A program made the position numbers and the translations under genes. Below, piece after piece: positions 1-64,000 of a DNA stretch of 64,000 bases. Position 1 is the stretch's first letter. Each line of letters starts with the position of its first letter. This stretch comes from Candidatus Nanopelagicales bacterium (lineage in GTDB: Bacteria > Actinomycetota > Actinomycetes > S36-B12), in assembly GCA_030728405.1 (NCBI GenBank), contig JANQZS010000093.1:24263-88262 (forward strand). Direction: 5' to 3'. The notes under the pieces were generated by a model. It worked only from the letters and a program-made list of their open reading frames with translations, was not told the DNA's origin and made no database searches.

Positions 1-542
1 AGCTCTTCTGGGGTAACGCCCAACTCGCGCATGCGGGTAAGGAGTGCACGCACTTCATTCGCAAACCCGAGGGTGCCCACTGCCTCGGCAAGATCAGCCG
101 GCCACTCCACATTGCCATCGATGACCGATCCAGTGATCAGTTCCTTAATGCGGGCATCTTCCTCAGCACCGGACATTAATCGCGGCGGATCTAGATATTC
201 CTCGACCGAAGATGTGCTGCGCAAGAGACCGTAGGCGTATGAGTGGAAGGTGGCCACCTCCGGGATCAAGCCGCCACCAACCCTGGCTGCCACCCGATCA
301 CGAACCTCCCGAGCGGCTCGGCGGCCGAAAGTCAGGACGAGCACCTGATCAGGGGAAACAGGTTCCACCGCATCGCACAACCGGGCAACTACGGCCTCAA
401 CGATCGTGGTGGTTTTGCCCGTTCCGGGGCCGGCCAGCACCAGAAGGGGACCACTGCGGTGATCCACAACCCGCTGCTGCTGGGCATCCAGGGTGGGAGC
501 GACCGCGAGCGGCTCGGGTCGCATATCCAAGGCCCACTGCAT
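1..542 (-). CDS. N-terminal part of a superfamily-1 DNA helicase (UvrD/PcrA/AddA-like). The gene runs off the left edge of the window.
   Basis: My own reverse-strand translation gives MQWALDMRPEPLAVAPTLDAQQQRVVDHRSGPLLVLAGPGTGKTTTIVEAVV...LVLTFGRRAAREVRDR. Walker A is GPGTGKT. The frame stays open to position 1. The start may be ATG at 542 or at 524. Confidence 0.7.
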   Translation of the reverse strand, partial: MQWALDMRPEPLAVAPTLDAQQQRVVDHRSGPLLVLAGPGTGKTTTIVEAVVARLCDAVEPVSPDQVLVLTFGRRAAREVRDRVAARVGGGLIPEVATFHSYAYGLLRSTSSVEEYLDPPRLMSGAEEDARIKELITGSVIDGNVEWPADLAEAVGTLGFANEVRALLTRMRELGVTPEE

Positions 543-580
543 AGAGCATGAATACCACCTAGGTGTGACACCATCAGCAG

Positions 581-3040
581 GTGACCAACGAGCCGGGGAC
601 TCATATCGAGTTCACCATCGCCGGCCCGGTCCCCGTCTTTGAGCCTGAACCGGCCCCACAGCCAAGCCCGACCGAGGCCGGAGCTCACGGCACGGTGATC
701 ATCGAGGACGGCTTCATCCCGCGCCGGGTTCGTCGTCCCCTAGATCTGGCCCGATTTGTGATTGCCGTAGCGGTAGCCGCGGGAACGGTCTTTTTGGGTT
801 GGTTCTTCACCAGCACCACCGCTGGACTCGATAGCGACATCGAATCGGGCGCCGCCCTACTGCCTGGCCTGGTGGTTCTGGTCCTGAACATCATCGGCGG
901 CATTGGCACCCTTGGCTTGCCGATCGCGGTTGCGGTTTTTCTACTCATTCGCGGACGAGGGCGCCAGCTCTTTGATGCCTTTTTGGCCCTGCTGGTCACC
1001 GTCATTTTGCTCACGTTGCTGTCCATCGCGGTGTCCTCACTGGATAACCCGCGTCTACTCATCGCTCTGGCCGGATCCCTCGTCGGGACAAGCGCTGCAA
1101 CCACACCCATGTTGGGTGGACTCGTCGCTTTTGTGACCGTCTCGCGCCTCATGGGCAGGCGACCCTGGAACGGTTTGAGCATCATCACCATCGGCTCACT
1201 GATCGCAGTGACCATTCTGAGTGCGGGTATTGCCCTCGCCGGCGTGGGCCTTTCACTCACTATCGGTTGGGCGATTGGGCTCCTCACGCGCTACGTCGCT
1301 GGCACTCCCACCACCCGTCCATCGGGACTCGCCATTGCCACCGCGCTGGAGCAGGGCGGTTTTCCGGTCACGATGCTTCGCGCGATCGAATCCACGGAGC
1401 GAGGCCGCCGTTACCGTGCAACCACGAGGAACGACGCCACCCTTGACGTGACGGTTCTTGACCGCGACCTGGAAGGCGCTGGTCTGGTTCAGGCCTTCTG
1501 GACGGCCGTGCGACTTCGTGAAGACTCAGGAACCGGTGCCTTCAACATGCGTCGAGCACTCGACCAGGCCGCTTTGGTTGCGTATGCCGGTGAAACCGCT
1601 GGCGCTCCCCAACCTCGTCTGCTCATCGCATCGGAAATTGGGCCGGACGCGTGCCTGCTTGGTTACCAGCGCATCGACGGCACCCCGCTCGCCGACCTTG
1701 ACGACGTGTCCGATGCCGAACTGGAATCAGCATGGCGCGGACTGCGCACTTTGCACGAGCATCAAATCAGCCATCGAAGCGTGACTCCCCGAACATTTCT
1801 GCGAGCGACAGAGGGCGGGGTGTGGATCAAGCAGAGCGATCAAGGATCAGTTGCGGCCAGTGACTTGGCGATGAGAATTGATATCGCAGAAATGCTCTGT
1901 TCGATGGCCCTGCTCACTGATGCCGAACGTGCCATTACAACCGGTGCGCAGGTCTTAGGATCGGCCACCCTCACGCGGGCATTGCCTGCGTTGCAACCGG
2001 TAGCGCTCTCTCGGGGATTGCGCAAGGAAGTGCGGGCACGCAAGGGGCTACTTGTGCAACTCCGCGATGGCTTGGTTGAGTTAACGCCAGGCGCAGACGT
2101 CGAGCAGATCCAACTCGAGCGCATCAAGCCACGAACGTTGATCATGATCGTGGTTGGCACGATTTCCGGTTACGTTCTCATTTCCCAACTGGCATCCGTT
2201 GACCTCCCCGCATTGATCGCAAGTGCGAATTGGTGGTGGATGCTGGCCGCTGTCGCGTTTAGCCTCATCACGTATCTCGGAGCAGCATGGTCTCTCTCCG
2301 GTTTTGTTCCCGAACGGATTCCACTGCATAGAACGATGCTGGCTCAGGTTGCCGGTGACTTTGCCACTTTGGTGTCACCGCCCACCATCGGCGCTATCGC
2401 GATCAACGTGCGCTTTCTGCAAAAGGCTGGGTTGCATCCGGCCCTTGCTGGCGCAAGCGTGGGCGTGGCCCAAGTCATGGCGTTTGTCATGCATATCGTG
2501 CTCCTTTTCGCTTTCGGTATCGCAGCAGGCACGCAGGCTGACCTCACGTTTGATCCGCCCATGATTGCCGTTATTGCTGTTTCCGCCGTTGCCGTGGCCG
2601 CACTTGCACTACTTGCGGTACCCGCTGTGCGCGCACAAATCTCCAAGCGGGTCGTTCCCCTGATTCGCGAGGTGGTGCCGCGTCTTGTCACGATTGCCCA
2701 GCGACCGGCCAAACTTGCAGAGGGACTCGGCGGAATTCTGCTACTCAATCTCGCTTACATCGGAGTGCTTTACGCCAGTGTTGAGGCATTTGGCGGAGAC
2801 ATGAATATTGCAGTGGTAGCGGTGGTGTACCTCGCCGGTGCCACCATCGGACAGGCCGCACCCACTCCAGGCGGACTCGGCGCGGTCGAGGCCGCACTCG
2901 TAGCCGGCCTCACCGCCGGTGGACTCGATGCCGGGATTGCGGTCTCCGCTGTACTGCTGTACCGGCTCGTCACGTTCTGGATTCCCACCATCCCGGGTTA
3001 TTGGGCCTTTAATTTCCTGACCAAAAAGGGTGCTTTGTAA
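581..3040 (+). CDS. Large polytopic membrane protein. It has N-terminal TM helices, a central kinase-like soluble region, and a C-terminal flippase-like (lysylphosphatidylglycerol-synthase TM region / UPF0104-type) domain.
   Basis: 819-aa ORF with a GTG start. Hydrophobic segments occur at both ends. The central segment reads LRTLHEHQISHRSVTPRTFL. The C-terminal part ends GQAAPTPGGLGAVEAALVAGL, which is typical of the UPF0104 family. Confidence 0.6.
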   Translation: MTNEPGTHIEFTIAGPVPVFEPEPAPQPSPTEAGAHGTVIIEDGFIPRRVRRPLDLARFVIAVAVAAGTVFLGWFFTSTTAGLDSDIESGAALLPGLVVLVLNIIGGIGTLGLPIAVAVFLLIRGRGRQLFDAFLALLVTVILLTLLSIAVSSLDNPRLLIALAGSLVGTSAATTPMLGGLVAFVTVSRLMGRRPWNGLSIITIGSLIAVTILSAGIALAGVGLSLTIGWAIGLLTRYVAGTPTTRPSGLAIATALEQGGFPVTMLRAIESTERGRRYRATTRNDATLDVTVLDRDLEGAGLVQAFWTAVRLREDSGTGAFNMRRALDQAALVAYAGETAGAPQPRLLIASEIGPDACLLGYQRIDGTPLADLDDVSDAELESAWRGLRTLHEHQISHRSVTPRTFLRATEGGVWIKQSDQGSVAASDLAMRIDIAEMLCSMALLTDAERAITTGAQVLGSATLTRALPALQPVALSRGLRKEVRARKGLLVQLRDGLVELTPGADVEQIQLERIKPRTLIMIVVGTISGYVLISQLASVDLPALIASANWWWMLAAVAFSLITYLGAAWSLSGFVPERIPLHRTMLAQVAGDFATLVSPPTIGAIAINVRFLQKAGLHPALAGASVGVAQVMAFVMHIVLLFAFGIAAGTQADLTFDPPMIAVIAVSAVAVAALALLAVPAVRAQISKRVVPLIREVVPRLVTIAQRPAKLAEGLGGILLLNLAYIGVLYASVEAFGGDMNIAVVAVVYLAGATIGQAAPTPGGLGAVEAALVAGLTAGGLDAGIAVSAVLLYRLVTFWIPTIPGYWAFNFLTKKGAL

Positions 3041-3094
3041 GCAGTACGGCACGTAATCCCTGACAGACCGCAACATCACTGACAGACTGCAACC

Positions 3095-3289
3095 ATGAGC
3101 GAAGACACCGTCACCATTACGCCCCTCCTCGACGGCCCCAACCAGGTTTCTGGCGGCGTCGTGGTAACCGACGAAGCCGGCAACGTCATCAAAGAAGCCG
3201 ACACCGTGTTCCTGTGCCGTTGTGGCTTCAGTGCGAACAAGCCCTTTTGCAACGGGGCCCACAAACGCGAGGGTTGGACCAGCAACTAG
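3095..3289 (+). CDS. CDGSH-type iron-sulfur domain protein
   Basis: 64 aa. The motif CRCGFSANKPFCNGAH fits C-x-C-x2-S-x3-P-x-C-(D/N)-G-A-H. Confidence 0.8.
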   Translation: MSEDTVTITPLLDGPNQVSGGVVVTDEAGNVIKEADTVFLCRCGFSANKPFCNGAHKREGWTSN

Positions 3290-4476
3290 TAGTTGGGCTT
3301 ATCCGGTTCAATCTGGCTGACCCACGCGTTGATGCCTCCGCCTACATGGATGGCATCGTTGAAACCGGCACCCTTGAGAACCGCCAAGACCTCGGCTGAT
3401 CTTCCACCGACCTTGCAGTGCAGCACGATCTGCTTGTCGGAGGGCAGCTTTTCTAGTGCTGATCCATCAAGGAACTCACCCTTGGGGATAAGAACTGCAC
3501 CGGGGATCTGAACAATCTCCCACTCGACTGGCTCGCGAACATCGATCAGCATGAAGTCGCGCTCGCCTGCATCTTTCTCATCGATCATGCGTTTGAGGTC
3601 ATGGACCGAGATAGTGGAATCACGTGCTGCTTCGGCGGCTTCATCAGAGATCACTCCGCAGAAGGCGTCGTAATCGATCAACTCGGTCACGGTCGCATTC
3701 GGTCCGCACACAGCGCAGTTCGGGTCCTTACGGATCTTCACCTGTCGGTATTCCATTTCGAGGGCGTCATAGACCATCAATCGGCCAATGAGCGAATCTC
3801 CAACTCCGGTAATCAGCTTGATTGCCTCGGTCACCTGGATCGAGCCGATCGACGCGCACAGCACCCCCAGCACGCCGCCTTCGGCACACGAGGGCACCAT
3901 TCCAGGCGGCGGGGGCTCTGGGTAGAGGCAGCGGTAGCAGGGGCCGTGCTCGGCCCAAAAGACCGACGCCTGACCGTCGAATCGGTAGATCGAACCCCAC
4001 ACGTACGGCTTGTTCAGCAGCACGCAGGCGTCGTTGACGAGGTATCGCGTGGCGAAGTTGTCGGTGCCGTCGACGATGAGGTCGTACTGCGCGAAGAGTT
4101 CCAACACATTGGAGGAGTCCAGCCGCAACTCGTGCAGGTTCACCGTGACGTAGGGATTGATCTCGAGGACGGAGTCGCGTGCGCTCTCGGCCTTGGAGCG
4201 ACCGATGTCGCTCTGCCCATGGATGATCTGGCGCTGCAGATTTGATTCATCAACAGTGTCGAATTCGACGATGCCCAGAGTCCCCACGCCTGCGGCTGCC
4301 AAATACATCAATGCCGGCGAGCCCAGGCCGCCGGCACCAACACACAAAACCTTGACGTTCTTCAGGCGCTTCTGACCGGTCATTCCCACATCGGGAATGA
4401 TCAGGTGCCGGCTATAGCGTCGAACTTCGTCCACCGACAGGCTCTCTGCGGGTTCCACCAATGGTTGCAGCGACAC
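3286..4476 (-). CDS. moeZ: Adenylyltransferase/sulfurtransferase MoeZ (ThiF/MoeB domain plus C-terminal rhodanese domain)
   Basis: RYSRHLIIPDVG and VLCVGAGGLGSP form the nucleotide-binding loop. CxxC pairs are CYRC and CAVC. The rhodanese active-site loop is HCKVGGRS. I chose the GTG at 4476, preceded by GAGGAG, rather than the TTG at 4512. Confidence 0.85.
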   Translation of the reverse strand: MSLQPLVEPAESLSVDEVRRYSRHLIIPDVGMTGQKRLKNVKVLCVGAGGLGSPALMYLAAAGVGTLGIVEFDTVDESNLQRQIIHGQSDIGRSKAESARDSVLEINPYVTVNLHELRLDSSNVLELFAQYDLIVDGTDNFATRYLVNDACVLLNKPYVWGSIYRFDGQASVFWAEHGPCYRCLYPEPPPPGMVPSCAEGGVLGVLCASIGSIQVTEAIKLITGVGDSLIGRLMVYDALEMEYRQVKIRKDPNCAVCGPNATVTELIDYDAFCGVISDEAAEAARDSTISVHDLKRMIDEKDAGERDFMLIDVREPVEWEIVQIPGAVLIPKGEFLDGSALEKLPSDKQIVLHCKVGGRSAEVLAVLKGAGFNDAIHVGGGINAWVSQIEPDKPNY

Positions 4477-4563
4477 AGCGAACTCCTCGTGATTACTTAA
4501 TATTTCAACCAAGATTAACGACGTATGAGCGCACCGCGGGGGCCCACCCGATCACTTGCACAT

Positions 4564-7500
4564 CTATTGCAACTGCGCGTCCATCGAGACACTGTGCGAG
4601 ACAGCGCCCTGAGCAACCAGATTTCGCAGGACCCGAAGGCACACCGACAAGGTGGCCAAATCGGGATTTTCTATGGCGGTGATCTCGTCAAGAGTGGTAC
4701 GAGCGCGAGACACTCCCTCAGCATGCGCACCCTCCCAGGTTTCCACCCGCTCCTCAGGACTTTGCTGCATGTCCGTCGCAACAATGACGCGCGCGGTGAG
4801 GTCGGCGATGACCTGATAGAGATCGCTGCGCAACGCTTGTCGGGCTAATGCTGACCAGCGATCGCCACGGGGCAACTCGGTAATTCGAATCAGAGTTCGA
4901 TCAACGTCGTAGCGATCGGACAAAGTGAAGTAGAGCGGAACCACCGTTTCTGCTGACTCACCCGTGCGCTGACAAATATCGGTGATGTCGAGAAGGGCAT
5001 AAACATCCAGCGAAGCCGCTGCCGCCTCCGCGAGCTCTTCTGGTGCACCTGCCTCAACAAACCTGGCCACTCGACGGGTAAACCGTTCTGCTTCGTTGCC
5101 GTGCAACATGTTCCGGATTTCTCCTGCGTGGGCCGCAATAACCGGCATGAAGTAGGAAACCTCGGCCTGGATATCGATCTCACCTCCGCGAGTTTGCAGG
5201 AACCAGCGGGTGGCACGGTCAAAGAGTCGTCGGGTTTCAAGTTGGAGGGCAGACTGAGCTGAGGTGGAAATTTGATTATCCAGACTGTTGATCCAATCCC
5301 AAAATTTCCGGATACCGAAAATTTCCATGGCAACAGTGGCCGCGCGAATAACTTGTTCAGCACTCGCCCCGGTCTCCTCAATTGCGCGAAAGACGAAGGT
5401 GATGCCACCCACGTTGATGATGTTGTTGACGATCACCGTATTGATGATCTGATCCCTAAGTGGGTGGGAATCAATCCCCGCCGAGAAGCGCTCACGCAGA
5501 ATGGACGGGAAGTAATCGCGCAGATTTTGGGTGAACCATGGATCACTCGCAAGCATCGACTTGTTCAAATTTGCAGTCGTCCAGATCTTGGCGTAGGCCA
5601 GCAGCACGGCCAACTCAGGTGACCTCAACGCCTCTCCCGCTGCCCTTCGCGTTGCGAATTCTTCGTCGTCGGGCAAGAACTCGATGGCACGGTCGATCAA
5701 TCCTCGATGCTCCATCTCGCGAATCATTCTTTGGTGCACCGTGACGAGTGAGACAGCGCCTCGTCGGGCATTACCTAACACCACGTTCTGGTCGTAGTTA
5801 TCTTCCAGCACCATCTCAGCAATCTCGTCGGTCATCTCCACCAAAAGCTGATTTCGCTCTGTCTCCGATAACTCTCCTTGGACCACCAATGCATCAAGCA
5901 GAATTTTGATATTGACCTCGTGATCTGAGGTATCAACACCGGCTGAATTATCGATTGCGTCTGTGTTTAGCTTGATCCCGCGCCGGGCCGCTTCGATTCG
6001 TCCACGCTGGGTGAGGCCCAGATTGCCACCTTCGCCCACTACTTGACAACGCAGTTCTTCTCCGGTGATTCGAATTGCATCATTGGACTTATCGCCGACA
6101 TCAAGATTGGTTTCGGTGCTGGCCCGCACATAGGTGCCGATTCCGCCGTTCCACAGCAGATCAACCGGCGCTGCCAGAATCGCCGAGATCAGGTCGGCCG
6201 GAGTGCATTGCGAGATAGCCTCGGTAATGCCTAACGCTGAACAGATTTCAGCAGTCAGTGGGATGGATTTTGAGGAGCGCGAGAACACTCCTCCGCCTGC
6301 GGAAATGAGGGAGCGATCGTAGTCATCCCACGATGACTCAGGAATTTCGAAAAGCCGGTTTCGCTCAGCGAGCGATGTGACCGGAGATGGATCCGGGTCA
6401 ATAAAAATGTGTCGATGGTCGAATGCAGCAACGAGTCGAATGTGTTCACTGAGCAGCATGCCGTTGCCGAATACGTCTCCGCTCATATCGCCGATACCCA
6501 CCACCGTGAAATCCTGACTTTGGGTATCAAGATCAAGCTCGCGGAAGTGTCGCTGCACCGATATCCACGCTCCACGGGCGGTGATCCCCATCGCTTTGTG
6601 GTCATAGCCAACAGATCCACCGGATGCGAATGCATCACCCAACCAAAAATCGAATTCCGCTGAGATTGAGTTCGCCAAATCCGAAAAACTTGCAGTACCT
6701 TTATCGGCTGCCACCACAAGGTAGGGATCATCGCCGTCGTATCGAACGACGTTTCCCGGAGGGATTACCACCCCATCCACGATGTTGTCGGTGATGTGCA
6801 ACATCGACGACACGAAGCTTGCATAAGCGGCTCGACCCTCATCTAGCCATGCATCTCGGCCCAGTGCCGGATCAGGAAGGAGCTTGGGGAAGAACCCGCC
6901 TTTGGCGCCTACCGGAACTATGACCGCGTTCTTCACCTCTTGGGCCTTCACCAAACCCAGCACTTCGGTGCGGAAATCGTCTCTACGATCACTCCATCGC
7001 ACACCGCCTCGGGCGACGTCACCAAAGCGGAGGTGGACGCCTTCTACCTGAGTGGAATACACCCAGATCTCGCGTGCTGGGTGCGGAAGCGGTAGATCAG
7101 GTACACCGCTGGGGTCGAATTTGAAAGCGACAGCTTCAACAAATTCGCCATTGGCTGCCCGAAGATAGAAGTTAGTTCTCTGGGTGGCGAGCACTAACGC
7201 TGCGAATGAACGCAGAATTCGATCAGCGTCCAGACTCACCACATCATCGAGAGCAGATTCGATTTTGCTGGTAATTCCTTGGGTTGCAGATTCCCGATCG
7301 CCGGTAAATTCCGGATCAAAGCGGATGCGAAACAGCTCGACCACATCAGCAACAACCGCGGAATTCTCAAGGACAACCTGCTCGATATAGCCCTGCCCGA
7401 ATGCCGAACCAATTTGACGCAGGTAGCGCGCGTAGGCGCGGATCAACATCGCATAGCGCCATGTGACTCCACCCCTGAGAACTAATCCGTTGAAGGCGTC

Positions 7501-9387
7501 GATACCCGCCCTGCCATCCCAACACGCCCTGAATGCTTCGGAAAAGCGGTCAAATACTTCCTGCCTGGTGGCGATTTCGGGAGGGAGCAATAGGCCAAAG
7601 TCGAGTACCCATGCCCGTGATTCATTACCCGCAGACACCTCATAGGGATGTTCATCAAGGACTTCGACCCCGAGAAGTTGCAGGATCGGCAAGATTCGCG
7701 TGAGTGAAACCGGTGCGCCGTGGCGGATAACGGTGAATCGTGCTTGCCCTGGCGCACAGTTCGGAACTCGGTACATGTGTTCGGCCATGCCATCTGGACC
7801 CAGCCGATCTATGACCAAGATGTGAGCAACGGCATCCTCGGGAGAGAAATCAGCCTTATAGGAATCAGTGCAAGCGTTTTGATACTTAGACAGCAGTCTG
7901 GCCGCGCGTTCTACCCCCACGCTCGAAATGAGGAGTTCTGCGAAGACATCCGACCAATCCAGCACGGCCTGCGCAACATCTCTCTCGAGTTGAACGAGGT
8001 CAACCCTGGGGATTGACTCAGAAGGTGCCATGCGAACCACGTAGTGGATGCGCGCTAACAGGGAATCCGACACCAACACAGTGAAATCTATGCTTGCACC
8101 CTGAAAAGCGGCGAGCAAAATATTCTCAACTCGCTCGCGCACTTCGGTGTTATAGCGGTCTCGAGGCAGATACACGAGTGCAGAAACAAAGCGAGCGTAA
8201 TCATCCGATCGCACATACAACTTGGTGACACGTCGTTCCTGATTTGCCAGAACGGAACCTGCGATCTTCACTAAATGCTCTTGACGAATTTGGAAAAGTT
8301 CATCTCGGGGATACGTTTCAAGGAATTGGCGCAAGTCTTTTGCGCTATGTGAACCAGGTGCAAAATCAAGCACCTCTTGAACGTACTCAAACTTCTCGCG
8401 AAGAACCGGGATCTCAGTAACGCTTCTGGTGTAGGCGGATGAGGCATAAAGGCCGAGGAACCTGTGCTCCCCCGTCACATTCCCCTGATGGTCAAACCTC
8501 TTTACCGAGATGTAATCAAGATATGCCGAGCGATGCACAGTGGACCGCGAATTAGCTTTGGATAGGACCAGCACGCGCGGTTCGCTGGCGCGCTCTCGCA
8601 CAGCTGGGGGCAACGCAGCAAAACTTGCCGACGCGCTGATCTCATCACTGCGTCGAAGAATGCCTAGACCGGTTCCAGGCACCGGAATTAACGCGGAGTC
8701 ATCACCAGCTTCAAGAAGGTCATATTCGCGATACCCGATAAACGTGAGGTTGTCTTGGACTAGCCACAAGAGCAGGTCATGAGCTTCTTGTACTTCCGAC
8801 GCCGAAATCCCCTTGGGTGGATTGACACTGAGCTCTTGGGCCAACTCCTCCGCCCGCACACGCATGGCCTGCCAATCATTGACCGCTTTGCGCACATCAC
8901 CAAGAACCTGAACTACGCGTGCGTCAATACCGTCCATATCACTTCGGACTAGGTCGCGCTCAACTTCAATGCGCATCCATGACTCCGCGATGGCGCCGGG
9001 CGGCCACGGATCGTCAACATCGGTGTCAGAAATCCGCGCTATATCGCCGCGAGCATCACGAATCAGAACTAACTGGGGGTGAAAGAGGTGGGTGATTGTC
9101 CGACCGAGACGAGAAATCGCAGCAGAGACTGAATCCACCAGAAATGGCATATCGTCTGTGACCACCTCGATGATGGTTTCGGTGTCTCGTTCATATGTGC
9201 GCACCAAGGTTTCACCCTCAGCTCGGTTATGTCCCCAAGCAGCCATCGCCTCAACGCCATCAATGAGCTCTGGAAGGGAACGGCCCACTAACTCTTCGGC
9301 CGTGATGTGTCGCAAGAACCGCGAGCACAGAGTTTTGACATGTGGTGATTGCACCGCTCCCACGGACAACTCATTTTCCAGTGACAT
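4564..9387 (-). CDS. gdh: NAD-specific glutamate dehydrogenase, large (about 180 kDa) bacterial type
   Basis: 1607-aa ORF. The central catalytic region reads PVGAKGGFF, AADKGTASFSD and GDMSGDVFGNGML, which is typical of the Bac_GDH family. Confidence 0.9.
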   Translation of the reverse strand: MSLENELSVGAVQSPHVKTLCSRFLRHITAEELVGRSLPELIDGVEAMAAWGHNRAEGETLVRTYERDTETIIEVVTDDMPFLVDSVSAAISRLGRTITHLFHPQLVLIRDARGDIARISDTDVDDPWPPGAIAESWMRIEVERDLVRSDMDGIDARVVQVLGDVRKAVNDWQAMRVRAEELAQELSVNPPKGISASEVQEAHDLLLWLVQDNLTFIGYREYDLLEAGDDSALIPVPGTGLGILRRSDEISASASFAALPPAVRERASEPRVLVLSKANSRSTVHRSAYLDYISVKRFDHQGNVTGEHRFLGLYASSAYTRSVTEIPVLREKFEYVQEVLDFAPGSHSAKDLRQFLETYPRDELFQIRQEHLVKIAGSVLANQERRVTKLYVRSDDYARFVSALVYLPRDRYNTEVRERVENILLAAFQGASIDFTVLVSDSLLARIHYVVRMAPSESIPRVDLVQLERDVAQAVLDWSDVFAELLISSVGVERAARLLSKYQNACTDSYKADFSPEDAVAHILVIDRLGPDGMAEHMYRVPNCAPGQARFTVIRHGAPVSLTRILPILQLLGVEVLDEHPYEVSAGNESRAWVLDFGLLLPPEIATRQEVFDRFSEAFRACWDGRAGIDAFNGLVLRGGVTWRYAMLIRAYARYLRQIGSAFGQGYIEQVVLENSAVVADVVELFRIRFDPEFTGDRESATQGITSKIESALDDVVSLDADRILRSFAALVLATQRTNFYLRAANGEFVEAVAFKFDPSGVPDLPLPHPAREIWVYSTQVEGVHLRFGDVARGGVRWSDRRDDFRTEVLGLVKAQEVKNAVIVPVGAKGGFFPKLLPDPALGRDAWLDEGRAAYASFVSSMLHITDNIVDGVVIPPGNVVRYDGDDPYLVVAADKGTASFSDLANSISAEFDFWLGDAFASGGSVGYDHKAMGITARGAWISVQRHFRELDLDTQSQDFTVVGIGDMSGDVFGNGMLLSEHIRLVAAFDHRHIFIDPDPSPVTSLAERNRLFEIPESSWDDYDRSLISAGGGVFSRSSKSIPLTAEICSALGITEAISQCTPADLISAILAAPVDLLWNGGIGTYVRASTETNLDVGDKSNDAIRITGEELRCQVVGEGGNLGLTQRGRIEAARRGIKLNTDAIDNSAGVDTSDHEVNIKILLDALVVQGELSETERNQLLVEMTDEIAEMVLEDNYDQNVVLGNARRGAVSLVTVHQRMIREMEHRGLIDRAIEFLPDDEEFATRRAAGEALRSPELAVLLAYAKIWTTANLNKSMLASDPWFTQNLRDYFPSILRERFSAGIDSHPLRDQIINTVIVNNIINVGGITFVFRAIEETGASAEQVIRAATVAMEIFGIRKFWDWINSLDNQISTSAQSALQLETRRLFDRATRWFLQTRGGEIDIQAEVSYFMPVIAAHAGEIRNMLHGNEAERFTRRVARFVEAGAPEELAEAAAASLDVYALLDITDICQRTGESAETVVPLYFTLSDRYDVDRTLIRITELPRGDRWSALARQALRSDLYQVIADLTARVIVATDMQQSPEERVETWEGAHAEGVSRARTTLDEITAIENPDLATLSVCLRVLRNLVAQGAVSHSVSMDAQLQ

Positions 9388-9404
9388 GCAGATTCGCCCC
9401 TTGT

Positions 9405-9426
9405 GGCATCACTCCGTTGTGATGCC
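9405..9426. promoter_or_regulatory. Perfect 8+8 inverted repeat just upstream of the gdh start codon
   Basis: The sequence is GGCATCAC-TCCGTT-GTGATGCC. The near arm ends 17 nt from the gdh ATG (9385-9387, minus strand). Confidence 0.35.
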
Positions 9427-9551
9427 GTTGCCTACGGTAGCCCCCTTTGCAAGCCCGACGGGGTTCTGACCCAAGTCTTCGCATACGGTTTATCCTCAGG
9501 ATATGTTCATCACACATATTCATTCACTTTGACGGAACCGATGGAGACACC

Positions 9552-10031
9552 ATGAGCACCGATTTCACCCATGAGCAGCGCTTCTCCGCCACACCCGTCG
9601 AGGTTGTTGCCATGATGACCGACCCCGAATATGTCCAGCACAAAAGCGATTCAACGGGTTCGATCAAAACCGGTGTTGACGTCACTCCTGAGGATGACCA
9701 AGTGACCGTAGTGAACTCACGCGTCATGCCCGCTGATGTGCCTGCCTCGGTGAAATCATTCGTTGGCGACACGATCAAGGTCACCGAGACGCAACTGTGG
9801 AACCTGGATGATCAGTCAGCCAAAGTTGATGTGTCATTTGGTGGACCGCTCAGTTTTGCTGGGACTATCACCCTTACTGCCGATGGCGCGGAGACGATCG
9901 CCACAACGGTCGGTACCTTCAAAGCCACAGTGCCATTCGTGGGCGGCACGATCGAGGAAATGGCATCCGATCAGACCAAAAAGTACCTGCGCGCCGAGGA
10001 AAAAGCCGCCGCAGAATGGCTCAGTAGGTAG
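9552..10031 (+). CDS. DUF2505 / SRPBCC-fold family protein
   Basis: About 160 aa starting at MSTDFTHEQRF. The C-terminal VPFVGGTIEEMA pattern is typical of DUF2505. The upstream part of the listed ORF (9447) looks non-coding. Confidence 0.55.
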   Translation: MSTDFTHEQRFSATPVEVVAMMTDPEYVQHKSDSTGSIKTGVDVTPEDDQVTVVNSRVMPADVPASVKSFVGDTIKVTETQLWNLDDQSAKVDVSFGGPLSFAGTITLTADGAETIATTVGTFKATVPFVGGTIEEMASDQTKKYLRAEEKAAAEWLSR

Positions 10032-10976
10032 TCACTCCTGCCATGTCTCCTGGCTTGTCAGGAGGGAAGTTTCCAGCACGAGTGCTCTGCGCGAACTGTC
10101 CATCATGTTCCCGCCCATGACCTTCAGGTCTTCTCCAGATGGTTGGGCGAGAAAAACACTGGCGCCCGTTGCTCTGACCTGGGCGACCTCACGGTCACAC
10201 ACATTGGTGACCTGGTCTCGCCAACGACGGTCCAACCAGCCCACAAGTCCACTGGCACGACCACTATCTGCAGCCGCCATCGGTGCAATCACGTACACCT
10301 CGTCTAGCTCCGCGTGTGAAACGACATCAACCGAGGTTGCTGACACCGCCCCGCCGTCTATGTAGGAATGCTCACCGATTCGCACGGGAGCAAACCAGCC
10401 AGGAATTGCGCACGACGCCATCACTGCGCTGCGCAGTGGGACTTGAGGAGCCCCTGATCGGCCGAACACGGTGCGCCGACCTGAGGCGTAGTCCATTGCG
10501 ATGACCCAGACGCCATCGTGGGCAGCCCACTGCCCCATCGGAGTTACCGCATCCACCAAGTGGCCGACCCGCTCCAAGCTCCGCCCACCTTCGGGCAAAA
10601 ACGCAGACAGAACCGCAGTGGCATTTTTTTGACCTGGATGAATCACGCTCTCTCGCATCAATGCGGGTGATCCCGGTAACCAATTTCTGGGCATCGACGG
10701 ACGGTGGCCACCGGCAGCGCGATCCGCACTCCAGGAATATCCGGCCAACGGTCCGGACGTGACCACATCGTCGCGGTAATGCTGCATCAACTCCGCAACA
10801 CTCACGCCGTTGCCGAGGAGCGACACCAGTACCGAGCCCGCGGAGGTGCCTACCAGAAGGTCAGCGCTTCGAGCATCAAAGCCGCGGGCTTCTTCTAACG
10901 CTCGCAGAGCGCCGACCGCCCACGTGCCGCCGAGGACACCACCGCCGCCAATGACAATTGCCCGCCGGATGCTCAT
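10032..10976 (-). CDS. Patatin-like phospholipase
   Basis: Oxyanion loop GGGGVLGG, nucleophile elbow GTSAG, and catalytic Asp motif IDGG. The ATG overlaps the upstream stop (ATGA). Confidence 0.85.
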   Translation of the reverse strand: MSIRRAIVIGGGGVLGGTWAVGALRALEEARGFDARSADLLVGTSAGSVLVSLLGNGVSVAELMQHYRDDVVTSGPLAGYSWSADRAAGGHRPSMPRNWLPGSPALMRESVIHPGQKNATAVLSAFLPEGGRSLERVGHLVDAVTPMGQWAAHDGVWVIAMDYASGRRTVFGRSGAPQVPLRSAVMASCAIPGWFAPVRIGEHSYIDGGAVSATSVDVVSHAELDEVYVIAPMAAADSGRASGLVGWLDRRWRDQVTNVCDREVAQVRATGASVFLAQPSGEDLKVMGGNMMDSSRRALVLETSLLTSQETWQE

Positions 10977-12415
10977 GCAGACTCAAAGTCCTCCGTTGTC
11001 ACCGACCGTAGCGTCCGTCGACCAACCGTGGCCGCTTCCCGGAGTTCAGCAACAGCATCGTGAATCGAAGACATCAAAATATCTACATCTGGCATGGAGT
11101 CCCGATCAGCCGTCAACCCGATGCACACCACGCCGTGGTAGGACGTAATCCCAATACTCAGCGCCTGTCCTTGCAACAAAGGGATGCACGGGTAGGCCTC
11201 GACCATTTCAGAGCCGGCCACGTACAGCGACACCTGTGGCCCGGGAACGTTTGTGATGGAAAGGTCATAAGCCCGGCGCGCGAGAGATGCACCCACCCGA
11301 GAACCCAGTGCGTGCAGAGTTGGTGGACCGAAGCCGGCAATACTGACAATCGCATCAGCGCCGATGAAACGTTCCGACTGCTTGAGAGAATTCATGTGAA
11401 ATGAGATTTGGCGTAAGCGCATGACGGGATCTGGCTCGCCAGCCGGGAGATCAACAAGGAAGCCAGCTACCTGGTTGGCTCCAGCGCCGGCACTTTCCAC
11501 CGAGACAGGAACCAACGCGCGCAGTGATCGCCCTTGGGTGACAGCCTCGCCGCGCGCCATGAGCCAACCACGCAAACCACCCGTGATGACCGCCAGAACC
11601 GCATCGTTAACGCTGCCACCGGCTGCAGCACGAATTCCGCGGATCTCCTCAAATGGCACTGTCACAGTGGCAAACCGACGTTGTGCGCCGATTCGAGTGC
11701 TTAACGGACTCATCGACGGTGATCGAAGAATGCTCGACACCGCACCCGTCACAGTTTCCACCGCACCGACCACAAAACTTCCGACGGAGCCAGCTGCGTT
11801 AGTGACGTCGTGCCAAGTGTCTTTCGCAAGATCAACCGCAGCCGCCGGGCGAGCAACAGCTTCAGTAAGAGCCGCGGTGAGTAATTCAGCACCTGACGGT
11901 TCAGGTCGGGGCTGCCACACATCCGGTGGCCCGATCGTGGCATCGGGTGTGGTGTCGAGCATGACTTGAGCGATATCGACAGCAGCCAGACCGTCAACGA
12001 GGCATTGATGACTCTTCGTGATGACAGCAAAGCACCCATCTTCAAGGCCCTCAACGAGGTACATCTCCCACAGCGGTCGCGACCGATCGAGGGGTCTCGA
12101 CATCAAGCGGCCCACTAGTTCATCGAGTTGCTCTCTGTTTCCTGGTCTGGGCAAAGCGGATCTACGCACGTGAAAGGTGACATCGAAATCCTCGTCGTCA
12201 ACCCACACCGGCCGTGAGATGCCGAAAGGCACTTCACGAACTCGTTGGCGATAGCGCGGGACAAAGGCGATGCGTCGACGGATCAAAGCTACGAGGCGCT
12301 CATGGTCAAAACCTTCCGGTGGCGGCCGAAAAATGGCCACGCCACCGACGTTCATGGGAGTCGAGGAATCCTCGAGGTACAAGAACGATGCATCTACCGC
12401 CGAAAGTCGATCCAT
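10973..12415 (-). CDS. Wax ester synthase / diacylglycerol acyltransferase (WS/DGAT) family O-acyltransferase
   Basis: The N-terminus MDRLSAVDASFLYLEDSSTPMNVGG and the active-site region KSHQCLVDG (a variant of HHxxxDG) fit the family. Its position matches tgs3 (Rv3234c) synteny. The start was chosen at the internal ATG (12415) preceded by GAGGGGG. Confidence 0.8.
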   Translation of the reverse strand: MDRLSAVDASFLYLEDSSTPMNVGGVAIFRPPPEGFDHERLVALIRRRIAFVPRYRQRVREVPFGISRPVWVDDEDFDVTFHVRRSALPRPGNREQLDELVGRLMSRPLDRSRPLWEMYLVEGLEDGCFAVITKSHQCLVDGLAAVDIAQVMLDTTPDATIGPPDVWQPRPEPSGAELLTAALTEAVARPAAAVDLAKDTWHDVTNAAGSVGSFVVGAVETVTGAVSSILRSPSMSPLSTRIGAQRRFATVTVPFEEIRGIRAAAGGSVNDAVLAVITGGLRGWLMARGEAVTQGRSLRALVPVSVESAGAGANQVAGFLVDLPAGEPDPVMRLRQISFHMNSLKQSERFIGADAIVSIAGFGPPTLHALGSRVGASLARRAYDLSITNVPGPQVSLYVAGSEMVEAYPCIPLLQGQALSIGITSYHGVVCIGLTADRDSMPDVDILMSSIHDAVAELREAATVGRRTLRSVTTEDFESA

Positions 12416-12543
12416 CCCCGCCCCCTCTCTTGCTCTTGACCTTTGCGTGCACATCACACCACGGAGCGCCCTTGTGAGGGCGACACACCCTATAAATTGC
12501 CCAAGAATGCGAACTTATCGTTCTGAGCCCTAGTCTTGTATGT

Positions 12544-13287
12544 GTGAACTTCCCCCCTGTTGCACAATCTGCGCGAGGCCTCATCTCTCGGCATCGTCCG
12601 GCGTCGATTCTCCTTGCCAGCGCGATGGTGTTGGGCCTTGCAAGTGGGGCAATGCTGCCCACCGCTGGGGCAGAGGAGCCACCTACGCCCGCAGCCACCT
12701 CCACGTCAGTAGCTACCTCCACGCCTGCTGTGACTACCCCAACGCAAGAGCCTGCCGAAATTGTGGTTCCTTCAGTCGGCGATAAGCCGGTAGCGGCCGT
12801 CAAGTTAGCTGTGGCAAAGCCCAAGAAGCCAAAGCCAGCCACCCGCGAGCGCAAGGCCAAGAACGTGCCCTGGATGCCATTAGACGATGGCAAAGGGCGT
12901 CGGATTGTCTATGACAAAGCTCTGATGACTGTCTGGGCCATGAACAAGAAAAACGAGGTCGTCTATCGGTTCCCCATTGTCGGGCGATGGGATCGGCCCG
13001 TCATGGGCAAGTACCGGATCTTTTCCAAGTCCCCGTCAAGTGGCAACCCGAATTCTCGAGTGACATTTGACCACATGGTCAGATTCGCATTCGGCAACGA
13101 CGGGAAAACAGCAATCGGCTTCCACAGCATCCCGCGGTACTACGACGGAAAGCCTATGCATTCCACCGATCAGTTGGGTCTACCAGTTGCAACGGGTGGA
13201 TGTGTGCGCATGGCGCCGGAGGCAGCCGAACAACTCTACGAATGGTCCAAAGTGGGGGACAAAGTTGTTGTCCTCCCATCTCCATAA
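12544..13287 (+). CDS. Secreted L,D-transpeptidase (YkuD) domain protein
   Basis: A signal-like N-terminus is followed by an Ala/Pro/Thr-rich linker. The catalytic motif is GFHSIP...ATGGCVRM. Confidence 0.8.
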   Translation: MNFPPVAQSARGLISRHRPASILLASAMVLGLASGAMLPTAGAEEPPTPAATSTSVATSTPAVTTPTQEPAEIVVPSVGDKPVAAVKLAVAKPKKPKPATRERKAKNVPWMPLDDGKGRRIVYDKALMTVWAMNKKNEVVYRFPIVGRWDRPVMGKYRIFSKSPSSGNPNSRVTFDHMVRFAFGNDGKTAIGFHSIPRYYDGKPMHSTDQLGLPVATGGCVRMAPEAAEQLYEWSKVGDKVVVLPSP

Positions 13288-13514
13288 ACCTGTGGAAAAC
13301 TCCATACTTCTGAAAGTGTGACGCTAGCACTACAGGTGCTTGATTTCCTTGAGGAAATTTGGTGAATCTTCGGAACTATTCGTTCCTCCACAGGCCTTTT
13401 TCCATCAACAACATAAATTATCACTCTTTTTTTTGTGCTGTGCGCTAGTACGTTGCCGCACATCAGCACACAACAACACCTCGCTCCCAACTGAGGTGAT
13501 TCGCGAAGGGGAAC

Positions 13515-14075
13515 GTGATGTCAAGCACTCTCGATCCACAGCCCGATCACAGCGAAACGAAAGCGGCCCGCCCGAAGTTGCGAGTGTTACCCGGTGGTTC
13601 GAGCCGCACGCTGCGCACAGACCAGCTCTCCCTCGCATTGGAATGGAGCACGGCACCAGGCCTTGCGGCCAGACCACCAGCACCAGGTGATATCCGAGCC
13701 CTGCAACCATCAACCACCGCCACCGACCAGACGGAGCTGCCCCGCGCTTCGGATTGGGCGGCGCGCATGGCTCGAGCAATTTATGAAGTATCGATTGGCG
13801 AACGTCCTGCGGCCCAGTTATCACAATGGGTTGAGCGGGTTGTCCTAGAACGAATCAATCTCCGCGGCTCTGCAATGGCCCGTCATCCTGCGATGCGCGT
13901 ACACCAAGGAGTGTCTCGACTGCGCAAAGTGCGCTCAGTACGCGTGTGCACAGTCGCACCAGGAATCGTCGAAGCCTCAGCAGTCATCGTCGGCATGGAA
14001 CGTTCCCATGCGGTGGCACTGCGCATGGAAATCACTGATGGTCGTTGGTTGGTGACCGCAATCGAGATGCGTTAG
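13515..14075 (+). CDS. Rv3235-family protein of unknown function, conserved next to secA
   Basis: The C-terminal pattern is [46 protein letters not shown]. The gene is convergent with secA, as in mycobacteria. Confidence 0.6.
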
Positions 14076-16870
14076 CGCTTCTTCCGATTCGCTCGCTCGG
14101 CCCGACGACGCTCCGCCCGAGAGGCACCTTCCCCGACCTCGACAAATCCATCGCTGTCCAGATCCATTTCACCGTGCATGACTCCCCCGTCAGCATCGGG
14201 TGCCGAATACTCAACATGCGCTGGACGCGAGGGCGCAAGTCCCTTGGCTTCGATGCGAGGAGCAGGTGCTGCCTTGCTAGCCGCTACCGCTGCAGCGATG
14301 CCGGCGGTGGCGGTACTGCTCGTTGCATCGGCAAGACCCTCAACTGCCTCTGCTACCTCTTCAGAGACTGCCGCTGGTACCTGCACCTCAACGTGGAAGA
14401 GGTAACCCACGGATTCCTCTTTGATTCCATCCATCATTGCGGTGAACAGATCGAAACCTTCACGCTGATACTCGATGAGCGGATCCCGCTGAGCCATGGC
14501 CCGGAGACCAATGCCATCGCGCAAGTAATCCATTTCGTAGAGATGCTCACGCCATTTCCGGTCGAGTACGGAGAGGATTACCCGACGTTCAAGTTCGCGG
14601 GCGACCTCCTCACCAAGCTCTTCTTCTCTGCGGTCATAAGCATTCTGGGCATCATCAACCAATTCGGACACCAAGAAGTCCGAACTCAAACCGGCGCGAT
14701 CTCCACCCGAGGCCTGCTCAACTTCATCAATGGTCACGCCAACCGGGTAGAGCTGACCCAGAGCCGTCCACAACTTATCCAGGTTCCAGCCTTCGGGGTA
14801 GCCATCGCCTGTGGCAGCGCGCACATAACCCTCAACCGTGTCTGAGATAAACGTGCGAACCTGCTCCTCGATGTCTTCGCCCTCGAGCACCCGACGGCGT
14901 TCGGCGTAGATCACTAGGCGTTGCCGGTTGAGAACGTCGTCATACTTCAACACGTCCTTGCGAATTTCAAAGTTTTGGGCTTCGACCTGACCTTGCGCTG
15001 ACCGGATCGCGTTGGTGACCATTTTCGCTTCGATGGGCACATCGTCGGGAACGTTGAACCGACGGAGGAAAGCATCGACCATGTCGGCCTTGAACAAACG
15101 CATGAGATCGTCTTGTAGGGACAGGTAGAACTGTGACTCGCCGGGATCTCCCTGACGTCCCGAACGTCCGCGAAGCTGATTGTCGATACGACGAGATTCG
15201 TGGCGTTCGGTGGAGAGCACGTACAAACCGCCCAGACCCACCACTTCATCATGTTCGGCCTTGACCGCAGAGTTTGCTGTCGCGATTGCCTCTGGCCAAG
15301 CAGCCTCATAGGCCTCTGCATCTTCTACTGGTGAAAGCCCACGCTGCGTGAGCCCGGAAGTTGCCATGTATTCCGGATTACCGCCCAGCATGATGTCGGT
15401 GCCCCGACCTGCCATGTTGGTGGCAACAGTCACCGCACTCTTGCGACCGGCCTGCGCAACGATTGCCGCCTCGCGCTCGTGCTGCTTGGCGTTGAGCACC
15501 TCATGTGGAACACCATTTTTCTTCAGTAAACCAGAGATGTATTCAGACTTTTCGACACTCGTGGTGCCAATCAGAATCGGCTGACCCGTGGCGTAGCGTT
15601 CGGTGATGTCTTCGATGACTGCCCCGTACTTGGCGTCCTCGGTACGAAACACCAGGTCAGGCTGATCGATGCGCACCATGGGACGGTTCGTCGGAATCGG
15701 CACCACTCCGAGGCCATAGATTTGGTTGAACTCTGCTGCCTCTGTCATGGCCGTACCGGTCATGCCGCCGAGCTTTTCGTAAAGTCGGAAAAAGTTCTGC
15801 AGGGTGACCGTTGCCAAGGTCTGGTTCTCGGCTTTGATTTCCACGCCTTCTTTCGCCTCAATCGCCTGGTGCAAGCCTTCGTTGTAACGACGACCTTTAA
15901 GGATTCGACCCGTGTGTTCGTCGACGATGATGACCTCACCGTCCATCACCACATAGTCACGATCCTTCTTGAACAAATCCTTTGCGCGAATCGCATTGTT
16001 CAGGAATCCCACGAGCGGGGTATTCACTGTGTCATAGAGATTGTCGATGCCGAGCTGGTCTTCGACCTTGTCAATGGCGCTCTCAAGTACACCGATCGTG
16101 CGCTTCTTCTCATCAACCTCGTAGTCGGTATCTCGCGTGAGCATGCGCGCCAAGCGGGCGAACTCGCCATACCACGTATTGGCCTGATCGGCCGGGCCGC
16201 TAATGATGAGAGGGGTACGTGCCTCGTCGATCAGAATGGAGTCAACTTCGTCGACCACGGCAAAGTAGTGGCCTCGTTGAACCAACTCCTCTTGCGACCA
16301 CGCCATGTTGTCGCGTAGGTAATCGAAACCGAACTCGTTGTTCGTGCCATATGTGATGTCGCAGGCGTAGGCAGCGCGACGCTCGGTGGGCGTCATGCCA
16401 GAGAGAATGCAGCCCACGCTCATGCCGAGAAAGCGGTGGATGCGACCCATCCACTCGGAGTCACGCTCGGCGAGGTAATCGTTCACAGTGACAACGTGAA
16501 CGCCCTTACCGGAAATGGCATTGAGGTAAGCAGGGAGAGTCGCCACGAGGGTCTTGCCTTCACCGGTGCGCATCTCAGCGATATTGCCTAAGTGCAGAGC
16601 TGCCCCGCCCATGATCTGGACGTCGTAATGCCGTTGTCCCAAGGTGCGTCTGGCGGCTTCACGGACAGTAGCAAAAGCTTCGGGCATGAGATCGTCGAGA
16701 GACTCTCCCGCGGCATAGCGCTCACGGTATTCATCGGTGAGTTCGCGTAGTTCTGCGTCGGTGAGAGCGGTGAACTCATCCTCGATTGTGTTGACCGAAC
16801 GCGCCACGGCTTCGAGTTTGCGGAGCGTCTTGCCCTCACCCGCACGAAGGATCTTGTCGAAAACTCCCAC
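14072..16870 (-). CDS. secA: Preprotein translocase ATPase SecA
   Basis: 932 aa with MRTGEGKTL (Walker A), [19 protein letters not shown], and RGTDI. Confidence 0.97.
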
Positions 16871-17046
16871 AGTGACGTGCCTTTCAGATCGCTGGATGCT
16901 TGAGCGGCATGGTCGACGACGCTCGGCCGCCCTCTCGAGCGGCCATTGCCCCCATCGTAGACGCCTGCTCCACAGGCGCGGTCCCCCATCCGCAGTCGGT
17001 CATGCGCCTGAGCAAACACGCCCCTCCTAGGGCTTACTCAGGAAGT

Positions 17047-17712
17047 ATGAACCTGAACCAGCTCAAGACCGCGGTGACCGATCTATTCCTCGCCCGAAAC
17101 TGCTCGGGGTGCACGGCACCAGGCACTTTGCTGTGTCACGAGTGCGAAAGTGCCCTTAAACCCGCCCCTGCGGTGCACGAGTTCTTGATCCACTCGGGCT
17201 TGCATTGGTTACCTGCGGCCTACTCGGGGGCCTACCGGGGAGCGCTGAGGCGGGTCCTGTACACCTACAAAGACCACCACATCCCCGAGCTGGCCCTTCA
17301 TCTGAGCCCCTTGCTCGCCGCGGCCATTTCGGAGGTCCGCGAGCATGTCGGCACCGGACCGCTGCTTCGGGTGGTTGCCGTACCGAGCCGAAAGGCCGCC
17401 ATCCGACGCCGCGGGTTTGATCCAGTGCACCATCTGCTCCGATCAATGGACACACACCAACGTGGCGGTGTTCTCATGCCCTGCTTGCAGGATGTGCGCG
17501 GCAAGGGAGCCAGCAAACGCCTAGACCGAACCTCGCGGCTCCGCTCGTCTGCCTCGGCCTTCGCGGTGACCCGAGACATCGTTCCTGGCACCGAAGTCAT
17601 CGTCGTCGACGACATCATCACCACAGGAAGCACAATCAGTGAAGCGGCCAGAACTCTGGAGCAGGCTGGCTGCCGAGTGCGTGGCGTCGCCGCCATCGCG
17701 CACACTCTCTAA
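17047..17712 (+). CDS. comF: ComF-family phosphoribosyltransferase-domain protein
   Basis: The N-terminal zinc-ribbon-like motif is CSGC...CHEC. The PRTase motif is VIVVDDIITTGSTI. The start was chosen at MNLNQLK. Confidence 0.8.
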   Translation: MNLNQLKTAVTDLFLARNCSGCTAPGTLLCHECESALKPAPAVHEFLIHSGLHWLPAAYSGAYRGALRRVLYTYKDHHIPELALHLSPLLAAAISEVREHVGTGPLLRVVAVPSRKAAIRRRGFDPVHHLLRSMDTHQRGGVLMPCLQDVRGKGASKRLDRTSRLRSSASAFAVTRDIVPGTEVIVVDDIITTGSTISEAARTLEQAGCRVRGVAAIAHTL

Positions 17713-19466
17713 CCGGGGTAGGCCGGTGATGTGGCGTTGAGCACCTGCGACCATGCGCCGCTCGATCCTTCATACAAGATTCCATCAGCCGCGCTCGTCA
17801 GGGTGGGCAGGCCAGGTGCTGCAGCGATTGCGACCGGTGCCTCCGGGGCACCTTGAGCCAGCACCTGCCCGCGAGCGAGGTCTACCTCATACACCTGCAG
17901 CGAACCCGCACTTTCTGATCCCAACACCGCCAGGCTCTCAGCACTTGACCACGAAACATCTACTACCTCGGCCAGTTTGGCCTCGACGCGAATCGGGGCG
18001 TCCACAACGAGCCCGATCACATTTGTTTGCGAAGGCCTAATGATGCGTGCCATATAGAGCGTGGTTCGAGGACCACGCCGCACGACGATGGCTGCGCGTG
18101 TGCCATCACGCGATGGCACAAAAAGCTGCACCGTTGCGTTGCTGGCCAGACCTTGAACCGCCACGGCAATGGGCACCCCGGATCCGGGCAGCACCAACAG
18201 CCCTTGCTCTGGGTCAACTAACCACAGGGCACCACTCGGGTCGAATTGCAGTGCGGTCGCTCCAGGGAAACTGCCGACCTCACTGAGCGTGGCGGCAAAG
18301 CGGAGCGGGCCACGCCATAGCGCGCCTTCCGAATCAAATCCCGCGATCTCTTCCGATTGGCGGTCAATCGCGATGTCGACCAACACGCCTTCTTCGCCAT
18401 TGGTTGTGCCCAGTCCAGCCTCACCGGGCGCTGGGGCGATTCTTGATGGGTCAATTCGCACCACGGAACTCGAGGTGATCGCATAACCACTTGCTCCTGC
18501 GGGGAGCCCACTGGGATCCACTGCTGCCCAGGAATCTCGGGGCTGCGGGTTAAGCGCTCCGGGAACACTCAGCGGTTGCCCGCCAGCAGTTACCTCAACC
18601 GCTTGCACTTCTGGAAGTTGCCGAAGGGTCCACACCAACTGCTGGGAAAGCGCCTGTCTTGTTCGATCATCTGAAAGTTGTACGGACGCATCAAGTTGTA
18701 CTTGTGCAACACCAGATTCAATCAACACCGCATCAATTGCCAAGCCAGCGCCATCGGGGAAACCAGTGCGAACAGCCGGCTCGAGCCACTCGCTTGGTCC
18801 CTCAATGAGGCGTCGCACCAAGGTGCTGGCAAGGCCTGAGCCAATCACCGGAATCATTCGAGGATCAGGAACGAGCGTGGTGAAAGAAGCGTTAAAAAAG
18901 TAGAGCGAGTAACTCCGAAAGGCGCGATCGACATCGGCCAGGGAGAGCAGCAATCCCTCGGGCACGCGGGCGATGCGCCATTCACCGTTTACTCGATCAA
19001 GACCGAAGTTTGCGCGCAATTCACTACCGGGTGCAAGGACTGAATAGGTACCGATCTCACTGATTGCACCCGATTGTGGTGCGGCCATCGAGACACCGTT
19101 CTCGAACTCTGACAACGTTGGAATTCCTTCATACACTGCTACACCTCGAGCGGTGTTCCAGTCGTTGCTCGCGTCCGGCGTGAGGTACTGGCGGGCAACG
19201 GCATGGTCACCATCAAAAGATGCGCTCGCTTCCAAAAAACCCTGCACGATTTGACTGGGAGTCATGCCCTCGCGTGGCGGTCGGGCAATGACTCGAATGA
19301 ACTGGTCTTCACTGGTACCCGCGATTTGCGCACCCTGCTCAATCGGTCCAGAGGTGGGAACCTGCGCGGTGAGAGTCGACGACACACTTCCGCAACCACT
19401 CAGCACGAGCACCGATGCCACGAGTGCACACACCAGCGCACTACCCCGCAGGGAGGGACTACGCAT
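17709..19466 (-). CDS. lpqB: LpqB lipoprotein, the MtrAB-associated beta-propeller/GerMN protein
   Basis: The lipobox is VLSGCGS. The gene lies immediately downstream of mtrB. The start is set at MRSPSLRG (ATG 19466), 4 nt after the mtrB stop. Confidence 0.85.
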   Translation of the reverse strand: MRSPSLRGSALVCALVASVLVLSGCGSVSSTLTAQVPTSGPIEQGAQIAGTSEDQFIRVIARPPREGMTPSQIVQGFLEASASFDGDHAVARQYLTPDASNDWNTARGVAVYEGIPTLSEFENGVSMAAPQSGAISEIGTYSVLAPGSELRANFGLDRVNGEWRIARVPEGLLLSLADVDRAFRSYSLYFFNASFTTLVPDPRMIPVIGSGLASTLVRRLIEGPSEWLEPAVRTGFPDGAGLAIDAVLIESGVAQVQLDASVQLSDDRTRQALSQQLVWTLRQLPEVQAVEVTAGGQPLSVPGALNPQPRDSWAAVDPSGLPAGASGYAITSSSVVRIDPSRIAPAPGEAGLGTTNGEEGVLVDIAIDRQSEEIAGFDSEGALWRGPLRFAATLSEVGSFPGATALQFDPSGALWLVDPEQGLLVLPGSGVPIAVAVQGLASNATVQLFVPSRDGTRAAIVVRRGPRTTLYMARIIRPSQTNVIGLVVDAPIRVEAKLAEVVDVSWSSAESLAVLGSESAGSLQVYEVDLARGQVLAQGAPEAPVAIAAAPGLPTLTSAADGILYEGSSGAWSQVLNATSPAYPG

Positions 19467-21096
19467 TGTGATCACCGCCATCAGGAGCGGTCGCAGCGGC
19501 ACGCACGCGATCGACGAATACATCGGGCTCGGGTGCAACTTCCTCAGGCATAAGCAACGGCGAACTGCGCACTTCCACGCCGGGAGCCCGTGGCAGTGTC
19601 AGCCGGAAACAGGCACCCTTACCGGGCTCTCCCCACGCTTCCAACCAACCACCGTGCAGCCGTGCGTCTTCAAGTGCAATTGCGAGACCTAGGCCTGTTC
19701 CCCCGGTTGTGCGCGCTCGAGCTGGATCGGCTCGCCAGAACCTACTGAAAACGAGCGAGGATTCACCGGGGCGCAGCCCTACGCCTAAATCTCGCACGGT
19801 TACAGCAACCGAATCGTGATCGCCCGCAAGTTCTACTCTCACACCGCGAGGATCAGCGTGCTCGATGGCATTGTCAAGCAAATTTCGAATGATGCGATCG
19901 ATGCGCCTGGAGTCACACTCCACACGACATGGCCGCTCGTACGAACGAAAACGGACTGGGATTCTCAACCGTGCCGCAAGAGGGGCTACTGAATCAATGG
20001 TTTGGTCGATCAGGGTGGAAAGGTCAATGACACTCACATCGAGATTCGCAACTCCGGCATCGAACCGTGAGATCTCCAACAGGTCTACCAAAAGTGATTC
20101 AAATCGATCGAGTTGGGTTTGCAAGAGTTCAGCAGAGCGAGCAGTCGCAGGATCGAAGGACTCCCGGTCCCCGAACAACACATCTGCTGCCATGCGGATG
20201 GTGGTGAGCGGCGTGCGCAATTCGTGTGAGACATCCGAGACAAACCGTTGCTGGACCCTAGAGAGTTCCTCCAACTGCTCGATCTGGTTTTCTAGGCTCT
20301 CCGCCATTTCATTGAACGATCGGGCCAATTGAGAGAGATCGTCTTCACGTTTAACGCGCATTCGTTCATCAAGGTGGCCCGCACTCAGGCGCCGAGCCCG
20401 TTGGGCTGCCTCACGGACCGGTATAGCCACCTGCCGAGTCACGATGCCGGCGACCGCAGCGAGCAGCACAACCAAAATGAAGCCTGCACCTACAACTGCG
20501 CTACGCACGAGATCAAGGGTCTGTTGTTCCTGGGTCAGCGGAAACAGGTAATACAACTCGTACGGTCCTACTCCAGGAATGGTGAGCGGAGCACCCACTA
20601 CCAAGCCGGGCACTGATCGACCATCAAGGAATCGAATTTCCGAATAGGTCCATGACTGTCTCTTGGTCAGTGAGATCGCTGAGCGCAACTCTTCTGGGAC
20701 AGATGCCACCGCGACCAAGTTCGTTCCACGCTCGGGTGCATCTGTTGACGTTTGCGAGGAGAGCAGGAGCACGTCGAAAGTGGCCGGGGAACCTGCGCGC
20801 GAGGCGAGGATGGAAACGACTGAGTCCACCAGCCTCGACGGTGACGGGGTCGATGGCCCGGTGTCGGCAGCGTCCAGTAAACGCTGGGCCTCCCCTTGTC
20901 CGGCTGCCGACTCCGCCACGGAAATGCGTTCCTTCGCATCGAGCAGGCCCGAGGTGACGCGGGAGAGCAACGAGAATCCCAAGACACCCACCACGATGAT
21001 GGAGAGCACAAGAGTGGTGGCAATGACGCGAAGAAATAGCGATCGACGCCAGATTCGCCTCACCCACCGGGGAAGAAAAAGAAGAACGCGCATCAT
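19459..21096 (-). CDS. mtrB: Sensor histidine kinase MtrB
   Basis: Two TM segments, a HAMP region, the H-box SHELRTPLT, and the ATPase G-boxes GTGLGLAI. Confidence 0.9.
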   Translation of the reverse strand: MMRVLLFLPRWVRRIWRRSLFLRVIATTLVLSIIVVGVLGFSLLSRVTSGLLDAKERISVAESAAGQGEAQRLLDAADTGPSTPSPSRLVDSVVSILASRAGSPATFDVLLLSSQTSTDAPERGTNLVAVASVPEELRSAISLTKRQSWTYSEIRFLDGRSVPGLVVGAPLTIPGVGPYELYYLFPLTQEQQTLDLVRSAVVGAGFILVVLLAAVAGIVTRQVAIPVREAAQRARRLSAGHLDERMRVKREDDLSQLARSFNEMAESLENQIEQLEELSRVQQRFVSDVSHELRTPLTTIRMAADVLFGDRESFDPATARSAELLQTQLDRFESLLVDLLEISRFDAGVANLDVSVIDLSTLIDQTIDSVAPLAARLRIPVRFRSYERPCRVECDSRRIDRIIRNLLDNAIEHADPRGVRVELAGDHDSVAVTVRDLGVGLRPGESSLVFSRFWRADPARARTTGGTGLGLAIALEDARLHGGWLEAWGEPGKGACFRLTLPRAPGVEVRSSPLLMPEEVAPEPDVFVDRVRAAATAPDGGDHNA

Positions 21097-21104
21097 CTGA
21101 TGAA

Positions 21105-21806
21105 TTACGCGGGCCCGGCCTTGTAGCCGATACCGCGTACGGTCAACACGATGTCGGGGTTTTCGGGATCGTGCTCGATCTTGGCGCGCAATCGCTGCAC
21201 GTGCACATTCACCAATCGGGTGTCAGCGGAATGGCGGTAACCCCATACGTCTTGCAACAAGGTTTCTCGGGTGAACACTTGACCTGGTTTTCGGGCCAAA
21301 CACACAAGAAGATCAAACTCCAATGGTGTCAGGGAGAGCACCTGCTCACCGCGCCTGACTGTGTGACCGATCACGTCGATGTCGAGATCTCCGATTGCCA
21401 AACTCGACGTCGACACGTCATCAGTTCGGCGCATCCTCGCGCGGATCCGGGCAACCAGCTCTTTGGGTTTGAATGGTTTGACGATGTAATCGTCGGCACC
21501 TGATTCGAGGCCGACCACTACGTCGACGGTGTCTGACTTTGCCGTCAGCATCACGATCGGCGTACCTGACTCTGCCCGGATGGCTCGGCAAATGTCGATT
21601 CCGTCCCGACCTGGCAGCATCAGGTCGAGGAGCACCACGTCTGGCTTACTAGCCCGAAAAATATCGAGGGCGGCGAGTCCGTCACCGCAGAAGACCGGCT
21701 CGAACCCCTCACCGCGCAGCACAATTCCAAGCATTTCGGCGAGCGCTGCGTCGTCGTCGACGACGAGCACCCGACCTCGAGTAGGACCACCGTTGTGCAT
21801 CGACAT
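21105..21806 (-). CDS. mtrA: OmpR-family response regulator MtrA
   Basis: The receiver domain reads VLVVDDD...VLLDLMLPG...TAK. The winged-helix C-terminus reads VHVQRLRAKIE...TVRGIGYK. Confidence 0.92.
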   Translation of the reverse strand: MSMHNGGPTRGRVLVVDDDAALAEMLGIVLRGEGFEPVFCGDGLAALDIFRASKPDVVLLDLMLPGRDGIDICRAIRAESGTPIVMLTAKSDTVDVVVGLESGADDYIVKPFKPKELVARIRARMRRTDDVSTSSLAIGDLDIDVIGHTVRRGEQVLSLTPLEFDLLVCLARKPGQVFTRETLLQDVWGYRHSADTRLVNVHVQRLRAKIEHDPENPDIVLTVRGIGYKAGPA

Positions 21807-21810
21807 GTGC

Positions 21811-22566
21811 CTATGGTGTCACTTCGGGCAACCCGATGAGCAGAAACACTGCCGCTGGGGCGTTGTTGACCCCGTGAGCGACCATGGCTGCCCCTAACGA
21901 GCCGGTTTTCCAGCGAACAAATCCGAAAGCCAACCCTGGCGCCAGGAGCACAAAGAATCGGGTGGGCTCGAAGTGGAACGCCGCGAAAACCACAGCGGTG
22001 ATGACGATCGTCCAGAAAGCCCCCACCCCCCGGCGCTGCAATGCGCCAAAAAGTAAACCTCGAAAGGCCAACTCTTCAGCAATGGGCGCGCCCACCATGA
22101 TCATCACCGCAAAAATGAATAGGGATGTGAACGAGGCGGACTGGACCAATTCCTCGGCTGCCTCCGCAGCAAGAGATGTGAAATCACCGACGATCAGGGT
22201 TGTGATGGCAGCGACGATGGCGGCAAAAAACAAACCCACGATCCCGGCAAGAACACCCCAACGCACATCAGACCAACTCAACCGAAGGTGCAAATCGATA
22301 CGTGGGCCATTCCCCCACCGCGAGGTGGCGAACAGCGGCCAGCCGGCCAGTAGCAGCCAGGGGGCAGCCGATCCAACAATGATCAATACCCCAATCGGCG
22401 CAGCACTAACGATGAGGGCCAATCCAACGATGAGTCCGAGGATTTGAGCGCCGGCGAGACACACCACCGCATCCCACAAACCCCATTGACGCCGGATCTT
22501 GAGGGACTGCTCGTTAATGACTGCCTCCACTTTGTGAGTCTCGCTCATATCGAAGTTACCAGCCAA
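21811..22566 (-). CDS. CPBP-family intramembrane glutamic endopeptidase (CAAX protease-like)
   Basis: The protein is multi-TM. The family motifs are EELAFRG, FAAFH and HGVNN. Confidence 0.8.
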   Translation of the reverse strand: MAGNFDMSETHKVEAVINEQSLKIRRQWGLWDAVVCLAGAQILGLIVGLALIVSAAPIGVLIIVGSAAPWLLLAGWPLFATSRWGNGPRIDLHLRLSWSDVRWGVLAGIVGLFFAAIVAAITTLIVGDFTSLAAEAAEELVQSASFTSLFIFAVMIMVGAPIAEELAFRGLLFGALQRRGVGAFWTIVITAVVFAAFHFEPTRFFVLLAPGLAFGFVRWKTGSLGAAMVAHGVNNAPAAVFLLIGLPEVTP

Positions 22567-22585
22567 ACCTGCCTAGGATGAGGGC

Positions 22586-23185
22586 ATGCGCAGCTCAATT
22601 CACCCGACCAAAGAGCGATTGATCCTTACGACCGTACAACTGATGGGCGGGGAACACCCCGACAAAGTTCATGTGGATCAGGTGCTCGCGGTGTCGGGCA
22701 TTTCGAAAGGCTCGCTCTATCATCACTTTGAGGACTTCAGCGAGCTGATCGAATCGGCGCTCATCTACCGATTCAGTGTCAATGTGGATCGCAATATCGA
22801 CGCAATCACCAACCTTGTTACAAGCGTCAACAACCGCGATGACTTCTTCCTCGGCTTGGCCCAAATCACCATCAAGACTCAGGGAGTTGAACTTGCTCAC
22901 ATCAGGTTCGAGCGGGCTAGAGCGCTAGGCATTGCCGGCAATAGTGATCGTTTCCGTGCGAAACTGGGTGCGGAGCAGCAGCGCGTAACCGATGCCCTCA
23001 CCGATCTCTTCCGCGAAGCTCAGTCAAAAGGGTGGCTCAATTCCGAGTTTGACCCGCGGGCAGCCGCAGTATTTATTCAGGCCTACACCCTCGGCAAAGT
23101 TGTCGACGACGTCACTCCAGACCCGATGAGCCACGAAGCGTGGATCGCCCTCATCGCCAGGGTTACAGAAAAGGTCTTCGGTTAA
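22586..23185 (+). CDS. TetR-family transcriptional regulator
   Basis: The N-terminal helix-turn-helix reads VDQVLAVSGISKGSLYHHF. Confidence 0.85.
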   Translation: MRSSIHPTKERLILTTVQLMGGEHPDKVHVDQVLAVSGISKGSLYHHFEDFSELIESALIYRFSVNVDRNIDAITNLVTSVNNRDDFFLGLAQITIKTQGVELAHIRFERARALGIAGNSDRFRAKLGAEQQRVTDALTDLFREAQSKGWLNSEFDPRAAAVFIQAYTLGKVVDDVTPDPMSHEAWIALIARVTEKVFG

Positions 23186-23190
23186 ACGCC

Positions 23191-23226
23191 GACGGGGCGC
23201 TCCCCATTTTAGGAGAACGCCCCATC
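23191..23226. terminator. GC-rich imperfect hairpin between the convergent TetR and ahcY genes, a candidate bidirectional terminator
   Basis: GACGGGGCGCTCC (23191-23203) pairs with GGAGAACGCCCCATC (23212-23226). That gives 4+6 bp with a 2-nt bulge and an 8-nt loop. There is no clear U-tract on either strand. Confidence 0.4.
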
Positions 23227-23246
23227 GGGATCAATGACTGTGCGGA

Positions 23247-24704
23247 TCAGTAGCGGTACGCGTCAGCCTTGTACGGGCCGGCGACGTCAACACCGAGGTA
23301 CTCGGCCTGAACCTTCGACAGCTCCGTGAGACGAACGCCCAGTGCGTCGATGTGCAGGCGCGCGACCTTCTCATCCAGTGCCTTCGGCAGCGTGTAGACG
23401 CCGAGGGGGTACTGGTCGAGCTTCGTGAATAGCTCGATCTGCGCGAGAACCTGGTTGGTGAACGAGGTGCTCATCACGAACGAGGGGTGACCGGTTGCGT
23501 TGCCGAGGTTCAGCAGGCGACCCTCCGACAGCACGATGATCGAGCGGCCGTCGGGGAACGTCCACTCGTCGACCTGTGGCTTGATCGTCTTGCGGACGAT
23601 GCCGGGGATTGCAGCAAGGCCGGCCATGTCGATCTCGTTGTCGAAGTGTCCGATGTTGCCAACAATCGCCTGGTGCTTCATCTTCGACATCTGCTCTGCC
23701 GTGATGACGTCAAAGCAGCCCGTGGCGGTGATGAAGATGTCAGCGGTACCGATTACGTCGTCGAGGAGCGCCACCTGGTAGCCGTCCATGGCTGCCTGGA
23801 GTGCACAGATCGGGTCTACCTCGGTGATGATCACGCGCGCGCCCTGGCCGCGGAGCGAATCGGCAGAGCCCTTGCCCACATCGCCGAAGCCGCACACGAC
23901 AGCAACCTTGCCGCCGATCATGGTGTCGGTAGCGCGGTTGATGCCATCGATGAGGGAGTGGCGGCAGCCGTACTTGTTGTCGAATTTGCTCTTTGTGACC
24001 GAGTCATTGACGTTGATCGCCGGGAACAGCAGCGAGCCGTCACGCATCATGTCGTAGAGGCGAAGGACGCCAGTGGTCGTCTCCTCGGTCACGCCCTTGA
24101 TTCCGGCAGCGATGTTCGTCCAGCGCTGCGGATCTTCCGTCAGAGTGCGGCGCAGCGTGTCGAGCACGACCGCGTACTCCTCAGAGGTAGAGCTATCGGC
24201 ATTGGGAACCACGCCGGCAGCCTCGAACTCCATGCCCTTGTGCACGAGCATCGTGGCGTCGCCACCGTCGTCGAGGATCATGTTCGGGCCCTTGCCATCT
24301 GGCCACATGAGCACCTGCTCAGTGCACCACCAGTACTCAGGAAGGGTCTCGCCCTTCCATGCATACACGGGCACGCCACTCGGTGCATCGATTGTGCCGT
24401 TCGGGCCCACAACTACTGCAGCTGCCGAGTGATCCTGGGTGGAGAAGATGTTGCAGGACACCCAGCGAACATCGGCACCCAGCTCGACGAGGGTCTCGAT
24501 AAGCACTGCGGTCTGAATGGTCATGTGCAGCGACCCGGTGATGCGAGCCCCCTTGAGGGGCTTGGACGCGCCGAATTCCGAGCGCATGGCCATGAGGCCA
24601 GGCATTTCGTGCTCGGCGAGACGAATCTCGTCGCGACCGAAATCGGCTAGGGATAGATCGGCAACCTTGAAATCAGGGGTGCCGTCGGCCTTGAAAACTG
24701 ACAT
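23247..24704 (-). CDS. ahcY: Adenosylhomocysteinase
   Basis: 485 aa. NAD-binding [17 protein letters not shown] is present, and the sequence is SAH-hydrolase-like throughout. Confidence 0.97.
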
Positions 24705-24787
24705 GCATAACTCCTCGAAGACGCGCCCTTGTAGGGCGGCGATTAGGCGGAGCGAACGTCACGAGGCTTCGATGGTTCGCGATGGGT

Positions 24788-24809
24788 GCGATCTCCGCAA
24801 AGAGATCGC
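24788..24809 (-). promoter_or_regulatory. Perfect 8-bp stem hairpin within the 232-bp region upstream of ahcY
   Basis: The plus strand reads GCGATCTC-CGCAAA-GAGATCGC. A flanking GATGGT/ACCATC pairing encloses it on the ahcY-sense strand. Confidence 0.35.
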
Positions 24810-24936
24810 CGCGACGGAAACCAGGGCTCCGGACCATCAACGACACCCTCAGTGTGCCAGATATCCCAGACTTTTGCACACGGGCACGCCCCAATACGGA
24901 TTTAACCGTGCCCCCGACCCTCAATGGGGCAGATGC

Positions 24937-26010
24937 TCAACGAGGAAGATGCTCCACTACGGCGACCACTCCTGCTGTGCTGACCAGCACCGCAGGTTCC
25001 TCGGCACTCAACACTGCTGCTTCGCCTTGCTGCAGCGAGATGGTGGCACCACCACCGTGCGCTCTGACGCTCGCTTCACTTTCGAGTGCAAGCACGAGAC
25101 GGAACGCCCCCGATTCGAGTTGGGTCTCATTCGATGTGATCGTGGCGGCAAAGGGTGCTCCGGCAGGAGAAATCCGCTCGCCGAATTCGGAAGTGAAGAT
25201 GACTTCGTCGGGAGAGTTCGTTAAAGCAGCGAGTGCGGCTTCTACAAAAACGGGCTTGGGTGTCAAGCCGAGTCGAACGACATTGTCTGAGGAGGTCATG
25301 ACTTCAAGACCAAGGCCGCGGATGTAGCTATGCGGCACTCCGGCCGGCACGAAAATTGCATTGCCAGGTGCCAGCGCGCGGTATTGCAACAACACTGTGA
25401 CCAGTAAGCCCGGATCGCTGCGGTACAACTGCGCGACTGTTCCATATGCATCCACCTCAGATGAGTTCATCCCCAAGGCTCGCAAGGCGGAGACCAGTTG
25501 TTCCCCTCGACCTTCGTGGTCAATCGCCCGAAGAGCTGGGATAGCGGCAATCGGGCCATCAGTTTCAAGGATCGGGCGGGCGAGTTCGGTGCCATCAATC
25601 TGGGCCAAAATCGCTAACGCCTGCTCACGATCTCGCCAGCCAGCAAACACCTCAAACTCTTCGATCGCAACGAGCAACTCAGTTTTTTCATTGGCATCGG
25701 AGTACACCTGATCCGAACCAGGTTGCGCCTGTCGTTCAAAAGAGACTTTGGCTAACTGCGCATCCGGGTGCACCTGAATGGACAGCGGTTGCGCCGCTGC
25801 CAGCAATTTGGTGAGCAATGGGACCTCGTTAGGCGATAGAACCGCATCGAGAGTGACCGGCTGCCCCACCAGCGGCGAAGGAGCCCCAGGATGCGAGCCG
25901 AACCATAACTCGGCCTGCGGCGCGCCTGTGCGCTCCCCCGACCATGCGACTAAGCCGTCTGGGACCCCCCACGCATAGTCCTTGAGCGCGCCACGGATGA
26001 CCTCAACCAC
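24937..26010 (-). CDS. manA: Mannose-6-phosphate isomerase, class I
   Basis: Motifs KDYAWG, LSIQVHPD and VPAGVPHSY. I chose the GTG at 26010 because the longer listed ORF (to 26148) would overlap the Trm112 gene. Confidence 0.85.
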   Translation of the reverse strand: MVEVIRGALKDYAWGVPDGLVAWSGERTGAPQAELWFGSHPGAPSPLVGQPVTLDAVLSPNEVPLLTKLLAAAQPLSIQVHPDAQLAKVSFERQAQPGSDQVYSDANEKTELLVAIEEFEVFAGWRDREQALAILAQIDGTELARPILETDGPIAAIPALRAIDHEGRGEQLVSALRALGMNSSEVDAYGTVAQLYRSDPGLLVTVLLQYRALAPGNAIFVPAGVPHSYIRGLGLEVMTSSDNVVRLGLTPKPVFVEAALAALTNSPDEVIFTSEFGERISPAGAPFAATITSNETQLESGAFRLVLALESEASVRAHGGGATISLQQGEAAVLSAEEPAVLVSTAGVVAVVEHLPR

Positions 26011-26191
26011 GCGGCGGGGTCGCTTCTTCGATGAGCATGACCGGAACGCCATCACGGATGTCGTAGCGGCGCCCGCACTCCACGCACACGATCTGACCTG
26101 AAGCCAGATCGGCTTCAACCCGTCCGTGATCATCAGCAGGGCAGGCAAGCACTTCCCACAGCTCCACCGGAAGCCCGAGCGGACCCATCAC
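26003..26191 (-). CDS. Trm112-family small zinc-ribbon protein
   Basis: 62 aa: LACP...CVECGRRYDIRDGVPVMLIEEA. Confidence 0.75.
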   Translation of the reverse strand: MMGPLGLPVELWEVLACPADDHGRVEADLASGQIVCVECGRRYDIRDGVPVMLIEEATPPRG

Positions 26192-27585
26192 GCACCTGCC
26201 CTCATCATCGACAACACATAGTCACGAATCTGCTCCATCTGTGACGCATCAGCGGCTTCAACATTAAGTCGGAGAAGTGGTTCGGTATTGGAAGCACGTA
26301 CGTTGAACCACCAGTCGCCACCGTCAATGGTCATCCCGTCGAGTTCGTCAACCATCACGCCATCCTTGGCGGCATACGCTGCCCGAATGCGATCCACTGC
26401 ACTCTGTTGATCCTGCACCTCGGTATTGATTTCTCCGCTTGGTGAATAGCGCAGGTACGGGGTGAGCAGCGAGGAAAACGTGGTGCCTACCGGTGACTCC
26501 CCGAGGGCTGCGATCGCGTGCAAGGCAGCCAGCATGCCCGAATCCGCTCGCCAAAAATCGCGGAAGTAGAAGTGCCCAGAGTGCTCGCCACCGAAGATCG
26601 CATTGGTCTCGGCCATCGTCGCCTTGATGAACGAGTGGCCCACACGAGTGCGAACAGCAACGCCACCGTTTTCGACGATCACTTCAGGAACCGTCTTTGA
26701 CGTAATCAGATTGTGGATGATCGTGGAGCCGGGGTGCTTGGCGAGCTCACGTTGCGCGATGAGTGCTGTCAGCGTAGACGGACTCACCACTGTGCCGTTC
26801 TCATCCACCACAAAACACCGGTCGGCGTCGCCATCGAATGCAAGACCCAGGTCAGCCTTTTCGGAGAGTACTCGGGCTTGGAGGTCAACGAGGTTCGCAG
26901 GCTCAATCGGATTTGCTTCATGGTTGGGGAAAGAGCCATCAAGTTCGAAGTACATCGGCACGATGGTGAGCGGAAGGGATGGCAAGCCGGCAGCATCTTC
27001 AAGGACCGCGGGAACGGTGAATCCACCCATGCCATTACCTGCATCGACAACAACCTTGAGATGACGCACCTTGCTGACATCTACGAGCTGGCGCAAGAAC
27101 ATGGCGTAATCAGTCAGCATGTCTTGCTCACGCACTTCACCTATGCGACCTTCATATGCGGGTATTCCATCAATGATCATGGCCTTGATGTCGCGTAGGC
27201 CCGAATCCTGACCCACCGGGGCCGCACCAGCACGGCACAATTTGATGCCGTTGTATTGGGCCGGGTTATGGCTCGCGGTAAACATCGCACCAGGCAAGTT
27301 CAACCGGCCCGATGCGAAATAGAGGCCGTCTGTGCTGGCCAATCCGATCAACACCACATCGCAGCCCTGCTCGCGCACGCCCTCAGCGAATGCTGCAACC
27401 AGATCCGGGCCAGATGGTCGCATGTCGTGACCGATGACTACTGCCCCTGCACCGCCATCTTCAGCCCTGATGCCCAACACCCGCACAAAAGCTGCCCCCA
27501 CATCGTGGGCAAGGTCCGCATCGAGCTGATCAGGGAAAATGCCCCGGACGTCGTAGGCCTTGATGATGGAATCTAGATCGCGCAT
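26188..27585 (-). CDS. manB: Phosphomannomutase/phosphoglucomutase
   Basis: The phosphoserine loop is TASHNP, the metal loop is FDGDADR, and GEHSGH is present. Confidence 0.92.
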   Translation of the reverse strand: MRDLDSIIKAYDVRGIFPDQLDADLAHDVGAAFVRVLGIRAEDGGAGAVVIGHDMRPSGPDLVAAFAEGVREQGCDVVLIGLASTDGLYFASGRLNLPGAMFTASHNPAQYNGIKLCRAGAAPVGQDSGLRDIKAMIIDGIPAYEGRIGEVREQDMLTDYAMFLRQLVDVSKVRHLKVVVDAGNGMGGFTVPAVLEDAAGLPSLPLTIVPMYFELDGSFPNHEANPIEPANLVDLQARVLSEKADLGLAFDGDADRCFVVDENGTVVSPSTLTALIAQRELAKHPGSTIIHNLITSKTVPEVIVENGGVAVRTRVGHSFIKATMAETNAIFGGEHSGHFYFRDFWRADSGMLAALHAIAALGESPVGTTFSSLLTPYLRYSPSGEINTEVQDQQSAVDRIRAAYAAKDGVMVDELDGMTIDGGDWWFNVRASNTEPLLRLNVEAADASQMEQIRDYVLSMMRAGA

Positions 27586-27594
27586 GCCGTGATG

Positions 27595-28032
27595 CTACCG
27601 ATCGAGGTCGAAGAGACCCTCGTCTTCGGTGTTTGCGCTCTTTTCTCGGTCTGGATTCTCTGAGTAGTAAGACTCAACGGACTGCAGTACACGCAAATGG
27701 CCCTTCCGGGCGACTTCAACCGAACCCGAGGGGGGTGCAACCTGCGCATCGGGCTCATATCGCGGCCGCGCCGCTTCTCGGACGGCGTTGGCTAAGGCCT
27801 CGAGATCGTCGCTACTCGGCTTGAGAGCATCGGGATCTGGAGTGATCCGCACAATCTCCCAGCCGCGCGGAGCGGTGAGGCGCTCGCTGTGCATCTGACA
27901 TAGGTCGTAGCAGTGAGGTTCGGCGTAGGTGGCCAACGGACCAAGCACTGCGGTGGAGTCTGCGTAGACGTACGTGAGCGTTGACACGGCGGACCCACTG
28001 CACGATGGCTTGGAACAGCGTCGGCGACTCAC
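27595..28032 (-). CDS. DUF3499-domain protein (Rv3258c-like)
   Basis: RRRCSKPSCSGSAVSTLTYVYADSTAVLGPL...PHCYDLCQMHSERLTAPRGWE. I chose the GTG at 28032 rather than the listed longer ORF. Confidence 0.7.
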   Translation of the reverse strand: MSRRRCSKPSCSGSAVSTLTYVYADSTAVLGPLATYAEPHCYDLCQMHSERLTAPRGWEIVRITPDPDALKPSSDDLEALANAVREAARPRYEPDAQVAPPSGSVEVARKGHLRVLQSVESYYSENPDREKSANTEDEGLFDLDR

Positions 28033-28089
28033 AATCCCGCACGTTAGCGGCCAACACGTGCCAAAGAAGGCAGGGCGCGCCGTCAGCAA

Positions 28090-29799
28090 TTAGCGAAGGG
28101 CAACGGACTGTTGATATTGCGCCACGGGTACCGAGACTTGCGTGCGAAGCGGAGTCCATGGGTAACCAGTGACCAGATCCCCGAATCGCGACTTTTCGCG
28201 GATTCGGTGCGCAACGAGCACCGGACCAGATCCTGCTACCGGAGTGACCACCGCCGTGAACCATTCGACGCCAGCAGGTGCATTAAGCGCGAAGTTCTTC
28301 ATCTCACCCGCCTTGATCACCACCCGACGAGGTGGAGTTGGCTCAGCAACTTGGCGAGCGCCCCGGAAAGGTAACAGCACAACATCAACCGTGGCATCAC
28401 TCTCGGGAGCAGTCACATAGAGACGAACATCAGTGGCATCGCGAACAGGGAATCCGCTCACCGCTGAAGTTGCAGTGAAGGGCTGGGCGCCGGCAGAGAA
28501 AGAAGTTTCATCTTGCACGCGCGTGCCACCAAAGAATTGTCGCATCCCCGCCACGATCGGTTGATCCGAGATGAGTTCTAATGTGGCGCCGGAAAACCCG
28601 TCCGGATTCGGTGGCATCACAGAGGACATATCCATCGTTGCCACTGCGCCAGCAGGGACGATGAGTTGATTGCGTTCAAACGGTTCGTAGGCACCCTCTG
28701 CCGAAAAGAGACGGATAGAAACGATGGCATCGTTGTCAGAAGTTGAAACGACCGAAAGAACTCGGGCTTTGTCGCCAGGAAGTACACCTGGCACGTACAC
28801 TTTTGTTGCCGGTGGCGCTGATTGCGGAATCCAGTCGACGCCAACCGACTGCAAACCACTCCTCTGTTCGTCATCAACTGATGCACCGATGCGTCCCGTT
28901 CGGGCGATCACATGGAATGCAGTTGCGGTGATACCCGGTGCCAACACATCGAGTCGAATGACCGAGCGGTCTTGAGCGGGGATGACCAAACCTCGACTTG
29001 CCGGTGCGTCAACAATCCCCTCAGGTCCATGGATGATCACATCGACAACGGCTGCGGTGTCATCTGGATTGACCAGCACAACCTTGGTTTGGCGGCCGGC
29101 CACCGCACCGCCACCCGCAAACCAGAACTCCGAGGCGGCTGGGCCGCACGCGGTGCTGGCGAGGCCACGGCCTTGACCGCTGGGATCGCGGCCCCACTGA
29201 TCTGCAACGAGTCCGGGAGCGAGCGAACCCTCGCCGAAAGCGCGAATAGCCGGCAGCCTGGCACCGAACGCCTCGATCTGCGCCTGACTGCCGGGCTGCC
29301 GAAGTGTCGCCCTTGCAGACTCCTTGCCCAGCAATGTTTCTAGCCCCGCCCTGCCTGGTCCCACCGCTTGACCGGGCTGCCCGGGGATAACCGCAGCAGT
29401 GACCCGCACCCCGAGGTCACCACCAGACCCAGGCTCGGGACAGATCAGCACGGAAGACTGAATGGGTTCAAGAGTCACCGCGGCTGCTGTTTCGGTCGAA
29501 TCATCGGCGCGCACAAAGGTGCCCAGAACCGAGATGACGACCACGGACGCAGCGACCACAGCGATAGGCCGCCACCACAATGGCGGTCGAGGCTCACGGG
29601 GCGCTTGCGGCGTGCGCGGGTTTCTGCTCCTACGCAACCTGCGTCGTCGTTCTTCTGACTGTGCAGCCTCGCGTTCGCCCTCTTGAGTGCCATATTCATC
29701 AATGAGTCCGATGACCTGATCGTCAGCTTCTGCCGATGAGGGAATAATCGCACGACTCTCTAACACGACTTTCTTTCGAGATCCTCTTCCAAAAATCAT
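28090..29799 (-). CDS. Secreted or membrane-anchored protein of unknown function, probably DUF5719 family
   Basis: 569 aa with a basic N-terminus, one TM helix, and then a long beta-rich region. Its 4-nt overlap with the upstream GT2 gene and its position match the conserved actinobacterial cluster. Confidence 0.5.
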   Translation of the reverse strand: MIFGRGSRKKVVLESRAIIPSSAEADDQVIGLIDEYGTQEGEREAAQSEERRRRLRRSRNPRTPQAPREPRPPLWWRPIAVVAASVVVISVLGTFVRADDSTETAAAVTLEPIQSSVLICPEPGSGGDLGVRVTAAVIPGQPGQAVGPGRAGLETLLGKESARATLRQPGSQAQIEAFGARLPAIRAFGEGSLAPGLVADQWGRDPSGQGRGLASTACGPAASEFWFAGGGAVAGRQTKVVLVNPDDTAAVVDVIIHGPEGIVDAPASRGLVIPAQDRSVIRLDVLAPGITATAFHVIARTGRIGASVDDEQRSGLQSVGVDWIPQSAPPATKVYVPGVLPGDKARVLSVVSTSDNDAIVSIRLFSAEGAYEPFERNQLIVPAGAVATMDMSSVMPPNPDGFSGATLELISDQPIVAGMRQFFGGTRVQDETSFSAGAQPFTATSAVSGFPVRDATDVRLYVTAPESDATVDVVLLPFRGARQVAEPTPPRRVVIKAGEMKNFALNAPAGVEWFTAVVTPVAGSGPVLVAHRIREKSRFGDLVTGYPWTPLRTQVSVPVAQYQQSVALR

Positions 29800-32700
29800 G
29801 ACGCCTCCGAACCTTTCATGCCTTCAGAAAAGATCACGGCGTCGCCATCTTCATCAGGATCAGGATCAAGAACTCGACGTTGCGGCAAAGCAAGAACCAC
29901 CAAAGTCAGGAAGACGATGAGTTGGAACCACAACCAGCGATCACGCACGCCGGTATCGAATGTGACAGTGACCGGCTGTTCGCCTGCCGGAAGGAGAAAT
30001 GACTGTGACCACGCTTCGGGCTCAGGTGATTGAACTGATGGCAACACCACCTGCTGACCGGTTGCCGGATCGCGTGAGACTGCTTGCCAGCCTGAATCCG
30101 GGGGTGATCCCAGAACGAGGGCCCGCTCCCCATCGCCCGGCGGTAGCAGCGATTCGATGTAAGGGTCGACGCTCGATCCTGCAATATCGAACAGATCGAT
30201 CGCGACAGGATCTTCGCCTTGGACAACGCGTGCCCGAGCGGTTTGGCCAGCTATTCGCCAGAGCACGGATTCATCTGCAGAGGAGAGCCTGCGCAGACCC
30301 GGCTCACCATCGAGAACCGGGATCAATTCAGGTGATGTGCCGCGAGCAAGCAACACGTAGCGCACCCCGTAACCGGCGAGTGCTTGAACCTCATCTCCCC
30401 CGCGACCAGATGCCAGCGCGGCCACGATCGGGTCAAGGGCGGCCCAGTATTCAGCTGGCGGTGACACATCGGCATCACCAAGAATCGGGCCTTCGCCGTT
30501 GATGAGGGAGTACAAGACTTTGCCAGCTTTGGTGTCGAAAAGAACCAGAGTGCGCGGTGCCTGCGGGCCGAGAGCGTCGGCAGCTACAAATGCCGGCACA
30601 GAGGCGACCGGGGCTCTCTTCACAAGATCATCAGTGGCCGGAATCCACCATCCTGCGGAAAGGATCGGTGCCAAAACGGCAGCCAGCACTGCGATCGCAG
30701 CTACCGGCTGACCCCACGACAAACTCTGGCCGACAAATCGGGTTCGCAATCCCTGCGCCGCCACACCTGCGGCCGTGATCAAGGCAAGTCCAAGCAGGAG
30801 GGTTGCCGGCCCTGGCCACGTGCGCATGGGGGTGGTGGTTCCAGGGGGCGTAACAAGCACCATGGTCTGGAAAACCCCAAGGGCCAGCGCTGCAATTGCC
30901 ACGACCCAGCAGGCCACCACTATCCGCAGCCGATCCATTCGGAACAAAGCGATGAACCCGGCCAGGACAATGCCTATCGAAATCCATAGTGGAGTCATGC
31001 CTGCACCACCTGGATGCAGCAGCAAGACATCGATCGCTCTCAGGTTTGGATCACCCAATGCCGGAGAATTCAGGCCAGGTCCCAGTAGGAACAGGGTGGG
31101 ATTAACGAGAAGTTGGAACGACCACGGAGCTGTGACCAGCACCGATCCCACCATCGCGATGGCGAAGCGGATCGCCAACGGCGTCGCTGACGAGCCAGCA
31201 GTCACGAAGAAGTAGCCCGCAGTAATCACAACCATGATCAACGCGATCAACCACAGTCCTGGAGCCACCGCTAGAAGAACCCCGAGTAAAAGGGCAGTCC
31301 CTGCCGCGCGGCGCATCGTGCCTTGCGGTCGTGAGATTCGCACCAGCGATCGAATGACAAATGGCGTGATGATGGCCGCCATCGTTGTTCCGATGCGACC
31401 CTGTTCGACGGCTCCGGTCATCGCCGGCAGCAGCGCATATGCAGTGGCCATCCAAATGCGCACGGGTTTGCTATCGATGAACCCTCGGGTAGCGAAATAT
31501 AGCGACCACCCTGCAATGGGAACGGCGAGCAAAAAGACAACAGCGATGGCCCACGATGCCTTGCCGAGTAAGACCGTTGCCGTTGTCGCGAGTACCGCTA
31601 CGTACGGCGGCATCGCCACCGTCGATCCCATTCCGACGTCATGCCATGAACGCAGGTAGGTCGACCACAGATCACTCGCGCCCGATAGCGCCGGTAGCAG
31701 CGCACCGCCTTGGATTACGCCATCGCCCCACCAAACGGATCGGGTGGCAATAACAGCGATTACCGCAAGGAGCAGTGTTACGAGCACACTCGGTCGCCAC
31801 AGAATCCTGCGAACCCAGCCGCCAGTTTCGTTGGCGAGATAGTCGGCGTCATCGCCGCCAGGTCCACTCTCCAGCCCACTCACCGATGCCATGGACGCAG
31901 GCGAGTTACTGGTGGCGAGGAAAGCCGTAGCGTTTTCAAGTACCGCGCGAATCTGGTCAAAGGTCGACGGCCGCAGAGACCGGGTCACTGATGCAGGTTC
32001 GGTCGAAGTTACCGCGATGAGTTTGCGGGAGGACCGGAGCCGACGAGGTCGTGCCAGCACCGCCACTACCGCGGTGGTTTCCTGTCGCGCAGCCGAGACG
32101 TCCTTGCCAAGTAGGTAAATGAGTGACCGCATCGCGCTACCCAGCAGTAGGCGCAGCCCTAAAAAGAATCCGACGACACCGGTGTTCTGAGCGAGCAGAA
32201 CATGCACTGCGGCTTCGCGATCTTCCTGGTGCGGGTTCTCCGTTGCCGCTCGACGACCGTGCGCCGATGCCTCCCGGTGATGCAGCACTGCGTCGGTAGC
32301 CACCATGACCCGCTCGCCCATGCGGTGAGCTCGCCAACAGAAGTCAAGGTCATCGCGAAAAAGCGGAAGTTGCGGATCAAACCCATTGAGCGCATCCCAC
32401 ACATCTCGGCGGACGAGCATGCCGGCGGAAGAAACGGCCATCACATCTCGAGCCCCATCGTGCTGGCCCTGGTCATGTTCGCGCCGCTCGAGGCCGGTAA
32501 CCCTGCGCCCATCGGCAGTGACGCTGACACCCACCTCCAACAGCAGTCTCCGGTCGTGCCACCCCAAAATCTTTGGTCCGAGAACCGCAACGCTCGTATT
32601 GGCATCAGCAGTACGCAGCAGCGCTTCCAGACAGGAAGGGTCGGCCGCGCTGTCATCGTGGAGAAGCCATACCCACTCGACCCAGTCAGTGGGCAGTTCA

Positions 32701-33074
32701 GGAACTCGTACGTGCGCAAGTCCAACGGCAACGGCAGCACCAAAGCCGGAATCGCGGTCTTGATGCACGATCCGATCTGCACCTAGTGACTCGCGCAAGA
32801 TGGCCAAACTGGAATCAGAGGACGCGTTGTCTACGCCCACAACCGCCTCTACGGGCCGGGTCTGCTGAGAAAGCGTGGTGAGGACGGCGGGCAGCCATAC
32901 GGCGCCATCGTGAGCCACCACCACTGCGGTCACGAAGTGATTGCGCGCGGGCATGAGGAAATCCCCTTCGGGATCCCACTCGTCTTCAGGGGCAAACCAC
33001 TCCGAGATCTGATCTGAGGTCTCGCCCACACCGACGAGCTCCTCAGGCAGGCCGGCTTCCTCAGTCACCGTCAC
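29796..33074 (-). CDS. Giant membrane glycosyltransferase: an N-terminal GT2 catalytic domain plus a polytopic C-terminal domain
   Basis: The GT2 core reads VTAVVVAHDGAVWLP...LLHDDS. More than 10 hydrophobic helices follow. The start is uncertain (GTG 33074 or 33068, or ATG 32954). The listed ORF start at 33353 would overlap whiB. Confidence 0.75.
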   Translation of the reverse strand: MTVTEEAGLPEELVGVGETSDQISEWFAPEDEWDPEGDFLMPARNHFVTAVVVAHDGAVWLPAVLTTLSQQTRPVEAVVGVDNASSDSSLAILRESLGADRIVHQDRDSGFGAAVAVGLAHVRVPELPTDWVEWVWLLHDDSAADPSCLEALLRTADANTSVAVLGPKILGWHDRRLLLEVGVSVTADGRRVTGLERREHDQGQHDGARDVMAVSSAGMLVRRDVWDALNGFDPQLPLFRDDLDFCWRAHRMGERVMVATDAVLHHREASAHGRRAATENPHQEDREAAVHVLLAQNTGVVGFFLGLRLLLGSAMRSLIYLLGKDVSAARQETTAVVAVLARPRRLRSSRKLIAVTSTEPASVTRSLRPSTFDQIRAVLENATAFLATSNSPASMASVSGLESGPGGDDADYLANETGGWVRRILWRPSVLVTLLLAVIAVIATRSVWWGDGVIQGGALLPALSGASDLWSTYLRSWHDVGMGSTVAMPPYVAVLATTATVLLGKASWAIAVVFLLAVPIAGWSLYFATRGFIDSKPVRIWMATAYALLPAMTGAVEQGRIGTTMAAIITPFVIRSLVRISRPQGTMRRAAGTALLLGVLLAVAPGLWLIALIMVVITAGYFFVTAGSSATPLAIRFAIAMVGSVLVTAPWSFQLLVNPTLFLLGPGLNSPALGDPNLRAIDVLLLHPGGAGMTPLWISIGIVLAGFIALFRMDRLRIVVACWVVAIAALALGVFQTMVLVTPPGTTTPMRTWPGPATLLLGLALITAAGVAAQGLRTRFVGQSLSWGQPVAAIAVLAAVLAPILSAGWWIPATDDLVKRAPVASVPAFVAADALGPQAPRTLVLFDTKAGKVLYSLINGEGPILGDADVSPPAEYWAALDPIVAALASGRGGDEVQALAGYGVRYVLLARGTSPELIPVLDGEPGLRRLSSADESVLWRIAGQTARARVVQGEDPVAIDLFDIAGSSVDPYIESLLPPGDGERALVLGSPPDSGWQAVSRDPATGQQVVLPSVQSPEPEAWSQSFLLPAGEQPVTVTFDTGVRDRWLWFQLIVFLTLVVLALPQRRVLDPDPDEDGDAVIFSEGMKGSEAS

Positions 33075-33099
33075 ACTGTACGCGGCGTAATGACGAAGT

Positions 33100-33357
33100 T
33101 CAGACTGCGCGCTTCTTGAGGCGACGGCGCTCTCGTTCGGACAATCCGCCCCATATTCCGAAGCGTTCGTCTTGCTCGAGGGCATACTCCAAGCAGTCGA
33201 CGCGCACCTCGCACGAGAGGCACACCTTCTTCGCCTCTCGGGTGCTGCCACCCTTTTCTGGGAAGAACGCTTCGGGATCAGTTTGCGCGCACAGGGCGCG
33301 CTCCTGCCATGCCAATTCCTCGACGTCAGACAACGGCACAAGCGCCATGTCATTCAC
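33100..33357 (-). CDS. whiB: WhiB-family Fe-S transcriptional regulator (WhiB2-like by synteny)
   Basis: Four Cys residues are present (C-x22-C-x2-C-x5-C). The GIWGG turn and the basic tail RERRRLKKR follow. The GTG start is preceded by GAGGAGG. Confidence 0.9.
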   Translation of the reverse strand: MNDMALVPLSDVEELAWQERALCAQTDPEAFFPEKGGSTREAKKVCLSCEVRVDCLEYALEQDERFGIWGGLSERERRRLKKRAV

Positions 33358-33551
33358 GCGTAGGACCTCCTCGACCCACAGTGGACTGGGCCACTGTTTT
33401 ACTCGACTGCTGTATTACAGACGTGTGATTCCACCACGTCAAGTCCGAAAAGGGCAAATCGGACACAAATTATGAAAAAACCTGGAATTTGATCGAAATG
33501 ACCACAAAAAGTCCCCCGGGACTGGGACATCACCCCTTCGACGCTCAGCGG

Positions 33552-33571
33552 CTTGCAGCCGAGGCTGCAAG
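33552..33571 (+). promoter_or_regulatory. Perfect 8-bp stem / 4-nt loop hairpin overlapping the presumed fbiA ribosome-binding site
   Basis: The sequence is CTTGCAGC-CGAG-GCTGCAAG. The AAGGA at 33569-33573 lies 7 nt before the ATG at 33581, and its first 3 nt sit in the 3' arm of the stem. Confidence 0.4.
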
Positions 33572-33580
33572 GATGCCGTC

Positions 33581-34585
33581 ATGCAGATCACAGCCCTCGC
33601 CGGCGGTATTGGCGGCGCGAGATTTTTGCGTGGACTTCAACAACATCTCGCACTCGAAAAGCTCGATGCTGAGATCACCGTCATCGGAAACACCGGCGAT
33701 GACATCTGGATTCATGGCCTGCGGGTCTGCCCCGACCTCGACACAGTGATGTACACCCTCGGCGGTGGCATCAGCGAAGAACGCGGCTGGGGTCGGGAGA
33801 GGGAGACGTTCAGCGCAAAAGAGGAGTTGGCCGCCTACGGGGTTGAACCCACCTGGTTCGGCCTCGGCGACAAGGACATCGCAACCCATCTCGTACGGTC
33901 AACGTCCTTAAGTGCGGGTTACTCCCTCGCCGACGTCACTACAGCTCTGTGTCACCGCTGGCAACCAGGCGTTCGGCTGATCCCCATGAGCAATGAGCGC
34001 GCCGAGACCCACGTGGTGGTCGACGACCCCAGCGGTGCACTCGATAGCAATGGGGCACCCATGCGCATCGCTATCCATTTCCAGGAATGGTGGATTCGAT
34101 ACCGGGCGGCTCTGCCCGCGCATGAATTTGTCATTGTCGGCATTGACGATGCCCGGCCTGCTCCTGGCGTGCTTGACGCCATTGCAGAGGCTGACGTGAT
34201 TCTTCTTCCGCCCAGCAACCCCGTGGTATCTATCGGCACGATTTTGGCTGTCCCCGGTATTCGCGATGCCCTGCGATCGGCATCCGCGCCTGTTGTTGGC
34301 CTCTCCCCCATCGTGGGTGGCGCGCCGGTTCGTGGGATGGCAGATGCCTGCCTCACCACCGTGGGCGTTGAAACGTCTGCCCTTGGTGTCGCCGGCTTGT
34401 ACGGTGCCCGCACGCAATCTGGAATTCTCGATGCCTGGCTCATTGATGAATCCGATGCGCACGCAGTTCCCGCGATTGAAGCACTCGGCATTCCATGCAG
34501 TGCGATACCGCTCATGATGAGTGATCTGGACGCCACTGCTGCCATGGCTGCGCAGGCGCTTCGCGTCGCTGGCACGCACGTCTAA
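33581..34585 (+). CDS. fbiA: 2-phospho-L-lactate / EPPG:FO transferase (CofD/FbiA), F420 biosynthesis
   Basis: The N-terminus ITALAGGIGGARF and overall CofD-like sequence fit. The gene lies next to whiB and fbiB, as at Rv3260c-Rv3262. Confidence 0.88.
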   Translation: MQITALAGGIGGARFLRGLQQHLALEKLDAEITVIGNTGDDIWIHGLRVCPDLDTVMYTLGGGISEERGWGRERETFSAKEELAAYGVEPTWFGLGDKDIATHLVRSTSLSAGYSLADVTTALCHRWQPGVRLIPMSNERAETHVVVDDPSGALDSNGAPMRIAIHFQEWWIRYRAALPAHEFVIVGIDDARPAPGVLDAIAEADVILLPPSNPVVSIGTILAVPGIRDALRSASAPVVGLSPIVGGAPVRGMADACLTTVGVETSALGVAGLYGARTQSGILDAWLIDESDAHAVPAIEALGIPCSAIPLMMSDLDATAAMAAQALRVAGTHV

Positions 34586-34594
34586 AGCGTTGCC

Positions 34595-35947
34595 ATGCAA
34601 GCACTTCAGGTGATCCCAGTCTTCATCGATCGACGCATCCAAGCCGGTGATGACCTTGCTGAACTCCTGCACGCTCACCTGGAATCCATCATCTGGCCTG
34701 ATGGCTCCCGCTCTCTCACTGACGGCGATGTGATTGTTGTGACCAGCAAAATCGTGTCGAAAAGTGAAGACCGAATTATCCAAGCGAGTAGTCGAGACGA
34801 AGCCATAGACCGGGAAGCAGTTCGGGTGGTAGCTACAAAAACCACACCCAAAGGCGTGACAAAAATTGTGCAAACGAGGCACGGTCTGGTCATGGCCGCG
34901 GCAGGAGTCGATGCAAGCAACGTTGATGAGGGCACCATTGCGCTGTTGCCGGTCGATCCAGATAGCAGTGCCCGCGCAATGGCATTGACCCTGCGCGCAT
35001 CTTTAGGTGCACAGGTGGCCGTCGTCATCACCGACACAATGGGTCGGCCCTGGCGCATGGGCGTGACTGATGTCGCGATCGGTTCAGCAGGCTTGCAGGT
35101 GCTCGACGATTACACCGGGCGCACCGATTCATACGGTCGCACATTAGAGATGACCATCATCGCGATTGCCGATGAGATCGCAGCTGCCGCCGATTTGGTC
35201 AAAGGGAAAGTCACCAACGCACCTGTTGCAGTTGTGCGTGGAATGGCGGAATTTGTCACCGCTGATCTAGATTCTGGAAGTACGGCGCTGATCCGCCCAC
35301 TTGATGAAGACCTCTTTTCCCTTGGTACCGCTGAAGCTTTTTCCCTAGGCCGCCGCGAGGCTGCAAGCAATCGACGCACTGTTCGAGCATTCACACATGA
35401 CCATGTGGCTGATGAGGTGATCAAGGAAGCGATCTCATCAGCCATCACCGCACCTGCCCCGCACCACTCCACCCCTTGGCGATTTTCGGTGTTGCGCCAA
35501 GGCGCGCAACGCACCGCACTTCTTGACGCCATGGCCGCAGCTTGGCGCAGAGACCTCAGTGCAACACCTGGTATCTCACCCGCGGAAATCGAGAAAAGGA
35601 TCGCCCGCGGCGACCTTTTGCGCACCGCTCCCGTTGTGATTGTGCCGTTTATGGATCTGGCAAGCGGCGCTCATACGTATCCTGATGAGGCGCGGAGCGG
35701 CTATGAACGCGACATGTTCCTCGTTGCCGGGGGTGCCGCCGTGCAAAATCTGCTGATCTCCATTGCCGCACAGGGTCTGGGATCAGCATGGATTTCCTCC
35801 ACGCTGTTTTGCCCAGAAGTCGTGCAACGTCAGTTGGATCTCGACGAAACCGCGCTTCCACTGGGGGCAATTGCTATCGGCTATCCGGCAACAACCCCAG
35901 CGCCGCGGCCGCCTGCTGACCCATCAGTGTTCGAGCTGCCTACTTAG
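34595..35947 (+). CDS. fbiB: Bifunctional F420 gamma-glutamyl ligase / dehydro-F420-0 reductase (CofE domain plus nitroreductase-like domain)
   Basis: 450 aa. The N-terminal CofE-like part reads VVTSKIVSKSE...DASN. The C-terminal nitroreductase-like part reads RRTVRAF...PHHSTPWRF. Confidence 0.85.
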   Translation: MQALQVIPVFIDRRIQAGDDLAELLHAHLESIIWPDGSRSLTDGDVIVVTSKIVSKSEDRIIQASSRDEAIDREAVRVVATKTTPKGVTKIVQTRHGLVMAAAGVDASNVDEGTIALLPVDPDSSARAMALTLRASLGAQVAVVITDTMGRPWRMGVTDVAIGSAGLQVLDDYTGRTDSYGRTLEMTIIAIADEIAAAADLVKGKVTNAPVAVVRGMAEFVTADLDSGSTALIRPLDEDLFSLGTAEAFSLGRREAASNRRTVRAFTHDHVADEVIKEAISSAITAPAPHHSTPWRFSVLRQGAQRTALLDAMAAAWRRDLSATPGISPAEIEKRIARGDLLRTAPVVIVPFMDLASGAHTYPDEARSGYERDMFLVAGGAAVQNLLISIAAQGLGSAWISSTLFCPEVVQRQLDLDETALPLGAIAIGYPATTPAPRPPADPSVFELPT

Positions 35948-35953
35948 AACTGC

Positions 35954-36478
35954 CTACTTAGGAGCGACGACCAATACCTCAGGCCGTGGCGTAAGCGGCG
36001 GTGATGGCACATTCGCCTGAGCCGGGGCGTATTTGTCGTTCCAGAAGTACGACGAGCCTGGGCATAACTGCATAACGCTCATGCCGTATGTGCCTGTCTT
36101 TTTAGGCCACGCAACCTTGATGGGCAAGAACGTAGGGGTTCCGAACGGGATCGGTGTTCCCTGGTTGATCCACGTGATGTGCCACCCGCCCTTAGCCTGC
36201 TTGCGCACCGAAGAGGTCCAGCCCGGGACAGCCTGCGGCTTCACGGCCCGCCAAGGTGCACCAACAAATGCCTCGACCTGAACAGTGGGCTCAGCGGGCA
36301 GACAGCCGTGCTGGATTTCTAGCGTCATGACACTGGTTGTGCCAGCAACGGCACTGCCTTCATCGAGTTCGATGATGCCATGAGCATGCGCCGGGGCGGC
36401 CAGAGGCGAAAGAACAGTAAGGCCGCCAGCCAAAGCAGCGACCGCCGTGGTGCGGGCAATGCCGCGCAGGCTTGTCAT
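35954..36478 (-). CDS. YcnI-family (DUF1775) secreted copper-binding-type protein
   Basis: The signal peptide ends in AHAHG. A mature N-terminal His is followed by a beta-rich domain. Confidence 0.55.
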   Translation of the reverse strand: MTSLRGIARTTAVAALAGGLTVLSPLAAPAHAHGIIELDEGSAVAGTTSVMTLEIQHGCLPAEPTVQVEAFVGAPWRAVKPQAVPGWTSSVRKQAKGGWHITWINQGTPIPFGTPTFLPIKVAWPKKTGTYGMSVMQLCPGSSYFWNDKYAPAQANVPSPPLTPRPEVLVVAPK

Positions 36479-37554
36479 GTGCGATCACTCGAAAAGCGCA
36501 CGGTCAGCGCAGCAAGGTTGGTGTCGGGCCACACTCGCACCCCTGTCAGTAGCTCGTTTCCATCACCGATCATCGCTCCATCACCGATCACAGCTCCCTC
36601 AATACAACAGTTGGATCCGATAACGGCGCCGGCGCCGACGATGGAATTGTAAATGCGGGACCCAGAGCCAATCACTGCAGAGTCGAAAATAACGGAACCA
36701 TCGACGTACGCACCTGCGCGCACCTCGACATTTCGACCGACCGAAGAACCACCGGTCACCGTGGCATCAGGGGCGATCTGCGAACCACCCAGCACCAACG
36801 ATGGACCTGGATTGGGCACTGCCGGAGATGGCGCCGCACCGAGCACCAAGTCACGGCTTCCTTGTACAAATGCAAGTGGAGTACCGAGGTCGAGCCAGTA
36901 GCCGCGATCCACCACACCGGTCACGAGCGAATCGCCAGCAAGTAATCCAGGAAATGTCTCCCGCTCGACAGAGACTGGCCGGCCACTTGGGATGGAATCG
37001 ATGACGCTCTTGCGAAACACGTAGCAACCGGCATTGATTAGATCGGTCACAATCTCTTCAAGAGTTGTGGGCTTTTCCAGAAATGCAATAACCCGACCAG
37101 ATTCATCGAGTGGCACCAATCCATAGGCGCGCGGATCTTCCACCGGAGTCAGGTACAACGTGACGTCGCTATTAGTGGCTTCGTGGTGTCGAACAAGGCC
37201 GGCTATATCGACACCGGTGAGGACGTCGCCGTTGAAAATCAGAACTGGGTCATCTGGGCCACTGGTGAGATGAGGAAGTGCGTGCCGAATCGCCCCGCCA
37301 GTGCCCAACGGCTCATCCTCGGTGGCAATAACAATCTCGATGCCGAGATCGGCATCATCGATGAACTCCCGAAACACATCAGCTCGATAGCTAGTCGCCA
37401 AAATGATTCGGGTCACACCGGCATCGCGCGCTCGCGTGATCTGGTGGACCGTGAATGGCACGCCAGCCACCGGAAGCATTGGTTTGGGGGTGTTGATTGT
37501 GAGGGGACGAAGTCGCGTCCCTTGGCCGCCCACCAGGAGCACTGCTTCGGTCAT
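36475..37554 (-). CDS. manC: Mannose-1-phosphate guanylyltransferase (NTP-transferase domain plus left-handed beta-helix tail)
   Basis: The N-terminal motif is LLVGGQGTRLRPLT. Hexapeptide repeats lie at the C-terminus. Synteny matches Rv3264c. The start was chosen at MTEAVLL. Confidence 0.85.
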   Translation of the reverse strand: MTEAVLLVGGQGTRLRPLTINTPKPMLPVAGVPFTVHQITRARDAGVTRIILATSYRADVFREFIDDADLGIEIVIATEDEPLGTGGAIRHALPHLTSGPDDPVLIFNGDVLTGVDIAGLVRHHEATNSDVTLYLTPVEDPRAYGLVPLDESGRVIAFLEKPTTLEEIVTDLINAGCYVFRKSVIDSIPSGRPVSVERETFPGLLAGDSLVTGVVDRGYWLDLGTPLAFVQGSRDLVLGAAPSPAVPNPGPSLVLGGSQIAPDATVTGGSSVGRNVEVRAGAYVDGSVIFDSAVIGSGSRIYNSIVGAGAVIGSNCCIEGAVIGDGAMIGDGNELLTGVRVWPDTNLAALTVRFSSDRT

Positions 37555-37589
37555 TCCCTCAGCCTGCCACATGACTAGATTGCCTATTC

Positions 37590-38321
37590 ATGAACGATAT
37601 CTGGTCCCTGCTTACCCGGCGGCATAATCCGGCTTTACCTCTCGTGACCTATGTCGACGCCGATGATGGGTCGCGGACTGAGCTCTCAGGCATTTCTGTT
37701 GCCAATGCAGCCGCCAAAATCGCCAACGCCCTTGTCATGGAGTTCGACGCTGAACCCGGGACCCGCATCGCACTTTCTCTCCCTTGGCATTGGCAGCGTG
37801 CCACGTGGCTTGGCGGGATCTGGGCCAGCGGCTGCATTGCCGTGGTGGATGAGGATCAGTTCACGTCGTGTGATCTTGTTGTCACCGATGAGCGTTGCTG
37901 CTCTCGAATGCTTCAACTCGGCTGCGGCGACGTGTTAGCAGTTTCTCTGCACCCCTTCGGCTTGCCCATCACCGTCGGTTTGCCTGATGGGAGTCGCGAT
38001 GTGACCATCGATGTTCGCAATCAACCTGATGCGCTTCTCGTGGGCGGTCAGTTCGCTGATGCCGCTGCACTCACCATTGAAGGAAAAACACTTTCCCAAG
38101 ACCAAGTTCTCGACGCTGCAGAAGACCTAGCCACGCTCTGGAGCATTGCTCATGGCAGCCGTGTTCTTGCCGCTGCTGCAGATCTGAATCCACAATCAGA
38201 GTGGATTGCCCCACTTGCGCTTCCACTGCGCATCGACGGATCCGTGCTCATGGCGGAGGTGTTTTCAGCAGAACTCGCAGCTGGTGAGGGCGCTACAGCT
38301 AGGAGCCGACCACCACAGTGA
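37590..38321 (+). CDS. TIGR03089-family protein of unknown function, conserved next to manC
   Basis: The N-terminal pattern is PLVTYVDADDGSRTELSGISVANAAAKIAN...LPWHWQRATWLGGIWASG. Confidence 0.6.
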   Translation: MNDIWSLLTRRHNPALPLVTYVDADDGSRTELSGISVANAAAKIANALVMEFDAEPGTRIALSLPWHWQRATWLGGIWASGCIAVVDEDQFTSCDLVVTDERCCSRMLQLGCGDVLAVSLHPFGLPITVGLPDGSRDVTIDVRNQPDALLVGGQFADAAALTIEGKTLSQDQVLDAAEDLATLWSIAHGSRVLAAAADLNPQSEWIAPLALPLRIDGSVLMAEVFSAELAAGEGATARSRPPQ

Positions 38322-41300
38322 GGCTTGGGCTGACTCCTGCAGCCTGCGCTTTATCAACGACGATGAGGCGATAGGTGTAGGTAGCTCCGGCCGGCCCGGC
38401 TCGCTTCACCTTGAAAATCACGGTGCCTTTGGCCTTGGTGCGGGTTTTCCCTACCGTGACCCACTGGTCATTGACGAGAGCCTGACGCCAGACCGTCATT
38501 CCAGATTTGAAGGGGCGCACTTTCGCTTTAATAGTAAAAGGTTTTCCAACTGGCACGTCAATTTGTGCCGGAGTGACGAGTGCAACGGTGCGCGCCTTAA
38601 CACTCGAGGTAACTGTCACACTGATGTCTTGGCTGATACCAATGGGAGCCCTCTTGCGCACCACAACGAGTCGGTTTGTCGTGGTAGTACCTGGTGGCCA
38701 AGCCTTGCGAACTGAGAAACTCACCCGTCCCTTTGTGTCAGTCTTACCTTTAGCGACAGTTTTCCATTCACCATTGACAAGCTCTTGACGCCAGACCTTG
38801 AGGTCCTTCTTCTTGGGTGTCACCTTTGCACGCACCGAGTACGACTTTCCGGCTTTCACCTCAGTAGCGGCTGGCGAGAGCAGGCGCACCTGGCGCTCTG
38901 ACGCTGCAACTGGCTCACCTTCGGTGCCAACCGCCGGCGGTGTCACCGGAGGTGGTGTACCGGCAGAACCAGCACTGCCATCCACGGAGTTGATGTAGGT
39001 GGACTTCAATCCGAGAGCCGAACGAATCGCGCTTCCAGTTTTGCTCACGACACTTCCATCACCCAATGTTGCTTGGATGGTTTTCACCGCACCAGATGCA
39101 TGGCGCTCCGTGACATCAAGTTTCCAGACGCCGCCAACACCGAAAGCTTTCGCCATTTGCTCCTGTGGCACCGTGACTGCCCAACTGCGATTCGGGTTAT
39201 CCGCAGTTAATGACCACGGGTCAGCCACCGTTTGTGCATAAGGGAGATCGCCACCCCATGCGTCCCGGCTTGCGGTGGTCGCACCGCCGGAGGATGAGTG
39301 ATAGAACGCGGTGATGGGCGCGCCGTTGTACAGAATCACTAGGCCGCTCGTTGGGTCAACGTGTGTGGCATTCACTGCAGCAACCCAGCGATTGCCTTTC
39401 GCGCTGCTTTCCTTGGACCATGCGGAGAAGGTCTGATCGGTGAATGGTCCGAAACCATCATCAACATGGCATGCACAGGAATTGCGAATGCCGGCATTGA
39501 TCTTGGCGAGGCCGTAGGTGCGTGCTGCTAGGGCCTGCGCCTGCATGGCAGCCTCGGGCCACGAGTTTGAAACTTCCGAGATCCCGTAGAGGTACTCATC
39601 GTGCAGCCGCACTGAATTCACTGCGTTCACCTTGCCCGCAGCGGCACTGAGCTCCACATGTCCATAGCGGTAACGGTGTCCTGGCGTACTGAAGTCAGCA
39701 CCACCTGCGACCACGTTGAGCAGGGTGGGTCCACCGGCAGCAGCGCCGGGATTGCGAGTACCCGCCCAGCGGACCGACACGTTCGGTGCGGATCCCAGGT
39801 CAGTATTTGTGCCACCGCTTGCTCGGGAGACGGTGATGCCCGCTCCACCCGAGTTGAACGTGAACACATCCTGCGGCCCACCGACGGTCACAGTGCCATT
39901 CACATTGACTTCGATCTGACCGCCCGCTGCGTCTAGCGCTTCCGAGCGAACCTTGACGCTGGGCTTCTGGTACTCAACGTTGACGCGAATATCCATATCG
40001 TCTTGAACCGCTGCAACATTTGTGCCGGTGTAATACGTGGTGACGATGCTCGTTGCATCGCGCCCTTCTTTGGCCATTGCGTAGGCGCCGTACTGCGACA
40101 TTCCCACACCATGACCGAATCCGGCGCCGTTAAGTGTGAAGGAATCTGGCGGGCCGCATGGATCCGGTGGCGATCCGGGCGCTGCCAAGACCCGAGCCTG
40201 GCCCACCCATGGGTATAGCGGTTCGCCATTCCCATTGGAGTTGACGGTGATCGTGTACGTGCCTGGTGGCACCGGCTGGCCTGCGTCGTCGAGCTTGTCC
40301 CAGCCAAATCCGAACGCGCCGGGCGCCTCTTGTTGTCCCCCGAGAGAGCGGACGGTTGTGCCGCAGCGCGAGGTGACTGTTGCCGACCATGCGAGGGGTG
40401 CGTTGGTAATCGCGTTGACTTGAACTGGATCGGCGCTGCCCCACGAGGCTGATCCCGCAGTCGGATTGATCATTGACGCGCCCATTTTTGCACCAGCGCG
40501 GGCCCGTATATTCGGAAGTTCAGCGTGCAGGAACTGACCTGGGCATGAGGTGGAGCCGATATCTCGGTGACCGCCCACCACGGCTGCTGTTGCTTCCTGA
40601 CCCGGTCGGTATTTCGAAGTGCCAGAGCCGGAGTTTGAAACAAGTGTGGTGGTGCCGTTGGGGTCGCGATGGTTCATCGACATTTTCCAGGCGACCAAAG
40701 ATGCAATGGACTCAACGATTGCTTCTTTTTCTGGAGCCTCTGGATTGAAGTTTTGGAAATTGCCGATCGCCGAGACGGCAAAAGTTTCCTCATTGAATCC
40801 TGCGGTGTGCCCGCCGACTACGGCCTGATCCATGCCCCCGCCGCGTCCTTCGTATACGCGGCCAAAACGATCGATGAGGAAGTTGTACGCCATGTCTTGG
40901 TACTTCAGCCCTTTGACGTACCAGGAGTACAGGTTGCGCATCTGTTGTGCCGATTGTTCCGCAGAGTAATTGTTTTTCGAAGCGGTGTGGTGCACGAATG
41001 CTGCTTTGATCGTTGGCGAAATGCGAGCGTTACCGCGGCGTTGGGTTTCATCTGCGCCCCATTCGGCGCGGGAAATGATTGCGGGCTTCGGGGCACTCAC
41101 CGTGCTTGCCGCAACCGTCGACATCGGTAGGTTCGAAACCTCAGTGGGGCTTGGCAATTGCGCATCGGCAGCTACTACCGGGTTATCCACCAGTACGACC
41201 TGAGCATTACGGGGAACGATGCCGCCAGGGGTATCCATCCTGACCTCAACACCGTCGGCGTTACCAGTGAGAAGTGGCTCCGTTCCGAATAATGCCCCCG

Positions 41301-41838
41301 CAGCCTCCTCTGAATCGGGGTCAGGTCCGTGCTCGGTCACTCCAATGGCTGACCAATCCGACCACGTGCCGTCTTCGCGGACTCGGACCACGATGCGAGT
41401 GTTGGGGTCAAGGGGTTGGTCAGAGGAGATCCCTACCAATCCAAAGTCACCTGTCGTCACGGACCGGGTGGCCAATACCGGTTCCAATGGGATGTCTTCG
41501 TCGTGTGCATGGTCGTCGTGTGCACGGTCGTAGTCGGCAGAGGTGCTAAAGAGCGGCTCCTGCGTGGAAAGGCCCAAAGCATCGGTGTGCACCTCGCTGC
41601 GCATCCCCTCCCAGTTGGCCATGGCAAGAGAGGCCTCTTGCAGTACGTCTAAGTCCAGACCGGTCAGGGGAACCTGCGCCACGGTAGCCGGGACCGGATC
41701 GCGTTCTAGAAAAGACCGTTCGACTCCGGCAGTGAGTGAGCCCGCTACGGGGAGGGAGAGTCCAGCAAAAACCACGGCGGGGAGTGAAATTGCTGCCACG
41801 AGAGTGCGGCGGCGGTTTATGCCTGGGAAGTGCCGCAC
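38299..41838 (-). CDS. Large secreted multidomain peptidoglycan hydrolase. It carries an Amidase_2/PGRP domain, a SpoIID/LytB domain and two C-terminal tandem beta domains.
   Basis: The N-terminus contains RRRTLVAA. The amidase region reads FVHHTAS...DMAYNFLIDRFGRVYEGRGGG...GGHRDIGSTSCPG. The SpoIID region reads GFGHGVGMSQYGA and QAQALAARTYGL...FYHSSSGGAT. The GTG start is preceded by GGAGG. Confidence 0.85.
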   Translation of the reverse strand: MRHFPGINRRRTLVAAISLPAVVFAGLSLPVAGSLTAGVERSFLERDPVPATVAQVPLTGLDLDVLQEASLAMANWEGMRSEVHTDALGLSTQEPLFSTSADYDRAHDDHAHDEDIPLEPVLATRSVTTGDFGLVGISSDQPLDPNTRIVVRVREDGTWSDWSAIGVTEHGPDPDSEEAAGALFGTEPLLTGNADGVEVRMDTPGGIVPRNAQVVLVDNPVVAADAQLPSPTEVSNLPMSTVAASTVSAPKPAIISRAEWGADETQRRGNARISPTIKAAFVHHTASKNNYSAEQSAQQMRNLYSWYVKGLKYQDMAYNFLIDRFGRVYEGRGGGMDQAVVGGHTAGFNEETFAVSAIGNFQNFNPEAPEKEAIVESIASLVAWKMSMNHRDPNGTTTLVSNSGSGTSKYRPGQEATAAVVGGHRDIGSTSCPGQFLHAELPNIRARAGAKMGASMINPTAGSASWGSADPVQVNAITNAPLAWSATVTSRCGTTVRSLGGQQEAPGAFGFGWDKLDDAGQPVPPGTYTITVNSNGNGEPLYPWVGQARVLAAPGSPPDPCGPPDSFTLNGAGFGHGVGMSQYGAYAMAKEGRDATSIVTTYYTGTNVAAVQDDMDIRVNVEYQKPSVKVRSEALDAAGGQIEVNVNGTVTVGGPQDVFTFNSGGAGITVSRASGGTNTDLGSAPNVSVRWAGTRNPGAAAGGPTLLNVVAGGADFSTPGHRYRYGHVELSAAAGKVNAVNSVRLHDEYLYGISEVSNSWPEAAMQAQALAARTYGLAKINAGIRNSCACHVDDGFGPFTDQTFSAWSKESSAKGNRWVAAVNATHVDPTSGLVILYNGAPITAFYHSSSGGATTASRDAWGGDLPYAQTVADPWSLTADNPNRSWAVTVPQEQMAKAFGVGGVWKLDVTERHASGAVKTIQATLGDGSVVSKTGSAIRSALGLKSTYINSVDGSAGSAGTPPPVTPPAVGTEGEPVAASERQVRLLSPAATEVKAGKSYSVRAKVTPKKKDLKVWRQELVNGEWKTVAKGKTDTKGRVSFSVRKAWPPGTTTTNRLVVVRKRAPIGISQDISVTVTSSVKARTVALVTPAQIDVPVGKPFTIKAKVRPFKSGMTVWRQALVNDQWVTVGKTRTKAKGTVIFKVKRAGPAGATYTYRLIVVDKAQAAGVSPSLTVVVGS
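38302..38890 (-). repeat. Two tandem ~95-aa protein-level repeats at the C-terminus of the hydrolase
   Basis: VRLLSPAATEVKAGKSYSVRAKVTPKKKDLKVWRQELVNGEWKTVAKGKTDTKGRVSF aligns with VALVTPAQIDVPVGKPFTIKAKVRPFKSGMTVWRQALVNDQWVTVGKTRTKAKGTVIF. By eye, roughly 40-45 percent of positions are identical. Confidence 0.75.
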
Positions 41839-42097
41839 GGTGGCCGTACCTCCAAATCAATGATGCCGGGAAGAGGTGCATCGAGAATTCAGACGCACCG
41901 ACTCATGCCACGGTGCCATGGCTTTGCAATTTTTCCAAGCCTCACACGTCACATTGACACCAAAAGAATCGGGCAAAACGGACATTGGGAACTGTCCCTC
42001 ACACTGGTGCGTCACATGCCGAGAGAAAGCAGATCCCGCTTACCATGGCTTTCTGCCCCCGTGGCGCCCATGACACACCCGATAGAAGGCGAGAAAC

Positions 42098-43507
42098 GTG
42101 AGTAGCCGGCGTTGGACCCGCACGCTCGCCGCCGTTACCTCCGGTGCCGTGGTCGCAGCCACGATGGTCGGAGCAGGGGTGACCGTGGTGATGGGACAAC
42201 TCGAAGGCAACATCACGGCTCTAGACGTCTCAGATCAAACGGGTGAGACGGCTGCCGAAACCACCTCGTTGGTGATTGACGAAGAAACAGGTGAGCAGAC
42301 TCCCTTCAATGTGCTGCTGATGGGCAGCGACACCCGGCAGGGTGCAGGTAACGAGGGATACGGCAGCCGCGCAAAATTTGGCGATGCCGAACGCTCTGAT
42401 ACCACCATCCTTTTGCATGTCAGCGCCGATCGCTCACGCGCCACCGCGGTGAGCATCCCTCGCGACACCTTGATCACCCTGCCGGTCTGCACCGACGCCA
42501 ATGGCAAAAACATCGGCGGTTACCAGGGCAAGTTCAATGAAGCTTTTATGATCGGTGGCCCAGGATGCGCGATGAAGGCCGTTGAGGAAATGTCTGGCCT
42601 TGATCTCACAAACTTCATGGTCATCGACTTTGGCGGATTCAAGCGCATCGTCGAAGCCCTCGACGGCGTGGAAGTGTGCCTCACCGAACCGGTGAACGAT
42701 TCACTCAGCGGCCTCAAACTCGATGCAGGCCTGCAAACGGTCAATGGAGAACAAGCCCTTGCATTTGTCCGTACTCGCAAGGAGCTGGGCGATGGCTCGG
42801 ACACTTCGCGCATCAGGCGCCAGCAAGCATTCTTATCCTCAATGGCGCGCAAAGTTCTTTCGGCCGGCACCCTACTCAACCCGGCAGCCCTCGTTGGAGT
42901 GCTCAATGCTGCTACCCAGTCTCTCACCGCAGATCCACAACTCGCGAACATCGAAAACTTGCGCGATCTCGCCGTCAGCATGCAAGATCTGCGCCCCGGC
43001 GACATCACGTTCACCACGATGCCGTGGTACCCAGCAGGCGATGGCGCAAACGTGTTACAGAACAAGAAAAAAGCTAAGCCGCTCTGGAACTCCATCAAGG
43101 AAGACACCGCATGGCCGCCCAAGAAGAGCACTGATCAACCTTTGCTGCGCGCCGAACCAGAAACGATTCGGGTCAAGGTACTTAATGGCACCGGCGTAAC
43201 AGGTGCGGGTAAAAAAGCAAAGAAACTGCTACGGGCAGAGGGGTTCAACGTCGTCGAGGTGGCCAATGCAAAGGATGGCGCCTACTCCGCCACCACGGTT
43301 CTCTACGACCCAGACTGGGATGTTTCGGCCAAAACGCTGATCTATTCCGCGAGTGCTGCGAGTGAAGCGGTACCCGGTCAGGGGCAGACCATGACGTTGG
43401 TCATCGGTCCGGACTTCACCGCGGCAAAGCCGGTGTCGATTTCTGCTGCACTGAAGGACAACACCGCAAACGTCAATACCGCAGACGAATCCTTCTGCGC
43501 TTCCTAG
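42098..43507 (+). CDS. LCP-family (LytR-CpsA-Psr) cell-wall glycopolymer ligase with a LytR_C domain
   Basis: An N-terminal TM anchor is followed by FNVLLMGSDTR...RSDTTILLHV...SIPRDT. The C-terminal part reads IRVKVLNGTGVTGAG. Confidence 0.88.
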   Translation: MSSRRWTRTLAAVTSGAVVAATMVGAGVTVVMGQLEGNITALDVSDQTGETAAETTSLVIDEETGEQTPFNVLLMGSDTRQGAGNEGYGSRAKFGDAERSDTTILLHVSADRSRATAVSIPRDTLITLPVCTDANGKNIGGYQGKFNEAFMIGGPGCAMKAVEEMSGLDLTNFMVIDFGGFKRIVEALDGVEVCLTEPVNDSLSGLKLDAGLQTVNGEQALAFVRTRKELGDGSDTSRIRRQQAFLSSMARKVLSAGTLLNPAALVGVLNAATQSLTADPQLANIENLRDLAVSMQDLRPGDITFTTMPWYPAGDGANVLQNKKKAKPLWNSIKEDTAWPPKKSTDQPLLRAEPETIRVKVLNGTGVTGAGKKAKKLLRAEGFNVVEVANAKDGAYSATTVLYDPDWDVSAKTLIYSASAASEAVPGQGQTMTLVIGPDFTAAKPVSISAALKDNTANVNTADESFCAS

Positions 43508-43511
43508 CTAG

Positions 43512-44375
43512 CTACACAACAGGTGGCCGACCGGCCTTTGACATCTCCCACACTGTTTTCCATTTGATCGGGCGACGCTCCACAGGCGGAGTGCTGATCC
43601 CCTCTCGCAAACCGGCAAACCATGCCGCCCGAGCTTTGGGGTCTCGCACGCGCACGGTGGTCAACACGACCCACGAACCCACATAGATGGGTTCAAGCAC
43701 CGCAGGCAAATTGCGCCGCGCCAACCACACCCGGTTGCGTGCGTTCATGCGATAGAACTCTGCATGCCTCAACGGATCAATCACCGGATGGTGCACCTGC
43801 AGATCGCCCGCATACCAAGCAACGTAGCCCGCATCCCAGACACGCCAGACCAAATCGATGCCCTCGTGCGCGTAGAAGAATTCACCCGGCCAGCCACCCG
43901 TTGCCGCAAACACTTCAGGCCTAATCGCGACGGCGCCCTCCCAAAGTGAAGTCGCTGGACCCGGCGTCGCAGGATCACCCACGCGCAGGCGCGGGACCCA
44001 ACGCCCAGGTGCTCGCCGCCCAGTGGGATCCACCACGCGTGGCTGAATCAAACCCAGCTGAGGATCTGCCTCGAAGCGTCGTCGTACTTCTGCCAGAAAG
44101 CCGGGGTTCGCAAGTTCGGCATCGTCATCGAGAAAAAACAGAAGGTCACCGTGAACCTGCGGAACCCCAGCATTTCGGCCAGCTGGGATGCCCACGTTTT
44201 CAGCGAGTCCCAATGCGCGCACCCCATCGGGCAGATCAACCGGTTCCCAGCCATTACCGACAACCACAATGTCGCAGGTCACGTCCTGTTGAGCGAGTAC
44301 TGAATCGATCGCCCTGCGCAACTCCGCTGGCCTGGTTCCCATCGTCAAAATGACGACGCCAAAATCTGACATCAA
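43512..44375 (-). CDS. Glycosyltransferase family 2. By position it is a WbbL-like candidate for the linkage-unit rhamnosyltransferase.
   Basis: The GT2 core reads VVILTMGTRPAELRRAIDSVLAQ...LFFLDDDAE. About 287 aa. It lies next to the LCP gene, like Rv3265c next to Rv3267. Confidence 0.65.
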   Translation of the reverse strand: MMSDFGVVILTMGTRPAELRRAIDSVLAQQDVTCDIVVVGNGWEPVDLPDGVRALGLAENVGIPAGRNAGVPQVHGDLLFFLDDDAELANPGFLAEVRRRFEADPQLGLIQPRVVDPTGRRAPGRWVPRLRVGDPATPGPATSLWEGAVAIRPEVFAATGGWPGEFFYAHEGIDLVWRVWDAGYVAWYAGDLQVHHPVIDPLRHAEFYRMNARNRVWLARRNLPAVLEPIYVGSWVVLTTVRVRDPKARAAWFAGLREGISTPPVERRPIKWKTVWEMSKAGRPPVV

Positions 44376-45178
44376 CGCAACCGACTCGAGGATAAAATGG
44401 CGAGCAGGTGACCAACAACTGTCACGAGCGCGAGAATCGCGAGAGCTCCGACCAGGAACTGAGTGGCACCGAGACCGCCCATTGCAGCATCAACAACAGA
44501 TGCAATAAACGCCAAAATCGTTAACTCCACGGAGTGGTATGCGCGATGGAACGGCACGAAACGTGCGAGAGATCGAAGCTTGCGCAAGCCACTTGATGAT
44601 GGCTCACCCACCTCGGCTTTGTCTTCAAGCCTTGGCATGTTGTTGTATGCCCGCGAGACATGCACCATGTCATTGAGCGACTTGTTGTAGAGAATCAACA
44701 CGGCAAGGAGTGCACCGATCAACGGCCACGGCGAATCGAGCCAGCCAGATTCGGGGAAGCCGGCAGCGCGCAGGCCCAATGCAATCGGGATCAGGCCTTC
44801 AGCGGTGTAATGACCAACCCGGTCAATAAACACACCCTTGGGGCTGGTGGTCTGGCGCCAGCGGGCAACCTCGCCATCACTGCAATCCCACAGCATCTGC
44901 ATCTGCCCCAACGCCATGGCAAGAAAACCACCCGGCAGACCAGGGATCAGGAGCGCGGCGGCCGCGCCCATCCCGGTGAACACCATGAGCCACGTGACCT
45001 GGTTGGCGCTGATAGACGTGCGCAGCAGAACCAAGGTCAGGTACGGCGAAATTTTGCGCAGGTACACGTCGGCAACCCAGTGCTCCGAGTTCTTCCGACC
45101 ACGCACAGCAGGTGGCTGACCTACTTCTCTGATTTCGGCAATGGTGGGCCGGGCCGGTCGAACGATCTTCTCGGTCAC
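44372..45178 (-). CDS. CDP-alcohol phosphatidyltransferase-family membrane protein (variant motif)
   Basis: The sequence DCSDGEVARWRQTTSPKGVFIDRVGH fits D-x2-DG-x2-AR-x8-G-x3-D-x3-H, with His where the family has its last Asp. The protein is multi-TM. Confidence 0.75.
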   Translation of the reverse strand: MTEKIVRPARPTIAEIREVGQPPAVRGRKNSEHWVADVYLRKISPYLTLVLLRTSISANQVTWLMVFTGMGAAAALLIPGLPGGFLAMALGQMQMLWDCSDGEVARWRQTTSPKGVFIDRVGHYTAEGLIPIALGLRAAGFPESGWLDSPWPLIGALLAVLILYNKSLNDMVHVSRAYNNMPRLEDKAEVGEPSSSGLRKLRSLARFVPFHRAYHSVELTILAFIASVVDAAMGGLGATQFLVGALAILALVTVVGHLLAILSSSRLR

Positions 45179-46932
45179 AACTCGCCTCCCACCACTCGAT
45201 TACTATCTCGATTACTCAGCAACCACTGGCCTGAGGCTACGGGTACGAAGAGGATGAACAGGGCAACGGCCATGACTAGCAGCCCGCTGGCGAACGTGGA
45301 AGCCGACCCTGCAAACAACACCATTGCCGCAACCACAATCAGCCGGCCGTCCCAACCCAGACCGGTCCACGCGATCCAACGGGGCACACTCGCGCCGTTC
45401 AACGCTCGGTACAAAGTGTCGTAGTGGTGGTAAGCCACGACAAAAAGCCAGACATAGCCCACCACTTCAGCATCAGGGAATAGCGCCAGCACGAGCGCAG
45501 TCACAGCGCCCAGTTCTAACAACCGAAGCAGTGCTGGGATCGCCCAACCCCAGCGCGCGCTGAGTATTCGAGTTCGCAACGTCTCCGGGAAAGCACTCGC
45601 GATCGTGCTTCCGAGTGGCCCCAGATCAATCTGTTCGCGCAAGAACTGCACGCCGCTGCTGACCAACGGCTCATGCCAGGTAAACGTTCGGAGTGTGCGA
45701 CCAACGAGCACGTAGCCCAATGCGATGAGCCCGGCGATCAACAATGCAACCAGTGCCCAGGCAGGGCCAGCCACGACTGCCACCACACTGATCAGCAGCC
45801 AACGCTCACCGATCGGCATATGGATTACCTTTTTCGCCCAGCGCACGATCGATGACCGATTCATGCTGCGTGAGGCCTGCATTGCCGTCGCTACAGAGAG
45901 CCCAGCACTGATTGCATTTCCATCCGAGGGGTCAAGCAGAGACCGCACGGGCACTATTGCCTCGCGCAGGCGCTGGACCCGGGCAAAGTCGTAATCACCC
46001 ATATGCCGGAATGTTTGAAGCGTTATCAACACGAGGACGAGCCACCACACATCGTTGCCCAAACGCGCAGCGCCCACCGCCAAACCGCCATACACCGCAA
46101 ACTCTTTAACGCGATCTGTTGAGGCATCGAGCCATGCACCCAGCGCGCTGAACTGCCGTGTAGCTCGGGCAACTTCGCCGTCAACGCAATCGATGATCAG
46201 ACTCAATTGCAGCAGTACTGCACCGAGGAGTAACCACCAAAAAGTACCCCCGGCAAATGCACACGCTGATGCGATACCCACCACAAAGGAAATCACCGTG
46301 ATGGTGTTGGGGGTAAGCCCGAGGGAAAGCGCTAGTCGCGTGAGAGGTTTCGAAGCTTTGCGCACTACGAAGGTGGAATAGAAACCATCATCGATCCGAT
46401 TCGCTTGCAAGCGACGGATCCGATCTACGGGAATGGCGTCAACGAGTTGCTGAGCATCAGGTGCATCTTGTGCACCGCGAAACCACGGAACATCTACCAA
46501 TCCCACCGCGCGCACCGCAACGCCACTGCGCACAAGCGCAACGAGCACTAGCTCTGGAAATTGAGCCGGTGGAACGATGAGTTCATCGTGCGCCACATGA
46601 TCGCGCAGTGTTGTCAGGGCAGCAGCTGCGCTCGGCGCATCGGCTACCGAAATGCGCACAACTCCAATGCTTCGATGCGTGGGCGCGCCCACGTTGTGAA
46701 AGCTCGTGCCCGCGCTGACCACTTGATGGTGCAGAACCCGCAGGTCACCTGATCCATCTGCAACGACCATCGCGCTAGTTCCAGCGAAGGAGTCTTCGGC
46801 CACAGGGCTGATCGCGGCAGCAGAGACCACAAGCTCATCTGCAATCACAATCACCGGCTCGGTGGCAGCACGCAGCCGGTCAATGAGCTCAGAAAGTAGC
46901 CCGATCGTCGAACTAGATGCCCGATCAGTCAC
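45175..46932 (-). CDS. CDP-alcohol phosphatidyltransferase-family protein with a ~170-aa soluble N-terminal domain and an extra C-terminal multi-TM extension
   Basis: The canonical motif is DCVDGEVARATRQFSALGAWLDASTD. The N-terminal region lacks a GxGxRL nucleotide loop. 585 aa. Confidence 0.75.
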   Translation of the reverse strand: MTDRASSSTIGLLSELIDRLRAATEPVIVIADELVVSAAAISPVAEDSFAGTSAMVVADGSGDLRVLHHQVVSAGTSFHNVGAPTHRSIGVVRISVADAPSAAAALTTLRDHVAHDELIVPPAQFPELVLVALVRSGVAVRAVGLVDVPWFRGAQDAPDAQQLVDAIPVDRIRRLQANRIDDGFYSTFVVRKASKPLTRLALSLGLTPNTITVISFVVGIASACAFAGGTFWWLLLGAVLLQLSLIIDCVDGEVARATRQFSALGAWLDASTDRVKEFAVYGGLAVGAARLGNDVWWLVLVLITLQTFRHMGDYDFARVQRLREAIVPVRSLLDPSDGNAISAGLSVATAMQASRSMNRSSIVRWAKKVIHMPIGERWLLISVVAVVAGPAWALVALLIAGLIALGYVLVGRTLRTFTWHEPLVSSGVQFLREQIDLGPLGSTIASAFPETLRTRILSARWGWAIPALLRLLELGAVTALVLALFPDAEVVGYVWLFVVAYHHYDTLYRALNGASVPRWIAWTGLGWDGRLIVVAAMVLFAGSASTFASGLLVMAVALFILFVPVASGQWLLSNRDSNRVVGGEL

Positions 46933-48083
46933 CGGGACTCGTCGTCCTTGCGAAAAATGGAGGAGATTCCTTGCTTGCGCGTAGCCCGCACCAACCGACC
47001 CGCGAGTTGGCGCGAGCTTGCTTCATCACGAGAGGCTGCGATCACCGATGCGAGTGCTTCGACCGCGGCCGCGATGGGCACCTCCGATGGTTCGGTTGCA
47101 ATTCCTGACGATGGCACACGAACGGCTAGCGCATTGAGGTTTCCGTAGACGTTCACACCAAGTGCACCAATAGTTTCAGCCGCCACAGCGCCCTGCTCTG
47201 CAGCAGCATCCAAAGCCCAGTCTGGTGTGACCAAGCGGGGCTCAGACAAATCCGGTTCGCGTCCCTCAACCATTCCCAACGCCACTCCGCGCCGCACCAA
47301 ACGCACGTAATCGTTCCACTGCATCTCGTTCTTTACCCGCGCATTGAGTTGCACCAAGAGTTCAGCTTCAGCGGCGGTCATGGATCGATTGCTGGTCAGG
47401 TCCATTCGCGAGGTCAACACCTCGGGTGGAACGCCCAGCAATTGCGCGAACGTCATGAACATGGCATCTCGCGGAACATCTTCAAGAACCAGCACGCTGA
47501 CATTCTCTGGCCCCACCGCAGCAGCCCACCGAGTCAGAACTGCGCCGTGATCGTGCCGCTTCCAGAAGGTTGGTGAAATACGTGCAGCGCCAGGGTTCGC
47601 GAAAACGTCCTCGAGCCATTTCTCATAGGGAGTGGTGAGACCGTACTTCAGGTATTGCTGCCACGATGAAGAAAGTAGTTTGCCCAAGTTGCGCAAGGTG
47701 ACCACCACCTGCACCCGCTCACCGCCCAGCCTCTCAACAATAGTGCAGGCGGTTTCTTCATCAGCTTCGCAGAAGAATTCACTGCTGATCACAACTCGAC
47801 CACTATGCGCATTGGCCCGCTTGGCCAGTTTGTCGAAGTGTTCGGTATCTAGGACCGCACCGCCCCGAGTGTTCCAACCCCACGGCCGACCGAGCACCGC
47901 GAGCGCTGCCCGGTGGTGGGCTTGCAATTTGCCGGGGTAACGAACACCGTCGGCCGCTAGATCGGTTCGGGCATCAGCCAAAGCCGCCTGAATAGCGGTG
48001 GTGCCGGTCTTGTGGACACCGATGTGCAGCAGCAGTCCATTGGGGGCAATCGCCGGTGCAGGAGTGAATCCGGCCTCAGACAT
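46929..48083 (-). CDS. Sulfotransferase-fold protein (putative PAPS-dependent)
   Basis: The 5'-PSB-like loop is HIGVHKTGTTAIQ. The 3'-PB-like segment is TLRNLGKLLSSSWQQ. No closer family assignment is possible by eye. Confidence 0.45.
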   Translation of the reverse strand: MSEAGFTPAPAIAPNGLLLHIGVHKTGTTAIQAALADARTDLAADGVRYPGKLQAHHRAALAVLGRPWGWNTRGGAVLDTEHFDKLAKRANAHSGRVVISSEFFCEADEETACTIVERLGGERVQVVVTLRNLGKLLSSSWQQYLKYGLTTPYEKWLEDVFANPGAARISPTFWKRHDHGAVLTRWAAAVGPENVSVLVLEDVPRDAMFMTFAQLLGVPPEVLTSRMDLTSNRSMTAAEAELLVQLNARVKNEMQWNDYVRLVRRGVALGMVEGREPDLSEPRLVTPDWALDAAAEQGAVAAETIGALGVNVYGNLNALAVRVPSSGIATEPSEVPIAAAVEALASVIAASRDEASSRQLAGRLVRATRKQGISSIFRKDDESR

Positions 48084-48088
48084 GCCCT

Positions 48089-48880
48089 CTACCCTAGGGG
48101 CGGCTCGTCGATTTTCCCTTGTGCGCGCGCCTCACGGAGCAGCTCGATCCCCTCATCCACACTGCCCGCAGCCTGAATCGAGCCATCGATAATCACAAGC
48201 GCACGATCACAAAACTCCCGGAGCGGCCGTGGGGCATCGGTTGCGACAAGGAAAGTAGTGCCTCGCTGCTTCAATTCGTACAGCTGCACCCAGCACTGTT
48301 CCTTGAATTCCCGCTCCCCCACGACCAACGCTCGATCAACCGCGTAGGCCCTGGCGTGGGTGGCCATCGCGATGGTCCATGCCATGCGCTGGCGGGTGAC
48401 TGCTGGAGCGGCACCGAGATATCGATCCATCAGCGAATCCACCCCGGCCTGCTCAGCGATCGAGGCCACCTGCGCGCCGATCTGATCAGGGGTCATTCCC
48501 AGCAGGCCGCCGAGTAAGTAAATGTTCTGCCGAATCGTGAACCTGCGATCCAAGGCCCGCGCGAGTTCAACCATCGGGATCACAGTGTCGCTGCGGCGCA
48601 CGTGGCCCTCATCGGGCATCAAAGTTCCAGCAGCCAACCGCAGTAATGCTTGGCGGGCCGGCAAGCCTCCACCGAGTACCGCAACCGATTCACCGGGCAG
48701 GACCGAAAACGATGCGCTGCGCAAAACCCAGACTTCTTCACGTCGGGAATCACCTGCCAGACGCCTGAGCCTTTGCCGTTTGCCCACACCCTTGCGACGT
48801 CGTCGTTTAGGTAGTGAAATTCCCACACCGGAAAACTCGATGGCCGCATCGAGTCCGCGCGTTAGCGATTGTCTCGCCAT
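48089..48880 (-). CDS. TagH-like ABC nucleotide-binding-domain homolog with degenerate catalytic motifs (pseudo-ATPase)
   Basis: It is collinear with B. subtilis TagH recalled from memory. GGGLPARQA stands in place of GxNGxGKST. AAPAV replaces the YSSGM signature. AYAVDR replaces ILIIDE. ATD replaces VSH. The gene lies next to a TagG-like permease. Confidence 0.7.
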   Translation of the reverse strand: MARQSLTRGLDAAIEFSGVGISLPKRRRRKGVGKRQRLRRLAGDSRREEVWVLRSASFSVLPGESVAVLGGGLPARQALLRLAAGTLMPDEGHVRRSDTVIPMVELARALDRRFTIRQNIYLLGGLLGMTPDQIGAQVASIAEQAGVDSLMDRYLGAAPAVTRQRMAWTIAMATHARAYAVDRALVVGEREFKEQCWVQLYELKQRGTTFLVATDAPRPLREFCDRALVIIDGSIQAAGSVDEGIELLREARAQGKIDEPPLG

Positions 48881-48881
48881 C

Positions 48882-49700
48882 TCACGCCTCCTTCAAAATG
48901 CGCGGTTCGATTCGACGGAAAACGACGACGCCAGCAATAAAGAGCACCACGGCAACAGTTATGGAAATTCCAAATGCAAGAACCGAGTTCACCTCTTCAG
49001 GCCAAAATCCCACCCGATACAGACCGAAAATTCCCACGAGCGGGTTGAGTTCGGCGAGCGTACGAAATTCTGCGGGGATATTCGATACCGAATACAACAC
49101 CGGTGAGAGATAGAACATCGCACGCAGCACGATCTTGACAATGCGCGCCAAATCAGGAATCACTACAGCACTTGCTGCAATTAACAGCGCCAGCCCATAC
49201 ATCAAGAAGAACTGCACAATGATCGCGACCGGGAACAACACGATGAGTGGTCCAGGCCAAAAGCCAGTCACTGCAATGGCAATCAGAATCACCGGGAGTG
49301 AAAAGATAAACTCCACCGTCGAGACCAACACCACCCGCAAAACCCACAATTGAGTGGGCAACAGACTTACCCGCAGTTGACCACCATTCTTGGCAAAAAC
49401 CTTGGTCGAGGCGTTAATCCCCTTGGAAAACCACCACCACGGCAAAATCGCGAGGGATAGGAAGAGTAGATACGGCTGCAGACCGAGGCCGCGGGGGCCC
49501 AACAGGATCGAGAAAACGAACCACAGGACCACCGACATGCCTAATGGCTCAAGGAGAGTCCAGAGGTAGCCCAGCCGAAACTTGGAATAGCGTCGCTGAA
49601 GGTCCCGTTGGACCAACATGCGGAGCACCTGACGGTGCTCCCAGATAGAACGCACGCGGTTTACGATAGGGCACCTACACTCATTGACCCCTGTTGCCAC
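48882..49700 (-). CDS. ABC-2 type polysaccharide/teichoic-acid export permease (TagG-like)
   Basis: The N-terminal motif is LVQRDLQRRYSKFRLGYLWTLLEP, followed by six hydrophobic segments. Confidence 0.8.
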   Translation of the reverse strand: MATGVNECRCPIVNRVRSIWEHRQVLRMLVQRDLQRRYSKFRLGYLWTLLEPLGMSVVLWFVFSILLGPRGLGLQPYLLFLSLAILPWWWFSKGINASTKVFAKNGGQLRVSLLPTQLWVLRVVLVSTVEFIFSLPVILIAIAVTGFWPGPLIVLFPVAIIVQFFLMYGLALLIAASAVVIPDLARIVKIVLRAMFYLSPVLYSVSNIPAEFRTLAELNPLVGIFGLYRVGFWPEEVNSVLAFGISITVAVVLFIAGVVVFRRIEPRILKEA

Positions 49701-49772
49701 GAACTCCGTGCAGCGAATACCGAAAGATCGGACCGCAACGTGCCCGCTAACACGCCTACGCGTGAGTCGTGG

Positions 49773-51050
49773 ATGGCGCGACGCTCGAAGTGGTTAGCCC
49801 GCGGTGTTGCGAACCGGCTTCGTGACTTTGGCGCGGCCGAAGCTGAGGGCTTTGAACTCAACGATGTGCCACAGGCGGATATCTGCCTTTACTTCGCTGA
49901 TCAGCCAAGCAAGCTCTACCAACTCACCCAGTGGTTGCCGATATTCGAGGCGCGCACCGATATCACCACCGTGATCGCGGTGCGTCATGTGGAAACCTAC
50001 GAGGCCCTCATTGGTACAACTCCGCTGAAGATCTTGCTGGTTCCTCGCTATGAAGTGCTGATGGCGATGTACGACCGCGCGAACTTTCACGCCGTCATTT
50101 ATGTCAATAACGGTTGGACGAATTTCCAATCGCTCGCATTCCAGCAGGCTGTTCACATCCATGTGAATCACGGTGAGTCCGACAAGATCTGCATGGTCAG
50201 CAATCAGGCCAAGGCCTACGACAAAGTATTTGTTGCAGGTGAAGCCGCCGTTCGTCGCCACCAAGCTGCCCTGGCGTGGTTTGACACCAGCCACCTGGTG
50301 CGCGTTGGTCGCCCGCAGCTTGATCTTGAGATTCCAAACCCATTAAGCGCTCATGATGGTCCGACCATCACGTACGCCCCCACCTGGGAAGGCGAGGACG
50401 ACGCCAACAACTACACCTCCCTCGATCTCTATGGTGTCTCGATCATCACCGCAGCCCTGGCCCAGCCAGGTGCCCGCGTGATCTACAAGCCCCATCCCCG
50501 TGTTCCCTCCTCCGATGATGCCGGCGTGCGGGCCGCTCACACTGAAATTGTGCGCATGATCAAGGCAGCTACCGCAGCAAATCCTCAGGCAGGTCACGCG
50601 GTGATGATCAAAGGAAACGTTCTCGGCGTGATTAGAGGAACTGACGTCATGATCGCCGATGTTTCAAGTGTCACGCTCGATCATTTGTACCTGCGCCCGG
50701 ATGCCCCCATCGTGCTGTGTGATCGCCGCACCGAACGCGATCTGCTGCTCACCGATGCGCCCCTTGCTGCTGCTGTTCACGTTCTTGACAACAACAACGT
50801 GGCAACCCTTCGCACTGATCTTGCACAGCTCATCGCGCACGATTCCACCCGCGATCAACGGCACGCAATGCGCGACTTCTACTTCGATGGCATCGCCCCT
50901 GGTGCCAGCACGGAGCGCTTCTGGAAAGCACTCGACACCGCCATGCACGAACACGATGCAGCGATTGGCAACCTGAGCCGCATCCGCGTAGTGCAAGACC
51001 TGAATGATCCCAACCAGACCAGCGAGCAGCAGCCGAAGGAGCACGCATGA
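49773..51050 (+). CDS. CDP-glycerol glycerophosphotransferase (TagB/TagF) family protein
   Basis: Family motifs ITYAPTWEG and VIYKPHPRV are present. I chose the start at MARRSKW (49773) because the listed ORF start overlaps the divergent permease gene. Confidence 0.7.
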   Translation: MARRSKWLARGVANRLRDFGAAEAEGFELNDVPQADICLYFADQPSKLYQLTQWLPIFEARTDITTVIAVRHVETYEALIGTTPLKILLVPRYEVLMAMYDRANFHAVIYVNNGWTNFQSLAFQQAVHIHVNHGESDKICMVSNQAKAYDKVFVAGEAAVRRHQAALAWFDTSHLVRVGRPQLDLEIPNPLSAHDGPTITYAPTWEGEDDANNYTSLDLYGVSIITAALAQPGARVIYKPHPRVPSSDDAGVRAAHTEIVRMIKAATAANPQAGHAVMIKGNVLGVIRGTDVMIADVSSVTLDHLYLRPDAPIVLCDRRTERDLLLTDAPLAAAVHVLDNNNVATLRTDLAQLIAHDSTRDQRHAMRDFYFDGIAPGASTERFWKALDTAMHEHDAAIGNLSRIRVVQDLNDPNQTSEQQPKEHA

Positions 51051-51739
51051 GCGTCAATGCCGTCATTCTCGCCGCCGGAATGGGCACCCGCCTTGGTAAG
51101 CCATGGCCAAAGCCGTTGACCCCACTCGCTGATGGGCGCACCATCATGGCCCAGCAGATGGACAACATGCAGACCACATTTGGCTCCGACCTGCGCGTCA
51201 CCACAGTTGTCGGCTTCAAACTTGAGCTGATCCTCGAGGCTTTCCCCAACGTTTCCTACGTATACAACGAGGCATACGACCAAACGAACACCAACAGGTC
51301 ACTGCTCAAAGCTCTCCAACTATCGGGAGATGGCGGCGTGCTCTGGATGAACGGCGACGTAGTGTTTGACCCCGCCCTTCTCGAACGAGTGCGCCCCCTC
51401 ATGGAAGCCAATCAATCATTCATCTGCGTCAACACTGCTGTTGTTGGCGACGAAGAAGTGAAATACACGGTCGACGCTGATGGAAACGTCGCCCTGCTTT
51501 CCAAGCAGGTTGAGAACGCACTCGGCGAGGCCGTCGGTATCAACTACGTCGCATCACAAGACAAGGAAACCTTGATCACTTGGCTCGCTGCCTGCGCAGA
51601 CTCCGATTACTTTGAGCGCGGCATTGAGCTCGCCATCGACAACGCTGGGCTCGCAGTTACCCCTGTAGACATCTCCGACCTATTCGCCGTGGAAGTTGAC
51701 TTCGAAGAGGACCTCTCGCGCGCAAACGCACACCTGTAA
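51047..51739 (+). CDS. Sugar/alcohol-phosphate nucleotidyltransferase (LicC / cytidylyltransferase-like)
   Basis: The N-terminal loop is AVILAAGMGTRLGKPWPKPL. 230 aa. The gene is translationally coupled (ATGA) to the TagF-like gene. Confidence 0.65.
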   Translation: MSVNAVILAAGMGTRLGKPWPKPLTPLADGRTIMAQQMDNMQTTFGSDLRVTTVVGFKLELILEAFPNVSYVYNEAYDQTNTNRSLLKALQLSGDGGVLWMNGDVVFDPALLERVRPLMEANQSFICVNTAVVGDEEVKYTVDADGNVALLSKQVENALGEAVGINYVASQDKETLITWLAACADSDYFERGIELAIDNAGLAVTPVDISDLFAVEVDFEEDLSRANAHL

Positions 51740-51760
51740 GCCGACCACTGTCGAAGTTCG

Positions 51761-51817
51761 AGCCTCAAATGGCGGTTCCGGGGTGACTTTTCCGCTGTTT
51801 CACCGTCATTTGAAGCT
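51761..51817. terminator. Long imperfect inverted repeat between convergent operons, a candidate bidirectional terminator
   Basis: AGCcTCAAATGGCGGT (51761-51776) pairs with ACCGTCATTTGAaGCT (51802-51817). That gives 15 paired positions, including one G-T, plus one mismatch, with a 25-nt loop. There is no U-tract. Confidence 0.4.
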
Positions 51818-51832
51818 CCAACCTCGATGGTG

Positions 51833-51875
51833 GCGGGTGGGCTTAGCGGGTGGGCTCAGCGGGTGGGCTCAGCGG
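51833..51875. repeat. 13-bp direct tandem repeat, 3.3 copies
   Basis: The copies read GCGGGTGGGCTTA, GCGGGTGGGCTCA, GCGGGTGGGCTCA, then GCGG. The TCA of the third copy (51869-51871) is the TGA stop of the minus-strand GT4 gene. Confidence 0.9.
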
Positions 51876-52975
51876 TCGATGCGAGCAAATAATCGCTCCC
51901 ACTGATCAACCACGCGATCCAGTGTGAATTTCTGAGCGCGTTCGCGAGCATTCCTGGCCAATTGCTCTCGACGCGCCTCGTCTTCGATCAGGAAGCGGAT
52001 CGCTGACGCTAACTCGGGAACATCACCGCGGGGCACTAGTTCAACTGCAGGAGAGCTCTCATCACCAGCAAGAAGTCGAACCCCACTTGAGCAATCCGTT
52101 GCCACCGACGGCAGTCCACTAGCCATGGCTTCCATGAGAGCGAGCGGCAGCCCTTCTGTTCGAGATGGCAGAACAAAAACTCCCAACTCGGAGAAGATCG
52201 ACGAAACATCAGCAACGGGTGCCATCATGCGCACTCCACGCAAAGCCGCCGCGCGTTCGCGGATGTGGGCCTCGTCTGGCCCGCTACCCACCAAGAGCAA
52301 TTCCCAGGTGGGTACTTCGTCAACAATCAATGACCACGCTTCAAGTAGCTCCTGCACACCCTTTTCTTCGGAGAACCGGCTGATGCAGCCCACCGTTCGA
52401 GAAGTCGCTGCAACGGGATGTTCTGGCCACCAGGCAAGTGGGTTGGGAAGGGCCACGGTGTTGTTGAGCCCGGCCTGCTGCCACGCCTGCGCATCAGATG
52501 GAGTGAGGAACACCGACGCATCGCATGGCGCATAGGTATCGAGAACCCTGCGTAGGTCACGTCCTTGGGCTGCTGCTGCGAAAGCGCCGTGGTACTGGCC
52601 CACCGTGCGCCATCCGGTCACGTCAATCCCTGATGCAATTTCCATGGCCCACACTTGAGCCGTGATGAGCACGCCCGTCGGTCCACTCCCGAGGGCATCA
52701 GCAAGCTTTGCGCGCGCTTCAGTGCGTAAACGGCTACGCAGCCCTTTCACTGATGCATTCGAATCCCCCGCCGGCCACACCTCACTCATCAAAACTCGAC
52801 GGCGATAGGCAGGTGCCTCGTGGTACTCGTGGATAGGGGGTTGCGGGGTGACGCCTATCAACTCAACGTCAAAGCCACGCTCCGCAAAACCTTGAGCCAG
52901 TACGTGCACCACCCGCTGGGCGCCGCCAACCTCATCAATGTTGTTGGCCATCAACACGATCCGCTGATGACTCAT
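51869..52975 (-). CDS. Glycosyltransferase family 4 (GT-B fold)
   Basis: The N-terminal part reads VGGAQRVVHVLAQGFAERG. The C-terminal part reads PSRTEGLPLALMEAMASGLPSVATD. Confidence 0.85.
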   Translation of the reverse strand: MSHQRIVLMANNIDEVGGAQRVVHVLAQGFAERGFDVELIGVTPQPPIHEYHEAPAYRRRVLMSEVWPAGDSNASVKGLRSRLRTEARAKLADALGSGPTGVLITAQVWAMEIASGIDVTGWRTVGQYHGAFAAAAQGRDLRRVLDTYAPCDASVFLTPSDAQAWQQAGLNNTVALPNPLAWWPEHPVAATSRTVGCISRFSEEKGVQELLEAWSLIVDEVPTWELLLVGSGPDEAHIRERAAALRGVRMMAPVADVSSIFSELGVFVLPSRTEGLPLALMEAMASGLPSVATDCSSGVRLLAGDESSPAVELVPRGDVPELASAIRFLIEDEARREQLARNARERAQKFTLDRVVDQWERLFARIDR

Positions 52976-55041
52976 GGGCTCTGGACCTGTCCAAAGAGAA
53001 CTGATTCAGCCTGGGCAACCAATTGCTCCAAGGTGTTGGCGTACTCCATTGCATCAATGGGATCAAGACCGTACTCAAGTGCGCCGCGCTCCGGTCGAAA
53101 CTTCAGGACTGGGATTTTGTGGGCATGAGCCCGATTGAGAGCGTCCGTGGCATCACCGCACACCAGCGCAATTGCATCTTGGCCTGTGATGAGTTCGTCG
53201 AATTGGTCGACCGAAATGGATCGCACACAACCCCGCATTCGGGTCGGCACCGCGATCGGATCAGCAAAGTTCGGATCAGCAGAATTCTGCACCACCAATA
53301 GATAGGTCCGATCCCCCAAGCCTTTAATCCATGCGGAGAGTTCAACACTCGTCGATGAAGCAGGGCCAAGGCCACGGCGTGGTTCCATTGCCAGCACTAC
53401 AGCTAAGCGATCAGCGGGGAGTTCCACGCGCTCTGGCGATTGCTGGGTGTGGTGGGATCGGGCGCGAAGTCTCCGGAATGCTGAGCCCAAGGAACGGGTC
53501 CGCCCGGATGCATGCCACGTGACTCCAGCTCGATCAGCGGGGGCAAAATCAATGGCTTCAGATCCGCCCCAGATCTCATCAACATGGCCAACCTGAACGC
53601 CGACAGGCGAGAGCGCTCGAACAGCAGTCAAGTTCTCGATGCCGTTGAGTGTTATCGCTATGCCGACCCAACCACCAAGTTCCGAACGCAACACATGATT
53701 GCTGCTCAAGTGTCCAGAACCACGCCAGGTGATCACCCCAGCTGACTCGGACACCCGCCTCAACTGCAATTCCCACCGCCGACCTTTGGAGGCAGAGAGG
53801 ACCACAGTTGCCTCGTTCACACTTTCGAGATCACTAGCAAAATCCACAGTTGTGATTTCGGTGTCGATTCCGGCTGAAGTTGGCTCCATCCGCTGGACCA
53901 CGTGCAGGTAGCGGCGTTGAGAGAAAGGAATACCCAGCAATTGCATCGAGGTCACATCAAGCCAGTAGCGCGATGACCTGTGCATCAGCTCCGTCTCATC
54001 TGGCGCCCGCCAGAATGTGCGACCTGCTTCTCGCACCAAAACGGAATCAACCACGCTCGCCCAGTTTTCATATCGCATCGCCGAACGCAAGAGGTTGAGG
54101 TCATCAGTGAGCAGCCCGTACATCGCAACGCGCACCAAAGGGCGCAATGCATCGAATGATTCCACCGATTGCTCTGCAATGTAGGGCACCAAGAGCCCCA
54201 TCAGCTCTCGAGCGGTCTGCTCATCCGCGCTGGCGATGGTACTCAAGTACAAATAGGCCTCGTGCCGAAGAAACTTTTCTTCTTTCGCTTCCTTGATCGC
54301 ACTATTGCTGCCGATCAATTCATCCATCAAGCGATTCACGGTGAGGCGATCCTCTAGATTTCTGCGCTCATGGCGACTCTGGGTAATTGATGCACTCGCC
54401 TTAGTGACGTACCAGTAATACACGTCTTCCGGGATCACGCCGATGATCCTGGCCCGCAAGAAACATTGAAGGGTGAACGGTTGGTCCTCGAAAAGCACGC
54501 CCTCGGGGAATCGAATCGAGTTGCTATTGAGAAAATCGCGCCGGTAGATCTTGTTTACGGCGATGGTGTCATAAAGCAGATCAGTGCAGTCATTGAGTGA
54601 ATTGACGACCAATCGTTTGCTATGCAACTCCGGGCGCCAGCGCACCCGTTCACCCTTTTCACCAACCACCCGGACAGCAGTGCCGCACACCAGATCGGCA
54701 CCCCATTCCTCTGCTGCACTCAGCAGATTCATGCACGCATGTTTCTCATATTCATCATCAGAGTCTGCGAACATGACGTATGAGCCACGGGCTGCATCGA
54801 GGCCGGCGTTGCGCGGGGCGCTGCAGCCTCCAGAGTTGCGGGGCAATCGGATCGACTTAACCCGAGAATCCCGCTGGCACACTTCAGAAATAACCTCAGC
54901 AGTGGAATCTGTAGAGGCATCATCAACAATGATCAACTCCAGATCGTGCAGAGTTTGACCAAGAATTGATTCGATAGCTCGCGGGAGTCTCGCAGCATCG
55001 TTATAGCCGATCAGGATCACAGTGACTAGCGGATCGCTCAT
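52972..55041 (-). CDS. Glycosyltransferase family 2 with a ~400-aa C-terminal domain of unknown function
   Basis: The GT2 core reads VTVILIGYNDAARLPRAIESILGQT...IIVDDASTD...FADSDD. I could not assign the C-terminal half. Confidence 0.75.
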   Translation of the reverse strand: MSDPLVTVILIGYNDAARLPRAIESILGQTLHDLELIIVDDASTDSTAEVISEVCQRDSRVKSIRLPRNSGGCSAPRNAGLDAARGSYVMFADSDDEYEKHACMNLLSAAEEWGADLVCGTAVRVVGEKGERVRWRPELHSKRLVVNSLNDCTDLLYDTIAVNKIYRRDFLNSNSIRFPEGVLFEDQPFTLQCFLRARIIGVIPEDVYYWYVTKASASITQSRHERRNLEDRLTVNRLMDELIGSNSAIKEAKEEKFLRHEAYLYLSTIASADEQTARELMGLLVPYIAEQSVESFDALRPLVRVAMYGLLTDDLNLLRSAMRYENWASVVDSVLVREAGRTFWRAPDETELMHRSSRYWLDVTSMQLLGIPFSQRRYLHVVQRMEPTSAGIDTEITTVDFASDLESVNEATVVLSASKGRRWELQLRRVSESAGVITWRGSGHLSSNHVLRSELGGWVGIAITLNGIENLTAVRALSPVGVQVGHVDEIWGGSEAIDFAPADRAGVTWHASGRTRSLGSAFRRLRARSHHTQQSPERVELPADRLAVVLAMEPRRGLGPASSTSVELSAWIKGLGDRTYLLVVQNSADPNFADPIAVPTRMRGCVRSISVDQFDELITGQDAIALVCGDATDALNRAHAHKIPVLKFRPERGALEYGLDPIDAMEYANTLEQLVAQAESVLFGQVQSP

Positions 55042-56015
55042 CGTGAATTCCGAAGTTCGAGTGCCCGATTGATTAACACTTCTGCACGAGCATCAAAACT
55101 GTTTTCGCGAGCCACCCGTGCTGCCGCAATCAAACGATGAGCCCGATCAGGAAATACTTCGTCGCGATCAGAGTTCAGGATTTTTGCGAGATCAGCTACG
55201 TTCGCATACGTGACCACCGCATCACCAAATACCTCGGAAAGTCCTGCAGCTTCATCCGAAAGCACCCGTGCCCCACTTGCCACCGCATCAAAGAGTCGAT
55301 TGGACAAGAACCCTTCAGTGGCCATGTCTGGCCAGTGATCGTTAAGAACCACACCAGCGCTGGCGTAGGCAGCCGGCAACTCGGGATTGGGCAGGAACTC
55401 CCCGCAGATCACTTCCTCAGGAATAAGCCCCGACCAACCCACACCAAACACACTGAGGTTCACCCCGGAAGCTAGGGCATCGCGCACAACCGGACGAAAC
55501 TCACCACGAGTGGAACCAACAAAAAGCACATCGAAACCGGTATCGGGGGCAGCTGCATCGGGGTTGAATCGACGCGGATTGGTGGCCTGCAATAGCGGCG
55601 TGATTGGCACCCCGAACTCACCACTTGCAGCCCGACTCCAACTGTTACTCGCTGCAAAGTTCGCATCGAAGGTGGCGGGCTCATCTGCCCCGACCAATTC
55701 AGGATGCGAAATCACCCACTGCATCCACACTGGTCCAGGAGAGTTCGGGGTCTTCGGGACGTCGCGCGGATCAACTCGGCGCAACCCGCGCAGCGCGAGT
55801 ACCACGTCGTCTTCAGCACGCTTGGCACTCGTAGCGCCGCCGCGGAACACCACGCTCGCTTCTTGGCCCTGCCGTTGCAGTGCATCAACAAGATCGCGCG
55901 CGAACCAGGTGTCGCCCCATTGATCTCCCGCTTCACCCTTGGGAGATGCGACCACCACGGACCAGCGCAGGGCTCGTTCTCGCCCAGCACCGGTCAGTTT
56001 GGAAAGCAGGCCCAC
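55038..56015 (-). CDS. Glycosyltransferase with a CgeB-like / Glyco_trans_1_2-type C-terminal domain
   Basis: The sequence reads DVLFVGSTRGEFRPVV...GFLSNRLFDAVASGARVLSD. I chose the GTG at 56015, 4 nt after the upstream stop. The listed longer ORF overlaps the upstream gene. Confidence 0.55.
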   Translation of the reverse strand: MGLLSKLTGAGRERALRWSVVVASPKGEAGDQWGDTWFARDLVDALQRQGQEASVVFRGGATSAKRAEDDVVLALRGLRRVDPRDVPKTPNSPGPVWMQWVISHPELVGADEPATFDANFAASNSWSRAASGEFGVPITPLLQATNPRRFNPDAAAPDTGFDVLFVGSTRGEFRPVVRDALASGVNLSVFGVGWSGLIPEEVICGEFLPNPELPAAYASAGVVLNDHWPDMATEGFLSNRLFDAVASGARVLSDEAAGLSEVFGDAVVTYANVADLAKILNSDRDEVFPDRAHRLIAAARVARENSFDARAEVLINRALELRNSR

Positions 56016-56019
56016 GTGA

Positions 56020-57012
56020 TCAGCCTCGCACTCCGCGAAGAAAGCCCGTACCCCACGCGCCGTGCATGGTCGCAAAGACTGCGGGTAACAAAACCGCCGA
56101 CGCCGGCCCCAACCGATGTTTGATCGCAGTATGAGCACTGGCCGCAAGATTCCCAGCGAAGTAAACAGCCGGGGCGGCAATTCCCAGCGCGGTGAGCCAG
56201 GTGGTTCCCGTCGAAATTCCCACCACCGCGAGCACAACTCCTGCTCCAACGCCGACAACGGTTACCGGTGCTGCGAGGTAACGGAGGGAAACTGTGTCGG
56301 GGTGCCTCCGCGCAACTTCGCGGCGCCAACGGCCATAGTCGTGATACTGCCGAGCAAGGGCACGCAATGTTGGCCGCGGCCGGTACGACACCCGCATCAT
56401 CGGCGTGAACCACACTTGTCCACCAGATTGCCGGATCCGATAGTTCATCTCCCAATCTTGGGCGCGCACCATGGTTTCGTCATAGCCGCCAACACGATCA
56501 AGCGCACTACGTTGAAAGCAACCCAGGTACACGGTGAGTGCCGGGCCGGCTTCGCCGCCAATATGAAACGCAGCGCCACCCACACCAAATGCGGATTTCA
56601 TCGCGGCAGCAATTGCCGACTCCGTGGGTGTGGTGCCCTCGGCATCCATGATTCCACCGACGTTGTCTGCGCCGGTACTCGCCAACGTTTCCACTCCGGT
56701 GCGCACGTAATCGGACGAGACCATCGCATGACCATCGACGCGGACAACTATGTCTGATTCCATGAAGGTGATCGCCGCGTTGAGCCCCGTCGGTGTTTTC
56801 CCACTGGGATTCTCCACCACATGCACATTCGGGTGATCGATGGAGATCTTCTCTGCAATCTCTTGTGTTGCATCACGTGATGGACCAACTGCGATCACTA
56901 TGGCTAGTGGCCCCGGATAGTCCTGTTCGAGCAGGCGCAGAATGGAATCGCGAAGGTGACGCTCCTCATTGATGACCGGCATCACCACCACTACCCGCGG
57001 AGAAGTACTCAC
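56020..57012 (-). CDS. Glycosyltransferase family 2 with C-terminal TM helices
   Basis: The GT2 core reads VVVMPVINEERHLRDSILRLLEQDYP...VRVDGH. Hydrophobic segments lie at the C-terminus. Confidence 0.8.
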   Translation of the reverse strand: MSTSPRVVVVMPVINEERHLRDSILRLLEQDYPGPLAIVIAVGPSRDATQEIAEKISIDHPNVHVVENPSGKTPTGLNAAITFMESDIVVRVDGHAMVSSDYVRTGVETLASTGADNVGGIMDAEGTTPTESAIAAAMKSAFGVGGAAFHIGGEAGPALTVYLGCFQRSALDRVGGYDETMVRAQDWEMNYRIRQSGGQVWFTPMMRVSYRPRPTLRALARQYHDYGRWRREVARRHPDTVSLRYLAAPVTVVGVGAGVVLAVVGISTGTTWLTALGIAAPAVYFAGNLAASAHTAIKHRLGPASAVLLPAVFATMHGAWGTGFLRGVRG

Positions 57013-58610
57013 TGTTCTGCAACCGGGTCATCATCTGGGCGGGCGGTTCCGAGTTCAACATGCGCCAGCAAACCTGAATAGGTAGCAACCGTCTTCGTGA
57101 GGAAGTGATCATCAAGAACCTGAGAAGTATTTTCCGTGGCTCCGTGTCGTACATAGACATAACCAAGACCGTGTGTTCGGTACACCAGCCCGCCGTGCGC
57201 AAGGACCCTATCCAACAGCGCTCGATCCACCGACTTAGGGATAGGACGCCAGCCACCAACCGATGCCAAATCGCCACGCGAAATCAAGATGGTGCCGCCA
57301 GCCACAAAGTCTGCGTATTTCTCCGCACGATACGTAGGTCGGAATACCGTGCAGTCTTGGGCCGCAAGGTGGATGTAATCCAACGCCTTGCCCACCACCT
57401 GCGCCCCGGAATACATGCGCGCAAGCACCAGATCCCAGATGTGTTCTGGCGCGTAGTAATCGTCGTCGTCCATCTTGGTGAGCAAATCACCTTCAGCGCG
57501 ATCGGTTGCTTCTTGCAAAACCTGACCCAGGTTGCGATCTGCTGGCACACCGATGATCGCCCAATGGCCGCCCCAACCCTCGAGTAATCCCCGGACATCA
57601 ACCGTGGTGGGTTCATCACCATGGACTGCGACGATCACTTGAACATACGGATAGGTCTGCTGCGTGATCATTGACAGCGCGTGCTCTAACCGCTCTGGGC
57701 GATGCGTTGCCAGAAGTACCGAGACCGTGGGCCAATCCCCCACAGCAGGTAGCGGCGAGTGGTGGCGTAGAACTTCTCTGCGTGATCGAACGGAGGCGAC
57801 CTGCCATCCAAGATGATCGTCAACAGCCGGCGGGTTCGAGGCCTCGTTGAGAATCACTACCCCAGCAGCTTGCAATTGCGCCCGCACCGTGGATGAGAGT
57901 GCATCGGCACTGGTAACCGCCGACACCTCGCGCAGTGCGCGTACATGCGTGGAATCGAGCCAGGCTGGAAGATCAAGACTCGACGCCGCAACCGTGCTAC
58001 CCACAACATCGCTGCGTCGCCCAATCGGCCGATGCACAGCCGGGTCGATGAGTACCGATCGCCCAGACCAATTCTCAGAATCAATAACGACGATTCGATT
58101 CGAGCCAATCTGAGCCGTTGATCCCACATTCCACGACGAACCAGAATCGACGAGCAACACATCAGTGCGCTGCACGTGCTCATCAACATCGGCGGAATCG
58201 GTGATGACGTCTTCAATCTCCGCAGCCAGAACTCCGTGGAAGTTCACACCCGGAGTCCAGGTCAGGCGCGCATGCGGGGTGCCGGTAGGAGTAGGCGCAA
58301 GCAACCGCAGGCACCCGGATAAAACGATGCCGGCATCTACAGCACTCGCTAGATCCACTTCAACAATCGCCCGAGGCCCGCTTGCATCAACTTGAAACTT
58401 CACGACTCCAGCCAGGCCCAAGCTTCCGAGCCAGCCCTTACTAGGAGGGGTCCAGGCTGCAACCTCAAGATCTAGATGGGTAATTGCGGCCGAACCCACT
58501 GAAGCCACCGCCAATTCCCGGAGTGCATCGAGGGAATCTGCCCGTACTTTCCATGAGGTATCGCCTCGCTGAGCCCGGATGCGGGATCCCGGCGTATTCG
58601 GAGCGGCCAC
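57009..58610 (-). CDS. Protein with an unassigned ~290-aa N-terminal domain and a C-terminal GT2 domain
   Basis: The GT2 part reads VSVLLATHRPERLEHALSMITQQTYP...TKMDDDDYY. The start is GTG and uncertain. Confidence 0.7.
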   Translation of the reverse strand: MAAPNTPGSRIRAQRGDTSWKVRADSLDALRELAVASVGSAAITHLDLEVAAWTPPSKGWLGSLGLAGVVKFQVDASGPRAIVEVDLASAVDAGIVLSGCLRLLAPTPTGTPHARLTWTPGVNFHGVLAAEIEDVITDSADVDEHVQRTDVLLVDSGSSWNVGSTAQIGSNRIVVIDSENWSGRSVLIDPAVHRPIGRRSDVVGSTVAASSLDLPAWLDSTHVRALREVSAVTSADALSSTVRAQLQAAGVVILNEASNPPAVDDHLGWQVASVRSRREVLRHHSPLPAVGDWPTVSVLLATHRPERLEHALSMITQQTYPYVQVIVAVHGDEPTTVDVRGLLEGWGGHWAIIGVPADRNLGQVLQEATDRAEGDLLTKMDDDDYYAPEHIWDLVLARMYSGAQVVGKALDYIHLAAQDCTVFRPTYRAEKYADFVAGGTILISRGDLASVGGWRPIPKSVDRALLDRVLAHGGLVYRTHGLGYVYVRHGATENTSQVLDDHFLTKTVATYSGLLAHVELGTARPDDDPVAEQ

Positions 58611-58651
58611 GCGAACACTGTAGGGGGCAGAGCTTGGCTACCCTTGGGGTT

Positions 58652-59971
58652 ATGTCCCTGCGCCTCTCAGTAATCGGTACTGGCTACCTTGGAGCCACCC
58701 ACGCTGCCTGCATGGCCGAGTTGGGCTACGAGGTAATCGGGGTCGACATTGATCCGGCCAAAGTGGAGCTCTTGAACTCTGGGCAGGTGCCGTTCTATGA
58801 GCCGGGCCTAGATGAGGTGCTGGCGAGAAACATCAAGGCCGGCCGGCTGCGCTTCACCACTTCTTTCGAAGAGGCCGGCAACGGCGCCGACGTTCACTTC
58901 ATTTGTGTCGGAACCCCGCAGCAGGCCGGTGCTCACGCCGCAGACATGCGTCAGGTTTTTGGCTCAGTCGAGGCGCTCATCCCCTTCCTCTCACCCGGTG
59001 ATCTCGTGGTGGGCAAGAGCACCGTTCCCGTGGGAACGGCTGAGACCATCGAAGGCATCTTGAAAGCTTCTGCCCCATCGGGTGTTGAAGTCGCCTGGAA
59101 CCCGGAGTTCCTCCGTGAGGGCTTTGCTGTTGAGGACACCCTGCATCCCGATCGCCTGGTGATTGGCGTGCGCAGCGCACGCAGCGAAGAGTTACTCCGC
59201 GCGGTCTATGCGCCGATCACCGCTGAGGGAGTGCCGTTCGTGGTCACGGACTTTGCCACTGCTGAGTTGGTGAAAGTTGCCGCGAACTCATTCCTCGCCA
59301 CCAAGATCTCCTTCATTAATGCGATGGCCGAGGTGTGTGAGGCGGCCGGTGCCGACGTGACTCAACTTGCAACTGCAATCGGCTACGACACCCGCATCGG
59401 CAGGAGATTCTTAGCCGCAGGGCTCGGCTTTGGTGGCGGTTGTCTGCCTAAGGACATCCGTGCATTCATGGCTCGTGCCGGTGAACTCGGCGCCGAAGAA
59501 GCGTTGACCTTCCTCCGCGAGGTGGATCAGATCAACCTGCGCCGGCGCGCACACACCGTTGATTTAGCACGGGCTCTCGTCGGCGGCAATTTGCGTGGCA
59601 AGCGCGTATGCGTATGGGGCGCAGCATTCAAACCCAATAGCGACGACGTACGCGACTCACCATCCCTCGATGTTGCCGTCGCAATCTCCAATGCAGGCGC
59701 CAATGTTGTGGTGCATGACCCCAAGGGACTCACCAACGCAGAGCGCGTCTACCCCAACCTTGCCTACGAACAAGATGTATTGAAGGCGGCCGCAGACGCC
59801 GACCTCATCGTTCTTGGCACCGAGTGGGATGAGTACCGCGAACTGGATCCCGCAATCCTCGCCAGCACCGTCAAAGGGCGCACCATCATCGATGGCCGCA
59901 ATGCTCTTGATCCCGCAGCGTGGCGGGGCGCCGGCTGGACCTACCGCGCACTCGGTCGCCCGAACGCGTAA
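58652..59971 (+). CDS. udg: UDP-glucose 6-dehydrogenase
   Basis: The Rossmann N-terminus reads LSVIGTGYLGATHAACMAELG. The catalytic Cys motif is GFGGGCLPKD. The start was chosen at MSLRLSV. Confidence 0.9.
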   Translation: MSLRLSVIGTGYLGATHAACMAELGYEVIGVDIDPAKVELLNSGQVPFYEPGLDEVLARNIKAGRLRFTTSFEEAGNGADVHFICVGTPQQAGAHAADMRQVFGSVEALIPFLSPGDLVVGKSTVPVGTAETIEGILKASAPSGVEVAWNPEFLREGFAVEDTLHPDRLVIGVRSARSEELLRAVYAPITAEGVPFVVTDFATAELVKVAANSFLATKISFINAMAEVCEAAGADVTQLATAIGYDTRIGRRFLAAGLGFGGGCLPKDIRAFMARAGELGAEEALTFLREVDQINLRRRAHTVDLARALVGGNLRGKRVCVWGAAFKPNSDDVRDSPSLDVAVAISNAGANVVVHDPKGLTNAERVYPNLAYEQDVLKAAADADLIVLGTEWDEYRELDPAILASTVKGRTIIDGRNALDPAAWRGAGWTYRALGRPNA

Positions 59972-59985
59972 GCGCCGGCGCACAG

Positions 59986-60420
59986 ATGAACCGCGAGGCT
60001 CTCTACGGCAGCGCCGAGGTGATTGATGCGGTGCTCGCCATGGAACTGTGGTTCGTGGTTGGCCTCGGGGATAACCCAGAGCGGGTGGCTCACCATGTGG
60101 CCCACGAAATGCAGGCCAAGGGCAAGAAAATCGTGCCGATCCACCCGCGCACAGAAATAGTGCACGGTGAACAAGGGTTCCGAACCATTGCCGAAGCTGC
60201 AGCCGTTCACGGCGCACCCGATGTAGTGGATTGCTTTGTGCGTTCATCTCGCGCTGGTGAATTCGCCGACCAAGCAATCAGCGCCGGAGCTAAAGCCGTG
60301 TGGTTTCAGCTCGGTGTGAGCGATGAAGCCGCTGCGCAACGCGTGCTTGATGCAGGCCTGTTAATGGTGATGGATACCTGTCCGCTGATCGAATGGCGCA
60401 GGCGCGGAGTCTCGATATAA
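59986..60420 (+). CDS. CoA-binding domain protein (YccU/YneT-like)
   Basis: FVVGLGDNPERVAHHV...VPIHPR...VVDCFVRS...GAKAVWFQLG. Confidence 0.7.
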   Translation: MNREALYGSAEVIDAVLAMELWFVVGLGDNPERVAHHVAHEMQAKGKKIVPIHPRTEIVHGEQGFRTIAEAAAVHGAPDVVDCFVRSSRAGEFADQAISAGAKAVWFQLGVSDEAAAQRVLDAGLLMVMDTCPLIEWRRRGVSI

Positions 60421-60432
60421 AAAGTGTGCGCT

Positions 60433-60924
60433 CTAGCGCAGGTTCGCACCCTTAGCTTTGGCCTGTGCGTTCAGATCGGCTTGAAAGGTTTCCATCGCAT
60501 CGGCCAGGTCTGAATCGGCGCCGCTGAGAATGCGCACGGCGAGCAGCCCGGCATTACGTGAGTTACCAATAGCAACGGTGGCAACGGGCACACCTGCTGG
60601 CATCTGCACGATGGAGAGCAACGAATCCATGCCATCGAGGGTGCCCACTGCAACGGGGACGCCGATTACCGGCAGGGGGGTGAGTGAGGCCAACATTCCG
60701 GGCAGGTGTGCGGCGCCACCAGCACCAGCGATGATCACCTGCAGTCCACGAGCACGAGCAGTGCTGCCGTACTCCACCATCTCGTGCGGCATACGGTGCG
60801 CAGAGATCACATCAAGGCTGTAAGCAAGACCGAACTCATCGAGGGCTTCGGCAGCAGCTTTCATGGTGGGCCAGTCTGAGTCGCTGCCCATGCAGATTCC
60901 GACGATAGGGGTTGAATCACTCAT
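60433..60924 (-). CDS. purE: 5-(carboxyamino)imidazole ribonucleotide mutase
   Basis: Motifs GSDSDW and AGGAAHLPG are present. The start was chosen at MSDSTPIVG, overlapping the purK stop. Confidence 0.93.
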
Positions 60925-62062
60925 CGATCGCTCCGGAGAAGTAGTCAGCGGCATGGTGGGCCCTTGTAAGTAAATCCTCGAGATCGCTTCCCACGGCGGT
61001 CACATGGCCGACTTTACGGCCCGGCTTCACTTCCTTGCCGTAGAGATGAACCTTTAACCCCGGATCTCGCGCATATATATGGCGATATGCCGAATAAAGA
61101 TCACCGACGTCACCACCAAGGATGTTGACCATCACGGCGTAAGGCGCCTGCATGTGCGGGCTGCCCAATGGCAAGTCCAGGATCGCCCGCAGGTGATTTT
61201 CGAACTGGCTGGTATTGGCCCCATCGATGGACCAGTGCCCGGAGTTATGCGGACGCATCGCTAATTCGTTGATGAAGAATTCGGTGCCGGTGTCAAACAT
61301 TTCAACGGCCAGCATTCCCACCACATCAAGTTCAGCGGCTATCTGCAGCGCGATCGCCTGCGCCTGCATCGCTCGGTCATCGGTAAGCCCGGGGCAGGGA
61401 GCGATCACTTCTGAACAGATGCCGTCTTTTTGCACGGTCCGCACCACGGGATAGGCAACGCTTTGCCCACTTGGTGAGCGCGCGATTTGGGCCGAGATCT
61501 CTTGCGTGAAATTGATCAGTTCCTCAGCGAGCCATACTGCGCCCGGCGCCAACGGTGATCCGAGTAACTCAACGGCTTGGACGCGGTCACGTACTACCCA
61601 CACTCCCTTGCCGTCATAGCCTCCGCGCGAGGTCTTGACGATGAATGGGTAACCGGTCTGCTCAACGAATGCGTCTGCATCTTCAGGCGTAGCGATGACC
61701 GACCAGATCGGACACGGCAAGCCAGCTGTACTGAGCCGCTCGCGCATCGCCACCTTGTCTTGGGCGAAGTGCAGCGCGTGCGGTCCCGGGCGAACGTCAA
61801 TCCCCCGGGCTAGAACTTCGTCAAGAATCGCGGTCGGCACGTGCTCGTGGTCGAACGTGACCACATCGCAGCCATCAGCAAAACCCAGTACAGCCACGGG
61901 ATCGTCGTGCCGACCAATCGCTACGTCGGCAACAACCTGCGCTGCGGACTCGTCCGGCTCAGTGGCCAAAACCCTGAAATTGATGCCTAGCGCTGCAGCC
62001 GGAGCGGCAGACATGCGGGCCAATTGGCCGCCGCCAACCATGCCGACCCGAGGAGTATGCAC
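60917..62062 (-). CDS. purK: 5-(carboxyamino)imidazole ribonucleotide synthase (ATP-grasp)
   Basis: The N-terminus reads [15 protein letters not shown]-grasp core motifs are present, and purE lies immediately downstream. Confidence 0.92.
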
Positions 62063-62139
62063 AGCCGAACTCTAGTTCCCCACAACAACAGCGGCAGAGC
62101 ACCAGCGCCCGGCCGCACCCGCTCTCTAGACTCACCTTC

Positions 62140-62670
62140 GTGCAAGAGCAGCGACCAAGCCTCGCTACACGGGCGTATCGGTCGATTCGCGATCAGTTCA
62201 CCGTGCTCTTCCGTGAAATCGCCAAGTTTGGGATCGTCGGTCTCACCGCCCTCGTCGTCGATATTGGCTTGTTCAACATCTTGCGCTTTGCTGACGGTGA
62301 GGGCCCGCTCTACGACAAGCCGATTACCGCAAAAGCGATTTCCGTGGGAGTCGCAACCATCGTGGCGTACGTCGGAAATCGTTACTGGACGTTCCGGCAC
62401 CGCGGCGGCACACACATGGGCAAAGAGTTTGCACTCTTTTTCTTCTTCAGCGCCATCGCTATGGCAATCGCGCTCATCTGTTTGTGGTTCAGCCACTACG
62501 TGCTTGGCCTGACCAGCGCCCTTGCCGACAACATCAGCGCCAACGTGATCGGCTTGGGCCTTGGCACGCTCTTTAGATTCTGGTCGTATCGCAAGTGGGT
62601 CTTCCCCGCGATTCCCGATGATCCTGCAGATCGAGAACTCGCTGAGCGCGACGCGGTCACTCCGATTTAG
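62140..62670 (+). CDS. GtrA-family membrane protein
   Basis: FGIVGLTALVVDIGLFN...VAYVGNRYWTFR, with four TM segments. Confidence 0.75.
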   Translation: MQEQRPSLATRAYRSIRDQFTVLFREIAKFGIVGLTALVVDIGLFNILRFADGEGPLYDKPITAKAISVGVATIVAYVGNRYWTFRHRGGTHMGKEFALFFFFSAIAMAIALICLWFSHYVLGLTSALADNISANVIGLGLGTLFRFWSYRKWVFPAIPDDPADRELAERDAVTPI

Positions 62671-62708
62671 AAGCGCCGATTTAGTTGCGCGCTTTCATAC
62701 TCGCTGGT

Positions 62709-63245
62709 TCAGGTTCCATCAGTGGGCAATACAGGCGTTGTTGCACCGCCCCCAGAAGATCGACGGCGAACATCGTCCTCTTCTTGCAGCCGGTACACAT
62801 CGCGCTGAATGTCTTCAACGTTTGGCACATCTTCGATGAACAGACTGCCCTCGGTGTTTGCCGACTCAATCTGCAATTCGCCGAAGTTGAACATCCGACC
62901 CAGCATGCTCTGATTGAACGAGACGTTGTTCACTTTCGCCAATGGCACATCGCGACCCTGTTTGGTGATCAGACCGCGGCGCAAGATGATGCGTCGATCA
63001 GTGAACACGTATTGAGTGGTTAACCAACGAAGGAAAGGAAGGATTACCCAGAGCACGGCAAAAACAAGGCCGGCACCCAAGACGATCCAACGCACGATCG
63101 AGTTATCCGTAAAGAAATACAGCCAGGTTCCACCGAAGGCGATCAGGATCAGCACTATGACCGGTGCGATGAGCGCGCGCCAATGCGGCTTGAGCTCGTA
63201 CTTGATGGTCTCGCCCGGTGATAGCAAGCGCGTGGGGTATCTCAT
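62709..63245 (-). CDS. Bacterial PH-domain (bPH_2 / YdbS-like) membrane protein
   Basis: LSPGETIKYELKPHWRAL is followed by two TM helices, then YVFTDRRIILRRG. Confidence 0.7.
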   Translation of the reverse strand: MRYPTRLLSPGETIKYELKPHWRALIAPVIVLILIAFGGTWLYFFTDNSIVRWIVLGAGLVFAVLWVILPFLRWLTTQYVFTDRRIILRRGLITKQGRDVPLAKVNNVSFNQSMLGRMFNFGELQIESANTEGSLFIEDVPNVEDIQRDVYRLQEEDDVRRRSSGGGATTPVLPTDGT

Positions 63246-64000
63246 GGCGTGATCGTGGCATGAATGACGTCGCCAGCGGTGATGGATAGCACTTTTCCCT
63301 CAGGTGTGTTGATAATCAGGGCTCCATCCGGTGCGATCTCTGCAGCCAGTCCAGCCACGGTCTCACCATCGGGCAACCGGGCGCTCACCTGGCGCCCGAT
63401 GGACGCGCACGACCTCAAGTAATCGACCTCGAGCAGCGGATCGCCCGAGCGCCACTGGCTCACCCGCGCATCGAGATGTCCAAGAACGGCTGCGAGCAGC
63501 GCCTCCCGGTCAGTGCGCCCACCAACTACCAACAGCGAACTGGCTTCAGGAGTGGGCAATTCTTCATCCGTGATCGACACGTTGATCCCGACACCCACGC
63601 TGAAGGCATCAACATCGGAAAGCCATTCTGAGAGCACACCACCGAGTTTGCGTAAAGTCCCTTGACCCTCCCGAGGGTTGAGCACCAAGTCGTTGGGCCA
63701 CTTCAATGCGACATCAATCCCCGACTGCTCAGCAATCGCATCACGAGCGGCTAATCCAGCAGCGAGTGGCAACCACGTCCACCGCGCTGGGTCGACATCG
63801 CTGTTTCGAATAACCACAGACATCCAGAGTCCACCGAACTCCGGGCTCACCCACGCACGATCGAGTCGACCTCGCCCAGCGGTCTGCTCTTCTGCCACAA
63901 CACAACTCATCGACGCAGCACCCGCGCGTGCAAGGTCAGCTGCATCGGAATTGGTCGTCGTCGTACTTGGTTTTATCACCGGAAATGGGCCGCTCCAGTG
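63242..64000 (-). CDS. birA: Biotin--[acetyl-CoA-carboxylase] ligase. The N-terminus probably lies beyond the right edge of the window.
   Basis: The motif AEEQTAGRGRLDRAW is present. The reading frame stays open to position 64000, upstream of the listed GTG at 63979. Confidence 0.85.
   Translation of the reverse strand, partial: HWSGPFPVIKPSTTTTNSDAADLARAGAASMSCVVAEEQTAGRGRLDRAWVSPEFGGLWMSVVIRNSDVDPARWTWLPLAAGLAARDAIAEQSGIDVALKWPNDLVLNPREGQGTLRKLGGVLSEWLSDVDAFSVGVGINVSITDEELPTPEASSLLVVGGRTDREALLAAVLGHLDARVSQWRSGDPLLEVDYLRSCASIGRQVSARLPDGETVAGLAAEIAPDGALIINTPEGKVLSITAGDVIHATITP

Follow-up and report, generated by a model that had tools for sequence, protein, structure and literature searches.

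The gene at positions 48089..48880 (minus strand) of the window, which is the whole 64-kb stretch of DNA analyzed here, encodes a 263-residue protein with the fold of the Wzt/TagH-type ABC NBD and, judged from its ORF, alignment, AF2 model, and Foldseek matches, without any nucleotide-handling motif. We refer to this protein as the pseudo-NBD. On balance, we consider it probable, although far from settled, that it is a catalytically dead and probably nucleotide-free Wzt/TagH-type descendant, kept as the obligate cytoplasmic partner of a type V permease. The best reading of its role would be that of a noncatalytic subunit, both structural and substrate gating, of a type V ABC-fold translocon in which the energy source for export is unresolved. 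The retention under selection of a dead subunit suggests that a cell wall polymer exporter may work without the usual ATP motor.

The ORF is intact and begins with an ATG, and its product has an exact-sequence match at NCBI (MDP4804896.1), labeled as a "hypothetical protein." A phmmer search of PDB sequences aligns the pseudo-NBD with the Wzt NBD from A. aeolicus (PDB codes: 6m96 and 6an5) without gaps over 198 residues (E 4e-28), and TarH (PDB code: 6jbh) is also homologous in the PDB sequence search (E 2e-20). The AF2 model (pLDDT 89) contains the RecA-like core and the helical subdomain, being A. aeolicus Wzt its best Foldseek match (PDB codes: 8dne/7k2t; E 5e-21, TM 0.78). The matches to WzmWzt, TagH, and TarH range from E 5e-21 to 1e-16, with TM values of 0.73 to 0.79, and more than 1000 ABC NBD chains are matched by the model. 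Thus, the homology to TagH-type ATPases proposed in the sequence-only reading holds, and the three strings quoted there are all found in the protein (FTIRQNIYLLGGLLGMTPDQI at residues 114-134, VGEREFKEQC at 187-196, and GTTFLVA at 207-213). The profile scores are low: Pfam ABC_tran (PF00005) gives 14 bits (E 0.081, residues 54-182), under the gathering score of 25, and the NCBIfam equivalog cut-offs are unmet for NF050108 (66.9 versus 400 bits), NF010065 (65.3 versus 538 bits), and NF010066 (48.1 versus 320 bits).

Motif positions were set by the gapless phmmer alignment to Wzt (6m96/6an5), and the clade counts refer to the 119 relatives examined. On this alignment, every ATP-contacting motif is lost, that is, the A-loop, the Lys and Ser/Thr of Walker A, the signature, the catalytic Glu, and the His of the H-loop. 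The Walker A remnant (residues 70-78; 48647..48673, minus strand) reads GGGLPARQA where Wzt has GPNGAGKST, with Lys changed to Arg and Ser/Thr to Gln. Among the relatives, the position of the Walker Lys (76) is Arg in 112, Gln in six, and His in one, and never Lys, position 77 being Gln in 54, Glu in 44, Arg in nine, and Thr in eight. The signature, YSSGM in Wzt, is reduced to AAPAV (residues 157-161; 48398..48412, minus strand) and is followed by R163 and Q164, newly invariant and near-invariant in the clade, respectively; the SSG positions are occupied by P, A, L, or V across the clade, and S-x-G appears in no member. In the Walker B remnant AYAVDR (residues 178-183; 48332..48349, minus strand), the Asp is kept and Arg stands in place of the catalytic Glu, the stretch FIIDEA of Wzt corresponding to YAVDRA at residues 179-184. 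Position 182 is Asp in 79 relatives and Glu in 35, and position 183, that of the catalytic Glu, is Gln in 68, Arg in 36, and Glu in 12. Finally, the H-loop, canonically SH, is TD (residues 214-215; 48236..48241, minus strand), with Asp at the His position in 118 of the 119 relatives and Glu in the remaining one.

With the positions fixed in this way, the replacement of Walker A, signature, Walker B with its Glu, and H-loop stands as it had been described from the sequence alone. Moreover, no intact Walker A, Walker B, or signature is placed at another point of the protein by the phmmer alignment or by the Pfam ABC_tran alignment, this last one proposed earlier as a check of the motif positions and covering residues 54-182. 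Two conserved elements accompany these losses: the D-loop is retained as LVVGE (residues 185-189; 48314..48328, minus strand; LAVGD in Wzt), with V187 and G188 invariant, and the Q-loop/helical-subdomain block (residues 102-128) is conserved in the clade. We infer that the pseudo-NBD would neither bind nor hydrolyze ATP, a prediction for which there are no biochemical data.

The loss of the A-loop is a further motif loss, beyond those in the sequence-only reading. At its former position, residue 23 (48812..48814, minus strand), the pseudo-NBD has Leu, and this column is M/L/I/V in 119/119 clade members versus F/Y in 31 of the 35 nearest canonical relatives. The A-loop aromatic immediately precedes the gate-helix insertion (PMC13018209), so that the corresponding column is residue 23, and W51 was rejected as an alternative A-loop aromatic. 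Also, the only GK dipeptide of the protein (G33-K34) was discarded as a P-loop; it sits in an Arg-rich loop and is followed by Arg, and position 34 is Arg in 110 of the 119 relatives.

The pseudo-NBD defines a whole family, monophyletic and found in uncultured Nanopelagicales-like Actinomycetota. The clade is recovered in 100/100 NJ bootstraps, a result that holds when the motif columns are removed, and its stem is the longest of the NJ tree (0.49 versus a median of 0.034). It has 25 invariant and 40 near-invariant columns, those newly invariant being R28, R29, R40, G43, R81, T86, P102, R117, N119, R163, W168, D215 (118/119), and R226. Purifying selection on the pseudo-NBD is as strong as on the adjoining permease, with dN/dS values of 0.046 to 0.088 for the former and 0.036 to 0.070 for the latter. 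These data bear on the possibility that the gene is decaying, as the remnant of an exporter no longer functional, or that its motifs reflect sequencing or assembly errors. Such an explanation would fit Pfam and NCBIfam scores far under their cut-offs and also the fact that the pseudo-NBD is the least conserved of three neighboring products, with 44 to 57% identity across loci, compared with 59 to 75% for the permease and 54 to 76% for the sulfotransferase-like protein. Nonetheless, the ORF is intact in each assembly seen, identical motif states are present in more than 100 independent assemblies and recur in those at 84 to 97% identity (L004, L006, L077, and L078), and the same kinds of replacement are shared by 119/119 of the more distant relatives; synteny is fixed, and the gene is preceded by a strong Shine-Dalgarno sequence. 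We regard decay or error as highly improbable and, as far as sequence data allow, refuted. This answers the assembly-error objection raised in the sequence-only reading, carries out the survey of homologs that was suggested there for clade conservation and purifying selection, and supports its claim that the gene is maintained rather than decaying.

A hyper-cationic gate helix, absent from the sequence-only reading, is an additional feature of the family. It corresponds to residues 24-47 (PKRRRRKGVGKRQRLRRLAGDSRR; 48740..48811, minus strand), defined from the AF2 model and the clade columns, where a helix (residues 35-42) is located between strands 14-28 and 45-60 and aligns with the insertion of canonical relatives. 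R28, R29, R40, and G43 are invariant, and the motif is RRRRRKGxGRRQRLRR. The median number of Arg and Lys residues is 13 of 24 in the clade versus 7 of 24 in 40 canonical relatives, and the net charge is +11 versus +4; the gate helix is about three times more cationic than in canonical NBDs, which is a gain of the clade. The gate helix/loop insertion after the A-loop strand was defined previously (PMC13018209), and the Wzm-Wzt of mycobacteria requires its gate helix, which touches the lipid-PP-sugar substrate (PMC13018209, PMC13649706).

The partner of the pseudo-NBD is a type V ABC-2 permease (Wzm/TagG-like; 48882..49619, minus strand) of 245 residues when counted from Met28, the start used in its relatives, the ORF extending to 49700. 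It matches Pfam ABC2_membrane (2.5e-13) and, among PDB sequences, Wzm (6m96_B, 1.3e-15), KpsM, and TarG (5e-12), as expected for the intact TagG-like permease noted before. The permease stop codon (TGA, 48882-48884) is separated by one spacer base from the ATG of the pseudo-NBD at 48880, and a Shine-Dalgarno sequence (AAGGAGG; 48887..48893, minus strand), read from the sequence within the last permease codons, lies 6 nt before this ATG. The pseudo-NBD is separated from the next gene by a 5-nt gap, and three 4-nt overlaps come after it, so that the one-nucleotide spacing and the tight gene chain described earlier are confirmed. From the spacer and the internal Shine-Dalgarno sequence, the pseudo-NBD is predicted to be translationally coupled to the permease. 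Moreover, the pair is kept in every locus where the upstream sequence is present.

A different possibility is that the exporter is still ATP driven, through a canonical Wzt/TagH-type ATPase whose gene lies in another part of the genome and which would associate with the permease, either taking the place of one pseudo-NBD, in a heterodimer, or acting on the complex. The E178Q (catalytic-dead) variant of the mycobacterial Wzt is nonfunctional in vivo, and therefore homologous machines need hydrolysis (PMC13018209); there are also well-known ABC exporters in which one site is degenerate (PMC7756269). However, no second NBD is found in the 64-kb window, where tblastn with Wzt matches only 48161-48742 and the pattern GxxxxGK[ST] occurs only once, at 58997, within a UDP-glucose dehydrogenase gene; this agrees with the sequence-only claim that the island holds no other NBD. 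Likewise, none of the 77 related loci has a canonical NBD at 10 kb or less from the gene. In addition, the 1-nt spacing and the Shine-Dalgarno sequence inside the permease gene argue for 1:1 coproduction of both subunits. A heterodimer would present one site with a dead signature, AAPAV spoiling the site of the partner, and the other with dead Walker A, Walker B, and H-loop, and therefore no consensus site, whereas the known degenerate-site transporters retain a fully consensus one (PMC7756269). A trans-acting ATPase seems to us unlikely, although it is not excluded, as the DNA inspected is limited to 64 kb here and to the 10-kb flanks of the gene in the relatives.

The locus corresponds to the core LCP-ligase-linked cell wall glycopolymer cluster, with 13 genes in fixed order. 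Over the 31 loci where gene presence was counted, the permease, the pseudo-NBD, a CDP-alcohol phosphatidyltransferase-family membrane protein (268 residues; 44372..45178, minus strand), a GT2 glycosyltransferase identified by Pfam (287 residues; 43512..44375, minus strand), and an NTP_transf_3 nucleotidyl (cytidylyl) transferase (230 residues; 51047..51739, plus strand) are present in all 31. The LCP (LytR-CpsA-Psr) glycopolymer-to-peptidoglycan ligase (42098..43507, plus strand; Pfam 2.2e-45, TIGR00350 146 bits with a cut-off of 62) is found in 30. An optional four-gene module includes a 384-residue protein with no Pfam family (46929..48083, minus strand), present in 27 of the 31 loci. Also in the optional module are a 585-residue membrane protein (45175..46932, minus strand), to which domain searches assign CDP-alcohol phosphatidyltransferase and DUF5941 domains, and a divergently transcribed TagF-like CDP-glycerol glycerophosphotransferase-family protein (49608..51050, plus strand), recognized by domain and homolog searches; the true start of this last one is probably about 45 to 58 codons inside the ORF, its relatives being 422 to 436 residues long. 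A run of glycosyltransferase genes (51869..57012, minus strand), encoding GT4, GT2 (689 residues), Glyco_trans_1_2, and GT2 (330 residues) proteins, belongs to the same cluster. The 384-residue protein gives nothing significant by profile search of PDB sequences or Pfam at E 10 and was identified by fold search only: the AF2 model (pLDDT 82, built with database homologs) matches the sulfotransferase 3rnl (E 4e-5), NDST1, and 3-OST-3 by Foldseek, and the sequence has invariant HxGVHKTGTT and TLRN..SSWQQYLKYG motifs. The 120 matches listed for DUF5941 all come from uncultured-lineage sequences of the same clade as the pseudo-NBD. The nearest canonical NBD (P0306) has an ABC-2 permease upstream, on a contig of 3.5 kb that is too short for cluster comparison, and an Rfam scan of the 64-kb window gave no match.

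The composition of this cluster is relevant for a further reading, in which the pseudo-NBD would be a ligand-sensing regulatory subunit whose remodeled pocket (P-loop remnant, R76, R163, and D215) binds a phospho- or sulfo-ligand other than ATP, for instance a CDP-alcohol, PAPS/PAP, pyrophosphate, or the polymer itself, with binding-driven dimerization gating the channel without hydrolysis. The sulfotransferase-fold protein and the CDP-alcohol enzymes of the operon would make or use such ligands, and the D-loop, a dimer-interface motif, is retained. Furthermore, G70 is invariant, G73 and G75 are retained in most members, and conservation extends to the new residues that point to the former site (R76 in 112/119, R163/Q164, and D215 in 118/119). 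On the other hand, Pro is found at P-loop position 74 and Leu or Ala replace glycines in the pseudo-NBD and many relatives, the most divergent members have lost even the P-loop glycines (ARRRVTKEA, TRQQRLRAV), the sulfotransferase-like gene is missing in four of the 31 loci that have the pseudo-NBD, and there is no evidence of a ligand. Such a sensor remains possible, but we regard it as doubtful.

Returning to the reading of a noncatalytic structural and gating subunit, the following steps are inferred. The pseudo-NBD would dock on the coupling helix of the permease and dimerize, and therefore the channel would stay assembled, the conservation of residues 102-128 being only indirect support for this docking. 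The Arg-rich gate helix would capture, at the cytoplasmic entrance, the pyrophosphate-lipid or a polyanionic polymer bearing phosphate or sulfate. A network of side chains (R76, Q/E/R77, D/E182, Q/R/E183, D215, and R163) would fill the former Mg-ATP pocket in place of the nucleotide, and translocation would therefore not be powered by ATP hydrolysis at the pseudo-NBD. Positions 77 and 183 covary at the former Mg site (Q/R in 36, E/Q in 35, and R/E in nine), a covariation that may stem from only three or four phylogenetic events. Against a filled pocket, a G-x-x-G-x-G-R pattern is kept in most members, so that an anion hole for phosphate or sulfate may persist. Directionality could come from consumption by the LCP ligase downstream, from coupling to synthesis by the membrane CDP-alcohol phosphotransferases, or from both. 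A stronger version, in which a type V ABC-fold translocon exports a lipid-linked cell wall glycopolymer without any ATP hydrolysis, the NBD being a nucleotide-free scaffold and polyanion-capturing gate and the drive coming from CDP-alcohol phosphotransferase synthesis and/or LCP capture, can be advanced only tentatively, and no type V ABC polymer exporter that dispenses with ATP is known to us. Regarding the three possibilities offered in the sequence-only reading, a defunct exporter is effectively excluded, an ATPase recruited from elsewhere is disfavored but not excluded, and a non-ATP-driven or regulatory role remains as the best reading.

Wzm-Wzt, TarGH, and KpsMT are the paradigm of ATP-driven export of lipid-linked polymers and are drug targets, and the lineage described here is among the most abundant freshwater bacteria. 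The pseudo-NBD family looks like a natural experiment, in which a motor domain without ATP-handling residues has long been under strong selection beside a conserved permease. If export without hydrolysis is true, the NBD and its gate helix would have scaffold and gating roles separable from the motor one, polymer translocation would have an alternative energization, and the ABC polymer-exporter class would have its first naturally ATP-independent member. The family also adds to the envelope biology of uncultured Nanopelagicales-like freshwater Actinomycetota, and its public labels, "ATP-binding protein" or "hypothetical protein," are corrected. In the literature, nothing relevant was found on degenerate or pseudo Wzt/TagH, pseudo-ATPase ABC proteins, DUF5941, or Nanopelagicales teichoic acids.

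Among known systems, both subunits are matched best, in sequence and in structure, by Wzm-Wzt (WzmWzt from A. aeolicus, Rv3783/Rv3781 from Mycobacterium). The type V permease, the NBD fold, the gate-helix insertion between the first two strands, the D-loop, and the adjoining permease and NBD genes in a lipid-linked cell wall polymer cluster with an LCP ligase are shared, and the Q-loop is degenerate in the pseudo-NBD as throughout the Wzm-Wzt-type subfamily. However, the pseudo-NBD has no C-terminal carbohydrate-binding domain, its ATP-binding and catalytic motifs are all replaced, its gate helix carries +11 instead of +4, and it reaches 67 bits against the 400-bit equivalog cut-off of galactan Wzt. 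TagGH/TarGH also have a homologous NBD and permease, and the TagF-like glycerophosphotransferase, the cytidylyltransferase-like enzyme, and the LCP ligase of the cluster resemble teichoic acid pathways. To our knowledge, the classical tag/tar pathways lack membrane CDP-alcohol phosphatidyltransferase-family and sulfotransferase-fold proteins like those of this cluster. Moreover, TagH and TarH, in contrast to the pseudo-NBD, carry consensus motifs, and they are active as ATPases. TarH carries a gate loop and not a helix (PMC13018209). Finally, NBD motifs are also naturally degenerate in TM287/288, TmrAB, CFTR, ABCC1, and Pdr5, where the domain is kept for a structural or mechanical role (PMC7756269), although in these transporters one fully consensus hydrolyzing site is kept and ATP is still bound at the degenerate one. 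These heterodimeric exporters have the type IV fold, whereas the pseudo-NBD and its permease correspond to type V. The cluster has no NBD gene other than that of the pseudo-NBD, whose Walker and signature halves are both degenerate, and therefore its homodimer would have no consensus site.

The ORF at 48089..48880 (minus strand) encodes a Wzt/TagH-fold product with its former ATP motifs replaced (hereafter pseudo-NBD; NCBI MDP4804896.1, annotated as "hypothetical protein"), encoded beside a standard type V (Wzm/KpsM/TarG) permease. A phmmer comparison with PDB sequences aligns the pseudo-NBD without gaps over 198 residues to the A. aeolicus Wzt NBD (6m96/6an5, E 4e-28), followed by TarH (2e-20), mycobacterial Wzt/RfbE (7e-14), and then TagH. 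In the Wzt alignment, Walker A goes from GPNGAGKST to GGGLPARQA, the signature from YSSGM to AAPAV, Walker B with the catalytic Glu from FIIDEA to YAVDRA, and the H-loop from SH to TD. This agrees exactly with the sequence-only reading for all four motifs; its claims of an intact ORF (263 aa, ATG start) and of no other NBD gene nearby also hold, as tblastn with Wzt finds no second NBD in the 64-kb window, matching only the pseudo-NBD ORF. The sole GxxxxGK[ST] in the window is part of the UDP-glucose dehydrogenase gene. Moreover, the A-loop position, F/Y in 31 of the 35 nearest canonical relatives, is Leu23; in the Wzt subfamily, this aromatic lies directly ahead of the gate-helix insertion (PMC13018209). 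The AF2 model, with 32 relatives as input alignment, is confident (pLDDT 89, pTM 0.85), its best structure matches being WzmWzt, TagH, TarH, and M. abscessus Wzt (E 5e-21 to 1e-16, TM 0.73-0.79). By descent, and presumably in how it works, the pseudo-NBD is a counterpart of Wzt/TagH, the NBD in type V polymer exporters. Pfam ABC_tran gives 14 bits, below the gathering score of 25, and the top-ranked NCBIfam equivalogs, galactan Wzt/RfbE (E 1.5e-18) and TagH (4e-18), score ~67 bits against cut-offs of 400-538. Because it fails both sets of thresholds and the catalytic features, "ATP-binding protein" is not a suitable annotation for it. In JGI, the label "ABC-2 type transport system ATP-binding protein" is given to its relatives.

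Among 5.8 billion proteins searched, no fewer than 120 are full-length relatives that share 50-57% identity with the pseudo-NBD, canonical NBDs being far more distant (at most ~25-30%). Motif states were counted in 119 of these relatives: the A-loop position is M/L/I/V in 119/119, the Walker Lys is R112/Q6/H1 (K in none), the Walker Ser/Thr Q54/E44/R9/T8, the signature SSG positions P/A/L/V, the Walker B Asp D79/E35, the catalytic Glu Q68/R36/E12, and the H-loop His D118/E1. In an exhaustive HMMER scan of 1.84 billion cluster representatives, the family comprises ~15 clusters at 50% identity, all without the motifs and all with an N-terminal RRRxxGxGRRxRLRRxAGE motif; it scores at least 282 bits, whereas the closest canonical NBDs with a single domain reach ~195 bits and read GxNGQGKST / HYSSGM / LVDEV / SH. 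In the most divergent members, the P-loop glycines are gone too (ARRRVTKEA, TRQQRLRAV). A neighbour-joining tree recovers the family as monophyletic in 100/100 bootstraps, which persists when the A-loop, Walker A, signature, Walker B, and H-loop columns are taken out, with its stem being the longest internal branch (0.49 versus a median of 0.034). The question raised by the sequence-only reading, whether the substitutions are conserved clade-wide, is answered affirmatively, and the pattern fits one ancient motif loss followed by maintenance. Just under the family in profile score lies a sizeable group of database proteins from outside the window (P0251-P0299, ~770-860 aa), each with a tandem pair of Wzt/TagH-like NBDs that are both fully canonical (GPNGAGKST, YSTGM, DE, and SH in both halves).

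The same reading had judged the gene maintained rather than decaying, and Nei-Gojobori estimates over the window and four relatives (84-97% identity) bear this out: dN/dS is 0.046-0.088 (0.06-0.09 where saturation is lowest, in pairs with dS 0.3-0.5), indicating purifying selection, with 0.036-0.070 for the permease and 0.025-0.051 for the downstream gene. Such selection and the replication in independent assemblies exclude a relic or artefact, an explanation left with virtually no credence. The permease gene (48882..49619, minus strand) ends with a stop codon (48882-48884) one base from the pseudo-NBD ATG (48880) and contains an AAGGAGG Shine-Dalgarno 6 nt before it; the 1-nt spacing recurs in distant relatives. 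These data demonstrate that the pseudo-NBD is translationally linked to the permease and co-encoded with it, and it is expressed as a member of the transporter operon. Across loci, its identity is 44-57% versus 59-75% for the permease. It is the faster-evolving partner, which is unusual for an ABC system and would be expected if catalytic constraints were lost and structural ones kept.

At the other end of the permease gene, the mechanical ORFs 48882-49700 (-) and 49608-51050 (+) overlap head to head. Since start calls in relatives shorten both genes (permease of 245 aa from Met28 of the ORF, start 49619; TagF-like protein of 422-436 aa), the true divergent intergenic/promoter region is probably ~49620-49780. 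In L004, a related locus with 97% identity, the TagF-like and NTP_transf_3 proteins are called as a single 705-aa protein.

An alignment of 32 clade members contains 25 invariant and 40 near-invariant columns, among them new residues where the active site used to be (R76, R163, Q164, and D215). Also, the interface elements are kept: the D-loop (V187-G188) and the Q-loop/helical-subdomain block P102...R117-Q-N119-I-Y121...G128. At the former Mg-ATP site, residues 77 (Walker Ser/Thr position) and 183 (catalytic Glu position) covary, the combinations being Q/R in 36 sequences, E/Q in 35, and R/E in 9. This suggests that the two side chains now pair where Mg-ATP was; the pairing is an inference, and the covariation may reflect only a few phylogenetic events. 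A remodelled pocket could also serve a regulator that is gated by a ligand without hydrolysis, as most members keep a partial P-loop; however, in the window protein it is degraded, with Pro at position 74 and with glycines replaced by Leu73 and Ala75, and we regard this role as unlikely.

The AF2 model places a helix at residues 35-42, between the first two β-strands, the counterpart of the "gate helix" inserted in Wzt. In the mycobacterial Wzm-Wzt, this helix swings up to the TMD interface and touches the lipid-pyrophosphate-sugar substrate, and its deletion kills function (PMC13018209, PMC13649706). Residues 24-47 of the pseudo-NBD family hold a median of 13/24 Arg/Lys (net +11), whereas the 40 nearest canonical NBDs hold 7/24 (net +4). 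R28, R29, R40, and G43 are invariant in the clade alignment.

Among 185,579 species-representative genomes scanned, the pseudo-NBD was located at 70 loci, nearly all in MAGs labelled Candidatus Nanopelagicales, the uncultured source of the window, or unclassified Actinomycetota/Actinomycetes; many are from lake samples, and none of the 70 is from a cultured isolate. The names "Bifidobacterium breve" and "Rubrivirga sp." in the titles of several MAGs (loci L048, L062, L063, L024, L030, L033, and others) clash with the rest of the family distribution and look like mislabels.

The pseudo-NBD belongs to a 13-gene cluster; 31 loci extending 8 kb or more to each side served to check its gene order. 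The permease, the pseudo-NBD, a 268-aa CDP-alcohol phosphatidyltransferase-family protein, a 287-aa GT2, NTP_transf_3, and a 330-aa GT2 are present in 31/31, and an LCP ligase, a GT4, and Glyco_trans_1_2 in 30/31. Genes for a sulfotransferase-fold protein, a CDP-OH_P_transf+DUF5941 protein, a TagF-like protein, and a 689-aa GT2 (45175-48083, 49608-51050, and 52972-55041 in the window) occur in 27/31 and are jointly absent from the other four (L065, L066, L067, and L073). This joint presence or absence, with the core always kept, points to a fixed core to which an optional module, for decoration or for a second polymer, can be added. The cluster is flanked by AdoHcyase, manA, pmm, DUF5719, 1185-aa GT2, cofD, F420 ligase, ManC-like, amidase/SpoIID, and LCP ligase genes (23247-43507) and, on the far side, by UDP-Glc dehydrogenase, purK, and birA genes (58484-63979). 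This order resembles what we take to be a conserved actinobacterial region, Rv3255c-Rv3279c of M. tuberculosis, holding wbbL1 and Lcp1; on that presumed match, we interpret the locus as the one for the core glycopolymer that the organism links to peptidoglycan.

The sulfotransferase-fold protein (384 aa, 46929-48083, minus strand) belongs to no Pfam/NCBIfam family and is "hypothetical" in all annotations. It has ~870 database homologs, a mean column identity of 71-73%, and invariant HxGVHKTGTT and TLRN..SSWQQYLKYG blocks, and its AF2 model matches the sulfotransferases 3rnl (E 4e-5), NDST1, and 3-OST-3. A role in sulfating or capping the exported polymer is possible. NTP_transf_3 (51047-51739, plus) and the two CDP-alcohol phosphatidyltransferase-family proteins (44372-45178 and 45175-46932, both minus) weakly match NF041135, the archaeal bifunctional IPCT/DIPPS (E 1.5e-7, 3e-6, and 1.6e-19, respectively, all far under the cut-off). 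Together they match its two halves, a hint that the wall polymer may be supplied by a CDP-inositol or CDP-polyol pathway split between separate proteins.

No canonical NBD is found within 10 kb in any of 77 related loci. A canonical ATPase acting in trans could energise the exporter, but the dead signature of the pseudo-NBD would cripple the partner's site as well, and permease and pseudo-NBD genes are coupled 1:1; we consider this improbable. What the data establish is an NBD fold retained under purifying selection, with all nucleotide-handling residues replaced, the replacements conserved, and no second NBD nearby. Because the D-loop and the helical-subdomain block are invariant, the pseudo-NBD is inferred to still dock on the permease and dimerise. 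It would then act as a non-catalytic scaffold and gate, with the Arg-rich gate helix capturing either a pyrophosphate-lipid or a polyanionic polymer, in a cluster encoding phospho-alcohol transferases and the sulfotransferase-fold protein. Export would not be powered by ATP hydrolysis at the pseudo-NBD, and energy and directionality would have to come from polymer synthesis, extracytoplasmic LCP ligation, or a partner yet unidentified. We favor this scaffold and gate reading, with only modest assurance. Wholly ATP-independent polymer export through a Wzm-type channel is more doubtful, although not excluded.

Our literature search found no paper describing this family. For a specialist, the surprise is that strong selection throughout a whole lineage preserves an entirely dead motor in a core cell-wall exporter, which provides a natural system in which the scaffold and gating roles of an NBD can be told apart from its motor role. 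In known transporters with degenerate ABC sites (TM287/288, TmrAB, CFTR, ABCC1, and Pdr5), one consensus site is always kept and ATP is still bound at the degenerate one (PMC7756269). In contrast, both composite-site halves are degenerate in the pseudo-NBD, the only NBD gene of the cluster, so that its homodimer would have no consensus site.
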